The notes under the pieces: model-generated | The model's input: only the letters and a program-made list of their open reading frames with translations | Told to the model about the DNA's origin: nothing | The model's database searches: none | Position numbers and translations under genes: made by a program | Assembly: GCA_965224275.1 (NCBI GenBank) | Contig: CBDCYR010000005.1 | Coordinates: forward strand, 386,903 to 450,902 | Length of the DNA stretch: 64,000 nt | From: Alphaproteobacteria bacterium | Lineage (GTDB): Bacteria; Pseudomonadota; Alphaproteobacteria; SHVV01 | Direction: 5' to 3' | Shown: positions 1-64,000 of the stretch, piece after piece | Position numbering within the stretch: position 1 is the first letter of the stretch | How the letters are laid out: the number at the start of each line of letters is the position of its first letter

Positions 1-1494
1 AAGCGGACCGGCCGAGCTGTCAAGTGGATGAGCGACCGCAGTGAGGCTTTCAATAGCGACAAGCATGGCCGCGACAACATCACCACCGCCAGCCTGGCGC
101 TCGACGGCGAGGGCCGCATCCTCGCCCTTAAAGTCGAAACCGTCGCCAACATGGGTGCGTATTTGTCGAACGTCGCGCCGATCGTGCCGACCTATGCGAG
201 CCGCGGAATCCAGCTCGGGGCCTATGTCATCCGCACCGCACTGGTGGCAGTAAAGGGCGTGTATACCAATACGGTGTCGGTCGATGCCTATCGCGGCGCG
301 GGTCGGCCGGAGGCGATCTACCTTATCGAGCGGGTCGTCAACGCGGCCGCGACCGCCCTCGACATGGATCCCGCCGAGTTTCGCCGTCGCAACCTCGTAC
401 CGACGTCGGCGATTCCCTACAACAACCCGCTCGGGTTGCTCTATGACAGCGGCGAATTCGAGCAGGTGATGGATCTGGCGCGCGAAAGCGCCGACTGGGA
501 GGGCGCCGCGACCCGACGCGCTGAAGTGCAGGCGCGCGGCGGTCTGCACGGGATCGGTATGTCCTACTATGTGGAAAAATGTGGCGATCCCGCGATCGGC
601 GACGAAACCGCGGCGCTCAGCGTCGAACCCGAAGGCATCGTCGGCATCCGCATCGGCACGCAGGCAAGTGGGCAGGGGCACGAGACAGCCTACGCACAGC
701 TGATTGAGGACATGCTGGGGGTGCCGTTTGCGAACGTCGAGGTTCGTCAAGGCGATACCGTGCCGGGCGTGATGGGTGGCGGTAGTGGCGGCTCACGCTC
801 GCTAATGGTCGGCGGCAGCGCCATCAAGCTCGCCGTCGACGAACTGGTCCGCAAAGGAACGACCGCTGCTGCCGACCTCCTCGAGGCCGCAGCCGCGGAC
901 ATCGAGTTCGCTGATGGGTCGTTCGTCGTCAGCGGCACCGATCGTGGCATCAGCTTGTTCGACCTGGCCGCGCAGCTCCACGAATCACCGGGTGTCGATG
1001 CCTTTTCGGCGGAAGCCACATTCATGCCCGAGGCTTCCTCGATCCCCAACGGCTGTCATATCTGTGAAGTTGAAATCGACCCCGACACGGGGTCGTGCGC
1101 TGTCGTCGCCTACGTCGTCGTCGACGATTTCGGCCGTATCATCAATCCGCTGCTTGCCGAGGGACAGGTGCACGGCGGAGTTGCCCAAGGGATTGGGCAG
1201 GCGCTGATGGAAGAGGCAGTATTCGATAGCGAGGGACAGTTGCTTTCCGGGTCGTTCATGGACTACGCCATACCGCGCGCAACCGACCTTCTGAACATTC
1301 AAACGTCGTTTCATGAAGTACCGACGCCCAACAACCCGCTCGGCGTCAAAGGCGCCGGCGAATCGGGCGCCATCGCCGCGCCGCCGGCGGTTATGAACGC
1401 CGTGGCCGATGCGCTCCGCGACTACGGGCCGTTTACGATCGATATGCCGGCGACGCCCGAGAAGATCTGGCGCACTATCGCACGCGCGCTCTAG
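1..1494 (+). CDS. Xanthine dehydrogenase / CoxL-family molybdopterin-binding hydroxylase large subunit, C-terminal ~490 aa; 5' end lies upstream of the window
   Basis: Frame is open from base 1. Translation (YRGAGRPEAIYLIERVV..., GGGSGGSRS, C-terminal dimerisation region) matches the Mo-hydroxylase large-subunit family. Stop at 1492-1494. Confidence 0.75.
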   Translation, partial: KRTGRAVKWMSDRSEAFNSDKHGRDNITTASLALDGEGRILALKVETVANMGAYLSNVAPIVPTYASRGIQLGAYVIRTALVAVKGVYTNTVSVDAYRGAGRPEAIYLIERVVNAAATALDMDPAEFRRRNLVPTSAIPYNNPLGLLYDSGEFEQVMDLARESADWEGAATRRAEVQARGGLHGIGMSYYVEKCGDPAIGDETAALSVEPEGIVGIRIGTQASGQGHETAYAQLIEDMLGVPFANVEVRQGDTVPGVMGGGSGGSRSLMVGGSAIKLAVDELVRKGTTAAADLLEAAAADIEFADGSFVVSGTDRGISLFDLAAQLHESPGVDAFSAEATFMPEASSIPNGCHICEVEIDPDTGSCAVVAYVVVDDFGRIINPLLAEGQVHGGVAQGIGQALMEEAVFDSEGQLLSGSFMDYAIPRATDLLNIQTSFHEVPTPNNPLGVKGAGESGAIAAPPAVMNAVADALRDYGPFTIDMPATPEKIWRTIARAL

Positions 1495-1516
1495 CGGCCA
1501 CGCCCAGAGGCACACA

Positions 1517-2310
1517 ATGCCGCTCGCCTCGCTCAGCCTGTGCGACATCTACTACGAAATCCAGGGAGACGGATTTCCCGTCGTGTTTATCGCGGGGCTC
1601 GGCGGTGCCGCCGCTTCGTGGCGTCACCAAATCGAACCCTTTGCCCGCCACTTCAAGGTCATCACATTTGACCAGCGCGGCACCCACCGCAGTGGACCGG
1701 GGCCACTGATTGGCTCGGTCGACGACCTTGCTGCCGACACCATCGCGCTGCTCGATGAGTTGTCGATTTCAAGCGCCCACGTCGTCGGCCATTCGACCGG
1801 CGGCGCTATCGCTCAAACCCTGGCGATCGACTACCCCGATCGCGTTGGCGGCCTTGCACTGTGTGCAACCTGGCCCAAGTCAGACGCGTTTTTTCGTTAC
1901 GTGTTGGGCTTGCGGCTCGACATTCTGCGCACCCAGGGGATCGCCGCCTATCTGCGCTCGACCCCCTTTTTCGTCTACCCTGATTGGTGGATCAACGAAA
2001 ACTGGGACAGCCTCGCCGCCAGCATCGAAGCCGGGATCGCCAACCCGCCCGATATCGATGTGATGGTCTCTCGCATCGAAGCGATTCTCGCTTTCGACCG
2101 CGCGAATAGCCTGGCGCAAATCAATCACCGCACTGTGGTGTTGTGTGCGCGTAACGATATCCTGGTGCCGCCCTACATGGCCGAGGCGCTCAGCTCTGCG
2201 ATACCGGGTGCCGAAAACTTGCGATGCTCGAGCGCGGCGGCCACTCGTCCAACCAAACCACGCCCGATGCTTACAACGAAACCGTGCTCGGGTTCCTCAA
2301 CCGCGTTTGA
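1517..2310 (+). pseudogene. Alpha/beta-fold hydrolase (HGHSTGG nucleophile elbow) with apparent 1-bp deletion/frameshift in an A4 run at ~2213-2217; the conserved C-terminus (..AMLERGGHSSNQTT..FLNRV*) continues in the +2 frame to the stop at 2308-2310
   Basis: ATG at 1517 preceded by AGAGG. GxSxG motif VVGHSTGGAIA. The downstream frame encodes a typical hydrolase C-terminal His region. Could be a genuine pseudogene or a homopolymer sequencing error. Confidence 0.5.
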
Positions 2311-2360
2311 TCAGCGAATTTCACGGTATACTTGGCCGTCCGGCTAAGCTGAGGATAAAT

Positions 2361-3746
2361 ATGGGTCACAACGAGCAAATTGCCCGCAAAGCGTACGGCG
2401 CCTATCACCGCGACAAGACAGGCCATCGTGAAGACGAGGAACTCACCCACGTCGGGCCGGAAACACCGGGTGGCGAATACTTCCGCTGCTTCTGGCACCC
2501 TATCGCGTTAACCACCGACGTCGAAAGCGCGCCGCTACGGTTGCGCATTTTGGGCGAGGATCTGGTCTTGTTTCGCGACCTCGGCGGGCGGTTGGGCCTG
2601 CTCGAACTTCACTGTCCGCACCGCGGCACCTCGCTGGAATTCGGCAAGCTCGATGAAACCGGCATTCGTTGTTGCTATCACGGCTGGCACTTCGACATCG
2701 ACGGCACCATTTTGGAGACGCCGACCCATAGCGACGACAACAGTTTCAAGGATCGGATCTATCACGGTGCCTATCCCGTCCACGAATATGCCGGGATGAT
2801 CTGGGCCTATATGGGCCCGCCCGAGAGCACACCTGATTTTCCAATCTTCGATATCTACGAGAAGCCCGGCGTCACCCACACGGCGTACAAATTCTTTTGG
2901 CCCTGCAATTGGCTACAGATCCGCGAAAACGGTATGGACCCGTTGCACGCCAAATATCTCCACGCCGATGCCGGCCAGAAATTCCCGCCGTCGATGAAGG
3001 TGCTGCCGGTGCTGGATTTTCAGGAATCCCCGCTCGGCATTCTTTACATCTCGGTGCGGCGCATCGGTGAGATGCTTTACCTGCGCCAGAACGAAATCTT
3101 CCTGCCCACCGCCGATTGGGTGAACGGCCTGGAAGATGCCGAGGGTGAGACCGTGTTCGATCGGCGCGGCGGTGGCACTGATTTCGTGGTGCCGATCGAT
3201 GATGCCAATAGCTACTTTTTCATGCTGCTCGATGTCACCCGCGACCAGCACGACACCGGTCTCAATGGCTTGTGGGACCGCGACACCAGCGAGGAAATCG
3301 CGCTCGGCCTCAATGCCTCGATTCCAACCTCCGGCCAACACGGCGACCGGCCCTATGACGAACGTCAGCTCTCGGCCGGCGATTGGGATGCCTGCACCAG
3401 CCAGGGCACTATCCACGGTCATGGCGGCGAGAACCTCGGCATCAGCGACACTGGCGTCGTCAAGTTCCGCAACCTGATCCGCCGCGAGATCGACAAAGTC
3501 AAAAACGGACACGATCCCAAAGGCGTCTACCGCAACACCAACGGCCAGCTGATCCGCACCCACGGCCACAACACCGTGCTGCGCGTGCCCCAGGGCGGCT
3601 CGCCCGAAGCCGACCGCAAGATCTGCCAAGCCCTCTATCGTGAGTTTCTCACCGAAGTGATCGACGGCGACTTGCAGCAAACCCTCCCCGTCGACGAAAA
3701 ATGGCGCATCGCCCGCAAGCTCGTCGAGCGCATCACGGCGGATTAG
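2361..3746 (+). CDS. Rieske [2Fe-2S] non-heme iron oxygenase, alpha-only KshA/phthalate-family type
   Basis: RBS GAGGA then ATG 2361. Rieske motif CPHRG...CCYHGW. Catalytic motif NW..EN..DPLH....H. The ORF track extension 2145-2360 overlaps the upstream hydrolase and is rejected. Confidence 0.8.
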   Translation: MGHNEQIARKAYGAYHRDKTGHREDEELTHVGPETPGGEYFRCFWHPIALTTDVESAPLRLRILGEDLVLFRDLGGRLGLLELHCPHRGTSLEFGKLDETGIRCCYHGWHFDIDGTILETPTHSDDNSFKDRIYHGAYPVHEYAGMIWAYMGPPESTPDFPIFDIYEKPGVTHTAYKFFWPCNWLQIRENGMDPLHAKYLHADAGQKFPPSMKVLPVLDFQESPLGILYISVRRIGEMLYLRQNEIFLPTADWVNGLEDAEGETVFDRRGGGTDFVVPIDDANSYFFMLLDVTRDQHDTGLNGLWDRDTSEEIALGLNASIPTSGQHGDRPYDERQLSAGDWDACTSQGTIHGHGGENLGISDTGVVKFRNLIRREIDKVKNGHDPKGVYRNTNGQLIRTHGHNTVLRVPQGGSPEADRKICQALYREFLTEVIDGDLQQTLPVDEKWRIARKLVERITAD

Positions 3747-3761
3747 TGTTCAGTCGCCAGC

Positions 3762-3849
3762 ATACCCCTCACCCCACCCCTCTCCCACAAGGGGAGAGGG
3801 AGTACATCAGCGCACGGAGAGGTTCCCTCTCCCCCTTGTGGGAGAGGGG
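3762..3849. repeat. REP-like palindromic intergenic element (CCCTCACCCC / CCCTCTCCC-N-GGGAGAGGG units) split by IS256 insertion; remainder at 5244-5270
   Basis: Seen in sequence. Imperfect inverted units CCCCTCTCCCacaaGGGGAGAGGG and CCCTCTCCCccttgtgGGAGAGGGG..GGGTGAGGGGG. Related copies at 20405-20500 and 21945-21992. Confidence 0.5.
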
Positions 3850-5243
3850 GGTTGTGTCTCGAAAGTGGTGGAAATTGGTTTTGGCGCCTCTCCGAGCGGG
3901 TTGAGTTTTGCGGCGGTCAGGCCGCGCGGTCAAGGGTTTCGTCGGCGATTAGCTGATCGAGGGTTTCCCATCCATCGACTTTGCGCATCTGGATTTGGCC
4001 GGAAGCGAGGAGCGCCCAGAGGAGCATCGGCACTGTTTCGGGACACGGCAGCACGGTCTGTGTTTTGATCCGGCGCTTGAACTCCTCGTTGAGACGCTCA
4101 ATGGCGTTGGTCGTTCGGGCTGATTTCCATTGGCTCTTGGACAGGCGCGTGAAGGTAAAGAGCTTGTCGCCCGCTTCTGCGAGGCTGTCCGCGACGGCCC
4201 TGCATTTCAGCCGCCACTTGCGGACAAACGCCTTGCGGCGGGTTTCCACCTCGGAGGCAGTGTCGGCATAGATCATATCGCGGTAATCTTCGCTCAGCTC
4301 GTCATGCATGTGTTTGGGAGCATGACCCAGAAGGTTGCGGTGCTTGTGCACGGTGCAGCGTTGAACGGGAAGGTCATCGCCCCAAAGCGCCGACAGAGCC
4401 GCCTCCAGTCCCGGCGCGCCATCGACGATGACAAACCCGGGCCGTTTCAGTCCACGCGCATCAAGGTCGTCGAGGAACTGGCGCCACGCCGCCTGGCTTT
4501 CTCCGCCCATATTCCCGATCGAAAGCAAGACCTTCTGGCCATCCCGGCGCACCCCTATAGCCGCGAGAACCGAGATGTTGGTGGCCTTGCGATCCAGTCG
4601 GGTCTTGATCACAGTGCCGTCAAGGATCAGCCGAACGATATCCTCATCCGCGAGGCCACGGCTGCACCAGGCGTCCCAATCGACCTTCACCTTGCGCCAC
4701 GCCCGGCTCACAACGTCCTTGCTCACAGCACCCCCGAAGAGCCCGAACAGCGCGCGTTTCACCCGCCGCGTGTTGGTTCCGGACAGATACACCGAAGCGA
4801 TCAGCGCCTCGGCCTTTCTGGTCAGCCGCTGGTAGCGCGGCAGCGCCCGCGAACGCCATTCCGACGCCCGACCGTCTTCCTCAACGATCCGTGCACGCGG
4901 CACGCTCACCCTCTCGGTCCCGAATGTCCCCGTCAGTTGCCGCTCCCGGTGCCCGTTCCGATACCCTTGCCGAAGCGCGTCCTCTCGACCGTATCGGCAG
5001 CGCCCGAGAAACTGCGCAAGTTCCTCCTCAAAAACGGCCTCGATCGTGGATCTGATGTTCTCCCGCAGCCGGTCCTCGAGCGGATCATAGCCGGCGTCAT
5101 TGGCCAGTAGCGAAAGCGCAGAAGTCTCGGTAGTGTTCTTCATGGCGTGATCTCCTTGGCGGTGCTAGCCGCCGGTTGGGTGGTTGTCTTGTCACCCGGA
5201 GATTACGCCATCCTCAAATTTCCACCACTTTCGAGACACAGCC
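3850..5243 (-). mobile_element. IS256-family insertion sequence, copy A (1394 bp), terminal IRs GG(T/C)TGTGTCTCGAAAGTGGTGGAAATT, 8-bp TSD GAGAGGGG
   Basis: Imperfect terminal inverted repeats at both ends. Identical flanking 8-mers GAGAGGGG at 3842-3849 and 5244-5251. Near-identical second copy at 53960-55353. Confidence 0.85.
3917..5143 (-). CDS. IS256-family (mutator-type) transposase, 408 aa
   Basis: Translation has the IS256 transposase architecture and DDE region. Differs from copy B by about 1 aa (S/C). Confidence 0.9.
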   Translation of the reverse strand: MKNTTETSALSLLANDAGYDPLEDRLRENIRSTIEAVFEEELAQFLGRCRYGREDALRQGYRNGHRERQLTGTFGTERVSVPRARIVEEDGRASEWRSRALPRYQRLTRKAEALIASVYLSGTNTRRVKRALFGLFGGAVSKDVVSRAWRKVKVDWDAWCSRGLADEDIVRLILDGTVIKTRLDRKATNISVLAAIGVRRDGQKVLLSIGNMGGESQAAWRQFLDDLDARGLKRPGFVIVDGAPGLEAALSALWGDDLPVQRCTVHKHRNLLGHAPKHMHDELSEDYRDMIYADTASEVETRRKAFVRKWRLKCRAVADSLAEAGDKLFTFTRLSKSQWKSARTTNAIERLNEEFKRRIKTQTVLPCPETVPMLLWALLASGQIQMRKVDGWETLDQLIADETLDRAA

Positions 5244-5281
5244 GAGAGGGGTAGGGTGAGGGGGTTTGTTTGTTCCTAGTA

Positions 5282-5827
5282 TCACTGATTCTCAAAAGCT
5301 CCAGCACCCACCCCCGCCAGCCGCTTGCGTAGCGTTGGCATCCAGCCGCCATTTTCGATGATCGTCAGCAATGCCGCATCGAGCGGTGGATAGTTGATCT
5401 CGCTGCCTCGGCTCACATTGCGAAACGTTCCGGTCCGAAAGTCGACGTCGAGTTCATCGCCGTCGGCCGCTTCATCGGCAACACCAGGACAGGCCGGCAG
5501 GATCGGCACCGCGCAGTTGATCGCGTTGCGAAAACTGCCGCGTGGGATCGATTCGACGACCAGGCCGAGCCCAAGGCCGGCGATTCCGATCAAGCCCTGA
5601 ATGTGCGGGTTGCCTTGCGCGAAGCGCCTGCCCGCAACAATGATGTCTCCCGGCGACACGTTCTTAGGAAAGTCGGGATCGAGACCGCACATGACGTGAT
5701 CGCGCAACACCTCCGGATCGGTTTCCCGCGCGATTGCAAAATGCAACGGCATGATGTCGCCGTCGATCGCGACATTGTCGCCGAAGTGCCAACAGCGGCC
5801 GCGATAGGTGAAGGTCACGGTTGCCAC
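5282..5827 (-). CDS. Aconitase-family small subunit (LeuD-like swivel domain; 3-isopropylmalate/dimethylmalate dehydratase small subunit-like)
   Basis: Motifs WHFGDNVAIDGDIMP and GxNFGxGSSRE-like core. Probable GTG start at ~5827, directly after the large-subunit stop (coupled). The longest ORF would start at 5878 but overlaps the large subunit by 47 bp. Confidence 0.6.
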   Translation of the reverse strand: MATVTFTYRGRCWHFGDNVAIDGDIMPLHFAIARETDPEVLRDHVMCGLDPDFPKNVSPGDIIVAGRRFAQGNPHIQGLIGIAGLGLGLVVESIPRGSFRNAINCAVPILPACPGVADEAADGDELDVDFRTGTFRNVSRGSEINYPPLDAALLTIIENGGWMPTLRKRLAGVGAGAFENQ

Positions 5828-5831
5828 CGCT

Positions 5832-7118
5832 TCAGTCCCCACCAAGCATGTCGCGGGGATCGACGATCTCGCCGGCAACCGCGGACGCCGCCACCGTCAG
5901 CGGACTCGCGAGATAAATATCTGCATCATTGGGGCCCAGCCGTCCGGGATCGTTGCGGGTTCCGGTATTGATCGAAACTTCGCCCGATGCCAGCGGCGCC
6001 ACCCGCCCGCCGGCGCAGGGGCCGCACCCCGGCGCGGTGAGGATCGCCCCGGCATCGACCAGCGTCTGCAGTAGCCCCTCATCCGCCGCACGGCGCCAGA
6101 TTTCCTGGGTTCCGGGGGTCACGAACAGGCGCACGCGGGGATGGATCACGCGGTTTGCGAGAATCGAGGCGGTATCGCGGATATCGTTCAACAGGCTCGA
6201 TGCACATGAGCCAACAAACGCATGGTGCACCGCCGTGCCGGCAACCTCGGATACCCCGACCACGTTGTCCGGCCGCGGTGGCGCCGCGACCTGCGGTTCG
6301 AGCAGGTTGACATCGTAACCGCCGCGCCACAGGAACGACGCATCGTCGTCGCTATAAGCGGGATCGAGATCACCGTCGATCCGGTCTTGCAAGTAGGCCA
6401 ACACAGCGTCGTCGGGCTCAACCAATACCGATTTCGCACCCAAATCGATCGGTGTATTGCACAACGTGAATCTTGCGTCGAGATCGATATCGGCCAGCGC
6501 GGCGCCCGCGAACTCAACCACCGTGTAGTCGACCAGGTCAGCATCGAAGTCGGCGATCAGCCGTTGCGCGACATCACGAATTGAGATCCCCGGTGTCATG
6601 CGGCCGGTAAGTTCGATGCGAACGGTTTCGGGCACCCGCAACCAGGCCGACCCACACGCCAACACCTCCGAGATTTCGACCAGCATCGCGATCCCAAGTG
6701 CACCCACGGCGCCGTAATTGGGGACGTGGGTGTCGTAGCCGGCCACGAACATGCCCGGTCGCACAAAGCCGAGTTCAACCGGGAAGACGTGCCCATGGCC
6801 GCCGCGGCCGACGTCGAAATGATTGTCGATACCAAACCGCGCCGCGATCTCGCGCACCTGTTTCTGCCGTTCGGCCGCTTGCGGTGAAACCGCGGTCGGC
6901 TCGTGATCGGTCACCAGCACCACTTTTTCGGGCGCGAACAGCTCGTCGACCCCTAACTCGTCAAGCGCTTTTGCGAAATTGACGACGTACCAGTCGTGGA
7001 CCGTGATCAACTCGGGTTCGGGAAACACGATATCGCCGGCCGCCGCATCGGTGCCGAGCACCCGCGATAGAATTTTCTCGGTCGCTGTCTGAGGCATGTC
7101 AGCGCCCGTACGGCTCAC
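5832..7118 (-). CDS. Aconitase-family large subunit (LeuC-like dehydratase large subunit)
   Basis: 428 aa with aconitase-family features (GSCASS, CGPCAG Fe-S ligand region). ATGA overlap with the upstream lyase gene. Confidence 0.8.
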   Translation of the reverse strand: MSRTGADMPQTATEKILSRVLGTDAAAGDIVFPEPELITVHDWYVVNFAKALDELGVDELFAPEKVVLVTDHEPTAVSPQAAERQKQVREIAARFGIDNHFDVGRGGHGHVFPVELGFVRPGMFVAGYDTHVPNYGAVGALGIAMLVEISEVLACGSAWLRVPETVRIELTGRMTPGISIRDVAQRLIADFDADLVDYTVVEFAGAALADIDLDARFTLCNTPIDLGAKSVLVEPDDAVLAYLQDRIDGDLDPAYSDDDASFLWRGGYDVNLLEPQVAAPPRPDNVVGVSEVAGTAVHHAFVGSCASSLLNDIRDTASILANRVIHPRVRLFVTPGTQEIWRRAADEGLLQTLVDAGAILTAPGCGPCAGGRVAPLASGEVSINTGTRNDPGRLGPNDADIYLASPLTVAASAVAGEIVDPRDMLGGD

Positions 7119-7984
7119 GCCTCGTAGCGTTCGTTCAATTCGAAATAGGCGTCGACGTCGACCAGACCGTCACGTTCGCCGGCCGATGCCAGTTGGTTCT
7201 TCATCGCGGCGCTGTGGCCATCGCGCTTGATCGTCGCCAAGACGTCAGCCATGGCTCGGATCGCGGCGCGTTGCACGTCGGCCGGATAGAGAATCATGCG
7301 ATAGCCGAGCGCACCGAGCTCCGCCGGCGGCATCACTGGTTCTTCACCGCCGCCACCGATATTGAACATCTTTGGCTCCGGAATCAGTGCCGCCAGCTCC
7401 TTGATCTCGGTCTTCGTGTGAATCGCTTCCACAAACACCATATCGGCGCCGGCGTCGAGATAGGCCCGCGACCGTTCGACCGCCGCGTCGAAGCCCTCAA
7501 CCTTGAGCGCGTCGGTACGGGCGATGATCAGAAGATCTTCGTTAACCCGGGCGTCGACAGCCGCCTTGATCTTGCCGCTCATTTCTTGGGTATTGATTAC
7601 CGCGAGATCATCGTAGAGCCCGCAGCGTTTGGGGAAATCTTGATCTTCGAGATGCAGACCGGCAACCCCGACGCGCTCAAACTCCATCACCGTGCGTCGC
7701 ACGTTGAGCGCATTGCCGTAGCCGGTGTCGGCGTCGGCCACCACTGGGATATCGGCGCTTTGGACGATCGTGGCGATACGACCGACCATCTCACTGAGAT
7801 CGACCAGGCCCAGATCGGGAAAGCCAAGACCCCGAGCGATCGAGCCGCCGCTGGCATGCGCACAGTCGAAACCCGCATCGGCAATCAACCGCGCCGACGT
7901 CGCGTCAAACGCGCTCGGCGCCAGCACCGCACCATCAGCAATCAATCGCCGCAATGTCGCAGCTCTGTTGGTCGAACCGTTCAT
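7115..7984 (-). CDS. Isocitrate lyase / PEP mutase superfamily enzyme (methylisocitrate lyase or 2,3-dimethylmalate lyase-like)
   Basis: Family-typical signature KRCGLYDDLAVINTQEM plus VEAIH.. region. Likely start at MNGSTNR (about 7984), not the ORF-track start at 8140. Confidence 0.7.
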   Translation of the reverse strand: MNGSTNRAATLRRLIADGAVLAPSAFDATSARLIADAGFDCAHASGGSIARGLGFPDLGLVDLSEMVGRIATIVQSADIPVVADADTGYGNALNVRRTVMEFERVGVAGLHLEDQDFPKRCGLYDDLAVINTQEMSGKIKAAVDARVNEDLLIIARTDALKVEGFDAAVERSRAYLDAGADMVFVEAIHTKTEIKELAALIPEPKMFNIGGGGEEPVMPPAELGALGYRMILYPADVQRAAIRAMADVLATIKRDGHSAAMKNQLASAGERDGLVDVDAYFELNERYEA

Positions 7985-8031
7985 CGCAAGTTGCCTAGCA
8001 CCAATCTTCAGATATTGGTCGAAACGACCCC

Positions 8032-9048
8032 TCACCCAACCGCAGAGCGCTGGTCTTCGGGAATCACTTCGCCCTTGACCACCATCGGCTCGTTGTCGAG
8101 ATAAACCGAACAATTGCGCATCGGGATATCGAGATGACACAGCGTATCGCGCGTGCCTCCGGCATCGTCGTTGGGCCCGGTTGAGAACATGAAATTGCCC
8201 AGGAAGGCACGGCCGTCATTGCCGTTGGTCTGCTGTTTGTCCAGCATCCCCAACGCTGTCCATTTGGCGCGTGGCTGTAAGCCCCACCCCACATGCGACA
8301 TCGCAAACCCATCGCGATCGTTATAGCTTTCGATAAACTCGCGCATGTAGTTGGCGTCGAAATCACCTGATATTTCAGTTATGTAGCCGTTTTCGAAGTC
8401 CACTCGGATGGGCGTCTGCACGTATGATTTGAACGGGAAGATGATGTCGCCGCGATCGATCACGATGGTGCCACGGGCGGTGGTTTCGTTCGGCCAGGTG
8501 GCGACGAACCCGGCGGGCCAGTGGTCCCAGTGCCCGGGTTCATCCGCATAGCCGTATTCATATAGAACCGGGTATTCCCCCAGATCGCATTCGAAAGCGG
8601 TGCCGGCTTCGGATTCAACCCGCATGGTCTTGGCGGCCTCGATCCGTTTACCCGCCGCTTGGACGCGCTGCTTGTCTTCTTCTTGCGGCATCATGCGCGC
8701 CAACGCTTCGGGGGGTTCGGTGACGTAGAGAATGCGTGTGCCGGCCGCCAGCACGTGCGGGCGCTCGCCGCCGCGCTGGAGGTGGAGCCCAACCAGATCG
8801 ACGACCAGATCGGCTTGGCGCATCGCCTCCATCGCGACGCCGTTGTCGCGTAGCCGCGTCTTACCGATATGCGGCTCCATATGCACCGCCTTGGCGCCGA
8901 TCTCGATGCAGGCGTTGTAGGCCGCTTTAACGTTCTCGGGCCGCGCCTCGGGTTTGGTCAAGACGACAACAGTCTCTTGTTCGTTGACGTTGCATAGGCG
9001 CAGGACCTCCGCCCACATCGATATCTGTTGCGACTCGCTGAGTGCCAT
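8032..9048 (-). CDS. M29-aminopeptidase-fold protein, NicX-like (candidate Fe(II)-dependent 2,5-dihydroxypyridine 5,6-dioxygenase)
   Basis: 338 aa; blocks EYGYADEPGHWDHWPAGF, HVGWGLQPRAKWTA, FLGNFMFSTGPN, CHLDIPMRNC resemble what I remember of NicX/M29 family. Assignment is by recollection, not a search. Confidence 0.4.
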   Translation of the reverse strand: MALSESQQISMWAEVLRLCNVNEQETVVVLTKPEARPENVKAAYNACIEIGAKAVHMEPHIGKTRLRDNGVAMEAMRQADLVVDLVGLHLQRGGERPHVLAAGTRILYVTEPPEALARMMPQEEDKQRVQAAGKRIEAAKTMRVESEAGTAFECDLGEYPVLYEYGYADEPGHWDHWPAGFVATWPNETTARGTIVIDRGDIIFPFKSYVQTPIRVDFENGYITEISGDFDANYMREFIESYNDRDGFAMSHVGWGLQPRAKWTALGMLDKQQTNGNDGRAFLGNFMFSTGPNDDAGGTRDTLCHLDIPMRNCSVYLDNEPMVVKGEVIPEDQRSAVG

Positions 9049-9081
9049 CGATCAGTCCCTGTCGTTCATCGGGCCGAACCG

Positions 9082-9378
9082 CTAATCCATGCCCTCGAAA
9101 ACGCGGATATCGCGCACCACCGAATCGTCGCCGAGTTTTTCGAGCGCGGCTTGGTAGCCATCACTGGAATAAGCGGCAACCGCGGCATCGAAACTCTCAA
9201 ACTCAAGCAACACGGTGCGTTCGTTCTTGCCCGCTTCGAACGCTTGCACGCGGCCACCGCGGGCCAGGATCTTGCCGCCGGCTGCCTGAATGGCGGGACC
9301 CGCGAGCTTGGCATATTCCGCCAGTGCATCCGGTTTGGAGATCGAGTGATAGGCCGAGATCCAGTATCCTTTAGCCAT
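9082..9378 (-). CDS. DUF1330-family small protein
   Basis: 98 aa; N-terminus MAKGYWISAYH..., typical of DUF1330. Confidence 0.55.
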   Translation of the reverse strand: MAKGYWISAYHSISKPDALAEYAKLAGPAIQAAGGKILARGGRVQAFEAGKNERTVLLEFESFDAAVAAYSSDGYQAALEKLGDDSVVRDIRVFEGMD

Positions 9379-9440
9379 GTTTTTCCTCCCTAGTTGATAT
9401 CGTAAACCTTAGCACGGCTGCGCTTGCAGAACGCAGCCCC

Positions 9441-10343
9441 TCAATCCATTCGGTAGATGCGTCGGGCGTTGTCGCGAAACAGCTTCACGCGCTCGTTTGA
9501 ACCCAGATCAGTGACGATTTCTGCGTAGCTGTCAAAGATCGTGTCGAAATCCGCCGCCAGGCTGTCGGGCGGGAAGTTGCTGCCGAACATCACGCGGTCG
9601 GTCCCGAACATCTCTATCGTCTCGCGCACGATCGGTCGGTTCGCATCCACCGACCAGGTGCCCCCATTGAGACCAAGGCCCGCGATCTTGACGGCAACGT
9701 TCGGATGCGCGGCGGCGGCAGCCATGGCCTGGCGCCAGCCTTCCAGTCCTTGCTCACTGCGATCGGTGGGGAAACCGGCGCTGCTCAGGATGATCTGGAT
9801 GCCTGGAAAATCCGCGGCCAGGTCGGCGGCCTCGTGCAGGTGCCAGTAGTTGGTCTGAAGATCGAACGACAGACCGTATTTCTCGAGCAGCGCAAAACCG
9901 GCCCGCCACGTCGGATCGCCCATCGACCCCGGCCCTCCGGGCTCGCTGGTTTGCGGTGTTGCCGAGGTGCGCGGTTTGTGGCGGATGCCGCGCACCATGG
10001 GAAACGCGGCCTGCGCCGCAAGAACGTCCTCGGCATCGTCGCGATCGAGCCAGGCCTGCGCAACGATCACACTGGGCAGCCCATGCGCGCCGATCATATC
10101 CTGAAGCCAGCGCGTTTCACCGACCGGATCGGCCGGATTCCACTCCGCTTCCACGTGTACGGTCGCGACCACGTTCTGATTGACCGTAACCGAGCGATAG
10201 TCAGACGGCAGAAACGTGCGCCGGATCGGTGCGGGATCGCCATAGCGATGCGGCCCAGCCGGCTCGTCGCACAGCCACGGGTAGTAATTGCGTTCGAGAT
10301 CCCACAGATGCATGTGGGCATCGACGATCTCCGCGGCTCTCAA
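9441..10343 (-). CDS. Amidohydrolase-2 (PF04909) family metal-dependent hydrolase/decarboxylase
   Basis: N-terminal IVDAHMHLW. C-terminal FGSNFP..D, typical of TIM-barrel amidohydrolase 2. Confidence 0.7.
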   Translation of the reverse strand: MRAAEIVDAHMHLWDLERNYYPWLCDEPAGPHRYGDPAPIRRTFLPSDYRSVTVNQNVVATVHVEAEWNPADPVGETRWLQDMIGAHGLPSVIVAQAWLDRDDAEDVLAAQAAFPMVRGIRHKPRTSATPQTSEPGGPGSMGDPTWRAGFALLEKYGLSFDLQTNYWHLHEAADLAADFPGIQIILSSAGFPTDRSEQGLEGWRQAMAAAAAHPNVAVKIAGLGLNGGTWSVDANRPIVRETIEMFGTDRVMFGSNFPPDSLAADFDTIFDSYAEIVTDLGSNERVKLFRDNARRIYRMD

Positions 10344-10486
10344 GCCATCGCTCCTTCCGATCCCATTTTACACACAAGGCGAACTCTCCCAGATGCCGGC
10401 GGACTCAACGGGTGATCGTATGAGCCCACTCGTCTAGACTTCCCTGGCTCCGATGTCGAAGGCGACTGTTCTGAGGAGGTCCGTGA

Positions 10487-11653
10487 ATGGCGGTCAGCGA
10501 ACGCGAGGCTGGTTACGCAGGTGTCATCGATGCGGTGGCATCGGAACTCAGCGAAACCCGTGTTCCGGTAACCCAGGCCCGCCATATGCCGGGCTACATC
10601 TACACCTCGCCGGAGATCTTCCGCCTCGAGAAGGAGCGGATTTTCACCAGGGATTGGCTGTGCGTCGCGCGCGTCGAGGAAATTGAACGCCCCGGCGATT
10701 ACCTAACGCTGCGCATCCTCGGCGAGCCCCTGATCCTCACCCGCGACGACGAGGGCGATATCAACGTATTCGCCAACGTCTGCCGCCATCGTGGCGTCGA
10801 GGTCGCCCGCGGCCACGGCAACACGTCGATGTTCAGCTGCCCGTATCACGGCTGGCGCTACGACCTGACCGGCCGCCTCGCCGGCGCCGCTTATATGGCC
10901 GAAGCCGAGCATTTCGACTCCACCAATTGCCGCCTCAAGCCAATCCTGTTCGGCGTCTGGCGCGGCTGGATTTTTATTAACTTCGATGCCAATGCCGAAC
11001 CGCTGGACGATTTCGTGGCGCCGCTCGAACAGGATTTCGGCATCCTCGAAATGGACCGTTGCCGGCTATTCGCCAAGCACCAGGTGGAGATCGATTGCAA
11101 TTGGAAGTTCGTGGTCGAGAACCTCACCGACATCTACCACTCCGAGGTTCTCCACTCTAAAACCTTCGCCGAATCGATCGACACCGAAAAGGTCGAATAC
11201 AAACTCACCGCCCGCGGCGGCAACAGCTCGTTCTACGACGCCGCACCGCACAATCCGAGCGGTAAGCCCTTGTTCGGCAAGATGCCGTGGATGACCGACC
11301 AGCCCGAAAGCTTCGCGCGATCGGGTTTCCTGGCGCCGAACTTCGACATGTTCAGCCGTGTCGACGAGGCCCACCCGGTCATCATCTGGCCGGTCTCGCC
11401 GACCAAAACCCACATTCTCATCTACCAGCTATTCCCAGCCGAGTTCTCCGCGACCAGCAATTTCGAGCAAAAGGCGCAGCTCTACCTGGATTACATGATC
11501 GCCATCGCCGAGGAAGATCGCGAGATGATCGAATCCCTCCAAAACGCTATGGACTCGACCTTGTTTGAGCCGGGCTGGATGTCCTACCTGGAGCGCGGCG
11601 TCCACCACGTCATCACCCACTACCTCGATCGCATGTTCCCGTTAGAACGCTAA
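10487..11653 (+). CDS. Rieske non-heme iron oxygenase alpha subunit (GbcA/CntA/Stc2-like group)
   Basis: CRHRG...CPYHGW Rieske motif. NWKFVVENLTDIYHSEVLH catalytic Fe motif. Confidence 0.8.
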   Translation: MAVSEREAGYAGVIDAVASELSETRVPVTQARHMPGYIYTSPEIFRLEKERIFTRDWLCVARVEEIERPGDYLTLRILGEPLILTRDDEGDINVFANVCRHRGVEVARGHGNTSMFSCPYHGWRYDLTGRLAGAAYMAEAEHFDSTNCRLKPILFGVWRGWIFINFDANAEPLDDFVAPLEQDFGILEMDRCRLFAKHQVEIDCNWKFVVENLTDIYHSEVLHSKTFAESIDTEKVEYKLTARGGNSSFYDAAPHNPSGKPLFGKMPWMTDQPESFARSGFLAPNFDMFSRVDEAHPVIIWPVSPTKTHILIYQLFPAEFSATSNFEQKAQLYLDYMIAIAEEDREMIESLQNAMDSTLFEPGWMSYLERGVHHVITHYLDRMFPLER

Positions 11654-11840
11654 ATGCGTTCTATCGAACCGGCAGGCGAAACGCGTTAGCGTTTCTGCCG
11701 AGAGGTCCCAGCTAATGCTCACCAGAGCATTGGCTACCCGACAAGCGAAACGCGTTAGCGTTTCTGCCGAAAGGTCCCAGCTAATGCTCACCAGAGCATT
11801 AGCTACCCGACAGTCGAACCGCGAAGCGGTTCTGACGAAA
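11644..11840. repeat. Hairpin-rich intergenic region containing a 69-bp direct repeat (2 full copies, 11676-11744 and 11745-11813, plus a partial third) between convergent genes
   Basis: Palindromes GAACGCtaaatGCGTTC, GAAACGCgttaGCGTTTC (x2), AATGCTCaccagAGCATT (x2), GAACCGCgaaGCGGTTC, CCCAGCgaaaGCTGGG. The two units differ at about 3 positions. Confidence 0.6.
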
Positions 11841-11963
11841 CGGCGGGATCAGAAAGGTTATTGAGACCCCATCCACGTCATCCCAGCGAAAGCTGGGATC
11901 CATGCACACCCACAGGGCCGGTGTTCCTGGATGCCGGATCAAGTCCGGCATGACAACAGTGCC

Positions 11964-12722
11964 CTACCCGCCGCCAACACTCTTGCCGCCGTCCACCGGC
12001 ACCACCGCCCCGGTGATCCACGCGGCAGCCGGCGACCCGAGAAACGCGACCATCTCGGCGACCTCGGAGGCTTCGCCGATCCGCCCAAGCAGATAGCCGC
12101 GACCGCGTCTTTTCACATAAGCGCCATAGGTCGCCGCCGTCAAACCAACGTGGTCGTGAAGGATTCGAGTCCGAACCAGGCCCGGGCTGACCGCGTTGAC
12201 CCTGACGCCGGCCGGTGCCAGTTCCACCGCCAGCGCCTTCGTGAACGCCTCGACGCCGCCTTTGGTTGCCGCGTAGATCGCCAGACCCGGCGATGGTCGA
12301 TGCGCCTGCGCTGACGATATGTTGACGATCGCACCCTTGACCCGGCGCAACGCCGGGATCGCGGCCAGACAAACGTTCATGGTGCCGACCAGATTGGTGC
12401 CAATCACCTGCTCGATCGTGGTTCGCCGGATCTCGCCGATCCGCTCCTCGCGCATGATGCCGGCGCAATTGACCACGACATCAACACGACCGAGGTCACC
12501 CACGATCGCCCGCACGGATCGCTTGACTTGCGCCTCATCGGTGACGTCGCAGGCCAGCATCGTCAACCGTTCGCCGCGACGGCTGCGAATATGACTCGTC
12601 GTTAGATCAACAATCGCAACCCGATAACCACGCGCCGCGAACGCCGAGGCGCAGGCACGCCCGATCCCCCCGCCACCGCCCGTAATGACCGCAACGCGAT
12701 CGGGCTTGCGCCCAGTTGCCAC
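11964..12722 (-). CDS. Short-chain dehydrogenase/reductase (SDR)
   Basis: TGGGGGIG Rossmann motif near the N-terminus; 252 aa. Confidence 0.8.
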   Translation of the reverse strand: MATGRKPDRVAVITGGGGGIGRACASAFAARGYRVAIVDLTTSHIRSRRGERLTMLACDVTDEAQVKRSVRAIVGDLGRVDVVVNCAGIMREERIGEIRRTTIEQVIGTNLVGTMNVCLAAIPALRRVKGAIVNISSAQAHRPSPGLAIYAATKGGVEAFTKALAVELAPAGVRVNAVSPGLVRTRILHDHVGLTAATYGAYVKRRGRGYLLGRIGEASEVAEMVAFLGSPAAAWITGAVVPVDGGKSVGGG

Positions 12723-14168
12723 CTACTTCTGATATGCCGCGCGGCGGTCGACCAGGCGCTTGGGCTTGCCCTCGCGTCCCCCCACATTGGCGATCTCGTC
12801 GAGACTGCCTTGCGCCACGATTTCGACGTCGACGCCGAGCCCGAGGTCACCCTTGAGCAACTCCGCCATCTTTTCCTTGAGGCCTTCGGCCGATCCGGCA
12901 TCGTTGCGGACCTCGATCTGCACCGTCATTTCCTCGCGCTTGACGCCGTTTTTCACCACGGCATCGGCGATGCAGATCCACTCACCGGTCGTGCGCTCAT
13001 CGCTTTGCACCGCGTTGAGGCAAGCCATCGGGTTGAGATTGACGCCGCGGATCTTGACCATGTCGTCCGAGCGGCCGAGGAAATGGTCCATGCGGCGAAA
13101 ATTGCTGCCGCATTCGCAGGTATCGGTGTGCAAAATGCGCCCGAGATCGCGCAGATTGAAGCGGATGATCGGCGGCATCGAGCGGTGGAACACCGTCACC
13201 ACCATGTTGCCGGTCTCACCATGCGGCACGGGTTCGCCGGTTTCGGTATCGACGATCTCGAAATACATACAGTCCTCCTGGAAGTGGAGGCCGTTCTTGA
13301 ATTGGCACTCGAAGGCGCCATCGCCCATCTCGTTAGTGCCGTAATTGTCATACACATTGCAACCCAGCGCCTCTTCCAGCTCGGCCCGCAACTTGCCCTC
13401 GGTGTCGGGGCCGAGAAACGCCAGCACGAACTTCGTGTTGAGCTCGCGGAAATCGCGGCCGAGTTCCTCGCGGCTCGCTTGCGCCAGGCGCAACATGTAT
13501 TCGGGAAACGAGCACCACAGATTGGTGCCGTAATCGAACGCGATTTCCATCTGTCGCCGGCTCGGCGTCACCACGCCGGTGCCCGTGGTCAGTGGCAAGA
13601 TGCCGAGATAATCGTGCACACCCTTGTAAACGCACCACCCGAGATTGCCGAGCGCCAGACTAACCGGAATCTGCATGACATCGCCGGGCCGGGCGCCCAA
13701 TACATAGAGCGTTCGCGCCGCCGTGAGCCCATTGAGTTCCCACTCCTGCGGCGTGTAAAGCGTTACCCGGGGCTTGCCCGTGGTGCCACCGCTGGTCTGC
13801 ATCTTAAAGGGCGTCGCTGCGAAGTCGGCCGGGCCGACATTGTGGAACTCGCCGAACGGCGGGGTCTCGAGTTGATCCTGTTTGACATCGTCGGAATTAT
13901 AGGTCGGGACCTTGTGGCTATCGTCGATGCTCTTGATGTCGTCGGGATTGAGACCGGCCGCCTGCCAGCGTTTGCGGTAGAAAGGGTTATCCCAGCCCAG
14001 CTTGACGCAGCGCAGGAAGCGTTCGTTTTGCAGCGCCCGTACACGCTCGGCCGGCCACTTATAAACGGTGTCGACGAACACGTCGGGCACCGGATAATCC
14101 TGGTGCAGCTGCGCCCAGTCTATCGAGTTGTGGTAGATCGGCAGCTTGCTCGCCGGAAACTCACTCAT
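12723..14168 (-). CDS. Phenylacetate-CoA ligase (PaaK)-family adenylate-forming enzyme, copy 1
   Basis: Motif TSGGTTGKPRV and PaaK-like C-terminal domain. Probable start at the second in-frame ATG (MSEFPASK, about 14168) with a purine-rich RBS. The ORF-track start is 14222. Confidence 0.7.
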   Translation of the reverse strand: MSEFPASKLPIYHNSIDWAQLHQDYPVPDVFVDTVYKWPAERVRALQNERFLRCVKLGWDNPFYRKRWQAAGLNPDDIKSIDDSHKVPTYNSDDVKQDQLETPPFGEFHNVGPADFAATPFKMQTSGGTTGKPRVTLYTPQEWELNGLTAARTLYVLGARPGDVMQIPVSLALGNLGWCVYKGVHDYLGILPLTTGTGVVTPSRRQMEIAFDYGTNLWCSFPEYMLRLAQASREELGRDFRELNTKFVLAFLGPDTEGKLRAELEEALGCNVYDNYGTNEMGDGAFECQFKNGLHFQEDCMYFEIVDTETGEPVPHGETGNMVVTVFHRSMPPIIRFNLRDLGRILHTDTCECGSNFRRMDHFLGRSDDMVKIRGVNLNPMACLNAVQSDERTTGEWICIADAVVKNGVKREEMTVQIEVRNDAGSAEGLKEKMAELLKGDLGLGVDVEIVAQGSLDEIANVGGREGKPKRLVDRRAAYQK

Positions 14169-14340
14169 CGCCCAAATTCCCCCCGCCTTTTGTTCCTTCG
14201 GTTGCGCACACATCTCACTCATCTAGACGCGCTGGTACAAGTCATCGTCGCGCGTTTGTGCTATCCAACGCTCGTACAGGCAAGGCTAACATCCGTCCGC
14301 AACGGGTTGAAGTCACGCCACGTTACGAATGGGGAGGATC

Positions 14341-15210
14341 ATGAGGGTTTTTGACTGCCACTCTCATTGGAGCACGGAACGCGGTTACATTTTTCAAGAT
14401 CCGAAAGAACGCGCCAACCAGGAAGAGATCTGGGGCACCACTGCCGAGTTTCAGACCGAACAGGAAATGACCGACACGTTCCGCAAAAACAATGTGCGGA
14501 CCGTGCTCGATCTCGCGCTAACCGTTTGGATGGACGATCTCGACGAAATCAAGGCCGCGCATGATTACACCTTCGAGGTGCAGCGTCGAAACAGTGACGT
14601 AATTTTCGGCCACTGGTTGTCGTTCGATCCGCGTATCGGCAAGGACGGCATCAAGGAATATGAACGCGCCATCGCAGCTGATGCCGGTTTCATCGGCTTC
14701 GGCATCATCGGCCAAACCGCGGGCGGACTTCCGGCCAGTGATCCGATCTGGGACCCCTTCTACAAAACCTCGATCGATGCCGGTATTCCCGTCCTCATCC
14801 ATTGCGGGCTCACCGGCATCGGCCAGGGTCTGCCCGGCGGCAAGGGCATCCTGCTCGATGACGGCCACCCCCGCCACATCGATGCCGTCGCCGCGCGATT
14901 CCCCGAGCTCAAAATCCTCGCGGCGCGCCCCGCCTACCCCTGGCAGGACGAAATGATCGCCATCCTGCTGCACAAGGGCAACGTTCATTACGAACTGCAC
15001 GGCTGGTCACCCAAGACATTGCCACCGCAACTGCTGCGCGAGATTGGCGGCCGCTTGCAGGACCGCATCATGTTCGGCTGCGATTTTCCGGTGCTCAAAT
15101 TCGAGATGATGATAGAGCGCTGGCAGGGCTTGGGTTTCTCCGACGAAGTGCTCGAAAAGGTGTTCCATAAGAATGCCGAAGCCTATTTCCCGAAAGCGGC
15201 GATCAACTAG
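14341..15210 (+). CDS. Amidohydrolase-2 (PF04909) family protein
   Basis: GGAGGA RBS before ATG 14341 (MRVFDCHSHW). C-terminal FGCDFP. Confidence 0.7.
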   Translation: MRVFDCHSHWSTERGYIFQDPKERANQEEIWGTTAEFQTEQEMTDTFRKNNVRTVLDLALTVWMDDLDEIKAAHDYTFEVQRRNSDVIFGHWLSFDPRIGKDGIKEYERAIAADAGFIGFGIIGQTAGGLPASDPIWDPFYKTSIDAGIPVLIHCGLTGIGQGLPGGKGILLDDGHPRHIDAVAARFPELKILAARPAYPWQDEMIAILLHKGNVHYELHGWSPKTLPPQLLREIGGRLQDRIMFGCDFPVLKFEMMIERWQGLGFSDEVLEKVFHKNAEAYFPKAAIN

Positions 15211-15322
15211 GAAAACGCTACTCATTCGACGAGCTACGGTTTGCGGCGCGCCCCCTGGGGAGTGGGCGGGAGTGGGGGCCGTTTGTTTCAAGCGTTTGTG
15301 ATTCTGAACACGAGGATAGGCA

Positions 15323-16111
15323 GTGGGCATGGACCTCAACTTAGGTGGCCGCAAAGCGCTGATCACCGGCGCGTCCAAGGGGATCGGTCGCGCCATCGCC
15401 AAACAGCTTGCCGAAGAGGGCTGCGACCTCTATTTGGCGGCCCGCACCGAAAGCGAACTCCAAGAGCTCCAAGATGAACTGCCGACGGCGCATGGCATCA
15501 GCGTCGAGATCTTCGCGCTCGATCTTAGCGTCAGCGCCAATCTTCAGATCCTGGCCGACGCCTGTGGCGATGCCGGCATTCTCATCAACAATGCCGGTGG
15601 CATTCCCAACGGCACCATCGAAGAGGTCGATGAAGCCAGGTGGCGGGCGACCTGGGACCTCAAGGTCTTCGGTTACACCAACCTCACCCGGCACTTCTAC
15701 ACAAAGATGAAAGCACGCCGCAGCGGCGTCATCATCAATATTATCGGTAATGGCGGCGAACGACCGGCCGCGAACTATGTCGGCGGCAGCACCGGCAATG
15801 CCGCGCTAATGGCGTTTACCCGAGCGGTCGGTGGCGACAGCCCAGAGGACGGGATCCGCGTGCTCGCAATCAACCCGGGGCCGGTGCTCACCGAGCGCCT
15901 CGAAGAACTACTGCGAAAATCCGCAGCCGACCGTCTTGGCGGCGCCGAGAAGTGGGAGGAACTGGTCGCACCAATGCCCTTCGGGCGCGCCGGCACGGTC
16001 GAGGAAGTCGCGACCATGACCGCCTTCCTGGCCTCGGATCTATCGGCATACACGTCGGGAACGGTGATCACCATCGATGCCGGTTGGGTCTATCGCGGGC
16101 CGTTGATGTAA
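15323..16111 (+). CDS. Short-chain dehydrogenase/reductase (SDR)
   Basis: ITGASKGIGRAIA motif and NNAG motif. Confidence 0.8.
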   Translation: MGMDLNLGGRKALITGASKGIGRAIAKQLAEEGCDLYLAARTESELQELQDELPTAHGISVEIFALDLSVSANLQILADACGDAGILINNAGGIPNGTIEEVDEARWRATWDLKVFGYTNLTRHFYTKMKARRSGVIINIIGNGGERPAANYVGGSTGNAALMAFTRAVGGDSPEDGIRVLAINPGPVLTERLEELLRKSAADRLGGAEKWEELVAPMPFGRAGTVEEVATMTAFLASDLSAYTSGTVITIDAGWVYRGPLM

Positions 16112-16148
16112 CGCAACAAACGCACAATCCGGATTCGCGAAACCAACC

Positions 16149-18221
16149 ATGGCCTTTCGGATCGGTGTCGACGTCGGCGGCACATTCACCGATTTCCTGC
16201 TGCTCGATGGTGAGGGCACGGCAACGGTCTACAAGGTGCTATCGACACCCGATGATCCATCGCGAGCGGTGCTCGATGGCCTCGCGCGAATGGCCGATGA
16301 TGTGGGCCTCGACTTAGGCCAATTCATCGCCGGCATTGTCCTCATCGTCCACGGCACCACAGTCACGACGAACGCGGTGCTGACCGGCAAGACCTCGCCC
16401 ACCGGACTGCTCACGACGCGGGGCTTCCGCGACGCCCTGCAAATGCGGCGCGGCGTTCGCGAGGTGCAATACGACAACAAATATCCAGCCGCCGAACCGC
16501 TGGTCCCGCGCTGGTTGCGCCGCCCGGTGAGTGAGCGGGTCGACGCGCAAGGGGCGATCGTCCAGCCGCTTGACCTGGCTGACGTCGACGATGCGATCGT
16601 GCGGTTCAAAGGCGCCGGCATTGATGCGGTCGCGATCTGCTTCATGCACGGTTACGCCAATAGCAATCACGAACAGGCCGCCGCCGATCGTGTCGCCCAG
16701 CTCATGCCCCAGGCCTACCTCTCGGTATCGAGCCAGGTGCTGCCGCAGGTGCGTTTCTACGAACGGATCAGCACCACCGTCCTCAACGCCGCCGTCGGTC
16801 CCATCCTCAGCCGCTACCTCGCCAACCTCACCGCGCGGCTTGCCGATCAGGCCTTCGCGGGCGTGCTGCTCATTATGAAATCGAACGGCGGGGTCACCTC
16901 GCCCAAGGTTGCCTCCGATCTCGCCGCGAGCACCCTGCTGTCGGGTCCGGCCGCGGCGCCGGTCGCCGGCCTCGCCTATGCCACACCACATGAAACAGGT
17001 GATTTCATCACCATCGACATGGGCGGTACCAGTTTTGATGCTGCCCTGGTTAAAGATGGCACGCCGGCGATCACCACCGATAGCCGGGTCAACCGGCATG
17101 CGCTTAGCCTCGCCAGTATGGAGATCAACACCATCGGCGCTGGTGGCGGCTCGATCGCCTGGATCGATGATGGTGGTCTGTTGCGGATGGGACCCGACAG
17201 CGCCGGCGCCAGTCCCGGTCCTGTCTGCTACAGCCGCGGCGGGACCGCCCCGACCTGCAGTGACGCCGATCTCGTGCTCGGCTATCTCGATGCCGATTTC
17301 TTCGCCGGCGGGACCATCGCGCTCGATCACGCTGCCGCCGAGCGGGCAATCGCCGAACAGATCGCCAAGCCGCTCGAGATGACCACCCTCGACGCGGCCT
17401 ACGGCATGTATCACTTGATGAACGTCAATATGGCTTCGGCGATCCGCGAAATCTCCGTACAAAAAGGCTATGACCCGCGCGACTTTCTGCTGATCTGCGC
17501 CGGCGGCGCCGGGCCCCTTCACGCCGCCGCCATTGCCGCCGAGCTTGAGGTTCGGCACATCCTCATTCCCAAGGACTCGTCGATCTTCTGCGCCGCCGGG
17601 ATGTTGCACTCCGATCTCAAACACGATTTCGTTCGCAGCTACCACACCGAATTCGCAGCCTCAGCGATCGACACCGCCCGATTTGCGACCCTGATCGGCG
17701 AGATGCAAAACGCCGGCGATACAATCTTGGCGGCCGAGGGCGTCGCAGCGGCCGATCGCGACGCCGAATTTTCGCTCGACCTGCGCTATGTCGGCCAATA
17801 TCACGAAGTTAACGTCTCGGTTTCAGCGGCCCAGCTGGCCCCACCTGACTTCGAGGCGATCGCGACAGCTTTTCACGCCGCCCACGACCGGCTTTACGGT
17901 TATTCCCTGGCCGACGATGATCGCCAGGTGACCCTGGTAAACATTCGCATGACGGCTATCGGCAGAACCGAAAAGCCCGAACTTCGCGCTGACGCTGCGC
18001 GGGGCAGCGTCGATGCCGCCCGCAAGGGTCAACGCCAGGTCTTCCTTTCCTCGCAAATGGCGTTCTCTACGCTCGATGTCTACGACGGCGACGCTATGGG
18101 ATCCGGCCATGCGCTCAAGGGCCCCGCCATCATCGAACAACGCAACACCACCATTCTGGTGCCACCGGATCACCACCTGACGTGTGATGCGTTGGGCAGT
18201 TTTCTGTTGAGCGCGTCATGA
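16149..18221 (+). CDS. hyuA: Hydantoinase/oxoprolinase family A subunit (HyuA-like, ATP-dependent)
   Basis: 690 aa. N-terminus MAFRIGVDVGGTFTDF is the characteristic HyuA start. Stop overlaps the hyuB start (ATGA). Confidence 0.85.
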   Translation: MAFRIGVDVGGTFTDFLLLDGEGTATVYKVLSTPDDPSRAVLDGLARMADDVGLDLGQFIAGIVLIVHGTTVTTNAVLTGKTSPTGLLTTRGFRDALQMRRGVREVQYDNKYPAAEPLVPRWLRRPVSERVDAQGAIVQPLDLADVDDAIVRFKGAGIDAVAICFMHGYANSNHEQAAADRVAQLMPQAYLSVSSQVLPQVRFYERISTTVLNAAVGPILSRYLANLTARLADQAFAGVLLIMKSNGGVTSPKVASDLAASTLLSGPAAAPVAGLAYATPHETGDFITIDMGGTSFDAALVKDGTPAITTDSRVNRHALSLASMEINTIGAGGGSIAWIDDGGLLRMGPDSAGASPGPVCYSRGGTAPTCSDADLVLGYLDADFFAGGTIALDHAAAERAIAEQIAKPLEMTTLDAAYGMYHLMNVNMASAIREISVQKGYDPRDFLLICAGGAGPLHAAAIAAELEVRHILIPKDSSIFCAAGMLHSDLKHDFVRSYHTEFAASAIDTARFATLIGEMQNAGDTILAAEGVAAADRDAEFSLDLRYVGQYHEVNVSVSAAQLAPPDFEAIATAFHAAHDRLYGYSLADDDRQVTLVNIRMTAIGRTEKPELRADAARGSVDAARKGQRQVFLSSQMAFSTLDVYDGDAMGSGHALKGPAIIEQRNTTILVPPDHHLTCDALGSFLLSAS

Positions 18222-19984
18222 CCAAGGCGCCTCCTTCGTCAGGCGCCAGCCGCATTGATCCGATCCTGTTGTCGGTCCTGCAACGCCGCTTCAAGTCGAT
18301 CACTGAGGAGATGGGGCAAACCCTGCTGCGCACGACGCGATCGCCGATCCTTAGCGAGGCCCGCGACTTTGTCACCGGTTTGTATGACGCCAAGGGCCGC
18401 ATGCTAGAGCAAACCGAATACATCCCGGTGCTCGCCTTCGCGCTCCAACCGGTCTGCGAATTCATCATCGACTACTACGGCGATGATATTCACGACGGCG
18501 ACGTCATTCTCCACAACGACGTGTTCAGCCGTGGCAATCAAAACGCGGACGTCGCCGCCTTCAAACCGGTTTTTTATGGCGGCGAACTCGTCGCCTGGGC
18601 CGCGTGCAAGGGCCACCAGGCCGATATCGGCGGCGCCGTCGCCGGCGGCTACAACCCCGAAGCGCGCGAGGTTTGGCAGGAGGCCTTGCGCATTCCGCCC
18701 GTCAAGGTCTACGCCGCCGGCCGCTTTCTCAACGATGTCTGGGATCTGATCTTCGCCAACGTCCGCTACGACATCGTCGCCGAAGACATCAAGGCCGAAA
18801 TCGGTGGCTGCGTCGTAGGCGAACGCGCGGTCCAGGCGCTATTCTCGCGCTACGGCCTGGCGCCGATGCTGCGCCATATCGAAACCCTGTTCGATCGCAC
18901 CGAACGCATGGTGCGCAGCGAGATCGGGCGCATCCCGGATGGCACCTACCACGGCGAAAGTTTCGCGTTTTATGATGGCGTCACCGACGGCTCGAAGATG
19001 AAGATCAACCTCGCCGTCACCGTTGCCGGCGATTCCATCACCTTCGATTTCGCAGGGTCATCGCCGCAAACGCCGGGGTTTGTCAACGCCCCCTATTCGT
19101 CAACGGCCTCGGCGGTCATGCTGACGTTCCTGATGCTGATCAATCCCGACATTCCCCATAATGATGGCATCTTGCGGCCGATTACAATCGCCATCCCCGA
19201 AGGCACCTTCCTCAATGCCGGGTTTCCGGCCGCAACCACGTTTGGCAACTCGCTGACCGGCCCAACCTCGGATGCCATTTTTCGCGCGCTTTCCCAGGTT
19301 CTCCCCGAAACCGTCAGTGCCGGCTGGAACCGCATGATTTCGTTCGCCATAACCGGCACCGACCCGCGCCACGACCGGCCCTATGTCGACATCTTTTTTC
19401 TGTCGAGCAAAGGCGGGTCCGGTGCGGTCGCCCAGGCTGACGGCTACGATCATATCGGCCTGATCAACTGCGCCGGCGGTATCCTGGCGCAGGACTACGA
19501 GATGTTTGAAATTCAAGACCCGCACGTCCTGGTGCGTCACGAATATTGGCCGGATTCGGCAGGCGCCGGCGAATGGCGCGGCGGTCTCGGCACTGAATGC
19601 GAAATCGCGATCAACGGCGAAAGCCTCACCGGGGTGGCCTTCGGCGACGGCGTCGAAAATGAAGCCCGTGCCTTTGGCCTGTTCGGCGGCACGGCTGGCG
19701 TCACCAACCAGCTCTACCTGACCGAACCCGATGGCTCCGTGCGCCGGCCCAAAGCTAAGGAGGTCGTGCGCGACATCGCCACCGGTTCGGTGTTCGTCCA
19801 GCAGGCCGGCGGCGGTGGCGGCTATGGCGACCCCCGCCGCCGTACCGTCAGCCGGGTGGTCGACGATGTCAGGAACGAACTCATTAGCGTCGAGCGCGCG
19901 CGCACCGACTATGGCGTCGTCATTGATCCGCAAACCTTCGAGGTCGACGCCGCCGCCACTGAACAATTGCGAGCCAAATCATGA
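18218..19984 (+). CDS. hyuB: Hydantoinase/oxoprolinase family B subunit (HyuB-like)
   Basis: 588 aa with HyuB family features. Translationally coupled to hyuA and to the downstream VOC gene. Confidence 0.85.
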   Translation: MTKAPPSSGASRIDPILLSVLQRRFKSITEEMGQTLLRTTRSPILSEARDFVTGLYDAKGRMLEQTEYIPVLAFALQPVCEFIIDYYGDDIHDGDVILHNDVFSRGNQNADVAAFKPVFYGGELVAWAACKGHQADIGGAVAGGYNPEAREVWQEALRIPPVKVYAAGRFLNDVWDLIFANVRYDIVAEDIKAEIGGCVVGERAVQALFSRYGLAPMLRHIETLFDRTERMVRSEIGRIPDGTYHGESFAFYDGVTDGSKMKINLAVTVAGDSITFDFAGSSPQTPGFVNAPYSSTASAVMLTFLMLINPDIPHNDGILRPITIAIPEGTFLNAGFPAATTFGNSLTGPTSDAIFRALSQVLPETVSAGWNRMISFAITGTDPRHDRPYVDIFFLSSKGGSGAVAQADGYDHIGLINCAGGILAQDYEMFEIQDPHVLVRHEYWPDSAGAGEWRGGLGTECEIAINGESLTGVAFGDGVENEARAFGLFGGTAGVTNQLYLTEPDGSVRRPKAKEVVRDIATGSVFVQQAGGGGGYGDPRRRTVSRVVDDVRNELISVERARTDYGVVIDPQTFEVDAAATEQLRAKS

Positions 19985-20382
19985 GCAAACCCCACGTTGA
20001 CCACATCGGCATTATCGTCGGCGACCTCGACAGCGCCGTAGCAACTTTTACACCCCTGTTCGGCGGTCCGCCGATCAGCAGCAAGACCCTGACCGAGGCC
20101 GGCATTCGCGTTGCCGAGTTCGAGGCCGCCAACATTACCGTCGAACTGATCGAATATTGCGAGGCCGGCGCCAGCTTCGCCAAAACCGTGATGGGTGCAG
20201 CGCAGGGCCTCAACCACTTGTCGCTTCGCGTCGACAACGTCGATGACTCCATCAGATCATTGGCCGCCTCGGGCGTGACCGTGATGGATGGATTTCCCAC
20301 CCAGGGCGCGCACGGCACCGTCGCCTTCTTCGACCCCGACACCACCCAAGGCCTGCTACTCGAAGTCTGCGAGCCCGACTAG
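19981..20382 (+). CDS. VOC/glyoxalase-family protein (methylmalonyl-CoA epimerase-like)
   Basis: 133 aa, HIGIIVGDLD N-terminal VOC module. Confidence 0.6.
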   Translation: MSKPHVDHIGIIVGDLDSAVATFTPLFGGPPISSKTLTEAGIRVAEFEAANITVELIEYCEAGASFAKTVMGAAQGLNHLSLRVDNVDDSIRSLAASGVTVMDGFPTQGAHGTVAFFDPDTTQGLLLEVCEPD

Positions 20383-20404
20383 AGATCTGTTTTGAAAAGA
20401 AGAA

Positions 20405-20500
20405 ATCCCCTCACCCAACCCTCTCCCACTGGGGAGAGGGCTTCCGTTGTGCCCACGTCCAGCTCCCTCTCCCCTCCTGGTGGGAGAGGGCGGGGGTGAG
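20405..20500. repeat. REP-like palindromic intergenic element, two inverted units (CCCTCACCC..CCCTCTCCCactgGGGAGAGGG / CCCTCTCCCctcctggtGGGAGAGGGcgGGGGTGAGGGG)
   Basis: Seen in sequence. Same family as 3762-3849/5244-5270 and 21945-21992. Confidence 0.5.
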
Positions 20501-20534
20501 GGGTACCTGGAATATAAGCTACTGAACCCGCCGC

Positions 20535-21911
20535 ATGACCCCCGATCCCAATCGCCGTCTGTGGAACGAAGCGATCGAATTGATGGCGCCCGATGAGATG
20601 CGGGCGCTGCAACTCGAGCGCCTCAAGGTGCAATGCGCCTACAACTATGCGAGTTCGCCGTTCTATCGCGGACAGTTTAAGAAGGCCGGCATGGCACCGG
20701 CCGATATCCGCAGCTTCGAAGACTTCACCGCCCTGCCGCTGATGACCAAAGACGATCTCCGGCGCGGCCAGGAAGAGTCGATCGAACAGTTCGGCAACCC
20801 CTACGACATCCTGGCCTGCGCACCCCGCACCGACATCGTGCGTATCAATTCGACATCCGGCACCACCGGCATGCCGACGCTGTGGAAGCTCACCCAACAC
20901 GATGTCGGGGTGGTCAGTGAAATGCACGCCCGCAAGTATTGGCGAGCCGGCATTCGCCCCGGCGATATCGTCATTCAGGCCGTGTCGCTGAGCATGTTCA
21001 CCGGCGGTCTGCCCTTGTCGCAGGGGATCCAGAATCTCGGCGCGGCCTGCGTCCCGGTCGGCATCGAGGGCGGCACCAAGCGGGTCCTGCAATTCATCGA
21101 ACTCACCAAGCCCACCGTGATCGTCGCGACGCCGTCGTTCGGCCAGTATTTGATCGAAGAGTGCCCCAAGCACACCGGTCGGCTGGCCAATACGCTGGGT
21201 CTCAAATGGTTTATGTGCGCCGGTGAGCCCGGCGGCGGCGATCCCGAAATGCGTCGTCTGCTGGCCGATGACTTCGGCGCCAAGGTGTACGACCACACCG
21301 GCGGCGGCCATGCTTTCCATGGCATCTCGATCGATGAGCCGCCAGAGCACTACAGTGGCATGACCTTCGTTTCGGCCGACCATTGCCTGCTCGAATTGGT
21401 CGAGCCGTCGACCAAACGACTGATCGCTCTGGCCGACGGTGCCGAAGGCGAAATGATCTGGACGTTCCTCGATTGGCGCGGTGGTCCGCTGATGCGTTTC
21501 GCGGTTGGCGATGTCGCCACCATCGCCACCGGGCCCAGCCCGGACGGCCTGCCAGGATTGCGTTTCAAGATTATCGGCCGCGCCGATGACATGCTTATCG
21601 TCAAAGGCGTCAACATCTACCCCAGCGCTATCCAAGGTGCGATCATGAACCATCGTCCGCAGCTAACCGGCACCTTCCGCATCGTCCTCGATCGCCCCGG
21701 CCCTAAGGTAACGCCGCCGTTGCGCATCCGCCTCGAGCGCGGCCACGACGTCACCGAGGCCGACACCCCCGATATCGAAGCAAGGCTGCGCAAGCAGTTT
21801 CGAGAGGATCTACGGATTAACCCGGCGTTCGAGTGGGTGCCGGCCGGATCAATCGAACGCGCGGCCCACAAAACTCAACTGATAGAAATCGAGCCCGACG
21901 GAGAGTCGTAA
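20535..21911 (+). CDS. Phenylacetate-CoA ligase (PaaK)-family adenylate-forming enzyme, copy 2
   Basis: STSGTTGMPT motif; 458 aa; paralogue of 12723-14168. Confidence 0.75.
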   Translation: MTPDPNRRLWNEAIELMAPDEMRALQLERLKVQCAYNYASSPFYRGQFKKAGMAPADIRSFEDFTALPLMTKDDLRRGQEESIEQFGNPYDILACAPRTDIVRINSTSGTTGMPTLWKLTQHDVGVVSEMHARKYWRAGIRPGDIVIQAVSLSMFTGGLPLSQGIQNLGAACVPVGIEGGTKRVLQFIELTKPTVIVATPSFGQYLIEECPKHTGRLANTLGLKWFMCAGEPGGGDPEMRRLLADDFGAKVYDHTGGGHAFHGISIDEPPEHYSGMTFVSADHCLLELVEPSTKRLIALADGAEGEMIWTFLDWRGGPLMRFAVGDVATIATGPSPDGLPGLRFKIIGRADDMLIVKGVNIYPSAIQGAIMNHRPQLTGTFRIVLDRPGPKVTPPLRIRLERGHDVTEADTPDIEARLRKQFREDLRINPAFEWVPAGSIERAAHKTQLIEIEPDGES

Positions 21912-21944
21912 AGCTATTTCTTCCCCGCAACCCTAGCCAAAGAT

Positions 21945-21992
21945 TCCCTCTCCATCCTTTTGGGGGGAGAGGGGTAGGGTGAGGGGGGCGGC
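21945..21992. repeat. REP-like palindromic element (CCCTCTCC..GGGGAGAGGGGtaGGGTGAGGGGGG)
   Basis: Seen in sequence; same family as above. Confidence 0.4.
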
Positions 21993-22060
21993 TGAGGTCG
22001 CAAGATCGCCCGTTGTGCAGATTTGCTCCCGGCAAACCACGGGTTGAAAGGAAAACAATC

Positions 22061-23359
22061 ATGTCGCAGCCAACCCAGGCCCTGAGAAACGCCCGCGCGC
22101 CGAGAGCGCTCGTGGCCGACCCACCGGCCGAACTGATTCCCGACAGCGAAGACCTGATCACCGTCGATATCGAAATTTCCGCCGGGCGCATCGCCGCGAT
22201 CACAGCACCGTCTGGCACCATCGGCGCCGCTGAGATCGACCTTGATGGCGGCCAGGTGTGGCCGTGCTTTGCAGATATTCACACCCACCTCGATCTCGGT
22301 CACATCTGGCGGCGTGCGCCCAATCCAGATGGATCGTTCGAAACCGCCTTCGCCACCGTTGCCGCCGATCGCGACGCCCACTGGACGGCCGAAGATCTTC
22401 GCCAACGCATGGAGTTTGGCTTGCGCTGCAGCTACGCCCACGGCACCCGCGCCATTCGCACCCATCTCTTGTCGCAACCGCATCAGGCGCCCATCACATG
22501 GGGCGTTTTCCGCGAACTGCGCGAAGACTGGCGCGGTCGTATCGATCTCCAGGCCGTGTCGCTGCTCGTCGTCGATGATTTTCGCGACGGCCAGAGCGAT
22601 GCGATTGCCGATCTTGTTGCCGAGTCCGGCGGTCTGCTTGGCGCGGTCTGCTTCATGCGCCCCGACCTCGACGACCTGTTTGATCGCATCTTCCGGCTCG
22701 CCGGGGATCGCGGGATCGACCTCGACCTTCACGTCGACGAAAGCCTCGACGCGCAGGATAAAGCGCTTCGCCATGCCGCCGCGGCCGCGGTCCGCAACAA
22801 GTTCGAAGGCCGTGTGCAATGCGGCCATTGCTGCAGCCTGTCGGTGCAGTCGGCCGACGATGTCGATCGCACCCTCGATAGCGCGGCCCAGGCCAACTTC
22901 TCGATCGTCAGCCTGCCAATGTGCAACATCTATTTGATGGATCGCGAGGCCGGACGCACGCCGCGCCGGCGCGGCGTCACCCTGGTGCGCGAAATGGCGG
23001 CCCGCGGCATCCCGGTCTCGTTTGGCAGCGACAACTGTCGCGATCCGTTCTACGGCTACGGCGATCACGATGCCTTCGAGGTCATCACCGAGGCCGCCCG
23101 CATCGCCCACGTCGATACACCGTTCGCCGAGTGGCCGCGCAGCGTCACCGCGACACCGATCGACGTCATGGGGCTCGACTCGCCTGGCTTCATCAAAGTT
23201 GGCGAACCCGCCGATCTCGTCTTGTTCAGCGGTCGCTTCTATAGCGAGTTGCTGACCCGGCCACAGACCGATCGAACCGTCCTCCGCAACGGCGAGGCCA
23301 TTGACACAACCCTGCCCGACTATAGAGAGTTGGACGATCTGCTCGTCGGCTCAGCCTAG
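22061..23359 (+). CDS. Amidohydrolase-superfamily enzyme (cytosine deaminase / chlorohydrolase-like)
   Basis: ADIHTHLD (HxH), HVDE and FGSDN motifs. ATG 22061 after AAAGGAAAACAATC. Confidence 0.6.
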   Translation: MSQPTQALRNARAPRALVADPPAELIPDSEDLITVDIEISAGRIAAITAPSGTIGAAEIDLDGGQVWPCFADIHTHLDLGHIWRRAPNPDGSFETAFATVAADRDAHWTAEDLRQRMEFGLRCSYAHGTRAIRTHLLSQPHQAPITWGVFRELREDWRGRIDLQAVSLLVVDDFRDGQSDAIADLVAESGGLLGAVCFMRPDLDDLFDRIFRLAGDRGIDLDLHVDESLDAQDKALRHAAAAAVRNKFEGRVQCGHCCSLSVQSADDVDRTLDSAAQANFSIVSLPMCNIYLMDREAGRTPRRRGVTLVREMAARGIPVSFGSDNCRDPFYGYGDHDAFEVITEAARIAHVDTPFAEWPRSVTATPIDVMGLDSPGFIKVGEPADLVLFSGRFYSELLTRPQTDRTVLRNGEAIDTTLPDYRELDDLLVGSA

Positions 23360-23467
23360 GGCATTGTCGACGTAATCCTCAAAATGCTCGAGGCGAGCGC
23401 TAAACCAAAAATCCGCGCGCCAAGCGCGGTACAAGTGTAGAAACCATAGGAAACCTGGGGAGGATTC

Positions 23468-24217
23468 ATGGGCAAGCTCGACGGAAAAGTTGCGTTCATC
23501 ACCGGCGCTAGCCGCGGCTTGGGGAAAGCCATGGCGATCGCGTTCGCTGCGGAAGGCGCCGCACTGGCGGTCGGCTACAATTCAAGCGCTGAGGGCGCCA
23601 ACGATACGGTCGCAACCATCCGCAAGGCGGGCGGCAATGCTGAAGCCTACCAAGGCGACATCACCGTTCCTGAAGTGGTCGACGGGATCGTCACCGGGGT
23701 GGTCGACCAATTCGGCACCGTCGACGTCCTGGTTAACAATGCCGGCCTCGTAAACGCCTCGCCGCTCAACGAAATGTCGGTTGAAATCTGGGATGCCATG
23801 TTCGCGATCCATGTGCGGGCCATGTTCCTGTGCTCGCGAGCCGTGCTACCGCACATGCTGGCTCAGAAGTCAGGCAACATTATCAACATGGGCGGCACTT
23901 TCGGGGTCACCGGGATGGAGAACTTCACTCATATGTCGGCTGCCAAAGCTGCGATGATCGGCTTCACCCGCGCGCTGGCCAAAGAAGCCGGGCCCAACGG
24001 GATTCGCGTCAACTGCCTGACGCCGGCAATGATTCGTGGTGAAACCACCGCCAATATGCCGCAGGATTATTTGGAATCGTTGCGTCAGCGCTATCCATTG
24101 CGCCGTCTTGGCGAAGTTGAGGACGTCAATTCCTGTGCCTTGTTCCTGGCATCGGACGAGTCCTCGTTCGTTACCGGACAAAACCTCGCGCCCGCCGGCG
24201 GCGAAGTGATGCCCTAA
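23468..24217 (+). CDS. Short-chain dehydrogenase/reductase (FabG-like SDR)
   Basis: ITGASRGLGKAMA and NNAG motifs. Confidence 0.8.
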   Translation: MGKLDGKVAFITGASRGLGKAMAIAFAAEGAALAVGYNSSAEGANDTVATIRKAGGNAEAYQGDITVPEVVDGIVTGVVDQFGTVDVLVNNAGLVNASPLNEMSVEIWDAMFAIHVRAMFLCSRAVLPHMLAQKSGNIINMGGTFGVTGMENFTHMSAAKAAMIGFTRALAKEAGPNGIRVNCLTPAMIRGETTANMPQDYLESLRQRYPLRRLGEVEDVNSCALFLASDESSFVTGQNLAPAGGEVMP

Positions 24218-24293
24218 GCGAAATAAGTCTATTGGCCGTGGCCCGTGGGTCGTCGGCCCCATTCAACAGCACGAACCGCGCGGAGTAATGACG

Positions 24294-25124
24294 ATGAAGG
24301 TCAATGTAGGACTGGTCCAGATGGACTGCTCGGGCGAGCGCAAGGCAAACCTTGCCCGTGCCGAGGAGATGGTGCGGCAGGCTGCCGGCCAGGGCGCGCA
24401 AGTGATCCTGTTGCCGGAAGTTTTTCACGAACTCTTTTTCATCATGTCGCTCGACATGTCGATCTTCGATAAATCCGAGCCGATTCCGGGTCCTATCACC
24501 GATCAGATGCAGGCGCTCAGCCAGGAGCTCGGCGTCGTCATCGTCGCGCCGATCTATGAAAGCGTTGGCAGTAGCGTCTACTACAACTCGGCCGCCGTGA
24601 TCGATGCCGATGGCAGCCTGCTCGGCGTTTACCGCAAAAACCATATCCCGCTCAGCACCAAGTTCTACGAGAAGCTCTATTTCAAACCCGGCAATTTGGG
24701 CTACCCGGTTTTTGATACCAAGTTCGGCCGCGTCGGCATTCTGATCTGTCACGATCGCCACTACCCCGAAGGCGCGCGGGCGCTCGGCCTCAACGGCGCT
24801 GAGATCCTCCTGGTGCCGAGCGCGACGCCAACCGCCAGCCTGTCGGTGCGGGTGTGGGAGAAGGAATTGGCAGCGCATGCGATCTTCAACGAGTATTTCG
24901 TTGGCGGCCTCAACCGCGTCGGTACCGAAGGCGACTACACCTATTATGGCCGCAGCGTCATGTTCGACCCGGCCGGCGAGCTCATCGCCCAAGCCGGCGA
25001 AGGCGAAGAATGCCTGATCGGCGAATGCGACCTCGACGTGATCGTCAGCCGCCGCCGCGCTTGGCAGTTCTACCGCGACCGCCGACCAGACACTTACGAC
25101 GTCCTTACCCAACTTGTTCCCTAG
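24294..25124 (+). CDS. Carbon-nitrogen hydrolase (nitrilase superfamily; N-carbamoyl-amino acid / beta-ureidopropionase-like amidase), paralogue A
   Basis: E (LPEVF), K and C (ICHD) catalytic triad context. Shares long identical blocks with 31224-32087. Confidence 0.75.
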   Translation: MKVNVGLVQMDCSGERKANLARAEEMVRQAAGQGAQVILLPEVFHELFFIMSLDMSIFDKSEPIPGPITDQMQALSQELGVVIVAPIYESVGSSVYYNSAAVIDADGSLLGVYRKNHIPLSTKFYEKLYFKPGNLGYPVFDTKFGRVGILICHDRHYPEGARALGLNGAEILLVPSATPTASLSVRVWEKELAAHAIFNEYFVGGLNRVGTEGDYTYYGRSVMFDPAGELIAQAGEGEECLIGECDLDVIVSRRRAWQFYRDRRPDTYDVLTQLVP

Positions 25125-25149
25125 TAGATCAAGACCGGAGATACATGCC

Positions 25150-25539
25150 ATGACGGCCGCAATTGAGCACATCCATTTCCTGTGCGCCGACCCCGAAAGG
25201 ACCGCGGGTTTCTTCAACACCTATCTCGACGCCGAGGAGATCGAGCGGGTGACGATGCCCGATTGGTTGATTATCCGGCTGCGGATCGGACCGGCCATCA
25301 TCGCCCTGTCGCCGAAACGCGGCGCGCAAGTGCTGGCCGATCCACCGAGCCCGCCCTATCGCGGGTTCTCGCATATCGGCCTCACGGTTGCCGCGGTCGA
25401 CGAATTGGTCGAACGCATGCGCGGTGACGGCATTCCAGTCACGGTCGAACCGTTCGAAATCGCGCCCGGGGTGCGCGCGGCCTATGTGCTGGCCCCGGAC
25501 GACATCGAGCTCGAACTCCTGCAACCGCCCCAATCCTAG
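25150..25539 (+). CDS. VOC/glyoxalase-family protein
   Basis: GGAGA RBS then ATG 25150. HIHFLCADPERT N-terminal VOC module. Followed by short CCTAGG-type micro-repeats. Confidence 0.55.
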   Translation: MTAAIEHIHFLCADPERTAGFFNTYLDAEEIERVTMPDWLIIRLRIGPAIIALSPKRGAQVLADPPSPPYRGFSHIGLTVAAVDELVERMRGDGIPVTVEPFEIAPGVRAAYVLAPDDIELELLQPPQS

Positions 25540-25566
25540 GCGTCCTAGACGTCCTAGGCGGCCTAA

Positions 25567-26498
25567 GAGTCCGACTCGAAACTCTATGTTTGATAACAGT
25601 ACCTTGCGAGCCGCCTTGTGAGGAGTCGGATGTTGGCGACAAGAATCCATGCCTGTGCGGAGGCGATTGATTTCTCCCAATCCTTGGCCAGTCGACGGCA
25701 TCGGTTGAGCCAGGCGAAGGTCCTCTCGACGACCCATCGTCTGGGCAGGAGCTCGAAGCCCTGGGCGGTGTCTGAGCGCTTGATGATCTCGAGCTTCCAG
25801 CGGCCGATGTCCTCAAGGGCGCCCTCGAGTTTCGGTCCCGCGTAGGCGGCGTCGGCGAAGAGGTGACGCAGCCGGGGGAAGCGATGACGGATCGATTTGA
25901 GGACCTCGGGCGCGCCGTCGCGGTCCTGGATATCGGCTGCGTGCACGATCAGGCCGACCAGCAGGCCGAGTGTATCGGTGACGATGTGACGCTTGCGGCC
26001 CTTGATCTTCTTGCCCGCGTCATAGCCCCGAACACCACCGCTTTCCGTGGTTTTCACGCTCTGGCTGTCGATCACCCCGGCGCTCGGGCCGGCCTCGCGT
26101 CCTTCCAGCTCCCGGGCCGCCATGACCAGGTGATGGTTGATGCTCTCCAGCAGGCCGTTGGAGCGCCAGTCGTAGAAATAGCGCTGGACCGTGGAAGGCG
26201 GAGGGAAGTCGTTCGGCAACATCGCCCACTGGCAGCCCGTCGAGGCCATGTACATGACCGCATCCATGACATGGCGCAGGTCCGTCGTCCTCGGCCGGCC
26301 GATCTTCTTGCGCGGCGGCATGAGCGGCGCGATCAACGCCCACTCTCGATCCGTCAGGTCGCTTGCGTAGCGCCCGCCACGGCGCTCATAATTCGGGCGA
26401 GTGATTTCGGTCCACATGTTGTGCCTCCTCGTTTGCTTTGACACAACCGAGTAAGCCACAACCGACTGAAATCACTCAACTAGTTTCGGGTTGGCCTC
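25567..26498 (-). mobile_element. IS5-family (IS427/IS1031-like) insertion sequence copy 1, 932 bp, TSD TAA
   Basis: Terminal IRs GAGTCCGACTCGAAACT / GAGGCCAACCCGAAACT (rc). Flanking TAA at 25564-25566 and 26499-26501. Confidence 0.9.
25584..26459 (-). CDS. IS5-family transposase (DDE), 291 aa. Probable true start at ATGTGG (MWTEI) preceded by GAGGAGG.
   Basis: GRPRTTDLRHVMDAVMYMASTGCQWAMLP and DDE region typical of the IS5 family. Confidence 0.85.
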   Translation of the reverse strand: MAYSVVSKQTRRHNMWTEITRPNYERRGGRYASDLTDREWALIAPLMPPRKKIGRPRTTDLRHVMDAVMYMASTGCQWAMLPNDFPPPSTVQRYFYDWRSNGLLESINHHLVMAARELEGREAGPSAGVIDSQSVKTTESGGVRGYDAGKKIKGRKRHIVTDTLGLLVGLIVHAADIQDRDGAPEVLKSIRHRFPRLRHLFADAAYAGPKLEGALEDIGRWKLEIIKRSDTAQGFELLPRRWVVERTFAWLNRCRRLAKDWEKSIASAQAWILVANIRLLTRRLARYCYQT

Positions 26499-26551
26499 TA
26501 AGCGGCCCGGACGACTGAAACGGCTTAGCGGAGGAGCAACACGGAGTCGCC

Positions 26552-27337
26552 ATGGCAGACCCCACCAACCTGTTGATCGAGCGCGACAACGGCATTGCCT
26601 GGTTGATTGTCAACCGTCCGGAAGTCCGCAACGCGCTGGATACCGAACTCTGCGGCCAAATGATCGCGGCGTTGAAGACGGTGAGTGATGATCCCAACGT
26701 GCGCGTCATCGTGCTGCGCGGCGCCGGCGAACGCGTGTTCATTTCCGGTGCCGACGTCAACGAGTTCCGGGCCCGCCTGGCCACACCGCAGGGCGCCCTG
26801 GACTACGACGAAGAGGCCGAAGCGCTAATGCGCGCGATCAAATCGGTCGCTAAACCCGTAATCGCGATGATCCATGGTTACGCCATCGGCAGCGGTCTTC
26901 TCGTTGCCATGGCCTGCGATCTTCGCATTGCCGCCGACGCCGTGCGGGTTGGCATCCCGGTCGCCAGGATCGGACTGGTTCCACCGGTTCCCGACGTCGC
27001 CCGCCTGGTGCGTCTGATCGGCCCGGATCGTGCCAAATGGCTGCTCATGACCGGCCGCCTGATCACTGCCGCTGAGGCTCAGTCCTACGGGCTGATCAAT
27101 CGGGTGGTGCCAGCCGAGGAACTGGAGTCGACGACCACCGAGATTGCCGCAACCCTGGCCGGCAACGCCCCGCTCTCGCTCAAAGCCATCAAACAGATGG
27201 TCGACCGCATTGGCGCTGCCGGACAATCGGTCAGCGAGGGCGCGTTGTGGTACGACGAGGTCTACACCAGCGCGGATTTCAAAGAGGGCGTCGATGCCTT
27301 TTTCGACAAACGCGCGCCGGTCTTCCGCGGCGAATAA
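26552..27337 (+). CDS. Enoyl-CoA hydratase/isomerase (crotonase family)
   Basis: 261 aa; crotonase fold signatures (ISGADVNEF; oxyanion hole region). Confidence 0.8.
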   Translation: MADPTNLLIERDNGIAWLIVNRPEVRNALDTELCGQMIAALKTVSDDPNVRVIVLRGAGERVFISGADVNEFRARLATPQGALDYDEEAEALMRAIKSVAKPVIAMIHGYAIGSGLLVAMACDLRIAADAVRVGIPVARIGLVPPVPDVARLVRLIGPDRAKWLLMTGRLITAAEAQSYGLINRVVPAEELESTTTEIAATLAGNAPLSLKAIKQMVDRIGAAGQSVSEGALWYDEVYTSADFKEGVDAFFDKRAPVFRGE

Positions 27338-27352
27338 AGCCTGCGCGTAGAC

Positions 27353-28564
27353 ATGAACAATACCGACACCGCTACGCCTGAGCTAGGGTCCGGACCACTC
27401 GCGGGGATCCGCGTCATCGACTTCACGCATATGCTCGCGGGCCCCTACGCAACCTGGATATTGGGCGCACTTGGCGCCGACGTCATCAAGGTCGAACGTC
27501 CCGAAACCGGCGATTTCACACGCGCGATCGAACCCCGCATCGGCGGCGAGAGCGTCTATTTCGCCAGCGTCAACCGCAACAAACGCAGCATCACCATAAA
27601 CCTTAAGTCCGACGAGGGTCGTGAGATCGCTCGAAAGCTTGTCGCTGGCGCCGATATTCTGGTCGAGAACAACCGGCCCGGTGTGATGGATCGACTCGAG
27701 CTCGGTTACGAAGCCCTCAGCGCGATCAATCCCGGCCTGGTCTACGCCTCGATCTCCGGTTTCGGCCAGACCGGACCGTTGCGCGATCGGCCAGCATTTG
27801 ACATGGTCATCCAGGCCATGTCGGGGATGATGAGCATCACCGGCACGCCCGATGGTCCGCCCGTGCGAGTGGGGACATCGCTCGGTGATATCGGCTCGAG
27901 TCTGTTCGGGACAGTTGGCATTCTCGCCGCGCTGCAAGAACGCAATCGCACCGGCAAAGGCGCCGCGATCGACGTCGCCATGCTCGACAGCCAGTTGGCG
28001 ATCCTCGAAAACGCCATCGCGCGCTGGTTCAATACCGGTCAGCGCCCTCAGCCGCTCGGCTCACGCCACCCCATGGTGGCCCCGTTCCAGGCTTTCGCGA
28101 CGCAGGATGAACCCATCGTCGTCTGCGTCGACACCACCGCTCAGTGGCAGCGATTGTGCGACGCGATGGCGCGCCCCGAATTGATCGGGGATCCGCGGTT
28201 CGCCGATAGCAATGATCGAGTCCGCAACCACGCCGAACTCGAGCCCGAACTCATGCGCACCTTCGCAACCCGCACACGTGACGAATGGCTCGCCGCGCTT
28301 GAGGTCGCCGACATCCCGTGCGGATCGGTCAATGCGATCGACCAAGCCATGGCATTGGATCAGGTCGCGGCGCGCGACATGATCTCCGACCTCGCCGATC
28401 AAGGCAGCGGACAATTCGTCGCCATGCCGATACGCACCGGATCACAGGAACCACTGGTTGAGCGTCGCGCCCCTCATCTCGGCGAGCACACCGACCAGGT
28501 TCTTGGCGAACTCGATTATTCCGCCGCCGATGTCGAACGTTTGCGCGCAATCGGCGCCGTCTAG
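27353..28564 (+). CDS. Family III CoA-transferase (CaiB/BaiF/Frc family)
   Basis: IRVIDFTHMLAGPYATWILGALGADVIKVE N-terminal signature. Confidence 0.8.
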   Translation: MNNTDTATPELGSGPLAGIRVIDFTHMLAGPYATWILGALGADVIKVERPETGDFTRAIEPRIGGESVYFASVNRNKRSITINLKSDEGREIARKLVAGADILVENNRPGVMDRLELGYEALSAINPGLVYASISGFGQTGPLRDRPAFDMVIQAMSGMMSITGTPDGPPVRVGTSLGDIGSSLFGTVGILAALQERNRTGKGAAIDVAMLDSQLAILENAIARWFNTGQRPQPLGSRHPMVAPFQAFATQDEPIVVCVDTTAQWQRLCDAMARPELIGDPRFADSNDRVRNHAELEPELMRTFATRTRDEWLAALEVADIPCGSVNAIDQAMALDQVAARDMISDLADQGSGQFVAMPIRTGSQEPLVERRAPHLGEHTDQVLGELDYSAADVERLRAIGAV

Positions 28565-28598
28565 CGGAACAAACCGATCAACAGGGGAGTTACAGCCC

Positions 28599-29498
28599 AT
28601 GGCCACCTTCACGACCACCGATGGCGTTCAGCTCTATTTCGAGGAAACCGGCGCCGGAACGCCGATCATCTTCGTGCACGAGTTTTCCGGTGACTATCGT
28701 GCCTGGGAACATCAGGTTCGCTTCTTCAGCCGCCGCTATCGCTGCATTACCTTTAACGCGCGCGGCTATCCGCCCTCGGAAGTGCCTGATGATGTCGAGC
28801 TCTATAGCCAGACGCGCGCAGTTACGGATATCTGCGAGACCCTCGATCACCTTGGTATCGACACGGCCCATGTTGTCGGCTTGTCGATGGGTGGCTTCGC
28901 CGCGATGCATTTCGGGCTGGACTACGCCGATCGCGCGCGCTCGGTCGTCATTGGCGGTGTCGGCTTTGGCGCCGACCCCAGTACCGCCGATAAGTTCCGC
29001 GACGAAGTCGAAGCCGTCGCCCGGCGCTGGGAGGACGAAGGCCCGGAGATATTCGCGCCGATCTATGGCCGGGGTCCGGGCCGCGAGCAGCTCGAAAACA
29101 AGGATCCGCGTGGCTTCGATGAATTCATCAAGCAACTCCAGCAACATTCCGGCCGCGGCGCCGCAATGACGCTACGCGGCGTGCAAATGCGCCGGCCCTC
29201 GCCGTGGGACCTGCGCGACCGTCTCGCCGAAATGACCGTTCCCGCCCTCGTCCTGCATGGCGATGAAGACCGCCCGGCGTTGCCGACCGGCGTGTTCCTC
29301 AAACAGACGATCCCCACAGCCGGCCTGGTGGTCCTGCCCAAGACCGGCCACACCGCCAACCTCGAAGAACCGGCCGCCTTCAATCAGGCGGTCCAGGATT
29401 TCATCCTCACCGTCGACAATGGCCGCTGGGAGCGCCGCGACAAACGCACCGAAAGCGAAGCCATCCTCTTAGAGTCCGACTCGAAACTCTATGTTTGA
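28599..29498 (+). CDS. Alpha/beta-fold hydrolase; native last two codons and stop (EK*) replaced by 8 IS-encoded residues because IS5 copy 2 inserted at 29472
   Basis: GLSMGG nucleophile elbow. ORF ends ...ILLESDSKLYV* inside the IS. Removing the IS with TSD TTA restores ...ILLEK*. Confidence 0.7.
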   Translation: MATFTTTDGVQLYFEETGAGTPIIFVHEFSGDYRAWEHQVRFFSRRYRCITFNARGYPPSEVPDDVELYSQTRAVTDICETLDHLGIDTAHVVGLSMGGFAAMHFGLDYADRARSVVIGGVGFGADPSTADKFRDEVEAVARRWEDEGPEIFAPIYGRGPGREQLENKDPRGFDEFIKQLQQHSGRGAAMTLRGVQMRRPSPWDLRDRLAEMTVPALVLHGDEDRPALPTGVFLKQTIPTAGLVVLPKTGHTANLEEPAAFNQAVQDFILTVDNGRWERRDKRTESEAILLESDSKLYV

Positions 29499-30403
29499 TA
29501 ACAGTACCTTGCGAGCCGCCTTGTGAGGAGTCGGATGTTGGCGACAAGAATCCATGCCTGTGCGGAGGCGATTGATTTCTCCCAATCCTTGGCCAGTCGA
29601 CGGCATCGGTTGAGCCAGGCGAAGGTCCTCTCGACGACCCATCGTCTGGGCAGGAGCTCGAAGCCCTGGGCGGTGTCTGAGCGCTTGATGATCTCGAGCT
29701 TCCAGCGGCCGATGTCCTCAAGGGCGCCCTCGAGTTTCGGTCCCGCGTAGGCGGCGTCGGCGAAGAGGTGACGCAGCCGGGGGAAGCGATGACGGATCGA
29801 TTTGAGGACCTCGGGCGCGCCGTCGCGGTCCTGGATATCGGCTGCGTGCACGATCAGGCCGACCAGCAGGCCGAGTGTATCGGTGACGATGTGACGCTTG
29901 CGGCCCTTGATCTTCTTGCCCGCGTCATAGCCCCGAACACCACCGCTTTCCGTGGTTTTCACGCTCTGGCTGTCGATCACCCCGGCGCTCGGGCCGGCCT
30001 CGCGTCCTTCCAGCTCCCGGGCCGCCATGACCAGGTGATGGTTGATGCTCTCCAGCAGGCCGTTGGAGCGCCAGTCGTAGAAATAGCGCTGGACCGTGGA
30101 AGGCGGAGGGAAGTCGTTCGGCAACATCGCCCACTGGCAGCCCGTCGAGGCCATGTACATGACCGCATCCATGACATGGCGCAGGTCCGTCGTCCTCGGC
30201 CGGCCGATCTTCTTGCGCGGCGGCATGAGCGGCGCGATCAACGCCCACTCTCGATCCGTCAGGTCGCTTGCGTAGCGCCCGCCACGGCGCTCATAATTCG
30301 GGCGAGTGATTTCGGTCCACATGTTGTGCCTCCTCGTTTGCTTTGACACAACCGAGTAAGCCACAACCGACTGAAATCACTCAACTAGTTTCGGGTTGGC
30401 CTC
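29472..30403 (-). mobile_element. IS5-family insertion sequence copy 2, 932 bp, TSD TTA
   Basis: Identical to copy 1. TTA at 29469-29471 and 30404-30406. Confidence 0.9.
29489..30364 (-). CDS. IS5-family transposase
   Basis: Identical protein to copy 1. Confidence 0.85.
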   Translation of the reverse strand: MAYSVVSKQTRRHNMWTEITRPNYERRGGRYASDLTDREWALIAPLMPPRKKIGRPRTTDLRHVMDAVMYMASTGCQWAMLPNDFPPPSTVQRYFYDWRSNGLLESINHHLVMAARELEGREAGPSAGVIDSQSVKTTESGGVRGYDAGKKIKGRKRHIVTDTLGLLVGLIVHAADIQDRDGAPEVLKSIRHRFPRLRHLFADAAYAGPKLEGALEDIGRWKLEIIKRSDTAQGFELLPRRWVVERTFAWLNRCRRLAKDWEKSIASAQAWILVANIRLLTRRLARYCYQT

Positions 30404-30503
30404 TTAGAGAAGTAACGCCAGGACAGCGGACAACGACACCAACGTCCCTCTCGCAAGCGAACAAGGATTTGCCGCACCTCGACAAGCTCCCTCGCCCTTC
30501 GGG

Positions 30504-30968
30504 GTGAGGATGAAAAACATATGGCAACAACAGGACGCGCACGGTATGGCCGAGTCCAACAAAGAGCGGCTAATTATAACCCGCTTCATTGAAGAGGTTT
30601 GGTCTCAAGGCAATGTCGACGCTGCCGACGACTACCTGGCGCCGCACTACACCCTCCATCACGATCCCGGTGATCCATGGGATGGTCAAACGCTTGACCT
30701 CATAGGCTACAAAGATCGCGTTCGACGCTCGCGAGCACCTTTCCCTGATCAACGCTTCACCATCCAAGAGTTGATCGCCGAGCACGACCGCGTCGTCGCG
30801 ACGTGGCAGTGGCGCGGTACCCACCAGGAGGACATCCCGGGCTTCCCGGCCTCTGGCAAATCGATCGCCATGTCGGGGATGACTGTCTATATCTTCGACG
30901 GCGATCGTATCGCCGGCCACTGGCAGATTGTCGACCGCTTAAGCGTCTACCAACAATTATCCGCCTAA
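30504..30968 (+). CDS. SnoaL-like / NTF2-fold small protein (ester cyclase-like); start uncertain (ATG 30504, 30510 or 30546)
   Basis: About 140-154 aa with EEVWSQGNVDAADDYLAPHY SnoaL-like N-terminus. Confidence 0.5.
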   Translation: MRMKNIWQQQDAHGMAESNKERLIITRFIEEVWSQGNVDAADDYLAPHYTLHHDPGDPWDGQTLDLIGYKDRVRRSRAPFPDQRFTIQELIAEHDRVVATWQWRGTHQEDIPGFPASGKSIAMSGMTVYIFDGDRIAGHWQIVDRLSVYQQLSA

Positions 30969-31223
30969 ACGCCATCGCGCCCCGTCGTGGTCTCGATGTT
31001 TGGCTAAGTTGGGGCCTAATTGCTTTGCGATAATCGCCGCACGATTTTCGTTATCTCCGCGCCAATCAATTCGGCGCCGGCGTTCGAAACGTAGTCGTAT
31101 CCAAATACAGCACACGTCCGTCGGCGCTGTTGACGCATCGACCTTTTATCTGCGAATCACAGAAAATCTCATGCGGCTGGCTTGGTCGTGGTGCATTCAA
31201 GCATCGTGAAGAAAGCGCCTTGG

Positions 31224-32087
31224 TTAAGTTCCCAACGACCCGTAGGTATCCGGTCTGCGGTCGCGATAGAACTGCCAGGTGTCGCGGGTTTTGCGAATTT
31301 GGTCGAGGTCTAAGTCGGCCACGACAAGCCCGTCATCGTCGTAGGGCGCCTGCGCGACGATCTCGCCGCGGGGATTTGCGAAGTAACTGCCGCCGTAGAA
31401 CTGTCCACGATTCCACGGCGGTTCCATACCCACCCGGTTGATAGTGCCGATGAATATGCTGTTGGCGACGGCCGCGGCGGGTTGCTCGAGCTCCCACAAA
31501 TGATCGCTCAGGCCGCGTGTTGTCGCTGATGGATTGATAACCAGTTCGGCACCCGCCAGTGCGAGCGCTCGCCAACCCTCGGGGAAATGGCGGTCATAAC
31601 AGATGTAGACACCGAGCCGGCAATAGGCGGTTTCGAACACGGGGTAACCGAGGTCGCCCGGTTTGAAGAACAATTTTTCGTTGTAGCCGACCAGTTGCGG
31701 AATGTGGCTCTTGCGATAGCTCCCGAGATAACTGCCATCGGCATCGATGACCGCCGCCGAGTTGTAATAGACACCCGTGATGGTCCGTTCGTAGACCGGC
31801 ACCACCAGCACCATCTCGTGATCGCGCGCCACGCCCTGCATCGCGGCTATCGTCGGCCCGTCCGGAATAGGTTCGGCGGCCGCATACCAGCTCACGTCCT
31901 CCGACGCCGGGAAATAGGGCAGGTTGAAGATTTCCTGCAGCCCAAGCACTTGGACGCCTTGCCGCGCCGCGTTCTCGATCAGCGGCAAGTGAGCGGCGAT
32001 CATTTTCTCAGCGATCGCGGCGGGCGGGTCCGTCTCCGCATCGCCGCGCAAGCTCATCTGAATGAGGCCCGCCTTAATCACTGCCAT
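31224..32087 (-). CDS. Carbon-nitrogen hydrolase (nitrilase superfamily), paralogue B
   Basis: Blocks YYNSAAVIDADGS.LG.YRK.HIP and WQFYRDRRPDTY shared with 24294-25124. Confidence 0.75.
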   Translation of the reverse strand: MAVIKAGLIQMSLRGDAETDPPAAIAEKMIAAHLPLIENAARQGVQVLGLQEIFNLPYFPASEDVSWYAAAEPIPDGPTIAAMQGVARDHEMVLVVPVYERTITGVYYNSAAVIDADGSYLGSYRKSHIPQLVGYNEKLFFKPGDLGYPVFETAYCRLGVYICYDRHFPEGWRALALAGAELVINPSATTRGLSDHLWELEQPAAAVANSIFIGTINRVGMEPPWNRGQFYGGSYFANPRGEIVAQAPYDDDGLVVADLDLDQIRKTRDTWQFYRDRRPDTYGSLGT

Positions 32088-33028
32088 CTTATCCGCCCGT
32101 TCGCAGTGGGGTCTTCGACCAAAGGCCTACATCGCGTCCATGCGCAGTGTGGTGCCGATGGTGCTCCCCTTGGATTTGTAAAGCGCCTGATACGCTCGCT
32201 GCAGCGCGGTGCCGGATCGGCGTCTTCTTCGTAAATCACCGTCGCGGCGGCGCTGATCGTTACGGCGACCGGGCCGGCCTCGGCTTCAACGTGGGTGCTG
32301 GCAACGCGGATACGCAAACGATCGGCGACCTCCGCGGCCGACGTCGCCGGCGTCTCCGGCAACAGCATGGCAAACTCTTCGCCGCCGAGACGCCCGCAGA
32401 CGTCGGTCGTCCGCAGTTCGGCCATGATTGCGACGGCAACCGCTTTCAACAGTTCATCGCCGATATGGTGGCCATGTTCGTCATTGACCTGACGGAAATG
32501 ATCGATATCGCAGAGCACGACGGCGAGCGTGTGGCGGTGGCGCCGGGCGCGGGAAAACTCCACGTCGGCGCGATCCATGAATGTGCGCCGGTTCGAGAGC
32601 CCGGTGAGAGCATCGGTTGATGCCGCGACACGAAGGGCCTGTTCGGATTCTCGAAGATCGGTGAGGTCGCGGCCGATCAGCGCAAAATGAGTGATCCGAC
32701 CGCTCTCGTCGGGCAACGGGATGATGTTGAGTTCCAACCAATATTCGCGGCCGCTTCTGGTTTCATTGCAGACGACTTCGCGGATCGGTAGCTGCAGATC
32801 GAAGGCGCCCTGGATACGGGTCAGCGCATAGGCGGGGGTCTTGGGGCCTTGAATGATGCTGGGCGTTGCACCAATCGCTTCGGCTTCAGTCAGCCCGGTA
32901 ATCTCAGCGAACGCGTCGTTGATGTAGACGATGGTCGGGCCTTCGCCGCGTTGCGCCGCAATCGACGTCACCATCACAGCGTCACTACTCAAGCGAACGA
33001 TATCGCGAAATGAAAACCCGTCTGTCAT
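32078..33028 (-). CDS. PAS-GGDEF diguanylate cyclase
   Basis: GGEEF active-site motif (RLGGEEFAML). N-terminal PAS-like region. Confidence 0.7.
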   Translation of the reverse strand: MTDGFSFRDIVRLSSDAVMVTSIAAQRGEGPTIVYINDAFAEITGLTEAEAIGATPSIIQGPKTPAYALTRIQGAFDLQLPIREVVCNETRSGREYWLELNIIPLPDESGRITHFALIGRDLTDLRESEQALRVAASTDALTGLSNRRTFMDRADVEFSRARRHRHTLAVVLCDIDHFRQVNDEHGHHIGDELLKAVAVAIMAELRTTDVCGRLGGEEFAMLLPETPATSAAEVADRLRIRVASTHVEAEAGPVAVTISAAATVIYEEDADPAPRCSERIRRFTNPRGAPSAPHCAWTRCRPLVEDPTANGRIRWQ

Positions 33029-33089
33029 CGCCTACGCCAACCAACCACGATAGGGACACACTTAGCGGACCACGACAATACCTTGCGAC

Positions 33090-34148
33090 TCATCGTTCGC
33101 GTGCCGCCGCTTTGACATGGTTAAGCCGTTCAAACAACGCATCGTAACTCGGCACCACACGATAGTGGGCGCAGCGGGAAATTTCCTCCTCTAACGAGTC
33201 CCATTGGATTGCGGCCAGATGATCGGCACTGAAAGCCGCCATTACTGTGGGATCGGCCATCTGCACCACCGGATTAACCGTACCCTCGCTCAGGGCCACC
33301 GACACGGCAACGGCCGGCCGCAACAAATAGTCGAGAAAATCCTCGGCCAAGGCGGGCGCGGCTGCGCCGGCAAGCACCGAGGTTACTTCGGCGAACACGA
33401 TACCGCCTTTACCCTCGATCGGGCCGCGTTTAGGCGTGATCGCCCGGATGTTGTGGTGGCCCTCGAGACGCGCCGGTGAGGCGCTGAACACGCCGCCCGA
33501 TAGGTAGAAATCGATCTCACCGTTCACCAACGCGCGATTCATGGCGATGTGATCGGGGGTCATCACGGTCGCACCGTCGAACCATCGGCTTGCCGCCTCC
33601 GTAAAACGGTCGAGATCGTCGTCGTTTTTTGGCTCGAACGGGTCGAGACCGGTGCCGATACAGATGTGGAACACATTGAAATCGTCATATTCAAGAACCC
33701 CGTATCGTCCGGTGTGACGGGGATCGTCTACCAGATGAAAGCCCTGGTCTTCCGCCGCATCGCGCGAAATCCGATCGCTGTTGACCACCAGATTGAACGG
33801 ACCGAAGCGTTGACAGATGCCGATCAGGGCGCTGCCGTCGGCGTCTTTGGCCCACTGATAGAGATCGGCAAACTGCGGCAACCACCCGGCTACGCAGGCC
33901 CCGAAGCGATCCCCATCGAGCTCCCGGATCAAACCCCGTGGATGGAGCACATCGCGCACAAAAGGGTTGTTCAAATTTACGACGTCCCAAGCGTCGGCCT
34001 CGGGCCCGGCCAGACGATCCACCGTTCCCGCGTCCGAGACGTGGGCCTCACCGCGCACCGTAATCCCGTGCTCGGCGGCAAAGGGATCGAGCAATGCCGG
34101 ATAATCGTAGCCTTCCCAACACAGCACGTTGAGGTCTGAGCGAGCCAT
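33090..34148 (-). CDS. Periplasmic-binding-protein-fold protein (PotD/PotF-like SBP family 1) without obvious signal peptide
   Basis: 352 aa. Weak family assignment by fold-typical spacing only; N-terminus MARSDLNVLCWEGY has no signal sequence. Confidence 0.35.
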   Translation of the reverse strand: MARSDLNVLCWEGYDYPALLDPFAAEHGITVRGEAHVSDAGTVDRLAGPEADAWDVVNLNNPFVRDVLHPRGLIRELDGDRFGACVAGWLPQFADLYQWAKDADGSALIGICQRFGPFNLVVNSDRISRDAAEDQGFHLVDDPRHTGRYGVLEYDDFNVFHICIGTGLDPFEPKNDDDLDRFTEAASRWFDGATVMTPDHIAMNRALVNGEIDFYLSGGVFSASPARLEGHHNIRAITPKRGPIEGKGGIVFAEVTSVLAGAAAPALAEDFLDYLLRPAVAVSVALSEGTVNPVVQMADPTVMAAFSADHLAAIQWDSLEEEISRCAHYRVVPSYDALFERLNHVKAAARER

Positions 34149-34167
34149 CTCTGCGCGCGCAAGCAGC

Positions 34168-35145
34168 TCAGGTATCGAGCGCGGATTCGTGGAACAGTTG
34201 TTCGACCGGGATCGGACGGTCGATCAGCTTCTGGTCGGCAACGTAGCCGATGAACTGCTCGATGTTGGCGCGGTTGGCGGCTAGGCCCGAGGGGAACAAG
34301 TCCTCACCCAGCGTATCGCGCTGCCATTCAAACTCATTGCGCGCAAACACCAGCAGTGAGAACCCCGGATCCTCGTAGAACTCCGCCGTCTTGCGCTTGG
34401 CATCCTCCCAGCAGTCGATCATCGCGCGCGGCAACCAGGGATCCGCCTCGACGAGTTCGCGCGCGAATACCAGTAAATGCATGATCGGGCAGTAGCCGAA
34501 CTTCTCGAAGTGAAGCAGTGATTCGGCGCGCGCGTCGGGGAACAGGCGTCGCACCCGGTCCGGGTTGGCCAACACGGCCGACGGCGGCAGCGGGTGAAAC
34601 ATCGCGTCAAGTTCACCGTCGACCAGCATCTGGCCGGCGTCCTTGCCCTCGGGAATGTTCTGGACAGAGATTCCATCTCCGGCCCACGGTAACTCCTCGT
34701 GATATTGGATATGCCAGTCGATATCTTGCCAGGGTACGCCGTACTCCGATTTGAGATCGCCCTTCGCCAGCACGCACAACGTGGTTTGGAACGACCACAC
34801 GCCTACCCGCTTGCCGATCAGGTCGGTCGGCTTGTCGATCCCGGCATCGACATTGACAAACATGCAACTCTGGCTGAATAGCCGGCGTGGGAACACCGGT
34901 GTCGCCACGAAATCATCGCTGCGGCTCGACGACATGATGTAGGACGCCAACGATTGCTCGCAGATATCGAATTCGCGATCGCGAAACATGCGTCCATGAC
35001 GATCGATACCGTCACGTCGGCCCGGATCAAAACCGACGCCAACCTCGAGCGCCTTGAATTCGATCCCCTCCGGCGCCGCGACCGTTCCCATAAAGAAGGG
35101 CGCGTGACGGTCGAGCCGTTCAAGAGCAATCGTAAGGGTTCGCAT
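34168..35145 (-). CDS. NMT1/THI5-like (SsuA-fold) protein, 4,5-dihydroxyphthalate decarboxylase-like
   Basis: 325 aa. Assignment by recollection of PhtD/NMT1-like family features; low confidence. Confidence 0.35.
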   Translation of the reverse strand: MRTLTIALERLDRHAPFFMGTVAAPEGIEFKALEVGVGFDPGRRDGIDRHGRMFRDREFDICEQSLASYIMSSSRSDDFVATPVFPRRLFSQSCMFVNVDAGIDKPTDLIGKRVGVWSFQTTLCVLAKGDLKSEYGVPWQDIDWHIQYHEELPWAGDGISVQNIPEGKDAGQMLVDGELDAMFHPLPPSAVLANPDRVRRLFPDARAESLLHFEKFGYCPIMHLLVFARELVEADPWLPRAMIDCWEDAKRKTAEFYEDPGFSLLVFARNEFEWQRDTLGEDLFPSGLAANRANIEQFIGYVADQKLIDRPIPVEQLFHESALDT

Positions 35146-35452
35146 ACCGGCCTCGTCGAGGTTTGGTTAGGGACCGCGCGGGCGCTGCAGCGGCCCTGCT
35201 GCCGCGCAACTAAGACGCGATAACGTATACGGTTTCCGGCCGAAAACCATCATGTGGCCATCTGTTTTGCAGAGTTCGGCAGATCATTCCATGACTACCC
35301 GCCGACATCGGCGCGCTGGCGTGTGGGTTGATGGATGATGTGTAAAATGCCGGCATCATTAACCTAAGTTGGTGAGCGCCGAACATTATCGGTCAGGGTT
35401 GCGAGTGATCGGCGCACCATTCACACTGGGCGATCGAACCAGGAGCAAAGTT

Positions 35453-36553
35453 ATGTTTCTCAGGAATTACTGGTACGCAGCAGGGTTTAGCGAGGAAGTC
35501 GGACGCGATTTTCTCGCCCGCACTTATCTCAACGAAGACGTGGTGATCTTCCGTAAGGAAGACGGCACGCCGGTCGCATTGGAAAACCGTTGCGCCCATC
35601 GCCGCCTGCCCTTGTCGATGGGTAAGCTGATCGGCGATACCGTCGAGTGCGGCTATCACGGTTTGCTCTACGATTGCGCCGGCGCCTGCATCAAGATTCC
35701 AGGCCAGGACCGTGTTCCTAAAGGCACCGGCGTCAAGTCCTACCCGATTGTTGAGCGGCACCGTTATCTATGGATCTGGATGGGCGATCCTAAACGCGCC
35801 GATGAGGCGGAGATTCCCGATTTCAGCCGCATCGACGATCCCGCCTATGGCGTCTCCAACATCAAGCTTCGCCACAATGCCCACGTGCAACTCCTTATCG
35901 ATAATTTGATGGATTTATCACATCTTGCTTATGTCCACAGCACCACCACGGGAAGCCCGCAAATTGCCGAGCTCGCCGAGGTCGATACCATCCGTGAGGG
36001 CAACACAGTCAGCGTCAAGCGATGGATGGAGGATGTACCGGCACCGCGAACCCACCGCGAATTTGGCGGCTACAATGGCAATATGGATAGCTGGCAGGTA
36101 TCGGAGTTCAGTCCCCCAACCTATGTACGCGTTAGCTACGGTTCGCGCGGGACCGGCAACGGCGTGCCCAAAACCGACTGGTTCGACGATCAGGGACACT
36201 GGGGGTTCTACGTGTTTCACGGCCTGACGCCCGAGACCGATATGACGGCCCATCAATTCCGCTACATCGCCTTCGCAAAAGGCATCGGCAATAAGAAGCA
36301 AACCAAGGAGTTCATCCGTCAGTGCGATCAGATCATCACCGAGGACGCGGTTGTCTTCCCGATCCAGCAACGGGCCATCAACGATGATCTAGCCGAAACC
36401 GACGCCTGGAACATCAACGAACGGGTCCGCTTGATCCACGACGGTGGCCTCCTGCAATCGCGCCAGATCGTTGAGGATTTGTTGGCCCAGCAAGCCGCCA
36501 AGAAAAAGAAATCGGCGCGTAAAAAGCCCGGCAAACGCGCCGCTGCCCGTTAA
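35453..36553 (+). CDS. VanA-like Rieske oxygenase (vanillate O-demethylase oxygenase / KshA-type), copy 1, with Lys/Arg-rich C-terminal tail
   Basis: AGGAG RBS then ATG 35453 (MFLRNYWYAAGF). CAHRRLPLS...CGYHGL Rieske motif. Tail AAKKKKSARKKPGKRAAAR. Confidence 0.8.
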   Translation: MFLRNYWYAAGFSEEVGRDFLARTYLNEDVVIFRKEDGTPVALENRCAHRRLPLSMGKLIGDTVECGYHGLLYDCAGACIKIPGQDRVPKGTGVKSYPIVERHRYLWIWMGDPKRADEAEIPDFSRIDDPAYGVSNIKLRHNAHVQLLIDNLMDLSHLAYVHSTTTGSPQIAELAEVDTIREGNTVSVKRWMEDVPAPRTHREFGGYNGNMDSWQVSEFSPPTYVRVSYGSRGTGNGVPKTDWFDDQGHWGFYVFHGLTPETDMTAHQFRYIAFAKGIGNKKQTKEFIRQCDQIITEDAVVFPIQQRAINDDLAETDAWNINERVRLIHDGGLLQSRQIVEDLLAQQAAKKKKSARKKPGKRAAAR

Positions 36554-36573
36554 CGTTTCCAAGGAAGATCAAC

Positions 36574-37734
36574 ATGTTTCTGAGAAACCACTGGTACGTG
36601 GCCGCTTGGAGCGATGAACTCGGCAAAGACCCGCTCGCGGTCAAAATGCTCAATGAAGACGTCATGCTTTATCGCAAGCAGGATGGAACGCCGGTCGCGC
36701 TCGAAGATCGCTGCGCCCATCGCCGGCTACCGCTTTCGGAAGGAAAACTGATCGGCGACACCGTCGAGTGCGCCTATCACGGCCTCACCTATGATTGCAA
36801 TGGTACCTGCATCAAGGTCCCCGGTCAGGGCCGCTGGCCCAAGAAACTGGGCGTCAAATCATATCCGGTCGTCGAACGGCACCGGTTTATCTACGTCTGG
36901 ATGGGTGATGTCGAGGACGCCGAGGAGGCGCTGATCATCGATTTCCCGCTCCTGACCGACCCCGCATGGGGGGTGACCAAGATCCACCTCGATATCAAGG
37001 CCAACTACCTCCTGATCATCGACAACCTGCTCGAACTCAGCCACGTCGCCTACCTTCATTCGTCGACCATTGGCAACGCCCCGGTCGCCGAAGACGCCTA
37101 TGTTGCCTTCCATCGCGAGGGTAACGCAGTCCGGGTGATGCGTGAAATGGTCGACGTGCCGGCAGCCCGTACCTATGCCGAGTTCGGCGGTGAAGTCGCC
37201 AATTTCGATCGCTGGCAGACCTCGGAATTTCGCCCGCCCGCTTATTTCCTGATCAACAACGGGTCTGAAGCCACCGGTCGCCGGGCACCGGGCGACCATC
37301 GGCTGTGGGATCGCGGCGAGTGGGGCTTCCAGGTCTATCACGGGATCACCCCCGCCACCGAGAAGACCACGCATCAGTTTTGGGCGATCTGCCACCCCTT
37401 GGCGATGGTCCCTAAAAAGGGCCGCAAGGAGTTTTATCGCCAGTGTCATGAGGTGATCTGGGAAGACGTTGGCGTCTACCAGGCGCAACAGGTTTCACTC
37501 GACACCGATCCCGAGGGTCCGAGCGCCGACAACGTCAACGCCAAGGTGCGAATTGATTACGACGGCGCGTTCTTCGAAGCACGCCGAGTCATCAAGCGGA
37601 TGCTGAAAGAGGAAGCCGCGGCCGCGAAAGCCAAAAGGGCGCGCAAGTCGAAAAAGCGCGGCCGCAAGACTGCTCCGGTTGCCTGGATTTCTGTGCGCGG
37701 CGAACAGCAAGCACACCAACAGGCTGCTGAATAG
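36574..37734 (+). CDS. VanA-like Rieske oxygenase, copy 2, with Lys/Arg-rich C-terminal tail
   Basis: AAGGAAG RBS. MFLRNHWYVAAWSDE; CAHRRLPLS...CAYHGL. Tail AKAKRARKSKKRGRK. Confidence 0.8.
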   Translation: MFLRNHWYVAAWSDELGKDPLAVKMLNEDVMLYRKQDGTPVALEDRCAHRRLPLSEGKLIGDTVECAYHGLTYDCNGTCIKVPGQGRWPKKLGVKSYPVVERHRFIYVWMGDVEDAEEALIIDFPLLTDPAWGVTKIHLDIKANYLLIIDNLLELSHVAYLHSSTIGNAPVAEDAYVAFHREGNAVRVMREMVDVPAARTYAEFGGEVANFDRWQTSEFRPPAYFLINNGSEATGRRAPGDHRLWDRGEWGFQVYHGITPATEKTTHQFWAICHPLAMVPKKGRKEFYRQCHEVIWEDVGVYQAQQVSLDTDPEGPSADNVNAKVRIDYDGAFFEARRVIKRMLKEEAAAAKAKRARKSKKRGRKTAPVAWISVRGEQQAHQQAAE

Positions 37735-38406
37735 GCGATCACGGAGGTATCGGTGTTTCTGAGAGATTATTGGTACCTCGCGGCCTGGGCGCGTGACGTT
37801 GGGCGCGATCCGCTCGGGCGCGTGATGCTCGGCGAACCCGTGGTCTTGTTCCGCAAGCAGGACGGCACGCCTGTCGCTTTGGAAGACCGTTGCATTCACC
37901 GCCGCCTGCCGTTGTCGATGGGCAAGATGATCGGCGACGAGTTGCAATGCCATTACCACGGCCTGGTGTTCGACTGTTCGGGCGCGTGCGTCAAAATCCC
38001 GGGTCAGGATCGGGTCCCCAAATCGGCCCGGGTCAGGAGCTACCCCGTCGTCGAGCGCAATCAATGCGTCTTTGTCTGGATGGGCGATCCCGCCCAACCG
38101 GACGAGTCAAGGATCCCCACCCACTTTAACCTGCTCGATGAAGAGGGCTGGACCTCGAGCCTGGTCTATCGCCCGGTACGTTGCCACTACGAACTGATCA
38201 ACGACAATCTTCTCGATCTGTCCCACCTTGCCACGGTGCACGCCTCGACCGTCGGCACCGGCCACGTTGCCGATTTCGCCGATGTCGAAACCGAGCACGA
38301 GGGTCATCACATCAAAGTTTCACGCTGGACGATGGACGTGCCGGCCGCGACCACCTATCAGCAGTTCGGCAATTACGAGAGCAATATCGACCGTTGGCAG
38401 GTCTCA

Positions 38407-39338
38407 GAGTCCGACTCGAAACTCTATGTTTGATAACAGTACCTTGCGAGCCGCCTTGTGAGGAGTCGGATGTTGGCGACAAGAATCCATGCCTGTGCGG
38501 AGGCGATTGATTTCTCCCAATCCTTGGCCAGTCGACGGCATCGGTTGAGCCAGGCGAAGGTCCTCTCGACGACCCATCGTCTGGGCAGGAGCTCGAAGCC
38601 CTGGGCGGTGTCTGAGCGCTTGATGATCTCGAGCTTCCAGCGGCCGATGTCCTCAAGGGCGCCCTCGAGTTTCGGTCCCGCGTAGGCGGCGTCGGCGAAG
38701 AGGTGACGCAGCCGGGGGAAGCGATGACGGATCGATTTGAGGACCTCGGGCGCGCCGTCACGGTCCTGGATATCGGCTGCGTGCACGATCAGGCCGACCA
38801 GCAGGCCGAGTGTATCGGTGACGATGTGACGCTTGCGGCCCTTGATCTTCTTGCCCGCGTCATAGCCCCGAACACCACCGCTTTCCGTGGTTTTCACGCT
38901 CTGGCTGTCGATCACCCCGGCGCTCGGGCCGGCCTCGCGTCCTTCCAGCTCCCGGGCCGCCATGACCAGGTGATGGTTGATGCTCTCCAGCAGGCCGTTG
39001 GAGCGCCAGTCGTAGAAATAGCGCTGGACCGTGGAAGGCGGAGGGAAGTCGTTCGGCAACATCGCCCACTGGCAGCCCGTCGAGGCCATGTACATGACCG
39101 CATCCATGACATGGCGCAGGTCCGTCGTCCTCGGCCGGCCGATCTTCTTGCGCGGCGGCATGAGCGGCGCGATCAACGCCCACTCTCGATCCGTCAGGTC
39201 GCTTGCGTAGCGCCCGCCACGGCGCTCATAATTCGGGCGAGTGATTTCGGTCCACATGTTGTGCCTCCTCGTTTGCTTTGACACAACCGAGTAAGCCACA
39301 ACCGACTGAAATCACTCAACTAGTTTCGGGTTGGCCTC
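38407..39338 (-). mobile_element. IS5-family insertion sequence copy 3, 932 bp, TSD TCA
   Basis: TCA at 38404-38406 and 39339-39341. One nucleotide difference from copies 1 and 2. Confidence 0.9.
38424..39299 (-). CDS. IS5-family transposase
   Basis: Identical protein to copies 1 and 2. Confidence 0.85.
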   Translation of the reverse strand: MAYSVVSKQTRRHNMWTEITRPNYERRGGRYASDLTDREWALIAPLMPPRKKIGRPRTTDLRHVMDAVMYMASTGCQWAMLPNDFPPPSTVQRYFYDWRSNGLLESINHHLVMAARELEGREAGPSAGVIDSQSVKTTESGGVRGYDAGKKIKGRKRHIVTDTLGLLVGLIVHAADIQDRDGAPEVLKSIRHRFPRLRHLFADAAYAGPKLEGALEDIGRWKLEIIKRSDTAQGFELLPRRWVVERTFAWLNRCRRLAKDWEKSIASAQAWILVANIRLLTRRLARYCYQT

Positions 39339-40055
39339 TCAGAATATTTCCCGCCTTCCTATTGCCGCATCAACAACGGCGCCGCGGCGGTCAATACCGG
39401 CGCGCGCGAGGGCAAGGGCGAAAAGCGCTGGGATTTCTGGGTCAGCCACGGCATCACGCCGGAGTCCGAAACCTCGACTCACTATTTCTGGGCCCTCGCC
39501 CATCGCACCTGGACCAACAACCAAGACGACATCGAGGAGTTCCACCGCCAGTGCCATCACGTCGTCGGCGAAGATCTTGCCGTGTTTGCGGCCCAGCAGG
39601 CATCTATCGACCTCGACCCCGGCGCGCCCACCCTCGATATCCGCTACGACGCCGGCCCCATGATGGCCCGCCGTATCATCAACGAACTGCTAGAGGCCGA
39701 GCGAACACCTCCTGCAAACCACGAGTAGCGGTTCTGCAGCCCTTTGGGTGTTCCGCTAACCCAACCGTCGAACCGCGCATGCGGTTGTGGCGCTCTTGGG
39801 TATTTTGATTAGAGGCGGAGGCGTCCGGCTAGTTCGGGCAGAACATCCCAGAAGTTCTGCCAACCCAACACCGGACATTTCTAAGCGCTCGTGGGTCGCA
39901 CACGAATCATCATCGACGGCCTGCTCCCGTGAGCCGGTCTTGATCATTCCCCTCCTGCGGGTAAAGGACGGTCGCGTCCATTCGAACCTCAGGAATAGAC
40001 CGGGGCCGAAGCTCCATCTTGATTCGAATGACACTCGTACTATATATTATTACGA

Positions 40056-40697
40056 ATGTCACAAACACGATCCATGGACACGCGCGAATCCATCGTCGAA
40101 GCAGCCACGACGGTGTTCAGTCAGCACGGCTATCGGGGAGCGTCTGTGCGCGAGATCTGTGCACGCGCAGGCGCTAGCGCGAATGCGATCACATACCACT
40201 TCAAATCAAAAGAGCAGCTCTATCGGCACATTCTTGGCAGCTTCGCGTCGTTGCAGCTCGAGTACGCAAAGACAGTGCTTTCGACAGACCCAAGATCGCA
40301 GCAAGAGTTTGTGATTCGCCTGGAGCTATTCTTCGAGCAGCTTCTCGACGTCTACATCGAAAATCGCGAGACGATTCAGATCTTGTTTCGCGAGTTCAAG
40401 CAGTTGCTTCCTCACGGCAACGACGGTGTCGTCGGCGAGATGGTCAAGACCAGCTATGCGATCGCTGAGTTTATCAACAGAGCGATGGACCTTGGCTTTG
40501 TTCAGGCCGACGTAGACCCTGATATCGTGGCTGGCCTGCTAATGGACCGTTTGCTCAATCAGGCGCGTTTCGTCGATTCACACCGGATCTTCTTCAGCGC
40601 ATCGACGCTCGACACCGAGTATCGCGCCCACTGGGTGCGAGCAACGCTGCGAATTGTTTTCGACGGTATCAACGCCCGGGATGAGCCCGTTGCGTAA
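40056..40697 (+). CDS. TetR-family transcriptional regulator
   Basis: N-terminal HTH ESIVEAATTVFSQHGYRGASVREICARAGASANAITYHFKSKEQLY. Start may be ATG 40074. Confidence 0.75.
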   Translation: MSQTRSMDTRESIVEAATTVFSQHGYRGASVREICARAGASANAITYHFKSKEQLYRHILGSFASLQLEYAKTVLSTDPRSQQEFVIRLELFFEQLLDVYIENRETIQILFREFKQLLPHGNDGVVGEMVKTSYAIAEFINRAMDLGFVQADVDPDIVAGLLMDRLLNQARFVDSHRIFFSASTLDTEYRAHWVRATLRIVFDGINARDEPVA

Positions 40698-40714
40698 CTC
40701 ACAGGAGGATAACA

Positions 40715-41179
40715 ATGCAAGTACAAAGCATCATTGAAATTGACGCCCCGGTCGAGATTGTCTGGAGCAAGATCAGCGATCTGGCTGATATTCAAAACTG
40801 GACCGTGACGGTGAACGAATCCCACTATCACACCGACACTCAGCGGGGAGTTGGTGCTGGCCGCACGTGTGACGTGAAGGGTTTCGGTACGCTTGTGGAG
40901 AACGTCCTCGAGTGGGAGGAGAACGAAAGCTTCAGGCTGTCACTCGAAGGACTGCCGGCTATCGTCAAAGAAGCAAGTGGGGGTTGGCAACTCGAAAGTC
41001 TGGGCGCTAACCGAACCCGGGCCACCACAATGATCGAGATGCAAACCCGGTACGGGCCCATCGGCGCGCTGCTCGAGAAACTTATGCTCGGCCCTAAATT
41101 GGGAAAGACCGTCAAGAGCGTTCAGGGGGAGTTCAAAGCGTACGTCGAGGCGAGCGTTGTCACTCAAGAGGTTGCCTAA
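40715..41179 (+). CDS. SRPBCC-superfamily (polyketide cyclase/dehydrase-like, START/Bet v1 fold) protein
   Basis: Strong RBS AGGAGGA. 154 aa with SRPBCC-like pattern (IEIDAPVEIVWSKISDL...). Confidence 0.6.
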   Translation: MQVQSIIEIDAPVEIVWSKISDLADIQNWTVTVNESHYHTDTQRGVGAGRTCDVKGFGTLVENVLEWEENESFRLSLEGLPAIVKEASGGWQLESLGANRTRATTMIEMQTRYGPIGALLEKLMLGPKLGKTVKSVQGEFKAYVEASVVTQEVA

Positions 41180-41465
41180 TCGGAAACCCGTCGTCGCGGT
41201 GCGAGATTGGGCGGGCTGAAAGCCTAGTTTACCCCGGTTGAGGCGGCCTCCCAGATTCGGACGCCAGGCGGGCACGCCCCGCAACGGCAGTTCGTCGCCA
41301 ACTTAAGACATGGTCGCTCGTTCATTACCTGTGGCACAATTCCGCCATGAAGCTCTTTGGCATATTCTGTCAATGACGTTTGCAATCAGACGGTAGCTGC
41401 CGAGTTGGTCTCGGAATTGGCGATAAACGCCGCTTCCGACAAGACTAACGAACAAGGAGAAAACC

Positions 41466-42602
41466 GTGGCCGGACAATACACAGCGATGATCTCAGGCGA
41501 TTCGCACATTTTCGAGAAAACGGATCTGTGGCGAAACGCACTTGGCGACAAATACGGCGACGACATCCCGCACGAGTTCTACGAATATAGGGGCAAGAAG
41601 GGGACCTACTTCTATACCGGCGCCCAGGTGCTGCTGACCGCCGGAGCTGATGGTGAGCACAAGCAAAGTGGGCTTCACCTCTCTGGCTACGACCCGGAAA
41701 AGCGGATCCAATACCAGAAGGATGCCAATGTCCTAGCCGAGGTGATCTACCCGACCTACGGCCTGATTGTGATGCAGAGCAAGCACCACGAGGCACTGAA
41801 CGCGGTGGCCGAGGTCTACAACGACTGGCTGTACAACGATTTCCTCTCTTACGACACGACGCGGTTGCTCGGGGTCGCCATGATCCCGACCACCAATGTC
41901 GATTGGGCGATCAAGGAACTCGAACGCTGCGTGAAGATGGGCTATGTCGGGGTCTGCTTCAATTGCCGCAATCTCGAAGGCACCCCGCCCTATCGCGATC
42001 CGGTCTACGACCCGCTGTGGGCGCGCTGCGCGGAAATGAATATTCCGGTCACGCTGCATTCGATCACCGGCCGAGTCCACGATCCGCTCCACCCCCATAA
42101 CGAAGACGAACTCATGGACGCGCCACGCTTGGCGCTGGATATCTACAATGAGATCCAGGGCACCCTTGGCAGCGACATTATTTTTGGCGCCGTGCTGGAT
42201 CGCCATCCCGATCTCAAAATCGTGGTCAGTGAGTTCGAACTTTCCTGGCTGCCCAACTTCGCCTTCCGCCTCGATATGATCAAAGACGGTTTTGCCAGCC
42301 GGATCACGTTGCCGAAACTGGAAATGAAACCAAGCGACTACTTACGCGAACGTTGTTATTTCGGCTGGATCGATGATGGTCGCGGGATGCTCGGGGTCGA
42401 AGAGGTTGGCGCCGACCGGGTGATGTGGGGCTCCGATTTTCCCCATGTACGTTCGGTCGGTGTTGATGCCCAGAGCGTTGTCGGCAAGATGCTGAGTAAC
42501 CTGGCGCCCGAGGATCAGGACAAGATCGTCGGTCTCAACACCGCGGAGCTCTACAACATCAACCACGAAGAGCTCTATTGGACGAAGCAAGCGGCCGAGT
42601 AG
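41466..42602 (+). CDS. Amidohydrolase-2 (PF04909) family enzyme, ACMSD/LigW-type non-oxidative decarboxylase-like
   Basis: GTG start after AAGGAGAAAACC. 378 aa. Motifs GDSHIFE, HS (His) region and WGSDFPH. Confidence 0.65.
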   Translation: MAGQYTAMISGDSHIFEKTDLWRNALGDKYGDDIPHEFYEYRGKKGTYFYTGAQVLLTAGADGEHKQSGLHLSGYDPEKRIQYQKDANVLAEVIYPTYGLIVMQSKHHEALNAVAEVYNDWLYNDFLSYDTTRLLGVAMIPTTNVDWAIKELERCVKMGYVGVCFNCRNLEGTPPYRDPVYDPLWARCAEMNIPVTLHSITGRVHDPLHPHNEDELMDAPRLALDIYNEIQGTLGSDIIFGAVLDRHPDLKIVVSEFELSWLPNFAFRLDMIKDGFASRITLPKLEMKPSDYLRERCYFGWIDDGRGMLGVEEVGADRVMWGSDFPHVRSVGVDAQSVVGKMLSNLAPEDQDKIVGLNTAELYNINHEELYWTKQAAE

Positions 42603-42649
42603 TTATCCCGGACATTTCTGCACCGAAAGTCCGGTTTGCCTCGAAGTGC

Positions 42650-44050
42650 GGACGTTCCAACAAGGCACACGAAGGCCGCTAATTAGCCAATACCGGTCGT
42701 GGCCGCATGAAGAAAAGTCAGCCCAGACGAGAGCGGGCCTACCACGGCCATAAGATGTTCATCGGCGCTGCGGATCTCGACCGCTCGATAATCGCTTGGC
42801 AGGCTGGGGGCGAAACGCAATGAAGAGTTTGCAGGACATCTTTGATGCTGTGGACGGCGCCCTGTTCGGCATCTAGGTGCCAAAGTGGTAGCTGTTAGAG
42901 ACCACTTAAAAGGGGAGCCGTCCGACATGAATGTTAGCAGAATTGGTCTAGATATCGCGAAGAACGTGTTTCAGGTTCACGGCGTCGATGAGGCGGGTGA
43001 AGTCGTCATCCGCAAGCAACTGAGGCGCAGCCAGGTGATGCCCTTCTTCGAGAAGCAGTCTTCGTGCCTGGTCGGCATTGAGGCCTGCGCCACGTCCCAC
43101 CACTGGTCGCGCGAGCTGCAAGCTTTGGGTCATGAGGTTCGGCTGATGCCGGCGGGCTATGTGAAGGCCTACGTGAAGCGCAACAAGAACGATGCGGCCG
43201 ATGCTGAGGCGATCTGCGAGGCAGTGACACGGCCGACGATGCGGTTCGTGGCAACCAAGACCAAGGAGCAGCAGAGCGTCTTGATGGTGCACAAGACGCG
43301 ACAGTTGCTGGTCCGTCAACGGACCATGCTGAGCAATGCGATGCGCGGCCACTTTGCTGAGTTTGGGATCACCGCGCGGGTCGGACGCCTGGGCTTGGGG
43401 AAGCTCCTAGCGATTGTTCAGGATCAAGATGACCAGCAGATCCCCGCCTTTGCTCGGCTGGCATTGATCGCTTTGGCAGACCACTACCAGACGGTACATG
43501 CGAAGATTGTCGCGCTCGAGCGCAGCCTGAATGCTTGGCATCGCTCGAATGAGACCAGCCGACGCTTGGCGGAGATTCCAGGCGTCGGCCCGCTCGTGGC
43601 CACGGCATTGACCGCGAGTGTGACGGATCCGACAGTCTTCTCTTCGGGGCGAAGTATGGCGGCCTGGATCGGATTGGTGCCGAGGGAGAACTCCACTGGC
43701 GGCAAACGCCGGCTCGGACCGATCTCCAAGCAGGGCAACCGCTATCTCCGATGGATGCTGGTGACAGGCGCTATGGCGGTGATCCGTTACGCCAAGAAAA
43801 CGGGCTTTAAGAAACGACCTTGGTTGGCCCGATTGGTCGAAAACCGCCCGATCAAGCTCGCGGCGGTGGCGCTGGCCAACAAGATCGCCCGCATCGCCTG
43901 GGTGATCATGGCGCGCGGTGAACGCTATAAGGAGCCGGCCCTGACGGCCGCATAAAGAAATCGGTGTAGGCCGGAGCCTACGCAACGAAATTGGGAAGGG
44001 CTGACGACGTCATGCAGCAACGGTCGATCCGGGGATTGGAAGAGCCCGCT
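42650..44050 (+). mobile_element. IS110-family insertion sequence (approximate extent; this family lacks classical IRs/TSDs so ends are not determinable by eye)
   Basis: Contains IS110-type transposase gene. Hairpin GTAGGCcggaGCCTAC just downstream of tnp stop. Confidence 0.45.
42927..43955 (+). CDS. IS110-family transposase (DEDD type)
   Basis: AAAGGGGAG RBS then ATG 42927 (MNVSRIGLDIAKNVFQVHGVD...). C-terminal IS116/IS110/IS902 domain (LVPRENSTGGKRRLGPISKQGNRYLR). Confidence 0.85.
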   Translation: MNVSRIGLDIAKNVFQVHGVDEAGEVVIRKQLRRSQVMPFFEKQSSCLVGIEACATSHHWSRELQALGHEVRLMPAGYVKAYVKRNKNDAADAEAICEAVTRPTMRFVATKTKEQQSVLMVHKTRQLLVRQRTMLSNAMRGHFAEFGITARVGRLGLGKLLAIVQDQDDQQIPAFARLALIALADHYQTVHAKIVALERSLNAWHRSNETSRRLAEIPGVGPLVATALTASVTDPTVFSSGRSMAAWIGLVPRENSTGGKRRLGPISKQGNRYLRWMLVTGAMAVIRYAKKTGFKKRPWLARLVENRPIKLAAVALANKIARIAWVIMARGERYKEPALTAA

Positions 44051-44313
44051 TGGGTCAACGCATCTCTAGAATGCGTATTTTTGATTTGGGACCCAATCTG
44101 CGGAGAGCATGAGGGCCAGCGGTCACACGCACCGCATCAACAGGCCGGACAGATGACCGCACCCGACCAACCCTGCATCGACATCAAGAAAACCTTGCCA
44201 ATAACGCGCCGTCCACAGATGACCCAAACAGCATTATCGAGCTGAGCTTTTTCAATTTTCGCAACGCTATCACCGCGGCATATTTCGCTGACGAAAAACT
44301 CCGCATCAAGCGT

Positions 44314-45471
44314 GTGAACGAAAACTTCCGTGCGTTCTTCCCCGTTCTCGGCAATGTCTCCGATGCTTATTTCCCGGATGTCTTGAAGCAACTCAGCGTC
44401 GGTGAGGAGCATATCGAATCGTTCGAACGTGAGTTGAGCGAACTAGGCCGCGTGCTAATCCCGATTATCCCGATAACGATTGACGGCGATGAACGTGTCT
44501 ACTCCTTGCTCTCGACGCGGACGACGGACGACGATTTTTCGTATCTGAACGGCGTGCAAGGCCAGTTCATCGACCGCACGCGCGAGCACGAATTGCAGAT
44601 GGCGCATGAACATTTGTTGGAGGAGAAGGCACGCGATAACGAGAGTATCAAGGCCAAGAGTCAGCAGTTGCAAGACCTGGCCAACCGTTTGGCCAAGTAT
44701 CTTTCGCCGCAGGTGTATGACTCGATCTTCGCGGGGGACCGCGACCCCAACGAGAATTTCGCACGAAAAAACCTTACGATCTTTTTCTCCGATATCGTTG
44801 GGTTCACCGATATCAGCGACGGCATGGAACCCGAACGGCTTGCCTTCGTCATCAACACTTATCTCAGCGAGATGTCGAAAATCGCCATCGAGAACGGCGG
44901 CACCATCGATAAGTTTATCGGCGACGCGGTTCTCGTTTTCTTCGGCGACCCGGAGACGGAAGGCGACACCAGCGACGCGATCAAGTGCGTAAGAATGGCA
45001 CTACGGATGCGTGAACGTGTTGCCGAACTTCAAAGTCTTTGGCAGTCGAAGGGGGTATCCAAGGCGCTTCAGGTACGAATGGGTATCAACACTGGATATT
45101 GCACGGTTGGCAATTTCGGATCCGACCAGCGCCTTGAGTACACGGTCCTCGGCAGTCAGGTGAACATGGCGGCTCGCCTGCAAGGCGCTACGGAACCGGA
45201 CACAATACTGATCAGCGAATCAACTTACCCTCTCATCAAGGACGTCGCCGACTGCACACCGATGGGAAACATTACGCCGAAGGGATTCACGCGGCCGATC
45301 GAGACATACCGCGTGGACGGTCTTAAGGTTGACGCTGACTCGGACCTCGCATCACAGCCGCTCACCCGGGTCGGCCGCCACGTCCAGGTGAGCATTTCGA
45401 ACCGAAGCAACATCCGAGAAGCGATCATTGAACTGCGAAAGATCCAAGAAGAGTTCGAAGAACAAAGTTGA
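44314..45471 (+). CDS. Class III adenylate/guanylate cyclase (CHD domain) with N-terminal PAS-like region; N-terminus possibly truncated
   Basis: Cyclase motifs FSDIVGFT and GDAVLVFFG. The only in-frame start is GTG 44314. About 200 bp upstream are open in frame and encode PAS-like sequence (SIIELSFFNFRNAITAAYFADEKLRIKRVNENF) with no start codon. Confidence 0.65.
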   Translation: MNENFRAFFPVLGNVSDAYFPDVLKQLSVGEEHIESFERELSELGRVLIPIIPITIDGDERVYSLLSTRTTDDDFSYLNGVQGQFIDRTREHELQMAHEHLLEEKARDNESIKAKSQQLQDLANRLAKYLSPQVYDSIFAGDRDPNENFARKNLTIFFSDIVGFTDISDGMEPERLAFVINTYLSEMSKIAIENGGTIDKFIGDAVLVFFGDPETEGDTSDAIKCVRMALRMRERVAELQSLWQSKGVSKALQVRMGINTGYCTVGNFGSDQRLEYTVLGSQVNMAARLQGATEPDTILISESTYPLIKDVADCTPMGNITPKGFTRPIETYRVDGLKVDADSDLASQPLTRVGRHVQVSISNRSNIREAIIELRKIQEEFEEQS

Positions 45472-45670
45472 GGCCCTCCGGTCGTACTGGCTAGGCCGGT
45501 TTACCTCGAAAGCCGACATAATTTTCGTCAATCTTGAGGGCTAGGTTTAGCCAGTTCCAGTCGTTCGATGAACAAAGAAAAAGCGGCCCAAAGACCGCTT
45601 GTTAAGGCGTTGGTGCCAGATTTTTAGGCGTCTTTACGTCTTCGCCACCCCACCGCCAGCATTAGTCAAG

Positions 45671-46858
45671 TCAAGGCGCCTTGGTCTGAGTTTCGGCCAT
45701 GGGGTCGTTAGCCCGCCGTCCAACAAGTTGACTCCATTCGTCGTAAAAGACACGCACGCTTTCGTCATCCTGAGTTGCGTGTCCTTCATGACGACCGAAA
45801 ATTCCGTACCGGGCTGCCCGCTCGCGGTTGGCTCGCGCGACGCACTCGACCGCAATTACGTCTTCGGGGACGTTACGTCCAAACGGCCCCCAAAACTCGT
45901 TGTGGTGCTCTATACGCATGGCGCGGTCTTGCGCGGATTCACCCTTTACGCCCAGTCCCCGCCACTCAACGAGTGTTTTCTCGGCGCTGAGCGCATTGGT
46001 CGTGTGAATCATCATCACGGTAGCGCGGCATACAAATACCGTATTCGGAAAGAGACCGACGACGCGGGTTTCGCCGGGATGTAGGCCAGGAAGGGTATTG
46101 TCGCGCTGGCCAGAACTGCCGATGTTTTGATAGCTCTGCCGCGTCGGTTCGAGCGAAGCATGACCATGAGGATAGAAATGCCAAGGCGTATCGAAGTACC
46201 CCTCTGTGCGGATTCCAACGCGACGGTTCAGATAGTGAAGATACTCATGGTACAGCTCCGTGCTCACCTCGTGCCATTGCTTCCAGTTAGCATCGACGAC
46301 TGCGCGATGCAGATGAAAAACCTCCAGTTCACCGGTTGCGAAAATGGAGGTCAGGCTCTCAAATGCATCACCTAAATAGTCGTCAAAAGAATTCGCCGAC
46401 GTATCCAAGTTGACGAACACTAAATCATGGCGGGTTTCCGCCCTAACTTCGCGTAAGCCCCGATCGGCCTTGCAGATCCCCGCTTCCTCGTATCCTTCTT
46501 CACGTGGAATCGAAATGCATTTGCCCGAGGTGTCATAAACCCAGTTGTGGAAAAGGCACGTCCATGACTTGGCATTGCCCGCAGCTTCTCGCAGCACCAG
46601 AGCAGAACGATGCGAGCAAGAGTTGATAAAGGCGCGGATTTGCCCATCATTGTCCCGGGCAACGATCAGTGGATACCCGGCGTACTCGAAGGTTCGGTAG
46701 TCGCAGGGAACCGGGATCTCGCTTTCGTGGCAGATGAATTTCCACGTCTTGCGAAAAACGAACTCCCGCTCATCGCGAAATATGTCGGGGTCTGTGTATA
46801 TTCTCGAGTCAACATAATCCCGTTCGTGCAGTGCAGTCTGGTGGGCCGAGCCTCCCAT
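45671..46858 (-). CDS. Rieske non-heme iron oxygenase alpha subunit (no adjacent beta subunit or reductase)
   Basis: CSHRS...CLFHNW Rieske motif. NWKQWHEVSTELYHEYLH catalytic motif. Confidence 0.8.
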   Translation of the reverse strand: MGGSAHQTALHERDYVDSRIYTDPDIFRDEREFVFRKTWKFICHESEIPVPCDYRTFEYAGYPLIVARDNDGQIRAFINSCSHRSALVLREAAGNAKSWTCLFHNWVYDTSGKCISIPREEGYEEAGICKADRGLREVRAETRHDLVFVNLDTSANSFDDYLGDAFESLTSIFATGELEVFHLHRAVVDANWKQWHEVSTELYHEYLHYLNRRVGIRTEGYFDTPWHFYPHGHASLEPTRQSYQNIGSSGQRDNTLPGLHPGETRVVGLFPNTVFVCRATVMMIHTTNALSAEKTLVEWRGLGVKGESAQDRAMRIEHHNEFWGPFGRNVPEDVIAVECVARANRERAARYGIFGRHEGHATQDDESVRVFYDEWSQLVGRRANDPMAETQTKAP

Positions 46859-46938
46859 TCTTGCTCCGTCCTTGCCATGATCGCCTCAACCCAGAAGTCA
46901 CCCAGTTTGTCGTCGTATTGTAGCCCGCAATAAACATA

Positions 46939-47049
46939 GCGCTCCAACGGCCTGCTGGAGAGCATCAACCATCACCTGGTCATGGCGGCCCGGGAGCTGG
47001 AAGGACGCGAGGCCGGCCCGAGCGCCGGGGTGATCGACAGCCAGAGCGT
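46939..47049 (+). mobile_element. Internal fragment (~111 bp) of the IS5-family element (encodes SNGLLESINHHLVMAARELEGREAGPSAGVIDSQSV of the transposase)
   Basis: Exact match to an internal segment of the 932-bp IS. No ends or TSD, so it is a remnant. Confidence 0.7.
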
Positions 47050-47265
47050 CAATTTCTATTTGCCGCAGTCTGGTGGCAATGTCCGAGGTAGCTCCCCGTT
47101 GGTCGGTGCGGCCATGAGTCGGAGCTGTTAACGCGGCGCCGATGCGTTGTATGCGCTGACGCGGCCATGATACGCTCCTCTTAACAATAAAATATCGTGT
47201 CGGTTCGATTGCCCGCATTCATTCGAAGCGGTGATCCGACTTCAAGCGACCAAGGGGAGGACAAC

Positions 47266-48276
47266 ATGATCCGTATCTGCAGCTTGTTACTCGTTGGGTT
47301 TATCGCGTTGGTGGCCATTACGTTCTCGAACAATGTCATGGCCGAAGAAGTAACGCTTCGAGCGGTGAGTTACACGCCGATCAACACTGAAACCTCGTCG
47401 CACTTCGCCAGATTCATTGACAAGGTCAACGCCGAGGGCAAGGGACTCGTGCAGATTAAATACCTTGGTGGCGCGCCGAAGGTCATGACCATTTTTGAGG
47501 TCGGTAACGCGGTCAGCAAGGGCAGTATCGATATCGCCAACGTAAGTGGAGTTTTCTATGCCTCCCTCGTGCCTGTCGCAAACGCAACGTTTTACTCCGA
47601 ACACACCATTCAAGAACTGCGCAAAATGGGTGTCTGGAAATTGATCGTTGATATTCATCGGGAAAAGATGAACGTCCACTATCTAGCCCGCGCGCGCGAC
47701 CGCATGACCCTCAGTTACTTCGTCAACAAGAAAATTACCAAACCCGACTTCAGCGGCATGAAAATGCGATCAAGCACGCTGCATACGCCATTTATCAAAG
47801 CACTTGGCGGGACGCCGATCGAGACCGGGCTCCCTCAAATTTACCCTGCGCTCGAACGAGGCGTCGTTGACGGGCTCGGATTCGTGACCTCTCTGTTGAT
47901 GGATTTCCGTCTTCATGAAGTCGTCAAGTATCGCATTGAACCCAGTTTTTACCGGTTAGACATCGCGATTCTGGTCAATTCGCGGGTGTGGGAAAACAAG
48001 CTCAACAACGAGCAACGGGCGTTCCTCACCAAGATGGGAGAGTGGGTAGAAAGTATCAACGTGGAGGACATCGAGAAGGACAAAGCGGCCAAGAAGCGCC
48101 AGGAAGATGCCGGAATGAAGGTAATCCGGTTCACCGGACAGGATTGTATCGACTACATTCGCAAGGGCTACGAAGCCGGATGGGCCGCGGTTACCAAGCG
48201 CGATCCCGAAAACGCGAAGAAGCTCAGGAAACTGATCTACAATCCGGCCGCGATTGAAAAAGCATTCTGTTCGTAA
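47266..48276 (+). CDS. dctP: TRAP transporter substrate-binding protein (DctP family)
   Basis: AAGGGGAGG RBS then ATG 47266. Signal peptide MIRICSLLLVGFIALVAITFSNNVMA. DctP-like body. Confidence 0.75.
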   Translation: MIRICSLLLVGFIALVAITFSNNVMAEEVTLRAVSYTPINTETSSHFARFIDKVNAEGKGLVQIKYLGGAPKVMTIFEVGNAVSKGSIDIANVSGVFYASLVPVANATFYSEHTIQELRKMGVWKLIVDIHREKMNVHYLARARDRMTLSYFVNKKITKPDFSGMKMRSSTLHTPFIKALGGTPIETGLPQIYPALERGVVDGLGFVTSLLMDFRLHEVVKYRIEPSFYRLDIAILVNSRVWENKLNNEQRAFLTKMGEWVESINVEDIEKDKAAKKRQEDAGMKVIRFTGQDCIDYIRKGYEAGWAAVTKRDPENAKKLRKLIYNPAAIEKAFCS

Positions 48277-48342
48277 TCCACATGACATCTCGGGCGGGGA
48301 ACTGAAGCGCCGCAGGCGCCGCAGTCCCCGGTTCGCGGGCTC

Positions 48343-48879
48343 GTGAGGCCACCTCGCATGTTTGCTATGGCAGCGATCTATCGGGTGGTCCTCGAGCTCT
48401 GCGGGAGGCTCACCGGCCTCAGTATCGGCATCATTGCCGTTCTGGTTAGCGTCGACGTTCTAATCCGGAATCTGGGGTTCGCCCCTCTCTCCTGGCTGCT
48501 CGAATCTGTCGAATACACGTTGTACGCCACCACGTTCCTGGCGGCTCCGTGGGTGCTGAGCAAAGGTGCTCACGTTCGGGTCGACCTAATTATCGTTCTG
48601 CTACCCCCAAAGTTCCGTTATGGGCTCGAACTGCTGGTCGATGGGCTTGGCGCTACCATCTCGCTGATTCTGTTTTACTACAGTCTCGGCGAGGCCATCG
48701 ATTCCTACGCTCACGATCGGCTCATTTATAAGACTCTAACCGTGACCGAGTGGTGGTTTCTTGCCATCATTCCCTTCTCCAGTGCTCTTCTGGCGATTGG
48801 GTTTGTCCTGCGGATTCTTCGCACTGTCTCCCACGGCATTGGCGCCGTTGAGGGCACCCGTATCCCGGACGGGTTTTAG
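48343..48879 (+). CDS. dctQ: TRAP transporter small permease (DctQ family)
   Basis: 178 aa, four hydrophobic segments, positioned between dctP and dctM. Confidence 0.6.
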   Translation: MRPPRMFAMAAIYRVVLELCGRLTGLSIGIIAVLVSVDVLIRNLGFAPLSWLLESVEYTLYATTFLAAPWVLSKGAHVRVDLIIVLLPPKFRYGLELLVDGLGATISLILFYYSLGEAIDSYAHDRLIYKTLTVTEWWFLAIIPFSSALLAIGFVLRILRTVSHGIGAVEGTRIPDGF

Positions 48880-48882
48880 AGC

Positions 48883-50199
48883 ATGAGTTGGAGTGCGACC
48901 CTGGCGTTGCTGCTCGGCGGCTACGTCTTTCTCATGGCAATCGGGCTTCCCGTCGCTTTTGCGTTTTTTGGCATCAACTTGGTGGGCGCATTTATGTTCC
49001 TGGGCGGCGAGATCGGTCTCCACCAACTCGCCCGCAATTCCATGGGCGCGCTGACAAATTTCATATTAACGCCGATTCCCCTCTTTCTGCTGATGGGCGA
49101 AATTCTGTTTGAGACCGGTGTGGCGGTAAGGGCGATTGACGCGATCGATAAGTTGATCGCCCGGGTTCCCGGCCGGTTATCGATCGTGTCTATCGTTGGC
49201 GGCACCTTGTTCTCTTCGCTTTCAGGTTCGACGATCGCCAACACCGCGGTGCTCGGAAGCACGCTGCTTCCCAATATGCTCAAGCGGAATTACCACCCAA
49301 ATTTCGCAATGGGGCCAATCATGGCGGTGGGCGGGATCGCCATGCTGATCCCGCCTTCGGCCCTCGCGGTTCTGTTAGGCAGTCTGGCCGGCATATCGAT
49401 CGCCAAGCTTTTGATCGCCGGAATCGTCCCCGGCATCTTGATGAGCGTGCTCTTCGTTGTCTATGTGGTGGGACGCAGCGTCACCAACCCGTCGCTGGCC
49501 CCTGCGTACGACGTCGCGCACTTGACGTTGTGGCAGCGTTGGCGACCGTTCCTCATCTACGTTGTGCCGCTGTTCAGCATTTTTGTCGTCGTCGTGGGTA
49601 GCATATTTGCGGGATTGGCAACGCCGACGGAATCTTCTGCGCTCGGCTGTATCGCTTGCTTGATCATCGCGATCGCCTACAGATCGCTCACCCTCCGGAA
49701 TTTGATGAACGCGCTTCAGGAGACGGCGAAAATATACGCCATGGTGCTGTTCATCATTGTGGCGTCACTCACTTTCTCGCAGATCCTAGCGCTGTCAGGT
49801 GCTACCGACGGACTTCTCTCCCTGATCACTGGTGCCGGCTTGTCAAAGTTCACGATCGTGCTGGGCATGCTCCTAATCCTGCTTTTCCTGGGTGCCTTCA
49901 TGGATCAGGTGAGCATGATGTTGATCACACTTCCCCTATACATGCCGATGGCGGAGACCATGGGAATCGATGTCGTCTGGCTCGGCGTGCTGATACTGGT
50001 TTCCATGGAAGTCAGTCTGCTAACGCCGCCGTTCGGCATCCTGCTGTATACGATGAAAGGTGTGGCGCCCCGGGAGATAACGCTACAGCAAATCTGGTGG
50101 GCGGCCGCTCCGTTTATTGCACTGGAGTTGCTGGTCCTGGTGCTGCTTGTGGCTTTTCCTGTGCTGGCTCTATGGTTGCCATCGGTGACTATTAAGTAA
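48883..50199 (+). CDS. dctM: TRAP transporter large permease (DctM family)
   Basis: 438 aa polytopic membrane protein with DctM features. Confidence 0.85.
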   Translation: MSWSATLALLLGGYVFLMAIGLPVAFAFFGINLVGAFMFLGGEIGLHQLARNSMGALTNFILTPIPLFLLMGEILFETGVAVRAIDAIDKLIARVPGRLSIVSIVGGTLFSSLSGSTIANTAVLGSTLLPNMLKRNYHPNFAMGPIMAVGGIAMLIPPSALAVLLGSLAGISIAKLLIAGIVPGILMSVLFVVYVVGRSVTNPSLAPAYDVAHLTLWQRWRPFLIYVVPLFSIFVVVVGSIFAGLATPTESSALGCIACLIIAIAYRSLTLRNLMNALQETAKIYAMVLFIIVASLTFSQILALSGATDGLLSLITGAGLSKFTIVLGMLLILLFLGAFMDQVSMMLITLPLYMPMAETMGIDVVWLGVLILVSMEVSLLTPPFGILLYTMKGVAPREITLQQIWWAAAPFIALELLVLVLLVAFPVLALWLPSVTIK

Positions 50200-50213
50200 A
50201 CCGCTGCTTCTAA

Positions 50214-51156
50214 GAGTCCGACTCGAAACTCTATGTTTGATAACAGTACCTTGCGAGCCGCCTTGTGAGGAGTCGGATGTTGGCGACAAGAATCCATGCC
50301 TGTGCGGAGGCGATTGATTTCTCCCAATCCTTGGCCAGTCGACGGCATCGGTTGAGCCAGGCGAAGGTCCTCTCGACGACCCATCGTCTGACCTTCACCT
50401 TGGCAGGAGCTCGAAGCCCTGGGCGGTGTCTGAGCGCTTGATGATCTCGAGCTTCCAGCGGCCGATGTCCTCAAGGGCGCCCTCGAGTTTCGGTCCCGCG
50501 TAGGCGGCGTCGGCGAAGAGGTGACGCAGCCGGGGGAAGCGATGACGGATCGATTTGAGGACCTCGGGCGCGCCGTCGCGGTCCTGGATATCGGCTGCGT
50601 GCACGATCAGGCCGACCAGCAGGCCGAGTGTATCGGTGACGATGTGACGCTTGCGGCCCTTGATCTTCTTGCCCGCGTCATAGCCCCGAACACCACCGCT
50701 TTCCGTGGTTTTCACGCTCTGGCTGTCGATCACCCCGGCGCTCGGGCCGGCCTCGCGTCCTTCCAGCTCCCGGGCCGCCATGACCAGGTGATGGTTGATG
50801 CTCTCCAGCAGGCCGTTGGAGCGCCAGTCGTAGAAATAGCGCTGGACCGTGGAAGGCGGAGGGAAGTCGTTCGGCAACATCGCCCACTGGCAGCCCGTCG
50901 AGGCCATGTACATGACCGCATCCATGACATGGCGCAGGTCCGTCGTCCTCGGCCGGCCGATCTTCTTGCGCGGCGGCATGAGCGGCGCGATCAACGCCCA
51001 CTCTCGATCCGTCAGGTCGCTTGCGTAGCGCCCGCCACGGCGCTCATAATTCGGGCGAGTGATTTCGGTCCACATGTTGTGCCTCCTCGTTTGCTTTGAC
51101 ACAACCGAGTAAGCCACAACCGACTGAAATCACTCAACTAGTTTCGGGTTGGCCTC
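50214..51156 (-). mobile_element. IS5-family insertion sequence copy 4 (943 bp: 932 bp plus an 11-bp insertion ACCTTCACCTT at ~50391-50401 that frameshifts the transposase), TSD TAA
   Basis: TAA at 50211-50213 and 51157-51159. Transposase ORF terminates prematurely (240 aa, 50395-51117). Confidence 0.85.
50395..51117 (-). pseudogene. IS5-family transposase, frameshifted by the 11-bp insertion
   Basis: Protein identical to other copies up to ...GFELLPR, then premature stop. Confidence 0.75.
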
Positions 51157-51395
51157 TAAGGACTCTATCAGGAGCGATATCAATGGTTATTCCGACGCCG
51201 TCTCTCTAATTTGCGACATGTTTCGGTGCTCGTCGCTACGCTGGTGGTTTAGAGGAGATCCGCGGCGGCCGAAAGCGTATTGCCAGCAAACAGCGCCAAT
51301 CAGAGCCCGCGTAGCGCCATCACAAAATGACTAAGCTCGCAGGCGAGTGTATGGTGCGCAACCGAACAATCGTCGTGTGGTAGAGGAGGATTACG

Positions 51396-52325
51396 ATGAC
51401 TTCCGCATCCGCAATCAATCGATCCAAAGTGATCGACGCTCATGTCCATCCGTTCGGAAATCCAGCTTGCAATCTTACCGGGAAGATCAACGTCAAACGC
51501 GATGCCGTCCTCCTTCGCAAACGAGACCCCGGTTTATTTCAAGAGCTTTGGGGCTCGAAGATGGAGGATCAGACCGACCTCTTGATCGAGGATATGGACG
51601 AGCGCAACATCGATCATTCGTTGATCCAACCCTCCGTTGGTGAGGGAAACGACGGTGTTGCCGAAGCCATCAACAGGCATCCCGATCGACTCTTCGGGTT
51701 GTTCACCACCGAGCACGATCTTTTGGGCGATCGGAGCGTCGTAAAGCCTACCGACCTCGGCAAGTTCGGAGAAGAAGCCAGTCGCCGCTTCGATGATGAA
51801 GGATTTAGGGGCGTCGGCGAGATTGTCATCAGTGACTTCACAAAAGAATCGGAGCCACCAAAAATAGCTAACGACCTCATGCCGTTCGTCGAAATCCTCG
51901 ACCGCCACAAGAGCCCGGTCCAATTTCCGACTGCCTGGACCCAGTTTGACACCCCTCTTTATCATGGCTTTCCGCTGTTCATCGACAATCTCGCTGAGCG
52001 GTATCCCGATGTGCCCGTCATCATTACCAAGATGGGTCGCGGATATGATTTTATTTTCGAAATGTGCTTGGCGGTCGCTTTCAAGCACGAACACATCTAT
52101 CTGGAAACCTCGCAAGCACCGGCCCGTCATATTTCCAGAGCGGTCAGCGAGCTCGGCGCGGAGCGGGTGATCTTCGGCACCGATTGGTGCGCCAGTTGGC
52201 GCGAACTCTACTTGCCCAAAGGTATCTACAGGAACGGCATCGACATCGTCGATGACGCCGGTCTTTCCGACGACGACAAGGACTGGATCTTGGGTAAGAC
52301 CGCCGCCGCGCTGTACCGGATCTAA
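51396..52325 (+). CDS. Amidohydrolase-2 (PF04909) family protein, member of a three-gene paralogue set (with 57961-58875 and 58925-59881)
   Basis: GAGGAGGA RBS. Motifs VIDAHVHPFGNPACNLT, AWTQFDTPLYHG, KMGRGYDFIFE, FGTDW shared with the other two. Confidence 0.75.
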   Translation: MTSASAINRSKVIDAHVHPFGNPACNLTGKINVKRDAVLLRKRDPGLFQELWGSKMEDQTDLLIEDMDERNIDHSLIQPSVGEGNDGVAEAINRHPDRLFGLFTTEHDLLGDRSVVKPTDLGKFGEEASRRFDDEGFRGVGEIVISDFTKESEPPKIANDLMPFVEILDRHKSPVQFPTAWTQFDTPLYHGFPLFIDNLAERYPDVPVIITKMGRGYDFIFEMCLAVAFKHEHIYLETSQAPARHISRAVSELGAERVIFGTDWCASWRELYLPKGIYRNGIDIVDDAGLSDDDKDWILGKTAAALYRI

Positions 52326-52341
52326 CCAACGTCGATCGGGG

Positions 52342-52362
52342 CTAGTGGATGGAATCCACTAG
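52342..52362 (+). terminator. Perfect 9-bp-stem hairpin CTAGTGGATggaATCCACTAG 17 bp after the amidohydrolase stop; no T-tract, so terminator function is uncertain
   Basis: Seen in sequence. Confidence 0.3.
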
Positions 52363-53959
52363 CTGTGCCGATATCTCCGGTGCTTCACGATGCTCGCGCA
52401 GGAAGCGCTGCCGAGCGTTCTTTTTTGGTCTTGGGCGTGTAAAAACGTTCGCCGGATTAGCGATGCGGTGAGGGTTAGCGGTGCTGTTCGGGCCTCGTCC
52501 CTTTTTTCGGTTTTAGCTTGTCGTAGGGGCGGATTAGGCTGTTTCACCGCCACGACTGGATCTCGCGAGGGCGTCGCGGCGGTAGCGGGCCCTTACACTA
52601 TGCCCGCATAGCTGCCATCAGGGGTCCGGCGCCGAGAACGTTCATGACTCGCGTCAGATTGTAAGCGAGTACGTGCAGCGCCATTTCGGTTCTGACCCGC
52701 GGCAGCGTCTTCACCAGGAAGTGGGTGGCACCCATTCGGGCTTTGATGGTGCCGAAGGGGTGTTCGACCGTTTCGCGCCGCTGGCGCATCTTTTCCGGAT
52801 GCGCGTCGAGCCGGTGCTGGACCTCTTCCAGAACGTGCTCATGCTCCCAGCGGGTAATTCGGCGCTCTTTGGCGGTGGTGCACTGAGCCTTAATGGCGCA
52901 GTTCTGGCAGACATTGGTCCAGTAGCGACGTAGGGACAGCCCGTGCTCCTCTCTGGTGAAGCGGTAGACCAAGCGCTCGCCGGCTGGACAGACGTACACG
53001 TCCTCATCCTTCACATAGCGGAAGTCCTGCTTGCCGAACTTCCCTTTGGCTTTGATGCCCGAGGTTAGCGGTTTGGGGAGCGTGACTGTGATGCCGGCCT
53101 GATCACATGCCAGGATCTGATTGCTACTGAAGTAGCCGCGATCGGCGACCACCTCGAGTTTATCGACGTTCAGAGCGGCCTTGGTCTGCTCCGCCATGGG
53201 AGAGAGTTGCGCTCTGTCATTGCCAACGTTGGTCACCTTGTGTGTGACGATCAGGTGGTTCGACGTATCGACCGCGGCCTGCACGTTATAGCCAACCACA
53301 CCGGAACCGCGACCGCTGGTAGCCATGGAGCGAGCGTCGGGATCGGTCAAGGAGATCTGATGATCGGGTGTCGCGCGCATACGGGCGTCGAGGGCCGTAA
53401 GCCGTTGCATCTCCAGATGAAGACGCGCGATCTTCTCTTTCAGTCGGGTTACTTTCATCGCAAGCGCTTCCGACGGCTCCTGGCGGTCGGCGCTGTCGAG
53501 CTGATGGAGATAGCGCGACACGCTCTCTTCGATCTGCGCCTTGCGCCGATCCATCTTGGCGCGGGTGAAGTTCCGGTCGCGGTTGTTGACCGCTTTGAAC
53601 TTGCTACCGTCAATCGCAACGCTGGCCGTTGTCAGTAGACCGATCCTCCGGCAAAGCTCGACGAACCGGGCACAGACTTTGCCGATGGCAGCGCCGTTGT
53701 CCTTGCGGAAGTCAGCGATCGTCTTGTGATCCGGCACCAGGCGGCCGGTCAGCCACATGACCTCCACATTGCGCCCGGCTTCGCGTTCGAGACGCCGGCT
53801 CGATTGAACCCGATTAAGATAACCGTAGATGTACAGCTTCAACAGAACCGATGGGTGATAGGACGGACGGCCCGTGGCCGCTGGATCGATACCGCCAAAA
53901 CCAAGCCCACCCAGATCCAGTTCCTCGACAAAGACATCGATCACCCGAACCGGGTTGCC

Positions 53960-55353
53960 GGCTGTGTCTCGAAAGTGGTGGAAATTTGAGGATGGCGTAA
54001 TCTCCGGGTGACAAGACAACCACCCAACCGGCGGCTAGCACCGCCAAGGAGATCACGCCATGAAGAACACTACCGAGACTTCCGCGCTTTCGCTACTGGC
54101 CAATGACGCCGGCTATGATCCGCTCGAGGACCGGCTGCGGGAGAACATCAGATCCACGATCGAGGCCGTTTTTGAGGAGGAACTTGCGCAGTTTCTCGGG
54201 CGCTGCCGATACGGTCGAGAGGACGCGCTTCGGCAAGGGTATCGGAACGGGCACCGGGAGCGGCAACTGACGGGGACATTCGGGACCGAGAGGGTGAGCG
54301 TGCCGCGTGCACGGATCGTTGAGGAAGACGGTCGGGCGTCGGAATGGCGTTCGCGGGCGCTGCCGCGCTACCAGCGGCTGACCAGAAAGGCCGAGGCGCT
54401 GATCGCTTCGGTGTATCTGTCCGGAACCAACACGCGGCGGGTGAAACGCGCGCTGTTCGGGCTCTTCGGGGGTGCTGTGAGCAAGGACGTTGTGAGCCGG
54501 GCGTGGCGCAAGGTGAAGGTCGATTGGGACGCCTGGTGCAGCCGTGGCCTCGCGGATGAGGATATCGTTCGGCTGATCCTTGACGGCACTGTGATCAAGA
54601 CCCGACTGGATCGCAAGGCCACCAACATCTCGGTTCTCGCGGCTATAGGGGTGCGCCGGGATGGCCAGAAGGTCTTGCTTTCGATCGGGAATATGGGCGG
54701 AGAAAGCCAGGCGGCGTGGCGCCAGTTCCTCGACGACCTTGATGCGCGTGGACTGAAACGGCCCGGGTTTGTCATCGTCGATGGCGCGCCGGGACTGGAG
54801 GCGGCTCTGTCGGCGCTTTGGGGCGATGACCTTCCCGTTCAACGCTGCACCGTGCACAAGCACCGCAACCTTCTGGGTCATGCTCCCAAACACATGCATG
54901 ACGAGCTGAGCGAAGATTACCGCGATATGATCTATGCCGACACTGCCTCCGAGGTGGAAACCCGCCGCAAGGCGTTTGTCCGCAAGTGGCGGCTGAAATG
55001 CAGGGCCGTCGCGGACAGCCTCGCAGAAGCGGGCGACAAGCTCTTTACCTTCACGCGCCTGTCCAAGAGCCAATGGAAATCAGCCCGAACGACCAACGCC
55101 ATTGAGCGTCTCAACGAGGAGTTCAAGCGCCGGATCAAAACACAGACCGTGCTGCCGTGTCCCGAAACAGTGCCGATGCTCCTCTGGGCGCTCCTCGCTT
55201 GCGGCCAAATCCAGATGCGCAAAGTCGATGGATGGGAAACCCTCGATCAGCTAATCGCCGACGAAACCCTTGACCGCGCGGCCTGACCGCCGCAAAACTC
55301 AACCCGCTCGGAGAGGCGCCAAAACCAATTTCCACCACTTTCGAGACACAACC
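53960..55353 (+). mobile_element. IS256-family insertion sequence copy B (1394 bp), 9-bp TSD CGGGTTGCC, nested inside the IS1182 transposase gene
   Basis: Same IRs as copy A. CGGGTTGCC at 53951-53959 and 55354-55362. Confidence 0.85.
54060..55286 (+). CDS. IS256-family transposase (408 aa)
   Basis: 1-aa difference from copy A. Confidence 0.9.
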   Translation: MKNTTETSALSLLANDAGYDPLEDRLRENIRSTIEAVFEEELAQFLGRCRYGREDALRQGYRNGHRERQLTGTFGTERVSVPRARIVEEDGRASEWRSRALPRYQRLTRKAEALIASVYLSGTNTRRVKRALFGLFGGAVSKDVVSRAWRKVKVDWDAWCSRGLADEDIVRLILDGTVIKTRLDRKATNISVLAAIGVRRDGQKVLLSIGNMGGESQAAWRQFLDDLDARGLKRPGFVIVDGAPGLEAALSALWGDDLPVQRCTVHKHRNLLGHAPKHMHDELSEDYRDMIYADTASEVETRRKAFVRKWRLKCRAVADSLAEAGDKLFTFTRLSKSQWKSARTTNAIERLNEEFKRRIKTQTVLPCPETVPMLLWALLACGQIQMRKVDGWETLDQLIADETLDRAA

Positions 55354-56681
55354 CGGGTTGCCTTCGTCGATCCAGTCCTCAAGACACTCGGGGAACAGCG
55401 TCGACTGACCCCGGTCCACACCCGCAACGAAACGCTTCATCAAATACTCCCGCCAAACGACGGGAGAATCATAACAACACCAACGTTTTTACACAGGCTG
55501 GGTCATGACAAGCCATTGCCGTTCGAACGCATTCCCGCGCCGATAGCTGCCCCCGGCGCGAAGTGAGCACTCAAGGCCGTAGACATGGCCGATGATTCAG
55601 CGGTCGTCATAGGCGCAGGAATTGCGGGAATATTGGCCGCGTCCGCGCTTGCTCGGCACTTTCGCCGCGTCACGATTGTCGAGCGTGATCGCCTTCGAGA
55701 CGTGCCGGAAGTGCGTAAGGGAACCCCCCAGTCGGCCCACGTTCACATACTTCTCGATCATGGTCTTACGGTTTCCGAAAGTCTTCTGCCGGGCGCGCGA
55801 AAAGCGCTCCTCCAAGCCGGCGCCATCACCATACGCGCAGGCTGGGATGAACGTGTGTTCGATGGCGAGCAGTGGCTTCCCCAGCTCGATTGTGGGATTA
55901 CGAATTTATCCCAGAGCCGGCCAGTATTTGAGAACGCACTGCGCGGCTGCCTGCAGCAATTCGCCAATGTAGACGTCCGGGACGGGACAAGTCTCACCGC
56001 GTTCAGATTGAGCGATAAAGGCTGTGTCACAGGCGTTGACGTGACTGGCCCATCCGGAAAGGCCGAGCATCTACCAGCAACCCTAATTGTTGACGCCTCG
56101 GGAAGAGCCAGCAAATCGGTGCGCTGGCTGGAACAATTAGGGTTTGGTCCGCTGGCAGCGGATGAGATCTGGATCGGTTTGAGTTATGCGAGTGGAATTT
56201 TCAGGCGGTCTCAACAATGGTGCGACAATCCGACGGCTTGGCGGGTTCAGTGCAAGGAGACCATGCGCGGCGGTGTCGTTCGCCCGATCGAGGGAAACCG
56301 CTGGATATTCACCGCCGCCGGCTATTTCGACGATATTCCTCCGATAGACTTGCAGGATATGCTTCGTTTTCTTCGATCCTTGCCGGACCCTCGGCTATAC
56401 GAGTGTATACGCGACGGAGAACTGGAGGGTCGGCTACGGGTTTACCGTACGCCGACAGTCCTCGTGCGCCGATTCGACCGATTGGCCGCGTTGCCAGGCG
56501 GATACATTCCCGTTGGCGACGTTGTGGCCCACCTGAATCCCCTCGGCGGCCAGGGCATGTCCGTTGCCGCGGTCCACGCCGACATATTGCGTAAACATTT
56601 GGAAATGCGAGCCGAAAAACGAACCGGTCCGGAGGAATTTTCTCAGGCGTTCGTCGAGGAGGCTGTTGCCGTAAGCGCTAA

Positions 56682-57613
56682 GAGGCCAACCCGAAACTAG
56701 TTGAGTGATTTCAGTCGGTTGTGGCTTACTCGGTTGTGTCAAAGCAAACGAGGAGGCACAACATGTGAACCGAAATCACTCGCCCGAATTATGAGCGCCG
56801 TGGCGGGCGCTACGCAAGCGACCTGACGGATCGAGAGTGGGCGTTGATCGCGCCGCTCATGCCGCCGCGCAAGAAGATCGGCCGGCCGAGGACGACGGAC
56901 CTGCGCCATGTCATGGATGCGGTCATGTACATGGCCTCGACGGGCTGCCAGTGGGCGATGTTGCCGAACGACTTCCCTCCGCCTTCCACGGTCCAGCGCT
57001 ATTTCTACGACTGGCGCTCCAACGGCCTGCTGGAGAGCATCAACCATCACCTGGTCATGGCGGCCCGGGAGCTGGAAGGACGCGAGGCCGGCCCGAGCGC
57101 CGGGGTGATCGACAGCCAGAGCGTGAAAACCACGGAAAGCGGTGGTGTTCGGGGCTATGACGCGGGCAAGAAGATCAAGGGCCGCAAGCGTCACATCGTC
57201 ACCGATACACTCGGCCTGCTGGTCGGCCTGATCGTGCACGCAGCCGATATCCAGGACCGCGACGGCGCGCCCGAGGTCCTCAAATCGATCCGTCATCGCT
57301 TCCCCCGGCTGCGTCACCTCTTCGCCGACGCCGCCTACGCGGGACCGAAACTCGAGGGCGCCCTTGAGGTCATCGGCCGCTGGAAGCTCGAGATCATCAA
57401 GCGCTCAGACACCGCCCAGGGCTTCGAGCTCCTGCCCAGACGATGGGTCGTCGAGAGGACCTTCGCCTGGCTCAACCGATGCCGTCGACTGGCCAAGGAT
57501 TGGGAGAAATCAATCGCCTCCGCACAGGCATGGATTCTTGTCGCCAACATCCGACTCCTCACAAGGCGGCTCGCAAGGTACTGTTATCAAACATAGAGTT
57601 TCGAGTCGGACTC
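56682..57613 (+). mobile_element. IS5-family insertion sequence copy 5, 932 bp, TSD TAA; transposase carries TGG->TGA nonsense change at the MW(TEI) codon plus one missense (D->V)
   Basis: TAA at 56679-56681 and 57614-57616. ATGTGAACC at 56763 versus ATGTGGACC in the other copies. Confidence 0.85.
56721..57596 (+). pseudogene. IS5-family transposase with premature stop near the N-terminus (downstream Met ORF 56844-57596 remains)
   Basis: See mobile_element entry. Confidence 0.7.
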
Positions 57614-57960
57614 TAAGGCATGGCGTATCTTCGCGATGCGCGATTTACAGCATCCAGCCGCGAGGGGCGAACGCCCGGTCAATTTCGACGAAGTAAAACG
57701 AATAATACGCGGCGTCGACAAACTCGTAAGTATAGATCCTGAAATCCATGAGATGACCCTCAAGATCAGAAATATGCTGGCGGAGCCCAGCGTTCTGCAA
57801 ACCCCGGAAATAGTGAGACGCGTATTGGCATTAAGTTAGAGAACGCGGCGGAAAATCTCGGTTTCCACGCCGCTCTATGACACAGGCTCCCTGAATCGGT
57901 TGAGAACCAAAACAACCGCTATGCTACGGTTATGCAAATCAAATAATAAGGGAGGAACCC

Positions 57961-58875
57961 ATGATTATTGATAGTCATGTCCATGTCGTTGGCAACCCAG
58001 CATCCAACGCACCCGACTACATCACGGTAAAACGAGACGCGGTGTTGCTTCGCCGTCGCCACCCCGATGTCTTCGCGGCCCATTGGGACCGATTGGAAGA
58101 CATGAGCGACCTCCTGATCGAGGACATGGATGCTTTCGGCATCGACAAGGCCGTCGTCCAGCCGGCGCGCGGCGAGTCGCTGGAGTTGGTTGCTCAAGCC
58201 GTGGCGAAGTATCCAGACCGCCTGGTCGGTTTGTTCATGTCCGGTTACAACGAGTTTTTTGGAAAAAATCCCATCGTTGCGGGCGGTCCGACGCAAAAGC
58301 CTGACCTCAACCAATTTGCCGACAACGTCCGCCATTGGGTCAAGGATCTGGGGCTGAGGGGATTCGGCGAATTCGGCGTCCGCACATTTAGTGAGGAATC
58401 CGATCCCAGCATGATCGCCCGCGATCTCATGCCGGTGATGGAAATCATTAACGAGTACAAAATTCCGGTCTTGATTCACACCGCGTGGACACAGTTTGGA
58501 ACCAAGCTCTATCACGGCATTCCGATGTTCGTTGATGATCTGGCTGAGCAATTTCCCGAGATTCCGTTTGTGCTGACCAAAATGGGGCGCGGTTACAACT
58601 TCATCTTCGAGATCTGCATCGCTCTGGCGATGAAGCACGATAACGTCTACCTCGACACGGTTCAGTCGCCGCCCGAACACGTGGCGCGGGCCGTCCGCGA
58701 GGTCGGTGCGGAGCGCGTTATGTACGGGACGGACTGGGACCCTACCTGGCGGCCGCTTAGCCTGCCCGAGGGAATCTATGGACGCACCCTGGCTGTCATC
58801 GAAGACGTCGGACTCACCGACGATCAAAAAGAGCAAGTGCTGGGCAAGACCTCGGCAGCGCTCTACGGGATGTAG
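57961..58875 (+). CDS. Amidohydrolase-2 (PF04909) family protein, paralogue
   Basis: GGGAGGAACCC RBS. Motifs IIDSHVHVVGNPASN, AWTQFGTKLYHG, KMGRGYNFIFE, YGTDW. Confidence 0.75.
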   Translation: MIIDSHVHVVGNPASNAPDYITVKRDAVLLRRRHPDVFAAHWDRLEDMSDLLIEDMDAFGIDKAVVQPARGESLELVAQAVAKYPDRLVGLFMSGYNEFFGKNPIVAGGPTQKPDLNQFADNVRHWVKDLGLRGFGEFGVRTFSEESDPSMIARDLMPVMEIINEYKIPVLIHTAWTQFGTKLYHGIPMFVDDLAEQFPEIPFVLTKMGRGYNFIFEICIALAMKHDNVYLDTVQSPPEHVARAVREVGAERVMYGTDWDPTWRPLSLPEGIYGRTLAVIEDVGLTDDQKEQVLGKTSAALYGM

Positions 58876-58924
58876 CGCCGCGGCGTAAGCCGCCTCCACG
58901 TAGAAAAGTGAGGAGAACGTACCC

Positions 58925-59881
58925 ATGACAAATGATGCACGACGTTCGATCATCGATATTCATTGTCATCCCTTCGGCAATCCGGCCTGCGACCTAACCG
59001 AGCATATCAAAGTGAAACGCGACGCCGTGTTGTTGAGACGCAAGCAACCGGATCTATTTGCCGAGCAATGGGGGGTTCTGGAAGATATTTCCGATCTATT
59101 GATCCACGACATGGATGAACGCGGCGTCGAAGTCGCGCTGGTTCAGGCCTCGGTCGGCGAACCCGCCGACAAAGTCGCGGAAGCAGTAAAGAAATATCCT
59201 GAGCGCTTCATCGGTCTGTGCAGTACTGGTCACTACGACTTTTATCCTGGCACTCACCCGGTTCTGGAGAAGCCCGACTACGTCAAACTGACCGAAGACA
59301 TTCGTTACCAGGTCGAGGAACTTGGATTTCGCGGGCTCGGAGAGGTCGCCGTGCGTTTATTCAGCAACGAATCGGCGCCGGACCGGATCGCCAAGGACAT
59401 GATCCCCCTGATGGAAATCCTCAATCAGCATAAGATTCCGGTGATGCTGCTAACCGCGTGGACTCAATTCGGGACGCCGCTCTACCATGGTCTCCCGCTT
59501 TATATGGACGATCTAGCCGAAAGCTTTCCCGACGTACCTATCGTCGTCATGAAGATGGGGCGGGGTTACGATTCCTTCTTCGAGATGGCGCTGGCACTCG
59601 CCACCAAGCACGACAATATTTATCTCGAGACCGCGCAAGCGCCTATGGCACACATTGAGCGCGCTGTACGCGAGGTCGGCGCCAGCCGGGTTGTCTTCGG
59701 CACCGATTGGTGCAGCACCTGGCGTCAGTTGGCTGCCCCAAATAACATGTTGGGGCTTGGGGTAGACGCTTTGGAGAAGGCGGATATCAGTGACGAGGAC
59801 CGCGACTGGATTCTCGGCAAGACGGCAGCGGAACTCTATAAAATCGATCTGTCCAAAATGGGTAGAAACGCCGTATCTTGA
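58925..59881 (+). CDS. Amidohydrolase-2 (PF04909) family protein, paralogue
   Basis: GAGGAGAACG RBS. Motifs IIDIHCHPFGNPACDLT, AWTQFGTPLYHG, KMGRGYDSFFE, FGTDW. Confidence 0.75.
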   Translation: MTNDARRSIIDIHCHPFGNPACDLTEHIKVKRDAVLLRRKQPDLFAEQWGVLEDISDLLIHDMDERGVEVALVQASVGEPADKVAEAVKKYPERFIGLCSTGHYDFYPGTHPVLEKPDYVKLTEDIRYQVEELGFRGLGEVAVRLFSNESAPDRIAKDMIPLMEILNQHKIPVMLLTAWTQFGTPLYHGLPLYMDDLAESFPDVPIVVMKMGRGYDSFFEMALALATKHDNIYLETAQAPMAHIERAVREVGASRVVFGTDWCSTWRQLAAPNNMLGLGVDALEKADISDEDRDWILGKTAAELYKIDLSKMGRNAVS

Positions 59882-60275
59882 GGTCAGAGTTGGCGTGAAG
59901 AAGAGCTCCATGAGTTGGCGTGGGAATTCATGAGTCCCTCGAGATACGCGAAGCCGCGAAAAAGGCCCATCCGACGCACCAGGCGGACTACGAAAATCTG
60001 ACGCGGCAGTAAGCCGCCATGCTGATGTCTGTGCCTTCGTGGGTGTCGCTGCTGGATGGATACGGTAAAGGCGAAGAAAGCGTCGGCAGGGCGGGCTGCG
60101 CCGATAGAACTTGGGGAAACCGGGTAAGACCACAATTCCGGCCTAATCGGGTGCTCATCCAATACGTCCGAACACCGCTCGCTTCGAGACGTAGTCCGTC
60201 AGAAAGTGGACATCGCCAGCCGGCGGGTAACGATCTGATACCAACCCATAACCCCGGTACTCGCAATCCTCGTCT

Positions 60276-61553
60276 CTAAGGTCCGATCAGTCGGGTCAGC
60301 ACCAGCGAGACGTCGGGCACGTATGTCACGATCCCGAGCGCGATGATGTTGATGATGATGAACGGCATCACGCCGCGGTAGATCGCTGCCAGCGGCGCCC
60401 GCAGCACCGACTGCACAACGAATATATTGAGCCCGAACGGCGGCGTGAACATGCCGATCTCAAGATTCATCACCATGATGATTCCGAAATGGATGAGATC
60501 GACGTCGGCGGCCTGCACGATCGGTATCAGCAGCGGCGTGAGGATGATGATCGCCGAGGTCGGATCGAGCAGGCAGCCGACCACCAACAGCAACAGGTTG
60601 ATGACCATCAGCACCGCCCACGGCTGTGCGCCGATGTCTTGAATAAAGGCGACGATCGCCTGCGGCACGCCACTGATCGTCAGCAGCCACGAATAGAGCC
60701 CGGCTGCGGCGATAATGATAAAGATCTGGGCGCAGACATAAGCCGTGCGTACCGCCGCTTCCCAAAGCCCGCGCAGATCGAGATCGCGGTAGGCAAACAT
60801 CGTAACGACAATCGCGTAGATGCTGGCGACCGCACCTGCTTCGGTGGGGTCGAAGATGCCCGAGTAAATACCGCCCAGGATGATCAACGGTGTCGCCAGC
60901 GCGAGAACCCCGCGACGGCTGGCGCCTATGAAATTGGCCAGGCTGAACGATTGGGTTTCACCAAGATTGTTGATCCGCGCGTAGACATAGATGTAGAGGG
61001 CCATCAGGGTCGCCAGCATGATGCCGGGGATGAATCCGGCGATGAACAGTTTCACCACCGATACCTCGGCCGAGCCGCCATACAGAATCATGGCAATCGA
61101 GGGCGGGATAATCACGGCAATCGCGCCAGAAGATGCCAGCACGCCGGACGAAAAGCTTTCGCTATAGCCGTTGTTGAGTAGCGGCTTGTACAACACCTGG
61201 CCCACCGCGGCGGTCGTCGCCGCGCCCGACCCGGACATCGCACCGAAGAACGCGCAACTGCCGACCGCCGTAATCGGCAGGCTGCCGCGCATTCCACCCG
61301 ACAGCGATAGAACCCACGTCACGATTCGATTTGAAAGACCGCCCCGGCTCATCAATTCGCCGGCAAAGATGAAAAATGGCGCCGCAAGGAACGACAGCTT
61401 GTCGACGCTGCCAAACATTTTGAGGTGCGCGATGGTGAGCGGCACGTCCATGAAAAGGAACAGCACGACCGCCGATGTCGTCATTAAAATGATGAAGACT
61501 GGGAAACCCAGCACCAGTAAGCCGATCGGCAGCAACACCATGACCCACGCCAT
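60276..61553 (-). CDS. dctM: TRAP transporter large permease (DctM family), second system
   Basis: 425 aa polytopic DctM-like protein. Confidence 0.85.
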   Translation of the reverse strand: MAWVMVLLPIGLLVLGFPVFIILMTTSAVVLFLFMDVPLTIAHLKMFGSVDKLSFLAAPFFIFAGELMSRGGLSNRIVTWVLSLSGGMRGSLPITAVGSCAFFGAMSGSGAATTAAVGQVLYKPLLNNGYSESFSSGVLASSGAIAVIIPPSIAMILYGGSAEVSVVKLFIAGFIPGIMLATLMALYIYVYARINNLGETQSFSLANFIGASRRGVLALATPLIILGGIYSGIFDPTEAGAVASIYAIVVTMFAYRDLDLRGLWEAAVRTAYVCAQIFIIIAAAGLYSWLLTISGVPQAIVAFIQDIGAQPWAVLMVINLLLLVVGCLLDPTSAIIILTPLLIPIVQAADVDLIHFGIIMVMNLEIGMFTPPFGLNIFVVQSVLRAPLAAIYRGVMPFIIINIIALGIVTYVPDVSLVLTRLIGP

Positions 61554-61641
61554 GTTTCGCGCGCCTACGCGTTGTCGCGTGAACGTGCCACGCGACGAGA
61601 TTGCGTCAAGGTTGTATCGACGTACGGGTCAGCCATAAAAC

Positions 61642-62211
61642 CTAAATACCGAGGTCTAATTTCTTGCCCGGCGAATCTTCCAGAAGCTCCTCGCGCACGT
61701 TCCCGAGCTCGCCTCTGATGTGGGCGCGAAACCGCGCGATGACAGCCACCATCATGAAGAAAAATCCGATCAACACCATCGAGTGGGGGATCACCATCGG
61801 GACCTCCGCGGCCACGCTGCGCTTACCGAACTCGACCTGCAGGACGGTCACCTCGAGTGATTGAATGACGATGAAGACGCAGATTGCCAAGAACAGCATC
61901 GTTGAGAGGAAATTGACGAATTCCTTCCACGGGCTCTTCAGCATCTGCGACAGGATATCCATCTTGAGATGATTGCCATCCCAGGTGACGAGAATCGCCG
62001 CGATGTAGATGAACGAAATCATCACATAGGTGAGAATTTCCTCGGCCCAGTAAAACGGCGCTAGGAAGATGTAGCGGGCGATAACGTTGGCGCCGGTGAC
62101 GGCGACGATCGAAAGAACCAATGTCCCGGCGATGAAACGCGGAACCGCGAAGATCACGCGCTCGATGCGCTGATTTCGTGCCCGCCTGTCCCCGCCTGGC
62201 GCTTCGCTCAT
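61642..62211 (-). CDS. dctQ: TRAP transporter small permease (DctQ family), second system
   Basis: 189 aa, hydrophobic segments, upstream of dctM on the same strand. Confidence 0.6.
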   Translation of the reverse strand: MSEAPGGDRRARNQRIERVIFAVPRFIAGTLVLSIVAVTGANVIARYIFLAPFYWAEEILTYVMISFIYIAAILVTWDGNHLKMDILSQMLKSPWKEFVNFLSTMLFLAICVFIVIQSLEVTVLQVEFGKRSVAAEVPMVIPHSMVLIGFFFMMVAVIARFRAHIRGELGNVREELLEDSPGKKLDLGI

Positions 62212-62351
62212 GCCGCGTCACCTCCCGCTCACACTCGCTGAAACCCGCAGAAACAAAGGGCTATCGAGCGTCGTTACCTTTACACTATCGAGATCGTTGG
62301 CTAAGCTCAACCGAGCGACCACGATCAAGAAATCCTAGGGAGGGAATTTAA

Positions 62352-63419
62352 ATGTCGTTAGCTGTATCCAGGATATTTGCGCGCTTTGCGCAGGCACTCG
62401 CGCTTGCGAGTCTCGCCGCGTTGATTGCGATACCAACCCAGCCGGCAGCCGCTGCCGACTTCACTATCAAGGTCGCGATTTTCCCGACCGACGAGATCCA
62501 TCATGAATGGGGCCGCTCATTCGAAGAGCGCCTAGAGAAAGCAACCAACGGCCGGATCGATGTCAAGCTGTTCCCCGGCCATTCGCTCGGCGGCATTGCC
62601 GAGATGGTCGATGGCGTTCAGGTTGGCACCATCGAGATCAGCATGCTGCCCCCCGGTTTCTTTAAGGGCGTCGACCCGCGCTATCAGGTCACCGACGTCC
62701 CCGGTCTGTTCGATGACATCGCGCACATTTCTCGCGCGCTGAGTTGTGACGAATTCCGTGCCCCCTTCATGAGCATGGCCGAAGACAAAGGCATGATCGG
62801 CATCTCGATCTTTGACTATGGGCCCACCGCCTATGCGTCGGTCAAACCGATCCGCAAACTCGCCGATTTCAAGGGCGCCAAGATGCGCGTGTTGGCGACC
62901 GACGTTGAGCGCGCCATCATTAAAGAATTCGGCGGCACCGGCATCCCGATGGGCATGGGCAATGTCATTCCGGCCCTGCAGCGCGGGCAGATCGACAGCG
63001 TGCGCAGCACCATCGTCGTTCTCGCGGCGCTGAAAATTTACGACGCCGCCAAATACATCACGCTCGTCGAGGATACCCACATCCCCGACATGGCGATGAT
63101 GAGCAAGAAGTTCTACGACAAGCTGCCGCCCGACCTGCAAAAGGCGGTGATTGATACCGGTCGTGAACTCGAGCGTTACATGGAAGATGTCGTCATCCGC
63201 TACGATCGTCGTGCCGGTAATATTTGGGAGAGCAAGGGCGGCGAAGTGATCCGACTGTCGACGGCGGAACGCGACGAATTCATGCGCCGTACCGCTCCAA
63301 TTGGCGACAAGGTCATGGGTGGCGATGCGAAACTCGCCCCGATGTACAACAAGCTGAAGGCATGCGCCGAGCGCACTCGCCTCACCGCGCACGAGCGCAA
63401 AAAAGGCTCAGGTCTCTAA
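62352..63419 (+). CDS. dctP: TRAP transporter substrate-binding protein (DctP family), second system, divergently transcribed from dctQM
   Basis: GGGAGGGAA RBS. Signal peptide with AAAA cleavage region. DctP-like body. Confidence 0.75.
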   Translation: MSLAVSRIFARFAQALALASLAALIAIPTQPAAAADFTIKVAIFPTDEIHHEWGRSFEERLEKATNGRIDVKLFPGHSLGGIAEMVDGVQVGTIEISMLPPGFFKGVDPRYQVTDVPGLFDDIAHISRALSCDEFRAPFMSMAEDKGMIGISIFDYGPTAYASVKPIRKLADFKGAKMRVLATDVERAIIKEFGGTGIPMGMGNVIPALQRGQIDSVRSTIVVLAALKIYDAAKYITLVEDTHIPDMAMMSKKFYDKLPPDLQKAVIDTGRELERYMEDVVIRYDRRAGNIWESKGGEVIRLSTAERDEFMRRTAPIGDKVMGGDAKLAPMYNKLKACAERTRLTAHERKKGSGL

Positions 63420-63440
63420 GACCAGGCGTCTCGAAAATCA

Positions 63441-63469
63441 GGGCCGGCTTAACCGCCGGCCCTTTTTTT
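63441..63469 (+). terminator. Rho-independent terminator: GGGCCGGCttaaccGCCGGCCC followed by TTTTTTT
   Basis: Seen in sequence, 22 bp after the dctP stop. Confidence 0.6.
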
Positions 63470-63535
63470 GCGCCTTGCCGGGGTGTTTTTGAGCCCCTAC
63501 GATCACGTGCGTACTGTTTAGGAGGGAGAAAAATA

Positions 63536-64000
63536 TGTTCCCAGTCACGCAAGTTGGCAGCTGGCCGCGATCGGAGAGCCTTCTCGCCGCCCTGAGCGAT
63601 CTCCAGCAAGGACGCATGTCGCGAGCGGAGTTCGACCGTGTCGCAGACGCTGAGGTGCGCCGCGCCGTTGAATTGCAGGTCGAAGCCGGCGTCGACATCA
63701 TCGTCGACGGCGAGCAGCGTCGCGACAACTTCGTCTCCTTCGTCACCGAGAAGTTGGATGGCACGCGCCTGATGTCGTTGACCGATAGCGCCGACAACGA
63801 AGACGGCTTTAGCGAGGAGTTGGCGGCCGCCGACGTGACCCCCGATTCGATCATGAATGCGGTCTGCGTCGGCAAGCTCGAACGCCGCGAACCGCTCGCC
63901 GTCGACGACTACAAGTTCGTCCGCGAATTGACCGACCGGCCGATCAAGGTGCCGCTTCCCGGACCCTATATTCTGATCCGTTCCATGTGGTCGCCAAAGT
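63536..64000 (+). CDS. Cobalamin-independent methionine synthase (MetE) C-terminal-domain-like / UROD-fold protein, 5' portion (runs off the window end)
   Basis: GGAGGGAGAAAAAT RBS then ATG 63536. MFPVTQVGSWPRSESLLAAL...DIIVDGEQRRDNFV matches the MetE-like family start. Confidence 0.55.

Follow-up and report, generated by a model that had tools for sequence, protein, structure and literature searches.

A conserved trio of VanA/DMO/GdmA-type Rieske oxygenase genes in an uncultured marine alphaproteobacterium, the third recently interrupted by an IS5-family element

Several alpha-only Rieske oxygenases have been described that act on methoxylated or methylated compounds, and they differ in how their genes and electron donors are organised. 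The electron donors of the aryl (dicamba) O-demethylase DMO (DdmC) are separate proteins; the enzyme itself, listed as alpha3, comes from a soil bacterium and has a single gene. The caffeine N-demethylases NdmA and NdmB are paralogues of the alpha-only Rieske monooxygenase type; each takes a different methyl group off the same substrate, and both draw on the reductase NdmD. They show that several paralogous enzymes of this kind can depend on a single reductase. The O-demethylase GdmA, also an alpha3 enzyme, is paired with its cognate reductase GdmB (GdmAB systems), and in the canonical vanAB operon an adjacent gene encodes a VanB-type FMN/[2Fe-2S] reductase. In the phthalate pathway (pht/oph operons) a phthalate-family Rieske oxygenase is found beside 4,5-dihydroxyphthalate decarboxylase. 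The known relatives of the DMO/GdmA type are alpha3, and a 2026 paper reports VanA enzymes to be mostly monomeric in solution.

The window considered here, a stretch of 64,000 nucleotides from an uncultured marine alphaproteobacterium, contains three consecutive oxygenase genes on the plus strand between 35453 and 39728, exactly to the base as the original prediction had it. The first, c1 (35453–36553, ATG to stop), is preceded by an AGGAG ribosome-binding site and encodes a protein of 366 amino acids; the second, c2 (36574–37734), encodes one of 386 amino acids. The third, c3, is in two parts: codons 1–218 (37753–38406, with a GTG start) encode the Rieske domain together with the two histidines that bind Fe, and codons 219–346 plus the stop (39342–39728) contribute the putative third Fe ligand, D296. 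Each gene has its own Shine-Dalgarno site, and the gaps are only 20 nt (c1–c2) and 18 nt (c2–c3). The proteins are 54% (c1/c2), 51% (c2/c3) and 47% (c1/c3) identical, and all carry Rieske (PF00355, 74–82 bits) and VanA_C domains (PF19112, 116–150 bits at a cutoff of 23.5). Polybasic C-terminal tails are present in c1 and c2; such tails are lineage-specific, being common to c1- and c2-types and missing from c3-types.

All three proteins have the Rieske ligands C47, H49, C66 and H69, which align with C49, H51, C68 and H71 of DMO and are invariant across an alignment of 92 sequences; in the three clades discussed below the CxH...CxxH pattern is invariant but for a single sequence, in which Tyr replaces the second histidine. 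The DxxHxxxxH motif of the trio aligns with D157, H160 and H165 of DMO. The Fe histidines and the Asp of an "ED" motif (D296 in c3) are likewise invariant in all three clades, and this conservation suggests that the latter is the third Fe ligand. The bridging carboxylate, Asp157 in DMO, is also Asp in c1 and c3, whereas c2 and 12 of its closest orthologues have Glu, which is a conservative change. Glu is functional at this position in the carnitine oxygenase CntA. No match to the beta subunit (Ring_hydroxyl_B) was found by Pfam in the window, and no NCBIfam equivalog model scored above its cutoff for the trio proteins. By domains, ligands and fold the three proteins are Rieske non-heme-iron oxygenases of the alpha-only VanA/DMO/GdmA type, and their metal ligands are complete.

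The best characterised relatives are only ~30% identical. DMO (PDB 3gb4, 3gke) is both the best sequence match (E 3e-39, ~30% identity) and the best fold match (TM 0.88 to the AF2 monomer model, pLDDT 94), followed by GdmA (PDB 7qwt; E 2e-37, TM 0.86, ~29% identity). NdmA and NdmB are more distant (~21% identity, TM ~0.72) and catalyse N- rather than O-demethylation. The likeness to VanAB lies in the strong VanA_C match, and relatives of the trio are auto-annotated as vanillate O-demethylase; the difference lies in three diverged genes instead of one. The assignment as "KshA/VanA-type" made in the original prediction is better given as VanA/DMO/GdmA-type. KshA is likewise an alpha3 Rieske oxygenase in the broad sense, but the KshA_C domain reaches only 22.9 bits in c1 (cutoff 23.3) and is absent in c2 and c3, the PDB match to KshA has an E value of 1e-9, and the fold agrees with a TM of 0.71–0.73 at 19–20% identity, so that the trio does not belong to the KshA family. 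Homology placement had been named beforehand as a point on which the prediction could fail; it came out as VanA/DMO/GdmA type, with KshA distant. A phthalate 4,5-dioxygenase pathway was also considered and rejected: only the decarboxylase homologue is present, the conserved core includes neither a cis-dihydrodiol dehydrogenase nor a reductase, and the similarity of the trio to phthalate dioxygenase (7fhr) is limited to the Rieske domain (63 bits).

The three genes had been called paralogous but diverged, which holds at 47–54% identity but understates their age. One gene of each type is found together in more than 20 loci of uncultured, mostly marine Alphaproteobacteria at 51–94% identity. In the roughly 25 related loci compared (L001–L025), the positional orthologues of c1 are 55–92% identical to it; the c1-, c2- and c3-types form three separate clades, and dN/dS values of 0.05–0.17 indicate purifying selection on all three genes. 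c1, c2 and c3 are not recent duplicates; their split is ancient, and the trio has been kept as a syntenic unit with one gene of each type. The exact c2 protein is also encoded on at least 5 other contigs; among plasmids of cultured bacteria the best homologue reaches 41% identity. Of public genomes, the closest to the host is a MAG from the Arctic Ocean, CBN3_323.78, which is apparently the UBA2966-CBN3_323 (UBA2966 order) of a 2022 Arctic survey (PMC9789639). In that study, which includes this relative, vanillate O-demethylase (K03862) is the most abundant aromatic-degradation marker; the host lineage has many genes for aromatic degradation and is enriched in the Arctic layer that is rich in humic matter (PMC9789639).

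In one respect the locus differs from VanAB and from the Ndm cluster, which includes NdmD. That no VanB-type reductase or ferredoxin gene is present anywhere in the window, as had been noted, was borne out by Pfam searches of the 48 predicted proteins and by scanning every ORF of 60 or more amino acids for motifs, in which neither an FNR/VanB-type reductase nor a [2Fe-2S] ferredoxin was found. A reductase or ferredoxin gene was not found in L001–L025 either, and the adjacent VanB-type gene that defines a canonical vanAB operon is missing from the window and from all of these loci; the only 2Fe-2S proteins seen are encoded by CoxS-like genes beside genes for molybdopterin enzymes. The absence is thus a feature of all related loci rather than of this window.

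We consider it fairly probable (about 0.7) that c1, c2 and c3 form a single operon whose products are non-redundant oxygenases of the VanA/DMO/GdmA type that diverged long ago, and in which c3 has recently been knocked out by an insertion sequence. Each protein would form its own alpha3 ring; electrons from NAD(P)H would reach the Rieske cluster via a reductase whose gene lies elsewhere in the genome, with a ferredoxin as a possible further carrier, and would then cross the subunit interface to the mononuclear iron of the neighbouring subunit. Acting on carboxylated aromatics taken up from outside, the three enzymes would each catalyse a different oxygenation, most likely an O-demethylation or a hydroxylation.

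The hydroxylated product may then be processed by a homologue of 4,5-dihydroxyphthalate decarboxylase (34168–35145, minus strand, 325 amino acids), which has no Pfam match, resembles PDB 9jp7 with E 2e-40 and is divergently transcribed with respect to c1. This homologue adjoins the trio in most related loci, in three of which (L009–L011) it is co-directional with a gap of 3 nt, and together with an uptake system for dicarboxylate-type substrates it makes up the likeness to the phthalate pathway. Beside it a periplasmic-binding-protein-fold protein is encoded (33090–34148, minus strand; weak SBP_bac_8 match), which is kept only in closer relatives. In the related loci the trio usually adjoins a TRAP or an NMT1-ABC transporter, the TRAP genes directly following c3 in ten of them (L001, L005–L008, L012, L015, L016, L021, L022). 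In the window, dctM (minus), dctQ (minus) and dctP (plus), identified by Pfam and synteny, lie at 60276–63419 and are parted from c3, their ancestral neighbour, by IS-rich, lower-GC, variable DNA (39729–60275), of which 42605–60275 is missing from a strain with 97–98% DNA identity. It should be noted that guaiacol, the substrate of GdmA, is uncharged, whereas the trio is associated with the decarboxylase homologue and with transporters that take up anionic or polar solutes.

These transporters can also be read differently, namely as importers of a small, polar compound resembling an osmolyte (a trimethylated amine or a sulfonate, for instance) that would undergo three successive N-demethylations or hydroxylations by the trio, the substrates then not being lignin-type methoxy-aromatics. 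Three enzymes of three conserved types would suit such a sequence. The NMT1 transporters adjoining the trio in L009–L011 and L023–L025 are of the NitT/TauT type, the best matches to the TRAP binding protein include an isethionate-binding DctP (although the matches do not indicate a ligand), and the N-demethylases NdmA and NdmB are detectable relatives. Some distant trios adjoin TauD, sulfite-oxidase-like protein, RidA or hydantoinase genes, which would fit non-aromatic or N-methylated substrates; in L023 and L025, for example, TauD, a sulfite-oxidase-like protein, ETF, RidA and DUF1989 are encoded nearby. We nevertheless regard this reading as unlikely: DMO and GdmA are closest by sequence and fold, well ahead of NdmA and NdmB, the aromatic-acid decarboxylase homologue is the most constant non-transporter neighbour while the other neighbours differ from locus to locus, and the host lineage is the one rich in aromatic-degradation genes (PMC9789639).

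Somewhat less probable still is that c1, c2 and c3 assemble into a single Rieske oxygenase as an obligate alpha-alpha'-alpha'' heterotrimer, in which case the hit in c3 would kill the whole enzyme. The known enzymes of the type are trimeric. Every lineage with c1 also has a gene of each of the other two types, regardless of changes in gene order (c1-c3-c2) and in the type of transporter, and the genes are tightly spaced and in L023 and L025 even overlap. Indeed, strict co-occurrence and tight or overlapping spacing fit a heteromeric complex as well as a three-step pathway. The lineage-specific sharing of polybasic tails by c1- and c2-types, to the exclusion of c3-types, could be taken in the same sense. 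All three proteins keep complete catalytic sites, however, and therefore none of them is purely structural. Furthermore, lone c2-type genes adjoin the decarboxylase homologue in L014 and L018, extra c1- or c2-type copies are present in L016, L022 and L024, and in L009–L011 a transporter operon parts c3 from c1-c2. Strains with a knocked-out c3 persist, and a heterotrimer of alpha paralogues was not found in the searchable literature.

The interruption of c3 after codon 218 by an IS5-family element had been predicted, together with a fully recoverable reading frame and a recent date, and in each of these points the prediction was right. The element (932 bp, 38407–39338, minus strand) ends in imperfect 17-bp inverted repeats (38407–38423 and 39322–39338), GAGTCCGACTCGAAACT and GAGGCCAACCCGAAACT, that match at 14 of 17 positions. 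Its transposase ORF (38424–39299, minus strand; 291 amino acids from a GTG, with an alternative ATG at 39257) has DUF4096 and DDE_Tnp_1 domains and scores 265 bits with the IS5-family model NF033580 (cutoff 110). The domains, GAG ends, repeats and 3-bp TNA duplications are those of the IS5 family, in which we take the element to be IS1031/IS427-like; its nearest plasmid-borne relatives are only 73–76% identical at the DNA level, and it is therefore a new IS of a known family. The window contains five full copies, 98.7–100% identical and each flanked by a TNA duplication, and the insertion sites vary between strains; the copies are currently mobile.

One of these five copies entered c3 at the TCA of codon 218 (Ser), which is now duplicated at 38404–38406 and 39339–39341. 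The truncated ORF continues into the element to 38433 (P0140, 226 amino acids). Excision of the element with one TCA restores an ORF of 346 codons with its stop at 39728, and the rejoined junction (...DRWQVS|EYFPPSY...) aligns with c1 and c2. In two further, independent assemblies of this species, made from other samples (L019, L020), c3 is uninterrupted and shows not a single difference from this reconstruction (1041 of 1041 nt), and because the empty site is 100% identical the insertion must be real and very recent. The intact protein (P0254, identical to the rejoined c3) is encoded on 5 contigs, the truncated one on 1. That the junction is instead a repeat-induced assembly chimera and c3 truly intact is very improbable. 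The window is probably from a metagenome assembly, five copies at least 98.7% identical within 64 kb invite mis-joins, and c3 is uninterrupted on every other conspecific contig examined. Both junctions, however, coincide exactly with the ends of the IS and show a perfect TCA duplication, which conforms to the TNA pattern of the other four copies and which a chimeric join would not make; the flanks rejoin to the exact empty-site sequence, and the flanking DNA is collinear with that of relatives on both sides.

The insertion parts the Fe histidines from Asp296 and would abolish c3 alone; c1 and c2 should be unaffected because the operon ends with c3. In uncultured marine bacteria the trio is a conserved unit of long standing, so the event is an ordinary one: an IS knockout in a conserved, uncharacterised Rieske module.

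The three adjacent plus-strand genes c1, c2 and c3 code for Rieske oxygenases of the type of VanA, the dicamba O-demethylase DMO (DdmC) and the guaiacol O-demethylase GdmA. As stated in the original prediction, they are consecutive reading frames on one strand: c1 (35453-36553; 366 amino acids) starts with ATG, eight nucleotides downstream of AGGAG; c2 (36574-37734; 386 amino acids) is preceded by AAGGAAG; and c3, preceded by GGAGG, extends from a GTG at 37753 to 39728 and is interrupted by an insertion sequence (IS), comprising 346 codons once rejoined. Only 20 nt lie between c1 and c2 and 18 nt between c2 and c3. The predicted motifs MFLR[ND].WY, C.HRRLPLS and C.YHGL are found in all three proteins, which share pairwise identities of 54% (c1/c2), 51% (c2/c3) and 47% (c1/c3). 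The tails of c1 (36470-36550) and c2 (37600-37731) are polybasic, and a conserved W(I/L)SVRGEQ..QQAAE motif closes that of c2. Within this marine lineage such tails, with 10-18 Lys/Arg among the last 45 residues, are shared by c1- and c2-types, whereas c3-types and distant orthologues lack them; guesses at their role are oligomer assembly and the binding of an electron donor that is acidic. An Rfam scan of 34900-40300 gave no match, and the output of a promoter and terminator scan was no better than that from shuffled sequence. A possible operator between the divergent genes, the palindrome GGTTTCCGGCCGAAAACC (35231-35248), is conserved in near-identical strains only.

Each of the three proteins is matched by the Pfam families Rieske (74-82 bits) and VanA_C (116-150 bits). 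LigXa_C matched none of them, and KshA_C was detected in c1 only, with 22.9 bits, which is under the cutoff. Of the predicted class "KshA/VanA-type" the VanA part thus stands on the VanA_C scores, and the part referring to KshA (3-ketosteroid 9-alpha-hydroxylase), to which the sequence match has an E value of 1e-9, has to be dropped. The solved structures closest in sequence are DdmC (E 3e-39) and then GdmA (PDB 7qwt; E 2e-37). Compared with the structure that AlphaFold predicts for intact c3 (mean pLDDT 94.2), DMO has a TM score of 0.88 at 30% identity and GdmA one of 0.86 at 29% identity, whereas KshA reaches only 0.71-0.73 at 19-20% identity. The Rieske ligands C47, H49, C66 and H69 align with C49, H51, C68 and H71 of DMO, and the DxxHxxxxH iron motif aligns with DMO D157/H160/H165; in each of the three clades these residues show little or no variation, and the same holds for the Asp of a C-terminal ED motif, which is D296 in c3. 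At residue 154 of c2, the position of the bridging carboxylate (Asp157 in DMO), there is a Glu, as also in 12 of the closest orthologues (at least 79% identity); all c1- and c3-types and the more distant c2-types have Asp. No NCBIfam equivalog scored over or near its cutoff for c1-c3. The best NCBIfam model, the sterol 4-beta-methyl monooxygenase SdmA, reached 97-113 bits where the cutoff is 600, and this assignment was rejected. Among plasmids of cultured bacteria nothing was above 41% identity to the Rieske proteins. As a set, the three proteins are new and uncharacterised members of an enzyme kind already known.

Related loci, about 25 in number, were obtained from a scan of species-representative genomes and from contig look-ups. 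All loci with a c1-type gene also hold a c2- and a c3-type gene where the contig is long enough (two contigs, L002 and L013, end inside c2), and each gene has its best match in its window counterpart (51-94% identity). In a neighbour-joining tree of 273 sequences c1, c2 and c3 fall into three separate clades, each with 10-13 locus-derived orthologues. It had been claimed that the genes are paralogous but diverged, which is correct at 47-54% identity and needs the addition that the split is old; a recent tandem duplication is ruled out by the separate clades and the positional orthology, and the trio, one gene of each type, is old and conserved. Its order is c1-c2-c3 in the closer lineages and c1-c3-c2 in the more distant loci L023, L024 and L025, where NMT1-type ABC transporters come next; the genes overlap in L023 and L025. 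An extra c1- or c2-type copy is found in L016, L022 and L024, and a lone c2-type gene, each time adjoining a decarboxylase homologue, in L018 and L014. L016 and L022 carry five Rieske genes in tandem: a g9-like gene, c1, c2, c3 and an extra c2-type copy.

Apart from transporters, the protein encoded most constantly beside the trio is a homologue of 4,5-dihydroxyphthalate decarboxylase (34168-35145, minus strand; 325 amino acids), which matches PDB 9jp7 with E 2e-40 and has no Pfam match. The other constant neighbour is an importer, in some loci of the TRAP kind and in others an ABC system of NMT1 type. For the TRAP binding protein the PDB search yielded diffuse matches of about 1e-32 to unnamed DctP proteins, and therefore no ligand can be inferred; a neighbour with binding-protein fold (33090-34148) has weak matches to polyamine-binding proteins. 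That the window lacks a reductase or ferredoxin gene had been noticed before and is correct. The absence is a general property of the module: none of the approximately 25 loci has, next to the trio, a ferredoxin gene or a gene for a reductase of the VanB or FNR type, and the only 2Fe-2S proteins seen there are CoxS-like subunits beside molybdopterin enzymes. Outside the trio there are three more Rieske alpha genes (2145-3746 and 10487-11653, plus strand; 45671-46858, minus strand), one LigXa_C-like and two of the Ring_hydroxyl_A type. The 64-kb window thus contains six, and near none of them is a gene for a beta subunit, a ferredoxin or a partner reductase.

In relatives with about 78% DNA identity c3 is directly followed by dctM/dctQ (minus strand) and dctP, whose orthologues in the window are located at 60276-63419, with dctP at 62352-63419. 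The 20.5 kb in between (39729-60275) are of lower GC content and rich in IS elements and carry genes for TetR, SRPBCC, several Amidohydro_2 proteins, another Rieske protein, a second TRAP system, a cyclase and a flavin monooxygenase. In L021, a strain 97-98% identical in DNA, 17.7 kb of it (42605-60275) are missing and a single IS1182-like element is in their place; the segment is a strain-variable catabolic island. The whole window is a dense catabolic region, with six paralogous Amidohydro_2 genes of the LigW/ACMSD type (9441-10343, 14329-15210, 41466-42602, 51396-52325, 57961-58875 and 58925-59881). There are also two CN_hydrolases, hydantoinase A/B, CoA ligases and the second TRAP system.

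The fold of the proteins, their full set of catalytic residues, and the conservation and genetic context of the trio are established. For the mechanism we favour, with a probability of roughly 0.7, a picture of separate alpha3 oxygenases with a trans-encoded reductase, acting on imported carboxylated aromatics that are then decarboxylated. Each protein would form its own alpha3 ring, and all three would draw their electrons from one reductase whose gene lies elsewhere, either directly or by way of a ferredoxin. The imported carboxylated aromatic would be oxygenated, most likely by O-demethylation or hydroxylation, and the decarboxylase homologue would then process the hydroxylated product. Demethylation followed by decarboxylation of methoxylated phthalates or benzoates is a possibility that fits the parts; within this picture we would give somewhat less than an even chance to O-demethylation of aromatic acids specifically. 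That the substrates are osmolyte-like compounds with N-methyl or sulfonate groups, as the genes for TauD, RidA, NMT1 and a sulfite-oxidase-like protein near distant trios would suggest, is unlikely beside the constant decarboxylase homologue. Quite improbable is an obligate alpha-alpha'-alpha'' heterotrimer with three different active sites per ring and a reductase encoded elsewhere. If true, it would be a quaternary arrangement without earlier description in this enzyme class, and the IS in c3 would silence the whole complex; the literature yielded no paper on this trio or on an alpha-paralogue heterotrimer.

The element in c3 is 932 bp long (38407-39338), interrupts the gene after codon 218, has imperfect terminal inverted repeats of 17 bp and lies between two copies of TCA (38404-38406 and 39339-39341). 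Its excision together with one TCA restores a 346-codon frame ending at 39728, which aligns with c1 and c2 over the junction. The split by an IS5 copy near codon 218 with duplication of TCA and the recoverability of the frame, both predicted, are thereby confirmed. Other samples contain at least five further contigs that encode an identical c2 protein, and on all of these gene 3 is an intact 346-amino-acid open reading frame. In the two with readable DNA, the conspecific contigs L019 and L020, this frame equals the excised c3 of the window in 1041/1041 nt, and the empty site reads ...GGTCTCAGAATAT... with one TCA. The exact intact protein (P0254) is recorded on 5 contigs, the truncated one (P0140; 218 native plus 8 IS-encoded residues) on one contig of 1.15 Mb. 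Ratios dN/dS for c1, c2 and c3 are 0.13, 0.06 and 0.17 against L021 and 0.05, 0.08 and 0.13 against L015 (about 78% DNA identity), and therefore c3 was selected and working until the insertion. The 0/1041 differences from intact conspecific alleles bear out the claimed recency and, with the dN/dS of 0.13-0.17, rule out a long-dead pseudogene. That the junction is an assembly artefact is very improbable, since a chimeric assembly would produce neither a target-site duplication nor flanks that rejoin precisely as at the empty site. The insertion is real and happened very recently. It falls in a beta-strand (residues 212-221) between the iron-binding histidines and D296, and therefore the truncated product cannot form the iron site. 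Because the operon ends with c3, which in relatives faces dctM in convergent orientation, no polar effect on c1 and c2 is expected: the insertion should remove one activity and spare these two. Another c3 allele (P0234, on a 21.6-kb ENA contig) is frameshifted after about codon 231 with a product of 299 amino acids, which is either a second independent lesion or an indel error of long-read assembly.

The transposase of the element (38424-39299, minus strand; DUF4096 and DDE_Tnp_1) scores 265 bits with the IS5-family model NF033580 of NCBIfam (cutoff 110). Five full copies, 98.7-100% identical and each with a 3-bp TNA duplication, are present: copy 1 (25567-26498; TAA), copy 2 (29472-30403; TTA), copy 3 in c3 (38407-39338; TCA), copy 4 (50214-51156; TAA), which bears an 11-bp insertion, and copy 5 (56682-57613; TAA) in inverted orientation; an internal fragment of 111 bp (46939-47049) adjoins a Rieske gene. 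Only the copy in c3 has destroyed a gene, the other four being intergenic or a few codons from a stop codon. For example, copy 2 lies at the 3' end of an abhydrolase gene (28599-29480, plus strand), where ...LLEK* becomes ...LLESDSKLYV* and only the last abhydrolase residue is altered; a gene predicted automatically on the other strand (28590-29147) is spurious. The site of copy 2 is free of IS in some conspecific contigs, and since the insertion sites of this and other IS vary among such contigs the elements are currently active. An IS256-family element (Transposase_mut) of about 1.4 kb is present in two inverted copies (3849-5243, minus strand; 53960-55355, plus strand), and in L020 a copy 99% identical to this pair lies inside the TetR gene downstream of c3. 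A plasmid megablast with 33-45 kb of the window found IS elements only, at 76% identity or less, and no close cultured relative.

As an event an IS knockout is ordinary and routine, and that of c3 is a clean, datable case of ongoing IS activity in a marine lineage that is abundant and uncultured. Of greater use is the finding that three distinct VanA-like oxygenases form a conserved module with a decarboxylase homologue and an importer, in which no reductase is encoded locally. The closest public relative of the window is the metagenome-assembled genome CBN3_323.78 (L002), collinear with it over 27.3-37.7 kb at 92-95% protein identity, which, judged by name, appears to be UBA2966-CBN3_323 of a 2022 Arctic Ocean survey (PMC9789639). 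In that survey vanillate O-demethylase genes (K03862) were the most abundant marker of aromatic degradation, the UBA2966 genome was confined to the humic-rich layer of the FDOM maximum, and the presence of several paralogues per genome was acknowledged (PMC9789639). VanA homologues in Arctic metagenomes are routinely labelled "vanillate demethylase". There are at least three conserved VanA-like subtypes that always occur together and whose identity to any characterised enzyme is only about 30%, and therefore VanA marker counts may overstate the use of vanillate. Such counts may also overlook a pathway or enzyme complex, so far uncharacterised, through which terrestrial or humic carbon is processed in the ocean.

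Follow-up and report, generated by a model that had tools for sequence, protein, structure and literature searches.

Two adjacent genes in the 64,000-nucleotide stretch of alphaproteobacterial DNA analysed here (the window) encode Rieske oxygenase α subunits of the VanA/DdmC type that carry genuine, translated C-terminal extensions rich in lysine and arginine. The enzymes are of a known kind with a new feature, a lineage-specific basic C-terminal extension, and the substitution pattern of these tails indicates that they are under purifying selection as protein. The two genes (copies 1 and 2) share an operon with a third paralogue (copy 3 or gene 3), and the region is organized as follows.

34168–35145, minus strand: 325-residue relative of 4,5-dihydroxyphthalate decarboxylase (PhtD-like), net charge −19, divergently transcribed.
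35453 (ATG)–36553, plus strand: copy 1, gene 1 of the operon, VanA-like Rieske non-heme iron oxygenase α subunit, 366 residues.
36485–36550, plus strand: tail of copy 1, AQQAAKKKKSARKKPGKRAAAR, A345–R366, about 22 residues, net charge +10.
36500–36538, plus strand: basic core of the copy 1 tail, K350–R362.
36574–37734, plus strand: copy 2, gene 2, VanA-like Rieske oxygenase α subunit, 386 residues.
37606–37731, plus strand: tail of copy 2, K345–E386, about 42 residues.
37627–37668, plus strand: basic stretch of copy 2, KAKRARKSKKRGRK, K352–K365, within the 42-residue tail.
37684–37731, plus strand: distal segment of copy 2, WISVRGEQQAHQQAAE, with terminal -AAE.
37753–38408, plus strand: 5′ part of copy 3, interrupted, with Pfam Rieske and partial VanA_C domains.
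38409–39336, minus strand: IS element of 928 bp inside copy 3, with a 7-bp target duplication.
38424–39299: 291-residue DDE transposase of the IS element.
39337–39728, plus strand: 3′ part of copy 3, ending ...AERTPPANHE, with no basic tail.

The start of copy 1 agrees with the same gene call in identical contigs. Copies 1 and 2 contain Pfam Rieske (PF00355; E values of 7.8e-21 and 4.3e-23, respectively) and VanA_C (PF19112; 3e-33 and 2.8e-34) domains. The Rieske [2Fe–2S] ligands (CxH...CxxH; C47, H49 and C66 invariant and H69 invariant or nearly so) and the 2-His-1-carboxylate iron site (H157, H162 and D298, all invariant) are kept in all three paralogues. The same Rieske plus VanA_C two-domain architecture is found in the dicamba O-demethylase oxygenase DdmC (PDB 3GB4/3GKE) and the guaiacol O-demethylase GdmA (PDB 7QWT), which were matched by phmmer with E values of 2.6e-39 and 2.1e-37, respectively; with copy 2, Foldseek gave TM scores of 0.90 for DdmC (3gb4) and 0.86 for GdmA (7qwt) at 28% identity. 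Assignment as VanA proper is disfavored by this low identity to DdmC and GdmA and was rejected, as no NCBIfam equivalog was reached (the best, SdmA, scored 104–113 bits against a cutoff of 600). A preliminary description of this DNA had spoken of VanA/KshA enzymes; the VanA-like part of that label stands, whereas the KshA part does not. KshA (3-ketosteroid 9α-hydroxylase) belongs to the same superfamily but is a distant fold match (TM of about 0.66–0.71), with KshA_C scores of 22.9 and 18.1 bits against a gathering threshold of 23.3 and PDB E values of only about 1e-9. Compared with DdmC and GdmA, the present enzymes differ in forming a set of three co-operonic paralogues with no adjoining reductase.

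The VanA_C domain ends at residue 345/346 in Pfam; the tails, about 22 and 42 residues long, are therefore true extensions. The C-terminal end of copy 2 is KEEAAAAKAKRARKSKKRGRKTAPVAWISVRGEQQAHQQAAE, and the Lys/Arg-rich ends first quoted for both copies agree exactly with the open reading frame (ORF) listing and the sequence. The DdmC and GdmA structures end a few residues past the last helix without a Lys/Arg-rich extension (7QWT can be aligned as far as ...EEQAAAAA), whereas copies 1 and 2 continue. In the AlphaFold2 models (mean pLDDT of 90.9 for copy 1 and 90.3 for copy 2), each tail is predicted to add two to five Lys/Arg/Ala-rich turns to the final helix of the catalytic domain and then to become flexible. 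The helix of copy 1 reaches residue 356, with block-mean pLDDT values of 93 (residues 341–350), 73 (351–360) and 49 (361–366). The corresponding helix of copy 2 (residues 331–363) spans the basic stretch with a pLDDT of about 92, and the distal segment is low at 46–54. Overall, the distal 10–25 residues of the tails have pLDDT values of 46–63 in these predictions of isolated monomers.

The tails had initially been likened to histone H1 and AlgP. Proteins of the AlgP, H1-like and HC2 types are likewise Lys/Ala/Arg-rich and net positive, but the comparison did not survive closer analysis: the tails contain no KPAA/AKP- or (S/T)PKK-type repeat units and their DNA no tandem repeats (TRF), no Pfam family matches the tails at E ≤ 10, the basic stretch is only about 13–14 residues long, and the tails are appended to an enzyme with their proximal half confidently predicted as helix, not disorder. 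A repeat-based, AlgP-like origin was rejected on the first two of these grounds. The lack of repeats and of an H1/HC2/AlgP-type family match and the shortness of the basic stretch also weigh against the idea, which we consider unlikely, that through its tails the enzyme is anchored to nucleic acids, polyphosphate or the anionic lipids of a membrane and might, for example, be localized near the entry of a hydrophobic substrate. No functional link is known between an aromatic oxygenase and DNA. Consistent with polyanion binding, the tails are polybasic with lysine enriched over arginine, the reverse of the core, and a W-I/L-S-V motif follows the basic stretch in copy 2 orthologues; however, sequence inspection reveals no hydrophobic face and the Trp patch is absent from most tailed homologues. 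Lysine-rich segments bind polyphosphate in Escherichia coli YihI and RNase R (PMC12345225), and the H1-like AlgP is reportedly linked to the spacing of polyphosphate granules (PMC9239181). The YihI and RNase R segments are likewise short, lysine-rich, partly disordered and terminal on folded proteins, but these proteins are ribosome- or RNA-related and their binding has been shown by experiment (PMC12345225). Should the tails bind polyanions or membranes, this would point to a spatially organized aromatic catabolism in these uncultured Alphaproteobacteria of marine or fresh waters.

As first supposed, the family does not normally have such tails. Among 123 full-length family representatives (50%-identity set) not one bears a tail, and the tails are neither common nor conserved across VanA-family members; nine flagged cases proved to be fragments or frameshifted gene calls whose ends are P/S/T/R-rich and not K-rich, and a family-wide trait was accordingly rejected. 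Among the closest homologues, a tail is present in 18 of 120. A survey of 258 long ORFs from the window and related loci found K-rich basic C-termini only on these oxygenase genes and on one probably spurious ORF, and a genome-wide habit of basic tails was rejected on this basis. A literature search turned up no relevant account of Rieske oxygenases with basic tails or C-terminal extensions.

The same three-gene operon is found in related uncultured Alphaproteobacteria, and the comparison with related taxa proposed at the outset showed tails on genes 1 and 2 in a number of these genomes. Tailed orthologues of both genes occur at related loci L005–L009, L019, L021 and L022 and in sequences P0001, P0007, P0009–P0018, P0020, P0022, P0024, P0108, P0112 and P0118. 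The tails of genes 1 and 2 covary by genome, being both strong or both decayed; L010–L012 and L017 have kept the operon with decayed tails, which indicates that the tails are dispensable. Gene 3 is tail-less in most genomes and has a short basic end in L019 and L021, which represent one sub-lineage. In a neighbor-joining tree, sequences that branch deeply in either paralogue clade lack a tail, and the inner clades with tails are drawn from one and the same set of genomes. The tails were gained after the three paralogues split, in one ancestor of the group of uncultured Alphaproteobacteria to which they are confined, with two paralogues acquiring a polybasic arm independently; selection for positive charge has maintained them in several of the lineages that descend from it, and in others they have eroded. 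A recent exchange of sequence between the tails by gene conversion was also considered and rejected, since their DNA alignment has no convincing homology.

The ratio pN/pS of the tails against their orthologues is 0.16–0.37 (Fisher p of 1e-3 to 1e-8), with values of 0.16–0.37 for copy 1 and 0.20–0.28 for copy 2, and tail pS is as high as core pS. A low pN/pS without a reduction in pS points to constraint on the protein and not on the RNA. Tail length and frame are also kept between orthologues despite saturated synonymous divergence. Within the copy 1 tail, AAGAAAAAG was considered as the site of a −1 frameshift, which was rejected because orthologues do not share the alternative frame. The pN/pS and pS values argue against a lack of protein function, in which purine-rich 3′ sequence would have been absorbed into the ORF or would be kept for a role in the RNA, as an unstructured leader ahead of the following cistron, a reading that is already disfavored and that we regard as very improbable. 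It would account for the purine-rich tail DNA (0–10% T), for the repeated loss of the tails and for the restriction of strongly basic tails to genes closely preceding another cistron, gene 3 being the last of the operon. Yet a short basic end is also present on gene 3 at two loci, the unreduced pS is the opposite of what RNA-level constraint would give, and the charge exceeds the expectation from composition.

This excess was evaluated by nucleotide shuffling, and net charge lies above the shuffle mean in all 12 tails. It is individually significant (p ≤ 0.004) in four copy-1-type tails, including copy 1 of the window (p = 0.0005), and is weaker for copy-2-type tails taken whole (p of 0.04–0.45). 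Acidic residues are avoided beyond the expectation from composition, lysine and arginine are exchanged through AAG/AGG-type codons, and charge is retained although the tail sequence is poorly conserved, with highly variable ends (AAAR, QAAE, AAA and ATA). The oxygenase cores have net charges of −7 to −17, and core and tail nearly cancel in the window (−10/+10 and −7/+7), in L005 (−10/+11 and −7/+6), in L006 (−12/+11 and −8/+8) and in gene 2 of L007 (−11/+11). This almost exact cancellation, together with the retention of charge in a drifting sequence, would fit a tuning of net charge or solubility without a specific partner, in which the tails offset the acidic cores and raise the pI from about 5.6–6.0 to about 7.2. 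We consider such tuning doubtful, and equally so that it acts by altering diffusion, non-specific stickiness or oligomer stability: the tails of L008 and L009 offset only half of the core charge, other orthologues and gene 3 remain at −10 to −19 without compensation, and no reason is known that would favor neutrality in a cytosolic oxygenase.

We tentatively favor another role, itself short of an even chance, in which the tails are electrostatic arms. Standing out from an enzyme that is acidic elsewhere, they would capture an acidic or polyanionic partner, and the likeliest candidate is a small acidic electron donor of the ferredoxin type that is encoded elsewhere and shared by the many Rieske oxygenases of the genome. 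Subunits 1 and 2 would then meet a limiting donor more often. Indirectly in favor, six Rieske oxygenase α genes lie in the window, and neither a ferredoxin nor a reductase was found there in Pfam scans of 20 ORFs and motif scans over 64 kb. Motif scans of the flanks of 18 related loci likewise gave only spurious wrong-frame matches, and neither the window nor these loci have a dedicated NAD(P)H reductase or ferredoxin of the VanB/DdmAB type; the partner may be encoded elsewhere in the genome. Redox-partner recognition in this enzyme class is partly electrostatic, but the one α3–ferredoxin complex described in the review on this class has a hydrophobic interface (PMC12445004), and tail-less VanA, TsaM and DdmC take electrons from VanB (PMC10249351). 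Also counting against a donor-capturing arm, the three window α genes outside the trio are all tail-less, the tails have decayed at four loci that retain the operon (L010–L012 and L017), and the charge excess of whole copy-2-type tails over shuffles is not individually significant. How a Rieske oxygenase locates its electron donor is recognized in the field as a gap in knowledge (PMC12445004). These enzymes are central to the turnover of aromatic and lignin-derived carbon and are targets of enzyme engineering, and selected polybasic arms in a setting of many oxygenases with no nearby reductase allow the capture of partners or the localization of enzymes to be studied as a natural experiment. 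If they have no measurable effect, the tails would exemplify low-complexity extensions that are selected yet dispensable.

The absence of a tail from the disrupted copy 3, remarked on earlier, is also seen in the intact gene: in a 99.9–100% identical metagenome contig copy 3 encodes 346 residues and has the same tail-less end, ...AERTPPANHE. An intact 346-residue gene 3 is present in L001–L004, and the 5′ part in the window is 100% identical to nucleotides 1–656 of copy 3 in L001. Additional copies of the IS element occur elsewhere in the window.

The decarboxylase relative (E value of 2.2e-40 against PDB 9jp7) and the oxygenase trio are linked in 12 related genomes with 61–95% identity, and short spacers separate the oxygenase genes. 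A heterotrimer of the three conserved co-operonic paralogues is possible, and the arms of subunits 1 and 2 could conceivably clasp the gene 3 product or the PhtD-like decarboxylase as an aid to hetero-oligomer or metabolon assembly. The gene 3 product (−13 to −19) and the decarboxylase (−19) are the most acidic co-encoded partners, and covarying tails on two of three subunits that all retain both metal sites would suit such an assembly, as would the linkage of the genes. We nevertheless judge it improbable. The VanA/DdmC-type enzymes characterized so far are all listed as α3 assemblies (PMC12445004). Across the related loci, tail presence follows no pattern with the charge of gene 3 or of the decarboxylase.

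The MuA/ClpX ‘C-motif 2’ is a basic type of C-terminal degron, and by analogy the tails might be turnover signals. Their basic residues lie about 5–20 residues from the C-terminus and the distal tail has low predicted order, but the likeness is limited to composition, the ends vary widely and a protease or adaptor context was not found; we hold this to be most unlikely.

The copy 2 tail has a further conserved element, E/xW[IL]SVRGE...QQAAE, in P0001–P0008, L005, L006 and L016, and a terminal AAE is present in 18 of the 123 family representatives (15%) against 0.12 expected. The tail might serve as a tether for a C-terminal motif, ...Q-A-A-E-COOH, bound by a common partner such as a scaffold, receptor or adaptor, although we give this little credence. 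If true, the polybasic stretches and AAE would together represent an undescribed recruitment of catabolic enzymes to a shared partner or, alternatively, an undescribed means of assembling three paralogues into a heteromeric oxygenase. A DNA-level cause of the -AAE ending was rejected, as the codons vary synonymously, there is no extended motif and the use of stop codons does not clearly stand out. Within this gene cluster, the same ending also closes a lineage-specific extension of about 13 residues (W[TS]KQAAE) on an unrelated Amidohydro_2 enzyme.

Three consecutive genes encode VanA-like Rieske oxygenase alpha subunits, with spacers of 20 nt between copies 1 and 2 and 18 nt between copies 2 and 3:

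35453-36553, forward strand, copy 1, 366 aa
36574-37734, forward strand, copy 2, 386 aa
start 37753, forward strand, copy 3, interrupted by an IS

In each, Pfam matches a Rieske [2Fe-2S] domain and a catalytic domain of the VanA_C family, the latter ending at residues 345/346. Both metal sites are kept in all three paralogues, and none of the oxygenases approaches an NCBIfam equivalog threshold. The tail of copy 1 comprises 22 residues past the last core helix (AQQAAKKKKSARKKPGKRAAAR, net charge +10) and that of copy 2 comprises 42 residues (KEEAAAAKAKRARKSKKRGRKTAPVAWISVRGEQQAHQQAAE). The C-termini quoted in the preliminary description match the ORF translations exactly, and copy 3 lacks a tail, as stated there: its intact 346-aa version in a metagenome contig 99.9-100% identical to the window (L001) ends tail-less. 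The tails are confirmed as unusual and constitute a clade-restricted, selected, polybasic, predicted helical extension of two paralogous VanA-like oxygenases.

The claim that such tails are abnormal for the family was borne out by a survey of all 50%-identity cluster representatives of ∼15 billion proteins, in which the best 150 were inspected and none of the 123 full-length representatives carries a K-rich tail. Nine `basic' ends in this survey were P/S/T/R-rich and came from fragments or mis-framed calls. The nearest solved structures, dicamba O-demethylase (DdmC) and guaiacol O-demethylase (GdmA) (phmmer E values of 1e-37 to 1e-39, Foldseek TM scores of 0.86-0.90), both stop a few residues past the last helix, unlike copies 1 and 2. 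Of the 120 closest homologues, 18 have tails of 20 residues or more with a net charge of at least +6, and all 18 fall in the clade immediately around copy 1 or in that around copy 2. A genome-wide habit of basic tails was ruled out, since K-rich basic C-termini among 258 long ORFs from the window and 18 related loci are confined to these oxygenase genes and one other, probably spurious, ORF.

AlphaFold2 models of copies 1 and 2 have a mean pLDDT of 90-91. In copy 2 the last helix (residues 331-363) passes straight through KEEAAAAKAKRARKSKKRG (pLDDT ∼92), and the pLDDT then drops to 63, 46 and 54 over residues 361-386. In copy 1 the helix spans residues 328-356, with a block pLDDT of 93 and then 73, and the last six residues average 49, with the final four below 50. 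This combination of helix and low-pLDDT end argues that the tails would be a basic helical prolongation with a flexible end and not a fully disordered H1-like domain; of the disordered segment suggested previously, only the distal end has low pLDDT, and the proximal basic part is predicted to be helical. The histone-H1/AlgP-like label is rejected: tandem repeat units are absent from the tails, and comparison with Pfam gave no family even at E = 10, so the likeness is only compositional.

Selection acts on the tails at the protein level. In comparisons with orthologues whose synonymous divergence is saturated (pS of 0.55-0.87), tail pN is 0.11-0.25 and pN/pS is 0.16-0.37 (Fisher p of 1e-3 to 1e-8) compared with 0.05-0.15 for the cores; constraint on the tails is three to four times looser than on the cores, but clear. 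Length and frame are kept, and substitutions are mostly K/R swaps or involve small neutral residues. Lys exceeds Arg in the tails and Arg exceeds Lys in the cores; many tail Arg codons are AGG/AGA, which a single transition separates from Lys codons. Net charge lies above the mean of nucleotide-shuffled translations in 12 of 12 tails tested. The excess is significant (p ≤ 0.004) for four copy-1-type tails; with the neutral distal part counted in, most copy-2-type tails do not reach significance individually. Tail pS shows no reduction, evidence against a function at the RNA level; absence of function or an RNA-level role is the sole rival explanation clearly disfavoured by the data.

The order of the three paralogues (genes 1-3) is fixed, with short spacers, in the window (region 34168-39728), in other uncultured Alphaproteobacteria (L005-L012, L019, L021 and L022) and in more distant Defluviicoccus-like genomes (L013-L015). 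This operon could specify either an oxygenase built as a heterotrimer or a pathway of three steps. In 12 related genomes it adjoins a gene for a 325-aa relative of 4,5-dihydroxyphthalate decarboxylase (PDB 9jp7, E = 2e-40), which is more conserved (61-95% identity) than the oxygenases. The operon is split in one MAG labelled Gammaproteobacteria (L016 and L017; JAJDUQ01), where gene 2 is 80% identical, including EWLSVRGEE...QQAAG, and the gene 1 tail has lost its charge; horizontal transfer, misbinning or mislabelling could explain the occurrence in this MAG. Tails recur in orthologues from related taxa, with genes 1 and 2 both tailed in the window and seven other genomes (L005-L009, L019 and L022) and both short or charge-neutral at the end in L010-L015. 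Gene 3 has no tail, apart from the L019/L021 sub-lineage, where it carries a short end of net charge +5. In a neighbour-joining tree the three paralogues separate, the deep branches of clades 1 and 2 are tail-less and the tailed inner clades contain the same genomes. On the simplest reading of these sequences, two already-diverged paralogues would have gained tails in one ancestor, with later decay in some descendants. Recent gene conversion does not account for the parallel, as no convincing homology between the two tails is seen at the DNA level.

The folded cores of genes 1 and 2 are acidic (net -7 to -17), and the tails bring both proteins near zero net charge in several genomes.

Net charge of core/tail
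Window: gene 1, -10/+10; gene 2, -7/+7
L005: gene 1, -10/+11; gene 2, -7/+6
L006: gene 1, -12/+11; gene 2, -8/+8
L007: gene 1, -17/+13; gene 2, -11/+11

In genomes with tails on genes 1 and 2, gene 3 has a net charge of -13 to -19. Two readings fit this balance: an electrostatic arm directed at a partner, or plain charge tuning, the latter being a rival explanation in which the tails adjust charge or solubility. Six Rieske oxygenase alpha genes lie in the window, together with at least six genes of the Amidohydro_2 family and no fewer than two sets of TRAP transporters; the three oxygenase genes outside the operon are:

2145-3746, 10487-11653 and 45671-46858, one LigXa-like and two Ring_hydroxyl_A type Rieske oxygenase alpha genes

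No ferredoxin or reductase gene is present in the 64-kb window or the related loci, and the region is a catabolic island that would rely on electron donors encoded elsewhere. Our preferred but tentative reading is that the tails would capture an acidic partner as electrostatic arms, most plausibly a shared ferredoxin-type donor. Against it, VanB serves tail-less VanA, TsaM and DdmC well (PMC10249351), the NdmA-ferredoxin interface described in a review is hydrophobic (PMC12445004), the other oxygenases in the window have no tails and several lineages have lost theirs. Polyanion or membrane binding, assembly of a hetero-oligomer or metabolon, and a basic degron are further rivals to the capture arm.

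Copy 2 ends in -QQAAE (distal segment 37684-37731). A terminal -AAE occurs in 18 of 123 diverse VanA-like representatives, compared with 0.12 expected from the internal AAE frequency, and because this end recurs across the family, the basic stretch of copy 2 gives the impression of having been inserted after the last helix, ahead of a conserved C-terminal end. An Amidohydro_2 gene in this cluster (41466-42602), unrelated to the oxygenases, ends in ...YWTKQAAE; among its 120 closest homologues this ∼13-aa extension (W[TS]KQAAE) is found only in three complete orthologues (70-96% identity), the others ending directly past the last helix. These observations cover both window segments and homologues P0133-P0262, P0270, P0271 and P0273. 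The AAE codons vary synonymously, no extended DNA motif surrounds them, and the remaining ORFs of the loci that end in AAE encode unrelated proteins (DNA methyltransferase, BipA and ArsR-rhodanese). This ending might serve as a short recognition motif at the C-terminus.

The IS in copy 3, with a 291-aa DDE transposase, is present in at least five copies in the window:

25568-26497, IS copy
29475-30399, IS copy
38409-39336, IS copy inside copy 3, 928 bp, 7-bp target duplication
near 50395-51117 and 56739-57596, partial copies

Three of these insertions, which break copy 3 and an alpha/beta-hydrolase gene (28458-29498), are missing from L001; this indicates a very recent IS expansion in the window strain. 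Two inverted 408-aa ORFs with the same C-terminal sequence, ∼49 kb apart (3917-5143, reverse strand; 54060-55286, forward strand), probably represent a second mobile element whose two copies flank much of the catabolic island.

Follow-up and report, generated by a model that had tools for sequence, protein, structure and literature searches.

The 64,000-nucleotide stretch of alphaproteobacterial DNA analysed here (the window) encodes three ancient paralogues of the amidohydrolase-2 family (PF04909), here called A, B and C. To judge from alignments, they belong to a small subfamily that has replaced two usual catalytic histidines; apart from this replacement they are ordinary catabolic genes. 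The account that we consider rather probable as a whole is that A, B and C are intact, anciently diverged members of a small uncharacterised PF04909 clade that were once co-transcribed with a TRAP transporter, and that insertion sequences arrived later. The locus is otherwise an ordinary case of a catabolic operon broken up by such elements.

Three ancient paralogues in a broken operon

Six open reading frames in the window match PF04909, as the first-pass annotation had claimed, each covering essentially the whole Pfam model (E-values 3e-23 to 3e-44). Paralogue A (51396-52325, plus strand) encodes 309 aa, B (57961-58875, plus; ribosome-binding site AAGGGAGGA) 304 aa and C (58925-59881, plus; ribosome-binding site GAGGAGAA) 318 aa. 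Their Pfam scores are 83.5, 98.2 and 110.5 bits, respectively (cut-off 26.4 bits; model positions 1-289). The remaining three genes are unrelated paralogues at 9441-10343 (minus) and 14329-15210 (plus; the start at 14341 given previously is an internal Met), and a gene at 41466-42602 (plus) for a PtmU3/DitZ-like protein of 378 aa. Against the L-fucono-1,5-lactonase model the protein encoded at 9441-10343 scores weakly, a long way under the cut-off.

Amino-acid identity among A, B and C is 51-56%, compared with 16-23% to the other three PF04909 proteins. The likeness among A, B and C reflects homology rather than chance, because family E-values are around 1e-100. The motifs noted at the first pass (H.HPFGNPA...VKRDAVLLR, AWTQF.T.LYHG, KMGRGY and GTDW) are found in all three, which are nonetheless clearly diverged, as was also claimed. 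Near-identity, which had been named as a finding that would count against this divergence, is not seen, and dS among the three is saturated, ruling out a recent tandem duplication as their origin. All three reading frames are intact, with good ribosome-binding sites, and retain 69-70 of 72 conserved family residues. They are under selection (orthologue dN/dS 0.105 for A, 0.09-0.14 for B and 0.08-0.12 for C).

Genes for a TRAP transporter lie upstream of A: dctP for the solute-binding protein (47197-48276, plus; Pfam DctP), dctQ for the small membrane subunit (48343-48879, plus; Pfam DctQ) and dctM for the large membrane subunit (48883-50199, plus; Pfam DctM, 5.5e-78). DctP strongly matches the TRAP solute-binding protein of PDB 4mnc/4mni (E 9.5e-60). 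Literature searches returned no report on the ligand of 4mnc (Bpro_4736), which we take to have been solved with benzoyl formate and use as a lead only. Divergent from dctP is a gene for a Rieske ring-hydroxylating oxygenase alpha subunit (45671-46858, minus; Pfam Rieske and Ring_hydroxyl_A), whose PDB matches include a full-length one to terephthalate dioxygenase alpha. This gene recurs beside the transporter unit in L002, L004 and L007, and a counterpart of the protein encoded at 41466 (41% identical) adjoins dctP in L002 and L004. The island is aromatic-catabolic and carries LigXa- and VanA-like oxygenases; the VanA-like gene is also disrupted by an IS5.

The dctP locus is collinear with L007, L005 and L002. 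A relative that is 95% identical has the order dctPQM-A-[IS630]-B-C, more distant relatives have dctPQM-B-C, and in L007 the A orthologue (P0005) is directly 3' of dctM. B-type and C-type genes form separate orthologous clades. At each locus seen (the window, L001-L005, L007, L008, L093 and L094) they lie side by side in one order, with 37-49 nt between them. Elsewhere in the clade the genes mostly stand alone (L006, L089, L090, L091 and L011), and in a Dehalococcoidia relative there is an independent tandem pair, 70% identical. This clade is small: at E≤1e-30 it has 51 representatives out of 1.84 billion, and at the looser E≤1e-10 the number is 465. A solute-binding-protein or transporter gene is nearly always found beside its members. 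A contig scan gave, among the matches listed, four loci at 45-48% identity and one at 35%, and the best match in a protein search of the plasmid collection was 30.6% (Variovorax paradoxus).

The insertions break the unit at two places. An IS5-family (IS427-like) copy between dctM and A (50214-51156, minus; Pfam DUF4096 and DDE_Tnp_1) is flanked by TAA. L007 has no IS5 at this site. This copy, which parts A from the upstream dctPQM, is missing from the first-pass annotation. That annotation did place an IS1182::IS256 composite, a disrupted FAD oxidoreductase and an IS5 between A and B, and all of these are real, with target-site duplications. The IS1182-family element (52437-55494, minus; Pfam DUF772 / DDE_Tnp_1_6; 13-bp terminal inverted repeats GTGTAAAAACGTT) contains an IS256 copy (53959-55354, plus; transposase 54060-55286, Pfam Transposase_mut) with an 8-bp duplication (GGGTTGCC), to the right of which the N-terminus of the IS1182 transposase resumes. 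This IS256 is 99.9% identical to a copy at 3849-5244. Beyond it, a FAD-dependent oxidoreductase gene (5' part 55585-56681, plus, Pfam FAD_binding_3; 3' part 57617-57839, plus) is cut by an IS5-family copy (56682-57613, plus; transposase 56844-57596; flanked by TAA), inverted relative to the one at 50214-51156. The frame resumes across the junction, between AVAVSAK and AWRIFAMRD, and the rejoined protein has 439 aa. The oxidoreductase gene is absent from L007, L005 and L002 and is not a conserved neighbour of the family; it is therefore ruled out as a member of the dctPQM-A-B-C unit. Self-BLAST identified five near-identical IS5-family copies in the window. The only matches in a DNA search of the plasmid collection were IS elements, at ~75-79% identity (IS256 to Sulfitobacter/Paracoccus and IS5 to Rhizobium/Sinorhizobium), which hints weakly at a host among the Alphaproteobacteria. 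Promoter and terminator scans of 50.1-60.4 kb gave counts equal to the shuffle expectation.

Active-site residues and predicted fold

Residue roles were assigned from the sequence alignment and the secondary structure of a predicted model; thus, the metal site could differ or be absent, as in LigI. The alignment check of metal-binding His and Asp residues proposed at the first pass gave a mixed result. The β1 HxH (H13, H15) is present in 69 of 70 family members, A, B and C among them, and the β8 Asp (D261 in GTDW) is likewise kept in 69 of 70. The β6 position, which aligns with the His of GHMGEG, is an invariant Lys210 (in KMGRGY; 70/70). The β5 His is absent from A (Pro) and C (Leu) and is confined to B and the five relatives in its clade; this assignment uses a MAFFT alignment with the 14329 and 41466 proteins and PtmU3, together with strand 173-176 of the predicted model. 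The corresponding residues are His177 (a β5 metal ligand) in PfACMSD and His218 (β6) in gamma-resorcylate decarboxylase. The B clade alone couples F17V with the β5 His. Within the KMGRGY clade the β4 Glu and His243 are invariant. A stretch inserted after β1 carries conserved Arg residues, as in ACMSD (Arg51; PMC11650718). R32, R38 and R213 are conserved at the sequence level and are candidate counterparts of the Arg51/Arg239* pair that binds the substrate carboxylate in ACMSD, one member of which the partner subunit supplies.

The AF2 model of C (pLDDT 89.8) is a predicted (β/α)8 barrel resembling solved PF04909 members. The top Foldseek matches in the PDB are gamma-resorcylate decarboxylase, LigW and related enzymes (probability 1.0, TM ~0.6), and the best structural neighbours, 3cjp and 3irs, are uncharacterised. 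These two (CAC3332 and BB4693, respectively) are structural-genomics amidohydrolases, and 3cjp retains the β6 His (GHMGG aligned to TKMGRGY). Both are without known function, so no function can be transferred to A, B and C; a literature search found no report on 3cjp, 3irs, CAC3332 or BB4693. A phmmer search of C against all PDB sequences gave no match at E≤0.01, the family profile had only local matches in the PDB (to decarboxylases and 3cjp), and no NCBIfam model matches A, B or C.

Probable function and alternative explanations

PF04909 is a large family, and its characterised members range from decarboxylases, lactonases, hydratases and C-C hydrolases to the recently added dinuclear oxygenases. 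The Pfam label does not reveal function. Most likely, A, B and C would use a mononuclear metal site for a hydrolase- or decarboxylase-like step, acting on a carboxylate that is imported and probably aromatic. The genes would derive from a co-transcribed unit, dctP-dctQ-dctM-A-B-C, with dctP as its first gene. Within it the conserved tandem B-C would be the older part, and this lineage has A as a third copy. The IS5 that precedes A and the block of IS1182::IS256 and IS5-split FAD oxidoreductase would be later and functionally unlinked to the enzymes. The operon is physically broken in this strain, which makes it uncertain whether A and B-C are expressed today.

Each protein is predicted, from sequence and model, to be a catalytically competent barrel. 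A single divalent metal may be bound at the alpha site by His13 and His15 of β1 and Asp261 of β8, with Glu140 of β4 nearby. The β5 and β6 His, which would hold or serve a second site, appear to have been given up, and the pocket would be lined instead by the invariant Lys210 with Arg213, Tyr215 and His243. Lys210 may supply positive charge or an acid/base function, and Arg32, Arg38 and Arg213 may anchor substrate carboxylates. The substrate may be the organic acid that the adjacent transporter brings in, or the product of that acid's first oxidation by the Rieske oxygenase, and is probably an aromatic or heteroaromatic carboxylate; this class is a guess from neighbour genes, which differ between lineages. 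The reaction is presumably of a hydrolytic or lyase type, be it the hydrolysis of a ring, amide or lactone, a hydration or a decarboxylation, and A, B and C would cover different substrates or consecutive steps.

The first-pass annotation interpreted the three as non-oxidative hydroxy-aromatic acid decarboxylases of the LigW/ACMSD/gamma-resorcylate type, radiated in substrate specificity. The divergence in that interpretation stands, but we consider the enzyme type unlikely. The Foldseek matches, the conserved HxH and β8 Asp, the Arg-bearing insertion after β1 and the LigXa- and VanA-like oxygenases of the island are all consistent with it, but the β6 His is Lys in every family member and the β5 His is missing outside the B clade. 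LigI/COG3618 lactonases use the HxH, β5 His and β8 Asp without a metal, on a lactone substrate. That A, B and C are hydrolases of this kind, metal-free or with a loosely bound metal, is about as unlikely, as identity is only 14-19% and the HxH and Asp stay invariant, usually the sign of a metal site. A new catalytic type is an improbable reading, comparable in weight to the decarboxylases: the invariant β6 Lys would have taken the place of the second (beta) metal site of a TatD-like binuclear ancestor, serving as charge surrogate or carbamylated ligand, or forming a Schiff base with 2-oxo acids. The enzymes would be dedicated to solutes that binding-protein-dependent transporters deliver, and B and C would form a heteromer with non-equivalent active sites, one of which has the β5 His.

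B and C could also be subunits of one obligate hetero-oligomer like AibH1/AibH2, with A homomeric or an alternative subunit. We regard this as rather unlikely; it is compatible with the account favoured above. The fixed order and spacing of the pair, its two separate clades, the F17V and β5 His coupling and the independent Dehalococcoidia pair argue for it, as does the construction of ACMSD-type active sites across a dimer interface (PMC11650718). Against it, the many single-gene members make a homomer the ancestral state, and every invariant active-site residue is kept in both B and C, so that neither looks like a purely structural partner. Very unlikely, finally, is that the three are decaying leftovers in an IS-ridden island, no longer functional in this strain. 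IS elements do break the operon and the FAD-oxidoreductase and VanA-like genes, and metagenome assemblies of close relatives show single copies split (C in L001, B in L094 and A in L008), whether through assembly error or through real decay. The one frameshift inspected in a sister assembly could be an assembly error, as it consists of 1 bp missing from a run of CCC in a long-read contig. In the window the intact reading frames, their ribosome-binding sites, the retained residues and dN/dS values of ~0.1 speak against decay.

The KMGRGY clade is a defined, rare and wholly uncharacterised branch of PF04909. Its residue signature is clear: the KMGRGY motif itself, β5 and β6 His lost, and β4 Glu and His243 invariant. 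The adjacent solute-binding protein is a handle for discovery, as its ligand would name the substrate of the enzyme. If the Lys replaces a metal or alters the chemistry, the clade would add a further mechanistic variant to the superfamily.

Comparison with known PF04909 groups

A, B and C share the Pfam family, the (β/α)8 fold, the β1 HxH and the β8 Asp with ACMSD, LigW, gamma-resorcylate decarboxylase and IDCase. In the ACMSD/LigW group the β1 ligands may be ExH instead of HxH. The post-β1 insertion with conserved Arg residues and the catabolic aromatic setting are also common to this group. Unlike that group, they have a Lys in place of the catalytic β6 His (His228 of PfACMSD, which activates the metal-bound water; PMC11650718), a β5 His only in the B clade, and an invariant β4 Glu. 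Identity to the group is 14-21%, and the relationship is undetected by phmmer or NCBIfam.

The amidohydrolase-related dinuclear oxygenases (AROs: PtmU3, DitZ, AibH1H2 and SfbO) have the PF04909 fold in common with A, B and C, and Rieske proteins nearby; AibH1H2, built from two paralogues, recalls the B-C pair. Their signature is D-x-H on β1 with a C-terminal D-x-P-H-x-[D/E] (PMC13154177). The protein encoded at 41466, a PtmU3 homologue, has D-S-H and D-F-P-H-V-R. In A, B and C the motif is D-x-H-x-H, whose HxH falls on the ligand positions, and the C-terminal loop reads GTDW[CD]xTW; these motifs rule them out as AROs.

Distant metagenomic TatD-like relatives within PF04909 share the β4 GxGE motif, the HxH and the β8 Asp with A, B and C. 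The TatD-like ligand set (HxH, β4 Glu, β5 His, β6 His and β8 Asp) is complete in relatives such as P0086, and two hits, P0068 and P0069, also score against PF01026, the Pfam model for TatD. In the KMGRG clade, by contrast, both His of the second (beta) metal position are gone, which would point to one metal instead of two.

The amidohydrolase-2 paralogues and their relatives

We identified six ORFs with Pfam support for PF04909 in the window, the number claimed in the first-pass annotation. Paralogues A (51396-52325, 309 aa), B (57961-58875, 304 aa) and C (58925-59881, 318 aa), found by ORF listing and translation, are covered end to end by PF04909 (83-110 bits), and mechanical ORF calling gave exactly the coordinates annotated earlier. 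The further ORFs are at 9441-10343 (-), 14329-15210 and 41466-42602. In a joint alignment, which also recovers the motifs quoted for A, B and C, the three are 51-56% identical to each other vs. 16-23% to the other three PF04909 ORFs. The Pfam matches, identities and motifs therefore confirm the earlier observation.

In pairwise comparisons of A, B and C, dS is saturated (>2 or not computable) and dN is ~0.37; they are not nearly identical copies from recent tandem duplication only. Between orthologues, dN/dS is 0.08-0.14 for A, B and C alike, and each protein deviates at only 2-3 of 72 family columns (columns conserved at ≥88%). Strong ribosome-binding sites precede B and C. The first-pass annotation was right to see functional paralogues of old divergence here, and to place them in an aromatic-catabolic setting.

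The exact A, B and C proteins are present in long-read metagenome assemblies. Across the A-B-C region, homologous locus L001 (from a contig of 10 Mb) matches the window at 99.7% identity, with an additional IS630 directly downstream of C (window equivalent 60125-60132). Locus L007, 95% identical to the window, has the order dctP-dctQ-dctM-A-[IS630]-B-C, with 51 nt from the end of dctM to the start of A; compared with L007, the window has insertions at 50211-51358 and 52351-57903. In remoter relatives (L002-L005), the TRAP uptake genes dctPQM are followed directly by a B-type and a C-type gene with 37 nt between them; both A and the FAD gene are missing. Amino-acid identity in L002, L003 and L004 is 79% for B and 85% for C; it is 87% in L005, where remnants of IS1595 separate dctM from the B-type gene. 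B and C are also adjacent in L008, L093 and L094. In a neighbour-joining tree of A-, B- and C-type genes, the first genes of the pair all cluster with B and the second all with C, and A forms a third clade with its orthologue P0005. Shared synteny and the separate B and C clades indicate that B-C is an old conserved tandem pair joined to the TRAP operon. This lineage has A as a third paralogue, and the IS/FAD block is secondary.

Insertion sequences and disrupted genes

Window self-BLAST identified five near-identical IS5/IS427-type copies (~932 bp, 98.5-99.9% identical) within 64 kb, which points to a recent transposition burst. Three are at 25557-26504, 29460-30408 and 38396-39343. The other two, checked for target duplication and both TAA-flanked, are at 50209-51160 (about 50214-51156), where the copy parts A from the upstream dctP, dctQ and dctM (47197-50199), and at 56676-57624 (about 56682-57613), inside an FAD-oxidoreductase gene. 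Compared with the L001 strain, the 50.2-kb copy has gained 11 bp (50391-50401) and its called transposase ORF is shorter (240 vs. 277 aa). A 111-bp internal IS5 fragment (46939-47049) lies between the Rieske gene and dctP. The copy from 38396 truncates a VanA-like Rieske gene (37753-38433, +) within the region for the catalytic domain; this is the third such consecutive gene, after 35369-36553 and 36574-37734.

Two IS256 copies (1396 bp) were found by self-BLAST at 3849-5244 and 53959-55354. The second lies within an IS1182-family element (52437-55494) with 13-bp terminal inverted repeats; the 8-bp duplication GGGTTGCC is present on both sides of this IS256 copy, and the N-terminus of the IS1182 transposase (MKRFVAGVDRGQSTLFPE...) picks up again beyond it. 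The FAD-oxidoreductase ORF from 55585 is cleanly interrupted by IS5 (55585-56681 + 57617-57839): the frame restarts at 57617 and stops at 57839, and the rejoined protein has 439 aa with weak matches to QhpG/PRK06185-type flavin monooxygenases. There is no such gene at the equivalent site in L007, L005 or L002; its arrival was therefore together with the IS1182 element or next to it. Given the duplications, inverted repeats and resumed frames, the earlier description of what separates A from B (IS1182::IS256, a disrupted FAD oxidoreductase and an IS5) was thus correct. About 200 bp (51157-51358) between the IS5 end and L007 homology upstream of A, and about 86 bp (52351-52436) between the end of L007 homology and the IS1182 inverted repeat, belong to no recognised element and may be scars of older insertions.

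Genomic setting and likely role

A solute-binding protein (SBP) or transporter gene adjoins, or is within two genes of, a member of the small KMGRG clade that includes A, B and C in eight further independent contexts examined; the context of L010 is ambiguous. These encode DctP (L090), TctC (L011, L089 and L009, the last also with a phosphonate-type SBP), NMT1-type SBPs with ABC genes (L006/L012, L091), a sulfonate-type SBP (L092, Variovorax paradoxus) and an MFS transporter (L013). The window DctP is closely related to the TRAP binding protein of PDB 4mnc/4mni (E 9.5e-60), a structure that is reportedly a benzoyl-formate complex. Full-length PDB matches of the Rieske oxygenase alpha subunit (45671-46858) include terephthalate dioxygenase alpha. 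This gene and that of a PtmU3-like PF04909 protein (41466-42602) both recur beside the unit in relatives. The remainder of the window is an aromatic/xenobiotic island that encodes a MoCo hydroxylase, LigXa- and VanA-like oxygenases, hydantoinase A/B, nitrilase-type hydrolases, CoA ligases and a CoA transferase. A, B and C most likely catalyse a hydrolase- or lyase-type reaction on a carboxylate that is imported and probably aromatic or heteroaromatic, and they would differ in substrate or step. This TRAP-linked trio (a conserved pair plus one), later split by IS elements, is a reasonable, if not surprising, target for enzyme discovery.

Other features of the island were also identified. A hydantoinase A/hydantoinase B pair (16149-19984, +) of the ATP-dependent oxoprolinase or acetophenone-carboxylase type has SDR genes on one side and a CoA-ligase-like gene on the other. 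Breakdown of lactams or amides within the island is suggested by this pair and by two nitrilase-superfamily genes (24288-25124, 31224-32087). C is followed immediately by a second TRAP system with a strong Pfam match (60276-63419: dctM and dctQ, -; dctP, +). The genes after this system in L001 are MetE-like (Meth_synt_2), CMD and xanthine-dehydrogenase-type; in L007, L002 and L005 the system is not conserved beside B-C. Just downstream of a VanA-like Rieske gene (10487-11653) is a 69-bp tandem repeat (11669-11840; 2.5 copies, 89% matches) with internal palindromic stretches.

Active-site residues and comparison with known enzymes

Among 70 family sequences, D11, H13 and H15 (β1) and D261 (β8) are present in 69, and E140 (β4), W179 (after β5), K210, M211, G212, R213 and Y215 (the β6 K-M-G-R-x-Y motif) and H243 (after β7) in all 70. 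The canonical β5 His column, placed by the model strand 173-176 and by the aligned His in 14329, 41466 and PtmU3, varies across the family (Pro 20, Leu 20, Gln 15, His 6, Ala 4, Ser 4). Those six β5-His sequences are exactly the B clade, to which F17V is likewise confined; A has Pro and C has Leu. Remoter relatives (e.g., P0086) carry the full set in an extended alignment (HxH, β4 Glu, β5 His, β6 His, β8 Asp), and thus the loss of two His and gain of Lys is a derived clade signature. The clade ancestor would have had a TatD-like two-metal ligand set, of which the clade may keep the alpha site alone (HxH and Asp, with Glu nearby), and Lys and His243 could assume charge or acid/base roles.

A search of 5.8 billion clusters returned ~66 at 42-94% identity, then a steep fall to 31%; all are PF04909 and unnamed or "predicted TIM-barrel fold metal-dependent hydrolase". 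A 64-member profile matched only 51 of 1.84 billion representatives with E≤1e-30, and 465 when the limit was E≤1e-10. PT[AG]W[TS]Q and TKMGRG are shared by the Variovorax paradoxus protein (30% identity), a Dehalococcoidia pair, P0084 and P0089. There was no phmmer match among solved structures, and NCBIfam has no model for A, B or C. The clade is a rare, uncharacterised PF04909 branch with a remodelled active site.

Decay of A, B and C could be argued from the IS-interrupted operon and from split copies in sister assemblies of the same or close strains (C in L001, at window 59257; B in L094; A in L008). However, the three ORFs are intact and dN/dS is ~0.1, which argues against it. The one split inspected, that of L001, comes from the loss of 1 bp within a CCC run on a long-read contig; L001, L094 and L008 carry differing IS630 insertions. 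Such copies are either long-read consensus errors or signs of a locus actively eroding in the population. It is also possible that B and C form a heteromer, given that they are strictly adjacent, that they have clade-specific residues and that a Dehalococcoidia MAG has a tandem pair of independent origin, although single-gene relatives are common and both proteins retain every invariant residue. That pair (L013, OZ253489.1, 8986-9936 and 9920-10945; 70% identical) adjoins gamma-glutamyltranspeptidase and MFS transporter genes; the clade has therefore duplicated in tandem more than once. LigI-like, metal-independent lactonase activity is possible as well.

PtmU3 and DitZ are dinuclear oxygenases with an amidohydrolase fold (AROs). 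The 41466-42602 (+) protein is homologous to both (PtmU3, 6omp, E 1e-36, full length) and has the D-S-H motif of AROs on β1. Unlike them, it has a C-terminal D-F-P-H-V-R, with Arg in place of the ARO Asp/Glu. Counterparts 41% identical to it, with D-F-P-H-S-R, lie beside dctP in L002 (4680-5804, -) and L004 (2743-3867, -). The 41466-42602 protein may be a variant ARO, or else an offshoot that is not an oxygenase.

The first-pass annotation had assigned A, B and C to the LigW/ACMSD type. As chemistry such decarboxylation is possible, but the assignment fails at β5 and β6 and is wrong. HxH and the β8 Asp are kept; the β5 His is missing in A and C, and the β6 His, replaced by invariant Lys, in all three. 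The residue opposite Lys210 is the "GHMGEG" His in gamma-resorcylate decarboxylase (His218, counted in the alignment) and the "GHMGG" His in 3cjp. P. fluorescens ACMSD binds zinc through His9, His11, His177 and Asp294, and its His228 activates the metal-bound water, with a 142-fold loss of kcat in H228A (PMC11650718). ACMSD has His177 at β5 and His228 at β6; A, B and C have Lys210 at β6. Of the five defining ACMSD-type residues, A and C therefore lack two and B lacks one.

Follow-up and report, generated by a model that had tools for sequence, protein, structure and literature searches.

In the window analysed here (the whole stretch of DNA, 64,000 nucleotides long), a gene for a flavin monooxygenase has in all probability been disrupted by a 932-bp insertion sequence (IS) of the IS1031 group, which severed its last 73 codons. 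The split gene and the inserted element consist of the following parts:

55585..56681, plus strand: 5′ part of the flavin monooxygenase gene, 366 codons, identical to the database protein P0001.
56679..56681: left target-site duplication TAA, within CTAAG (56678-56682).
56682..57613, plus strand: IS copy 5, IS5 family, IS1031 group, 932 bp, with GAG...CTC ends, delimited by aligning the five copies with their flanks.
56683..56700, plus strand: IS-encoded tail RPTRN and a stop, which end the truncated ORF (from the ORF list and the join).
56763..57596, plus strand: transposase gene of copy 5; the master copies have 277 codons here, and codon 2 is TGA in the window.
57614..57616: right target-site duplication TAA, within CTAAG (57613-57617).
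57617..57839, plus strand: 3′ part of the monooxygenase gene, displaced by the IS, with 73 codons and a stop.

The 5′ part carries the FAD motifs GxGxxG, DASGR and GD...NP..GQGM. Native sequence extends to 56681 and the element starts at 56682, exactly where the earlier note had the gene meet the IS, the final base of the 366th codon (AAG) being supplied by the first base of the IS. Thus, the 371-aa ORF of the ORF list (55585-56700) is composed of 366 native and five IS-encoded codons (RPTRN*). The same list contains an orphan 67-aa ORF (57636-57839), which had been taken for the displaced 3′ end and is indeed part of the 73-codon segment with which the original frame resumes at 57617; the count of about 75 codons to the stop at 57839 was therefore close. 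Joining 55585-56681 to 57617-57839, which leaves out the IS and one copy of the repeat, yields 1320 nt in frame, that is, 439 codons (440 had been expected) and a stop, and neither part contains internal stops or frameshifts. The displaced segment amounts to 73 of the 439 residues, or 16.6% of the protein, in line with the loss of about 17% estimated beforehand. The 73 codons stranded downstream of the IS lack a start signal of their own, and there is no paralogue in the window, as tblastn of the reconstruction against it returned the two gene pieces only.

The earlier note had named homology broken at the junction as the outcome that would speak against this reconstruction. What was found is an unbroken alignment. 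The reconstructed protein aligns end to end with full-length 441-aa homologues at 62% identity and 99-100% coverage, and more than 100 homologues of ~450 aa at 33-39% identity are among the matches listed; the match to the epoxidase MonCI likewise extends over residues 6-432. In the homologue alignment, the junction ...AVAVSAK|AWRIFAMRDLQHP... is spanned without a gap. The displaced segment contains 10 invariant columns (W368, D375, P379, G383, R385, P386, F389, D406, H410 and P429), all of them kept in the window, and the first, W368, lies two residues beyond the junction. Among the 120 homologues listed, none ends naturally near residue 366 save the window's own protein. Homology through the junction is thus far above chance.

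The uninterrupted allele is also on record. P0121, a protein of 439 aa that is 96% identical to the reconstruction, is the second member of the exact-sequence cluster of the truncated protein. Its contig (L006; ENA ERZ26166108) is 96-97% identical to the window in DNA through the neighbourhood and preserves the order Rieske oxygenase, DctP, DctQ, DctM, amidohydrolase, FAD gene. At the insertion point it reads ...GCCGTAAGCG-CTAAG-TCATGGCG..., with a single CTAAG, whereas the window has CTAAG-IS-CTAAG. The insertion of copy 5 thus took place in a CTAAG site, with duplication of TAA. Excision of the IS and one repeat restores a continuous ORF with homology to the intact relatives, and the empty site is found in L006; these two features mark an IS-disrupted pseudogene. 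L006 also lacks IS copy 4 and a 3.06-kb block of two further IS elements. At the site of copy 4 (window 50210-51160, L006 8659-8665) it reads CTAG, whereas the window flanks imply CTAAG, a 1-nt difference that is either a polymorphism or a long-read homopolymer error. On the other side of the comparison, the occupied junctions recur with identical flanks in L001 (1.28 Mb) and L002 (10.02 Mb; ERZ26694896 ctg118121), long-read contigs that were obtained independently from other samples and show 99.7% identity to the window. Neither the empty-site sequence nor the occupied left junction was found in a scan of JGI metagenome contigs, and no relative of the reconstructed protein was found in a scan of the species-representative genomes, which places the source species outside that collection.

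Elements of the IS1031 group measure ~850-950 bp and have short terminal inverted repeats starting with GAG (ISfinder group tables). The termini of copy 5 read GAGGCC...GGACTC, and its inverted repeats (56682-56698 and 57597-57613), both of which begin with GAG, match at 14 of 17 positions. The transposase, which in copies 1 to 3 is encoded by one uninterrupted 277-aa ORF (MWTEITRPNYERRGGRYASDLTDREW...), scores 247 bits against the NCBIfam model transpos_IS5_3 (cut-off 110) and matches the Pfam families DDE_Tnp_1 (E = 2e-39) and DUF4096 (E = 8e-27). In the published definition of the IS1031 group, the target is TNA and the direct repeat is exclusively 3 bp long (PMC12016507). An IS5-type DDE transposase, a TNA target with a 3-bp repeat, a length of 932 bp and GAG ends are all found in this element, so its size, its GAG ends, its single ORF and its 3-bp TNA duplication place it in the IS1031 group of the IS5 family. 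The IS427 group, whose members have two ORFs and a frameshift, was considered and rejected on account of the uninterrupted 277-aa ORF of the master copies. The truncation of the oxidoreductase by what had been called IS5 copy 5 thus stands, while the element is not IS5 proper, being ISRm4-like and of the IS1031 group.

Of the annotated elements, ISRm4-3 of Sinorhizobium meliloti comes closest, being 72% identical in DNA from end to end and 73% identical in protein. ISRm4 and ISRm4-3 share with the element a length of ~932 bp, a single 277-aa DDE transposase, GAG...CTC ends, insertion into CTNAG and a TNA duplication, and the CTTAG/GAG...CTC architecture of ISRm4-3 is that of the window's element. 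By ISfinder convention, an isoform has more than ~90% DNA or 95% protein identity. Both values to ISRm4-3 being too low for an ISRm4 isoform, this assignment was rejected; the divergence indicates a distinct ISRm4 relative, which would receive a new name under the ISfinder naming convention and is probably unnamed so far. Among the species-representative genomes, the IS end occurs in uncultured Alphaproteobacteria/Rhodospirillaceae MAGs only, at 76-87% identity.

The window harbors five IS1031-like copies that are 99-100% identical and lie within 32 kb, copies 1-4 on the minus strand (at ~25.6, 29.5, 38.4 and 50.2 kb) and copy 5 on the plus strand. Aligned with its flanks, every copy reads GAGGCCAACCCGAAACT...AGTTTCGAGTCGGACTC and is bordered on both sides by TAA, TTA or TGA embedded in CTNAG. 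Copies 1 and 2 have the same, undamaged sequence, from which copy 3 departs by one base. Copy 4 (50215-51155) contains an 11-bp insertion (AAGGTGAAGGT) that shifts the frame of its transposase, and copy 5 has two private substitutions in the window, TGG>TGA at codon 2 (56766-56768) and a D-to-V change. Transposase genes are accordingly damaged in two of the five copies. The orthologue of copy 5 in both L001 and L002 has the master sequence, free of the two substitutions. Being common to the window, L001 and L002, the insertion predates the split of these three genomes; being private to the window, the nonsense codon indicates that copy 5 lost its transposase there afterwards. The loss had been described as recent, which holds in a relative sense only, the insertion being present in three assemblies and two private substitutions having arisen in the window's copy 5 since.

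Other traces of this element are found in the window. Copy 2 (29473-30402) lies two codons ahead of the stop of an alpha/beta-hydrolase gene (28458-29472, resumed at 30408) and is probably harmless to the enzyme, since it replaces the last two residues only. In addition, a stretch of 114 nt in the spacer between a Rieske oxygenase gene and dctP (46939-47052) is 99% identical to an internal stretch of the transposase gene (57014-57127) and stands in place of 21 nt found in L001, L002 and L006. It may represent a genuine templated patch, or else an error made locally during assembly or polishing.

The reconstructed protein is predicted, from its sequence and its modelled fold, to be a class A flavin monooxygenase of the MonCI/Lsd18 lineage. 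Residues 6-365 match the Pfam family FAD_binding_3, and the invariant columns include GAGIAG (10-15), DASGR (170-174) and GD (312)...NPLGGQGMS (318-326), so that the GxGxxG, DG-type and GD-type fingerprints that characterize class A flavin monooxygenases are united in one polypeptide. No NCBIfam model reaches its cut-off for the reconstruction. The best match, QhpG (NF049967), was rejected at 45 bits against a cut-off of 240, the likeness being confined to the N-terminal Rossmann region (residues 7-179). Among solved structures, the sole strong matches are the flavin-dependent epoxidases MonCI (monensin) and Lsd18/LasC (lasalocid), represented by PDB 8t3p, 9udb, 8up4 and 8wvb, with E = 8e-49 for the single sequence (residues 6-432) and 8e-95 for the family profile. 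MonCI and Lsd18 are class A flavin monooxygenases whose FAD- and substrate-binding domains are tightly integrated (PMC10560226, PMC12144862). The AF2 model of the reconstruction (pLDDT 86.5, pTM 0.88) superposes in Foldseek on Lsd18/MonCI over the full length with a TM of 0.90-0.91 at 28-31% identity; KMO, squalene epoxidase, Bmp2 and MHPCO follow, the first three of them far behind. Model and search agree on a fold of the PHBH/squalene epoxidase type with no separate NAD(P)H domain. The likeness to MonCI and Lsd18 comprises the whole-length class A fold, including the C-terminal helices lost here, and the variants DA(S/T)GR and GD...NP..G.GMS of the FAD fingerprints; the window protein differs in being ~50-70 residues shorter.

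In the AF2 model, the junction falls inside a helix predicted at 349-376, and the lost part comprises the remainder of this helix and helices 389-403, 407-417, 423-427 and 429-438. This region aligns to MonCI residues ~393-465, including Arg412 and Arg454, which are reported to contact the carrier-protein partner of MonCI (PMC10560226). The GxGxxG, DASGR and GD fingerprints are all present in the truncated 371-aa product, which could fold partly. Nevertheless, the truncated protein has very likely lost its function, because a conserved and confidently folded part is missing. A non-functional product would deprive the cell of the oxygenation step unless this is backed up by a paralogue encoded at another place in the genome.

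It may be asked whether the gene had begun to decay, or could be dispensed with, ahead of the insertion, in which case the IS would not be the cause of the loss of function. Consistent with this idea, the region contains many IS elements, the neighboring VanA-like paralogue is also split, and L006 carries its own deletion in a downstream amidohydrolase gene. On the other hand, both parts are free of stops and frameshifts and keep all invariant residues, and the 5′ part differs between the window and L006 by 25 synonymous and 11 non-synonymous changes. The stranded 3′ fragment shows six synonymous and seven non-synonymous changes against L006, a ratio that is not significantly different from the 25:11 of the 5′ part (Fisher p = 0.18). 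When polarized with the 62% homologues P0002-4 as outgroups, most C-terminal changes fall on the L006 branch, so there is no detectable decay of the 3′ fragment. Decay ahead of the insertion is therefore very unlikely, and disruption of an intact gene by copy 5 remains the preferred reading.

A second alternative involves the elements that precede the monooxygenase gene, absent from L006 as a block:

52435..55500: 3.06-kb block of two other IS elements, with approximate boundaries.
52598-54019, minus strand: IS5/IS1182-like transposase with DUF772, DDE_Tnp_1 and DDE_Tnp_1_6 domains.
53959-55354: IS256-like element, inside or adjoining the IS5/IS1182-like element.

The block ends ~85 bp upstream of the monooxygenase start codon and shows TGTGTAAAAACGTT-type inverted ends and an imperfect 8-bp repeat (GGTCTTGG / GGTCATGA) at its edges; the IS256-like element is seemingly nested near one end of the IS5/IS1182-like element. 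Since both the block and copy 5 are absent from L006, the monooxygenase gene has been hit twice in the lineage of the window. The insertion of copy 5 might have been selected if read-through or an outward promoter of the IS drove the amidohydrolase genes at 57961-59881, offsetting an upstream block that cut the native operon. The IS, the gene and the two downstream amidohydrolase genes share the same orientation, the block parts the region from the preceding genes, and the insertion is fixed in three assemblies. However, 55300-58100 contains no sigma-70-like promoter on either strand (1.1 expected), which leaves an IS-borne outward promoter without support, codon 2 of the copy 5 transposase is a stop in the window, and fixation among closely related genomes needs no selection. 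We thus regard IS-driven expression as the reason for the insertion as quite improbable, and a simple disruption as the better account. In the latter, copy 5 and the block 85 bp upstream would separate the gene from its neighbors, and transcription of the downstream amidohydrolase genes may be affected.

Least credible is the notion that an assembler placed a repeated IS inside a gene that is uninterrupted in the real genome: five near-identical copies within 32 kb are a setting in which short-read assemblers can err, and the odd 114-nt fragment at 46939-47052, missing from the sister assemblies, makes local errors conceivable, but a 3-bp duplication without mismatch and a reading frame restored exactly on excision are the signature of transposition and not of a mis-join, private substitutions set copy 5 apart from the other copies, and identical junctions in two independent long-read contigs from different samples establish that the insertion is not an assembly artefact. 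The disruption of the monooxygenase gene is therefore a case of routine IS-mediated pseudogenization. As in the classical IS-mediated inactivation of catabolic genes, a simple insertion, a target duplication, a split coding region and an empty site in a relative are found; the mechanism is the same and not new, and only the particular gene and element differ and are new.

The copy 3 insertion had been put forward as a second loss of an oxygenase in the same region, and the VanA-like gene in question is indeed broken by this copy:

37753..39728, plus strand: third tandem VanA-like Rieske oxygenase gene, split into 37753-38407 and 39343-39728.

Copy 3 occupies 38407-39338, with GAG...CTC ends and its target-site duplication seen as CTCAG at 38403-07 and 39338-42. 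Joining 37753-38407 to 39343-39728 gives 346 aa in frame, and the junction ...NIDRWQVSE|YFPPSYCRINNG... matches ...NFDRWQTSEFRPPAYFLINNG in the paralogue. The VanA_C model has 193 positions, of which the truncated ORF matches only 79. The three VanA-like genes stand in tandem (35369-38407) and form repeat family D7 with ~74-75% DNA identity, a local paralogue expansion in which the third copy alone is disrupted by an IS.

Further mobile elements surround these genes, and the window contains at least four different IS families. Two IS256-like (Transposase_mut) elements, 3849-5244 and 53959-55354, measure 1396 bp each, are 100% identical and inverted, and bracket 48.7 kb that include most of the catabolic genes and four of the IS1031-like copies, an architecture that resembles a composite transposon. 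L006 lacks the right-hand element and has its flanks joined directly, which makes this copy, at least, a simple insertion. An amidohydrolase gene and an adenylate/guanylate cyclase gene flank an IS110-family transposase gene (42885-43955; DEDD_Tnp_IS110 and Transposase_20). In L006, a deletion of ~370 bp of its own is located within the first downstream amidohydrolase gene (L006 11727-11965, window 58245-58854), and an integrase and an IS91-type element are found further on. These L006-specific features indicate that the cluster is eroding differently in the two lineages.

The genes at 26-64 kb encode an enoyl-CoA hydratase, a CoA-transferase, an alpha/beta hydrolase, a nitrilase-type hydrolase, three tandem VanA-like Rieske oxygenases and another Rieske oxygenase, a TetR regulator, an SRPBCC protein, four PF04909 amidohydrolases, two TRAP transporters, Meth_synt_2 proteins, a CMD protein and a molybdo-flavoprotein dehydrogenase. 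No genes for a polyketide synthase, a carrier protein or an epoxide hydrolase/cyclase were found in this part of the window or in the L003, L004 and L006 loci. As a label, polyether epoxidase was rejected: the similarity to MonCI/Lsd18 is there and the polyketide cluster is not, and with no polyketide machinery nearby the protein should not be filed under this function. MonCI/Lsd18-like homologues of ~450 aa are widespread in Alphaproteobacteria, where they number in the hundreds, many of them in Bradyrhizobium. In the window, L004 and L006, such genes stand beside Rieske/VanA-like oxygenases, TRAP transporters and amidohydrolases; in L004, the 62% homologue adjoins two VanA-like genes. A role of the monooxygenase in aromatic-acid catabolism may reasonably be inferred.

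For annotation, these results mean that the 371-aa database entry P0001 is a truncated pseudogene product, that the 67-aa ORF is not a gene and that the IS is a probably unnamed relative of ISRm4. The occupied and the empty allele, both of which are in public data, document the ongoing IS-driven erosion of an aromatic-catabolic cluster. More broadly, close relatives of MonCI and Lsd18 occur in non-polyketide, catabolic settings. It is conceivable, though rather doubtful at present, that the MonCI/Lsd18-like enzymes constitute a catabolic branch of a family so far known from polyether antibiotic biosynthesis only. If so, the two oxygenase knock-outs would represent the selected pruning of an aromatic-degradation pathway and not neutral decay, and the natural pair of occupied and empty alleles would provide a direct handle for testing this.
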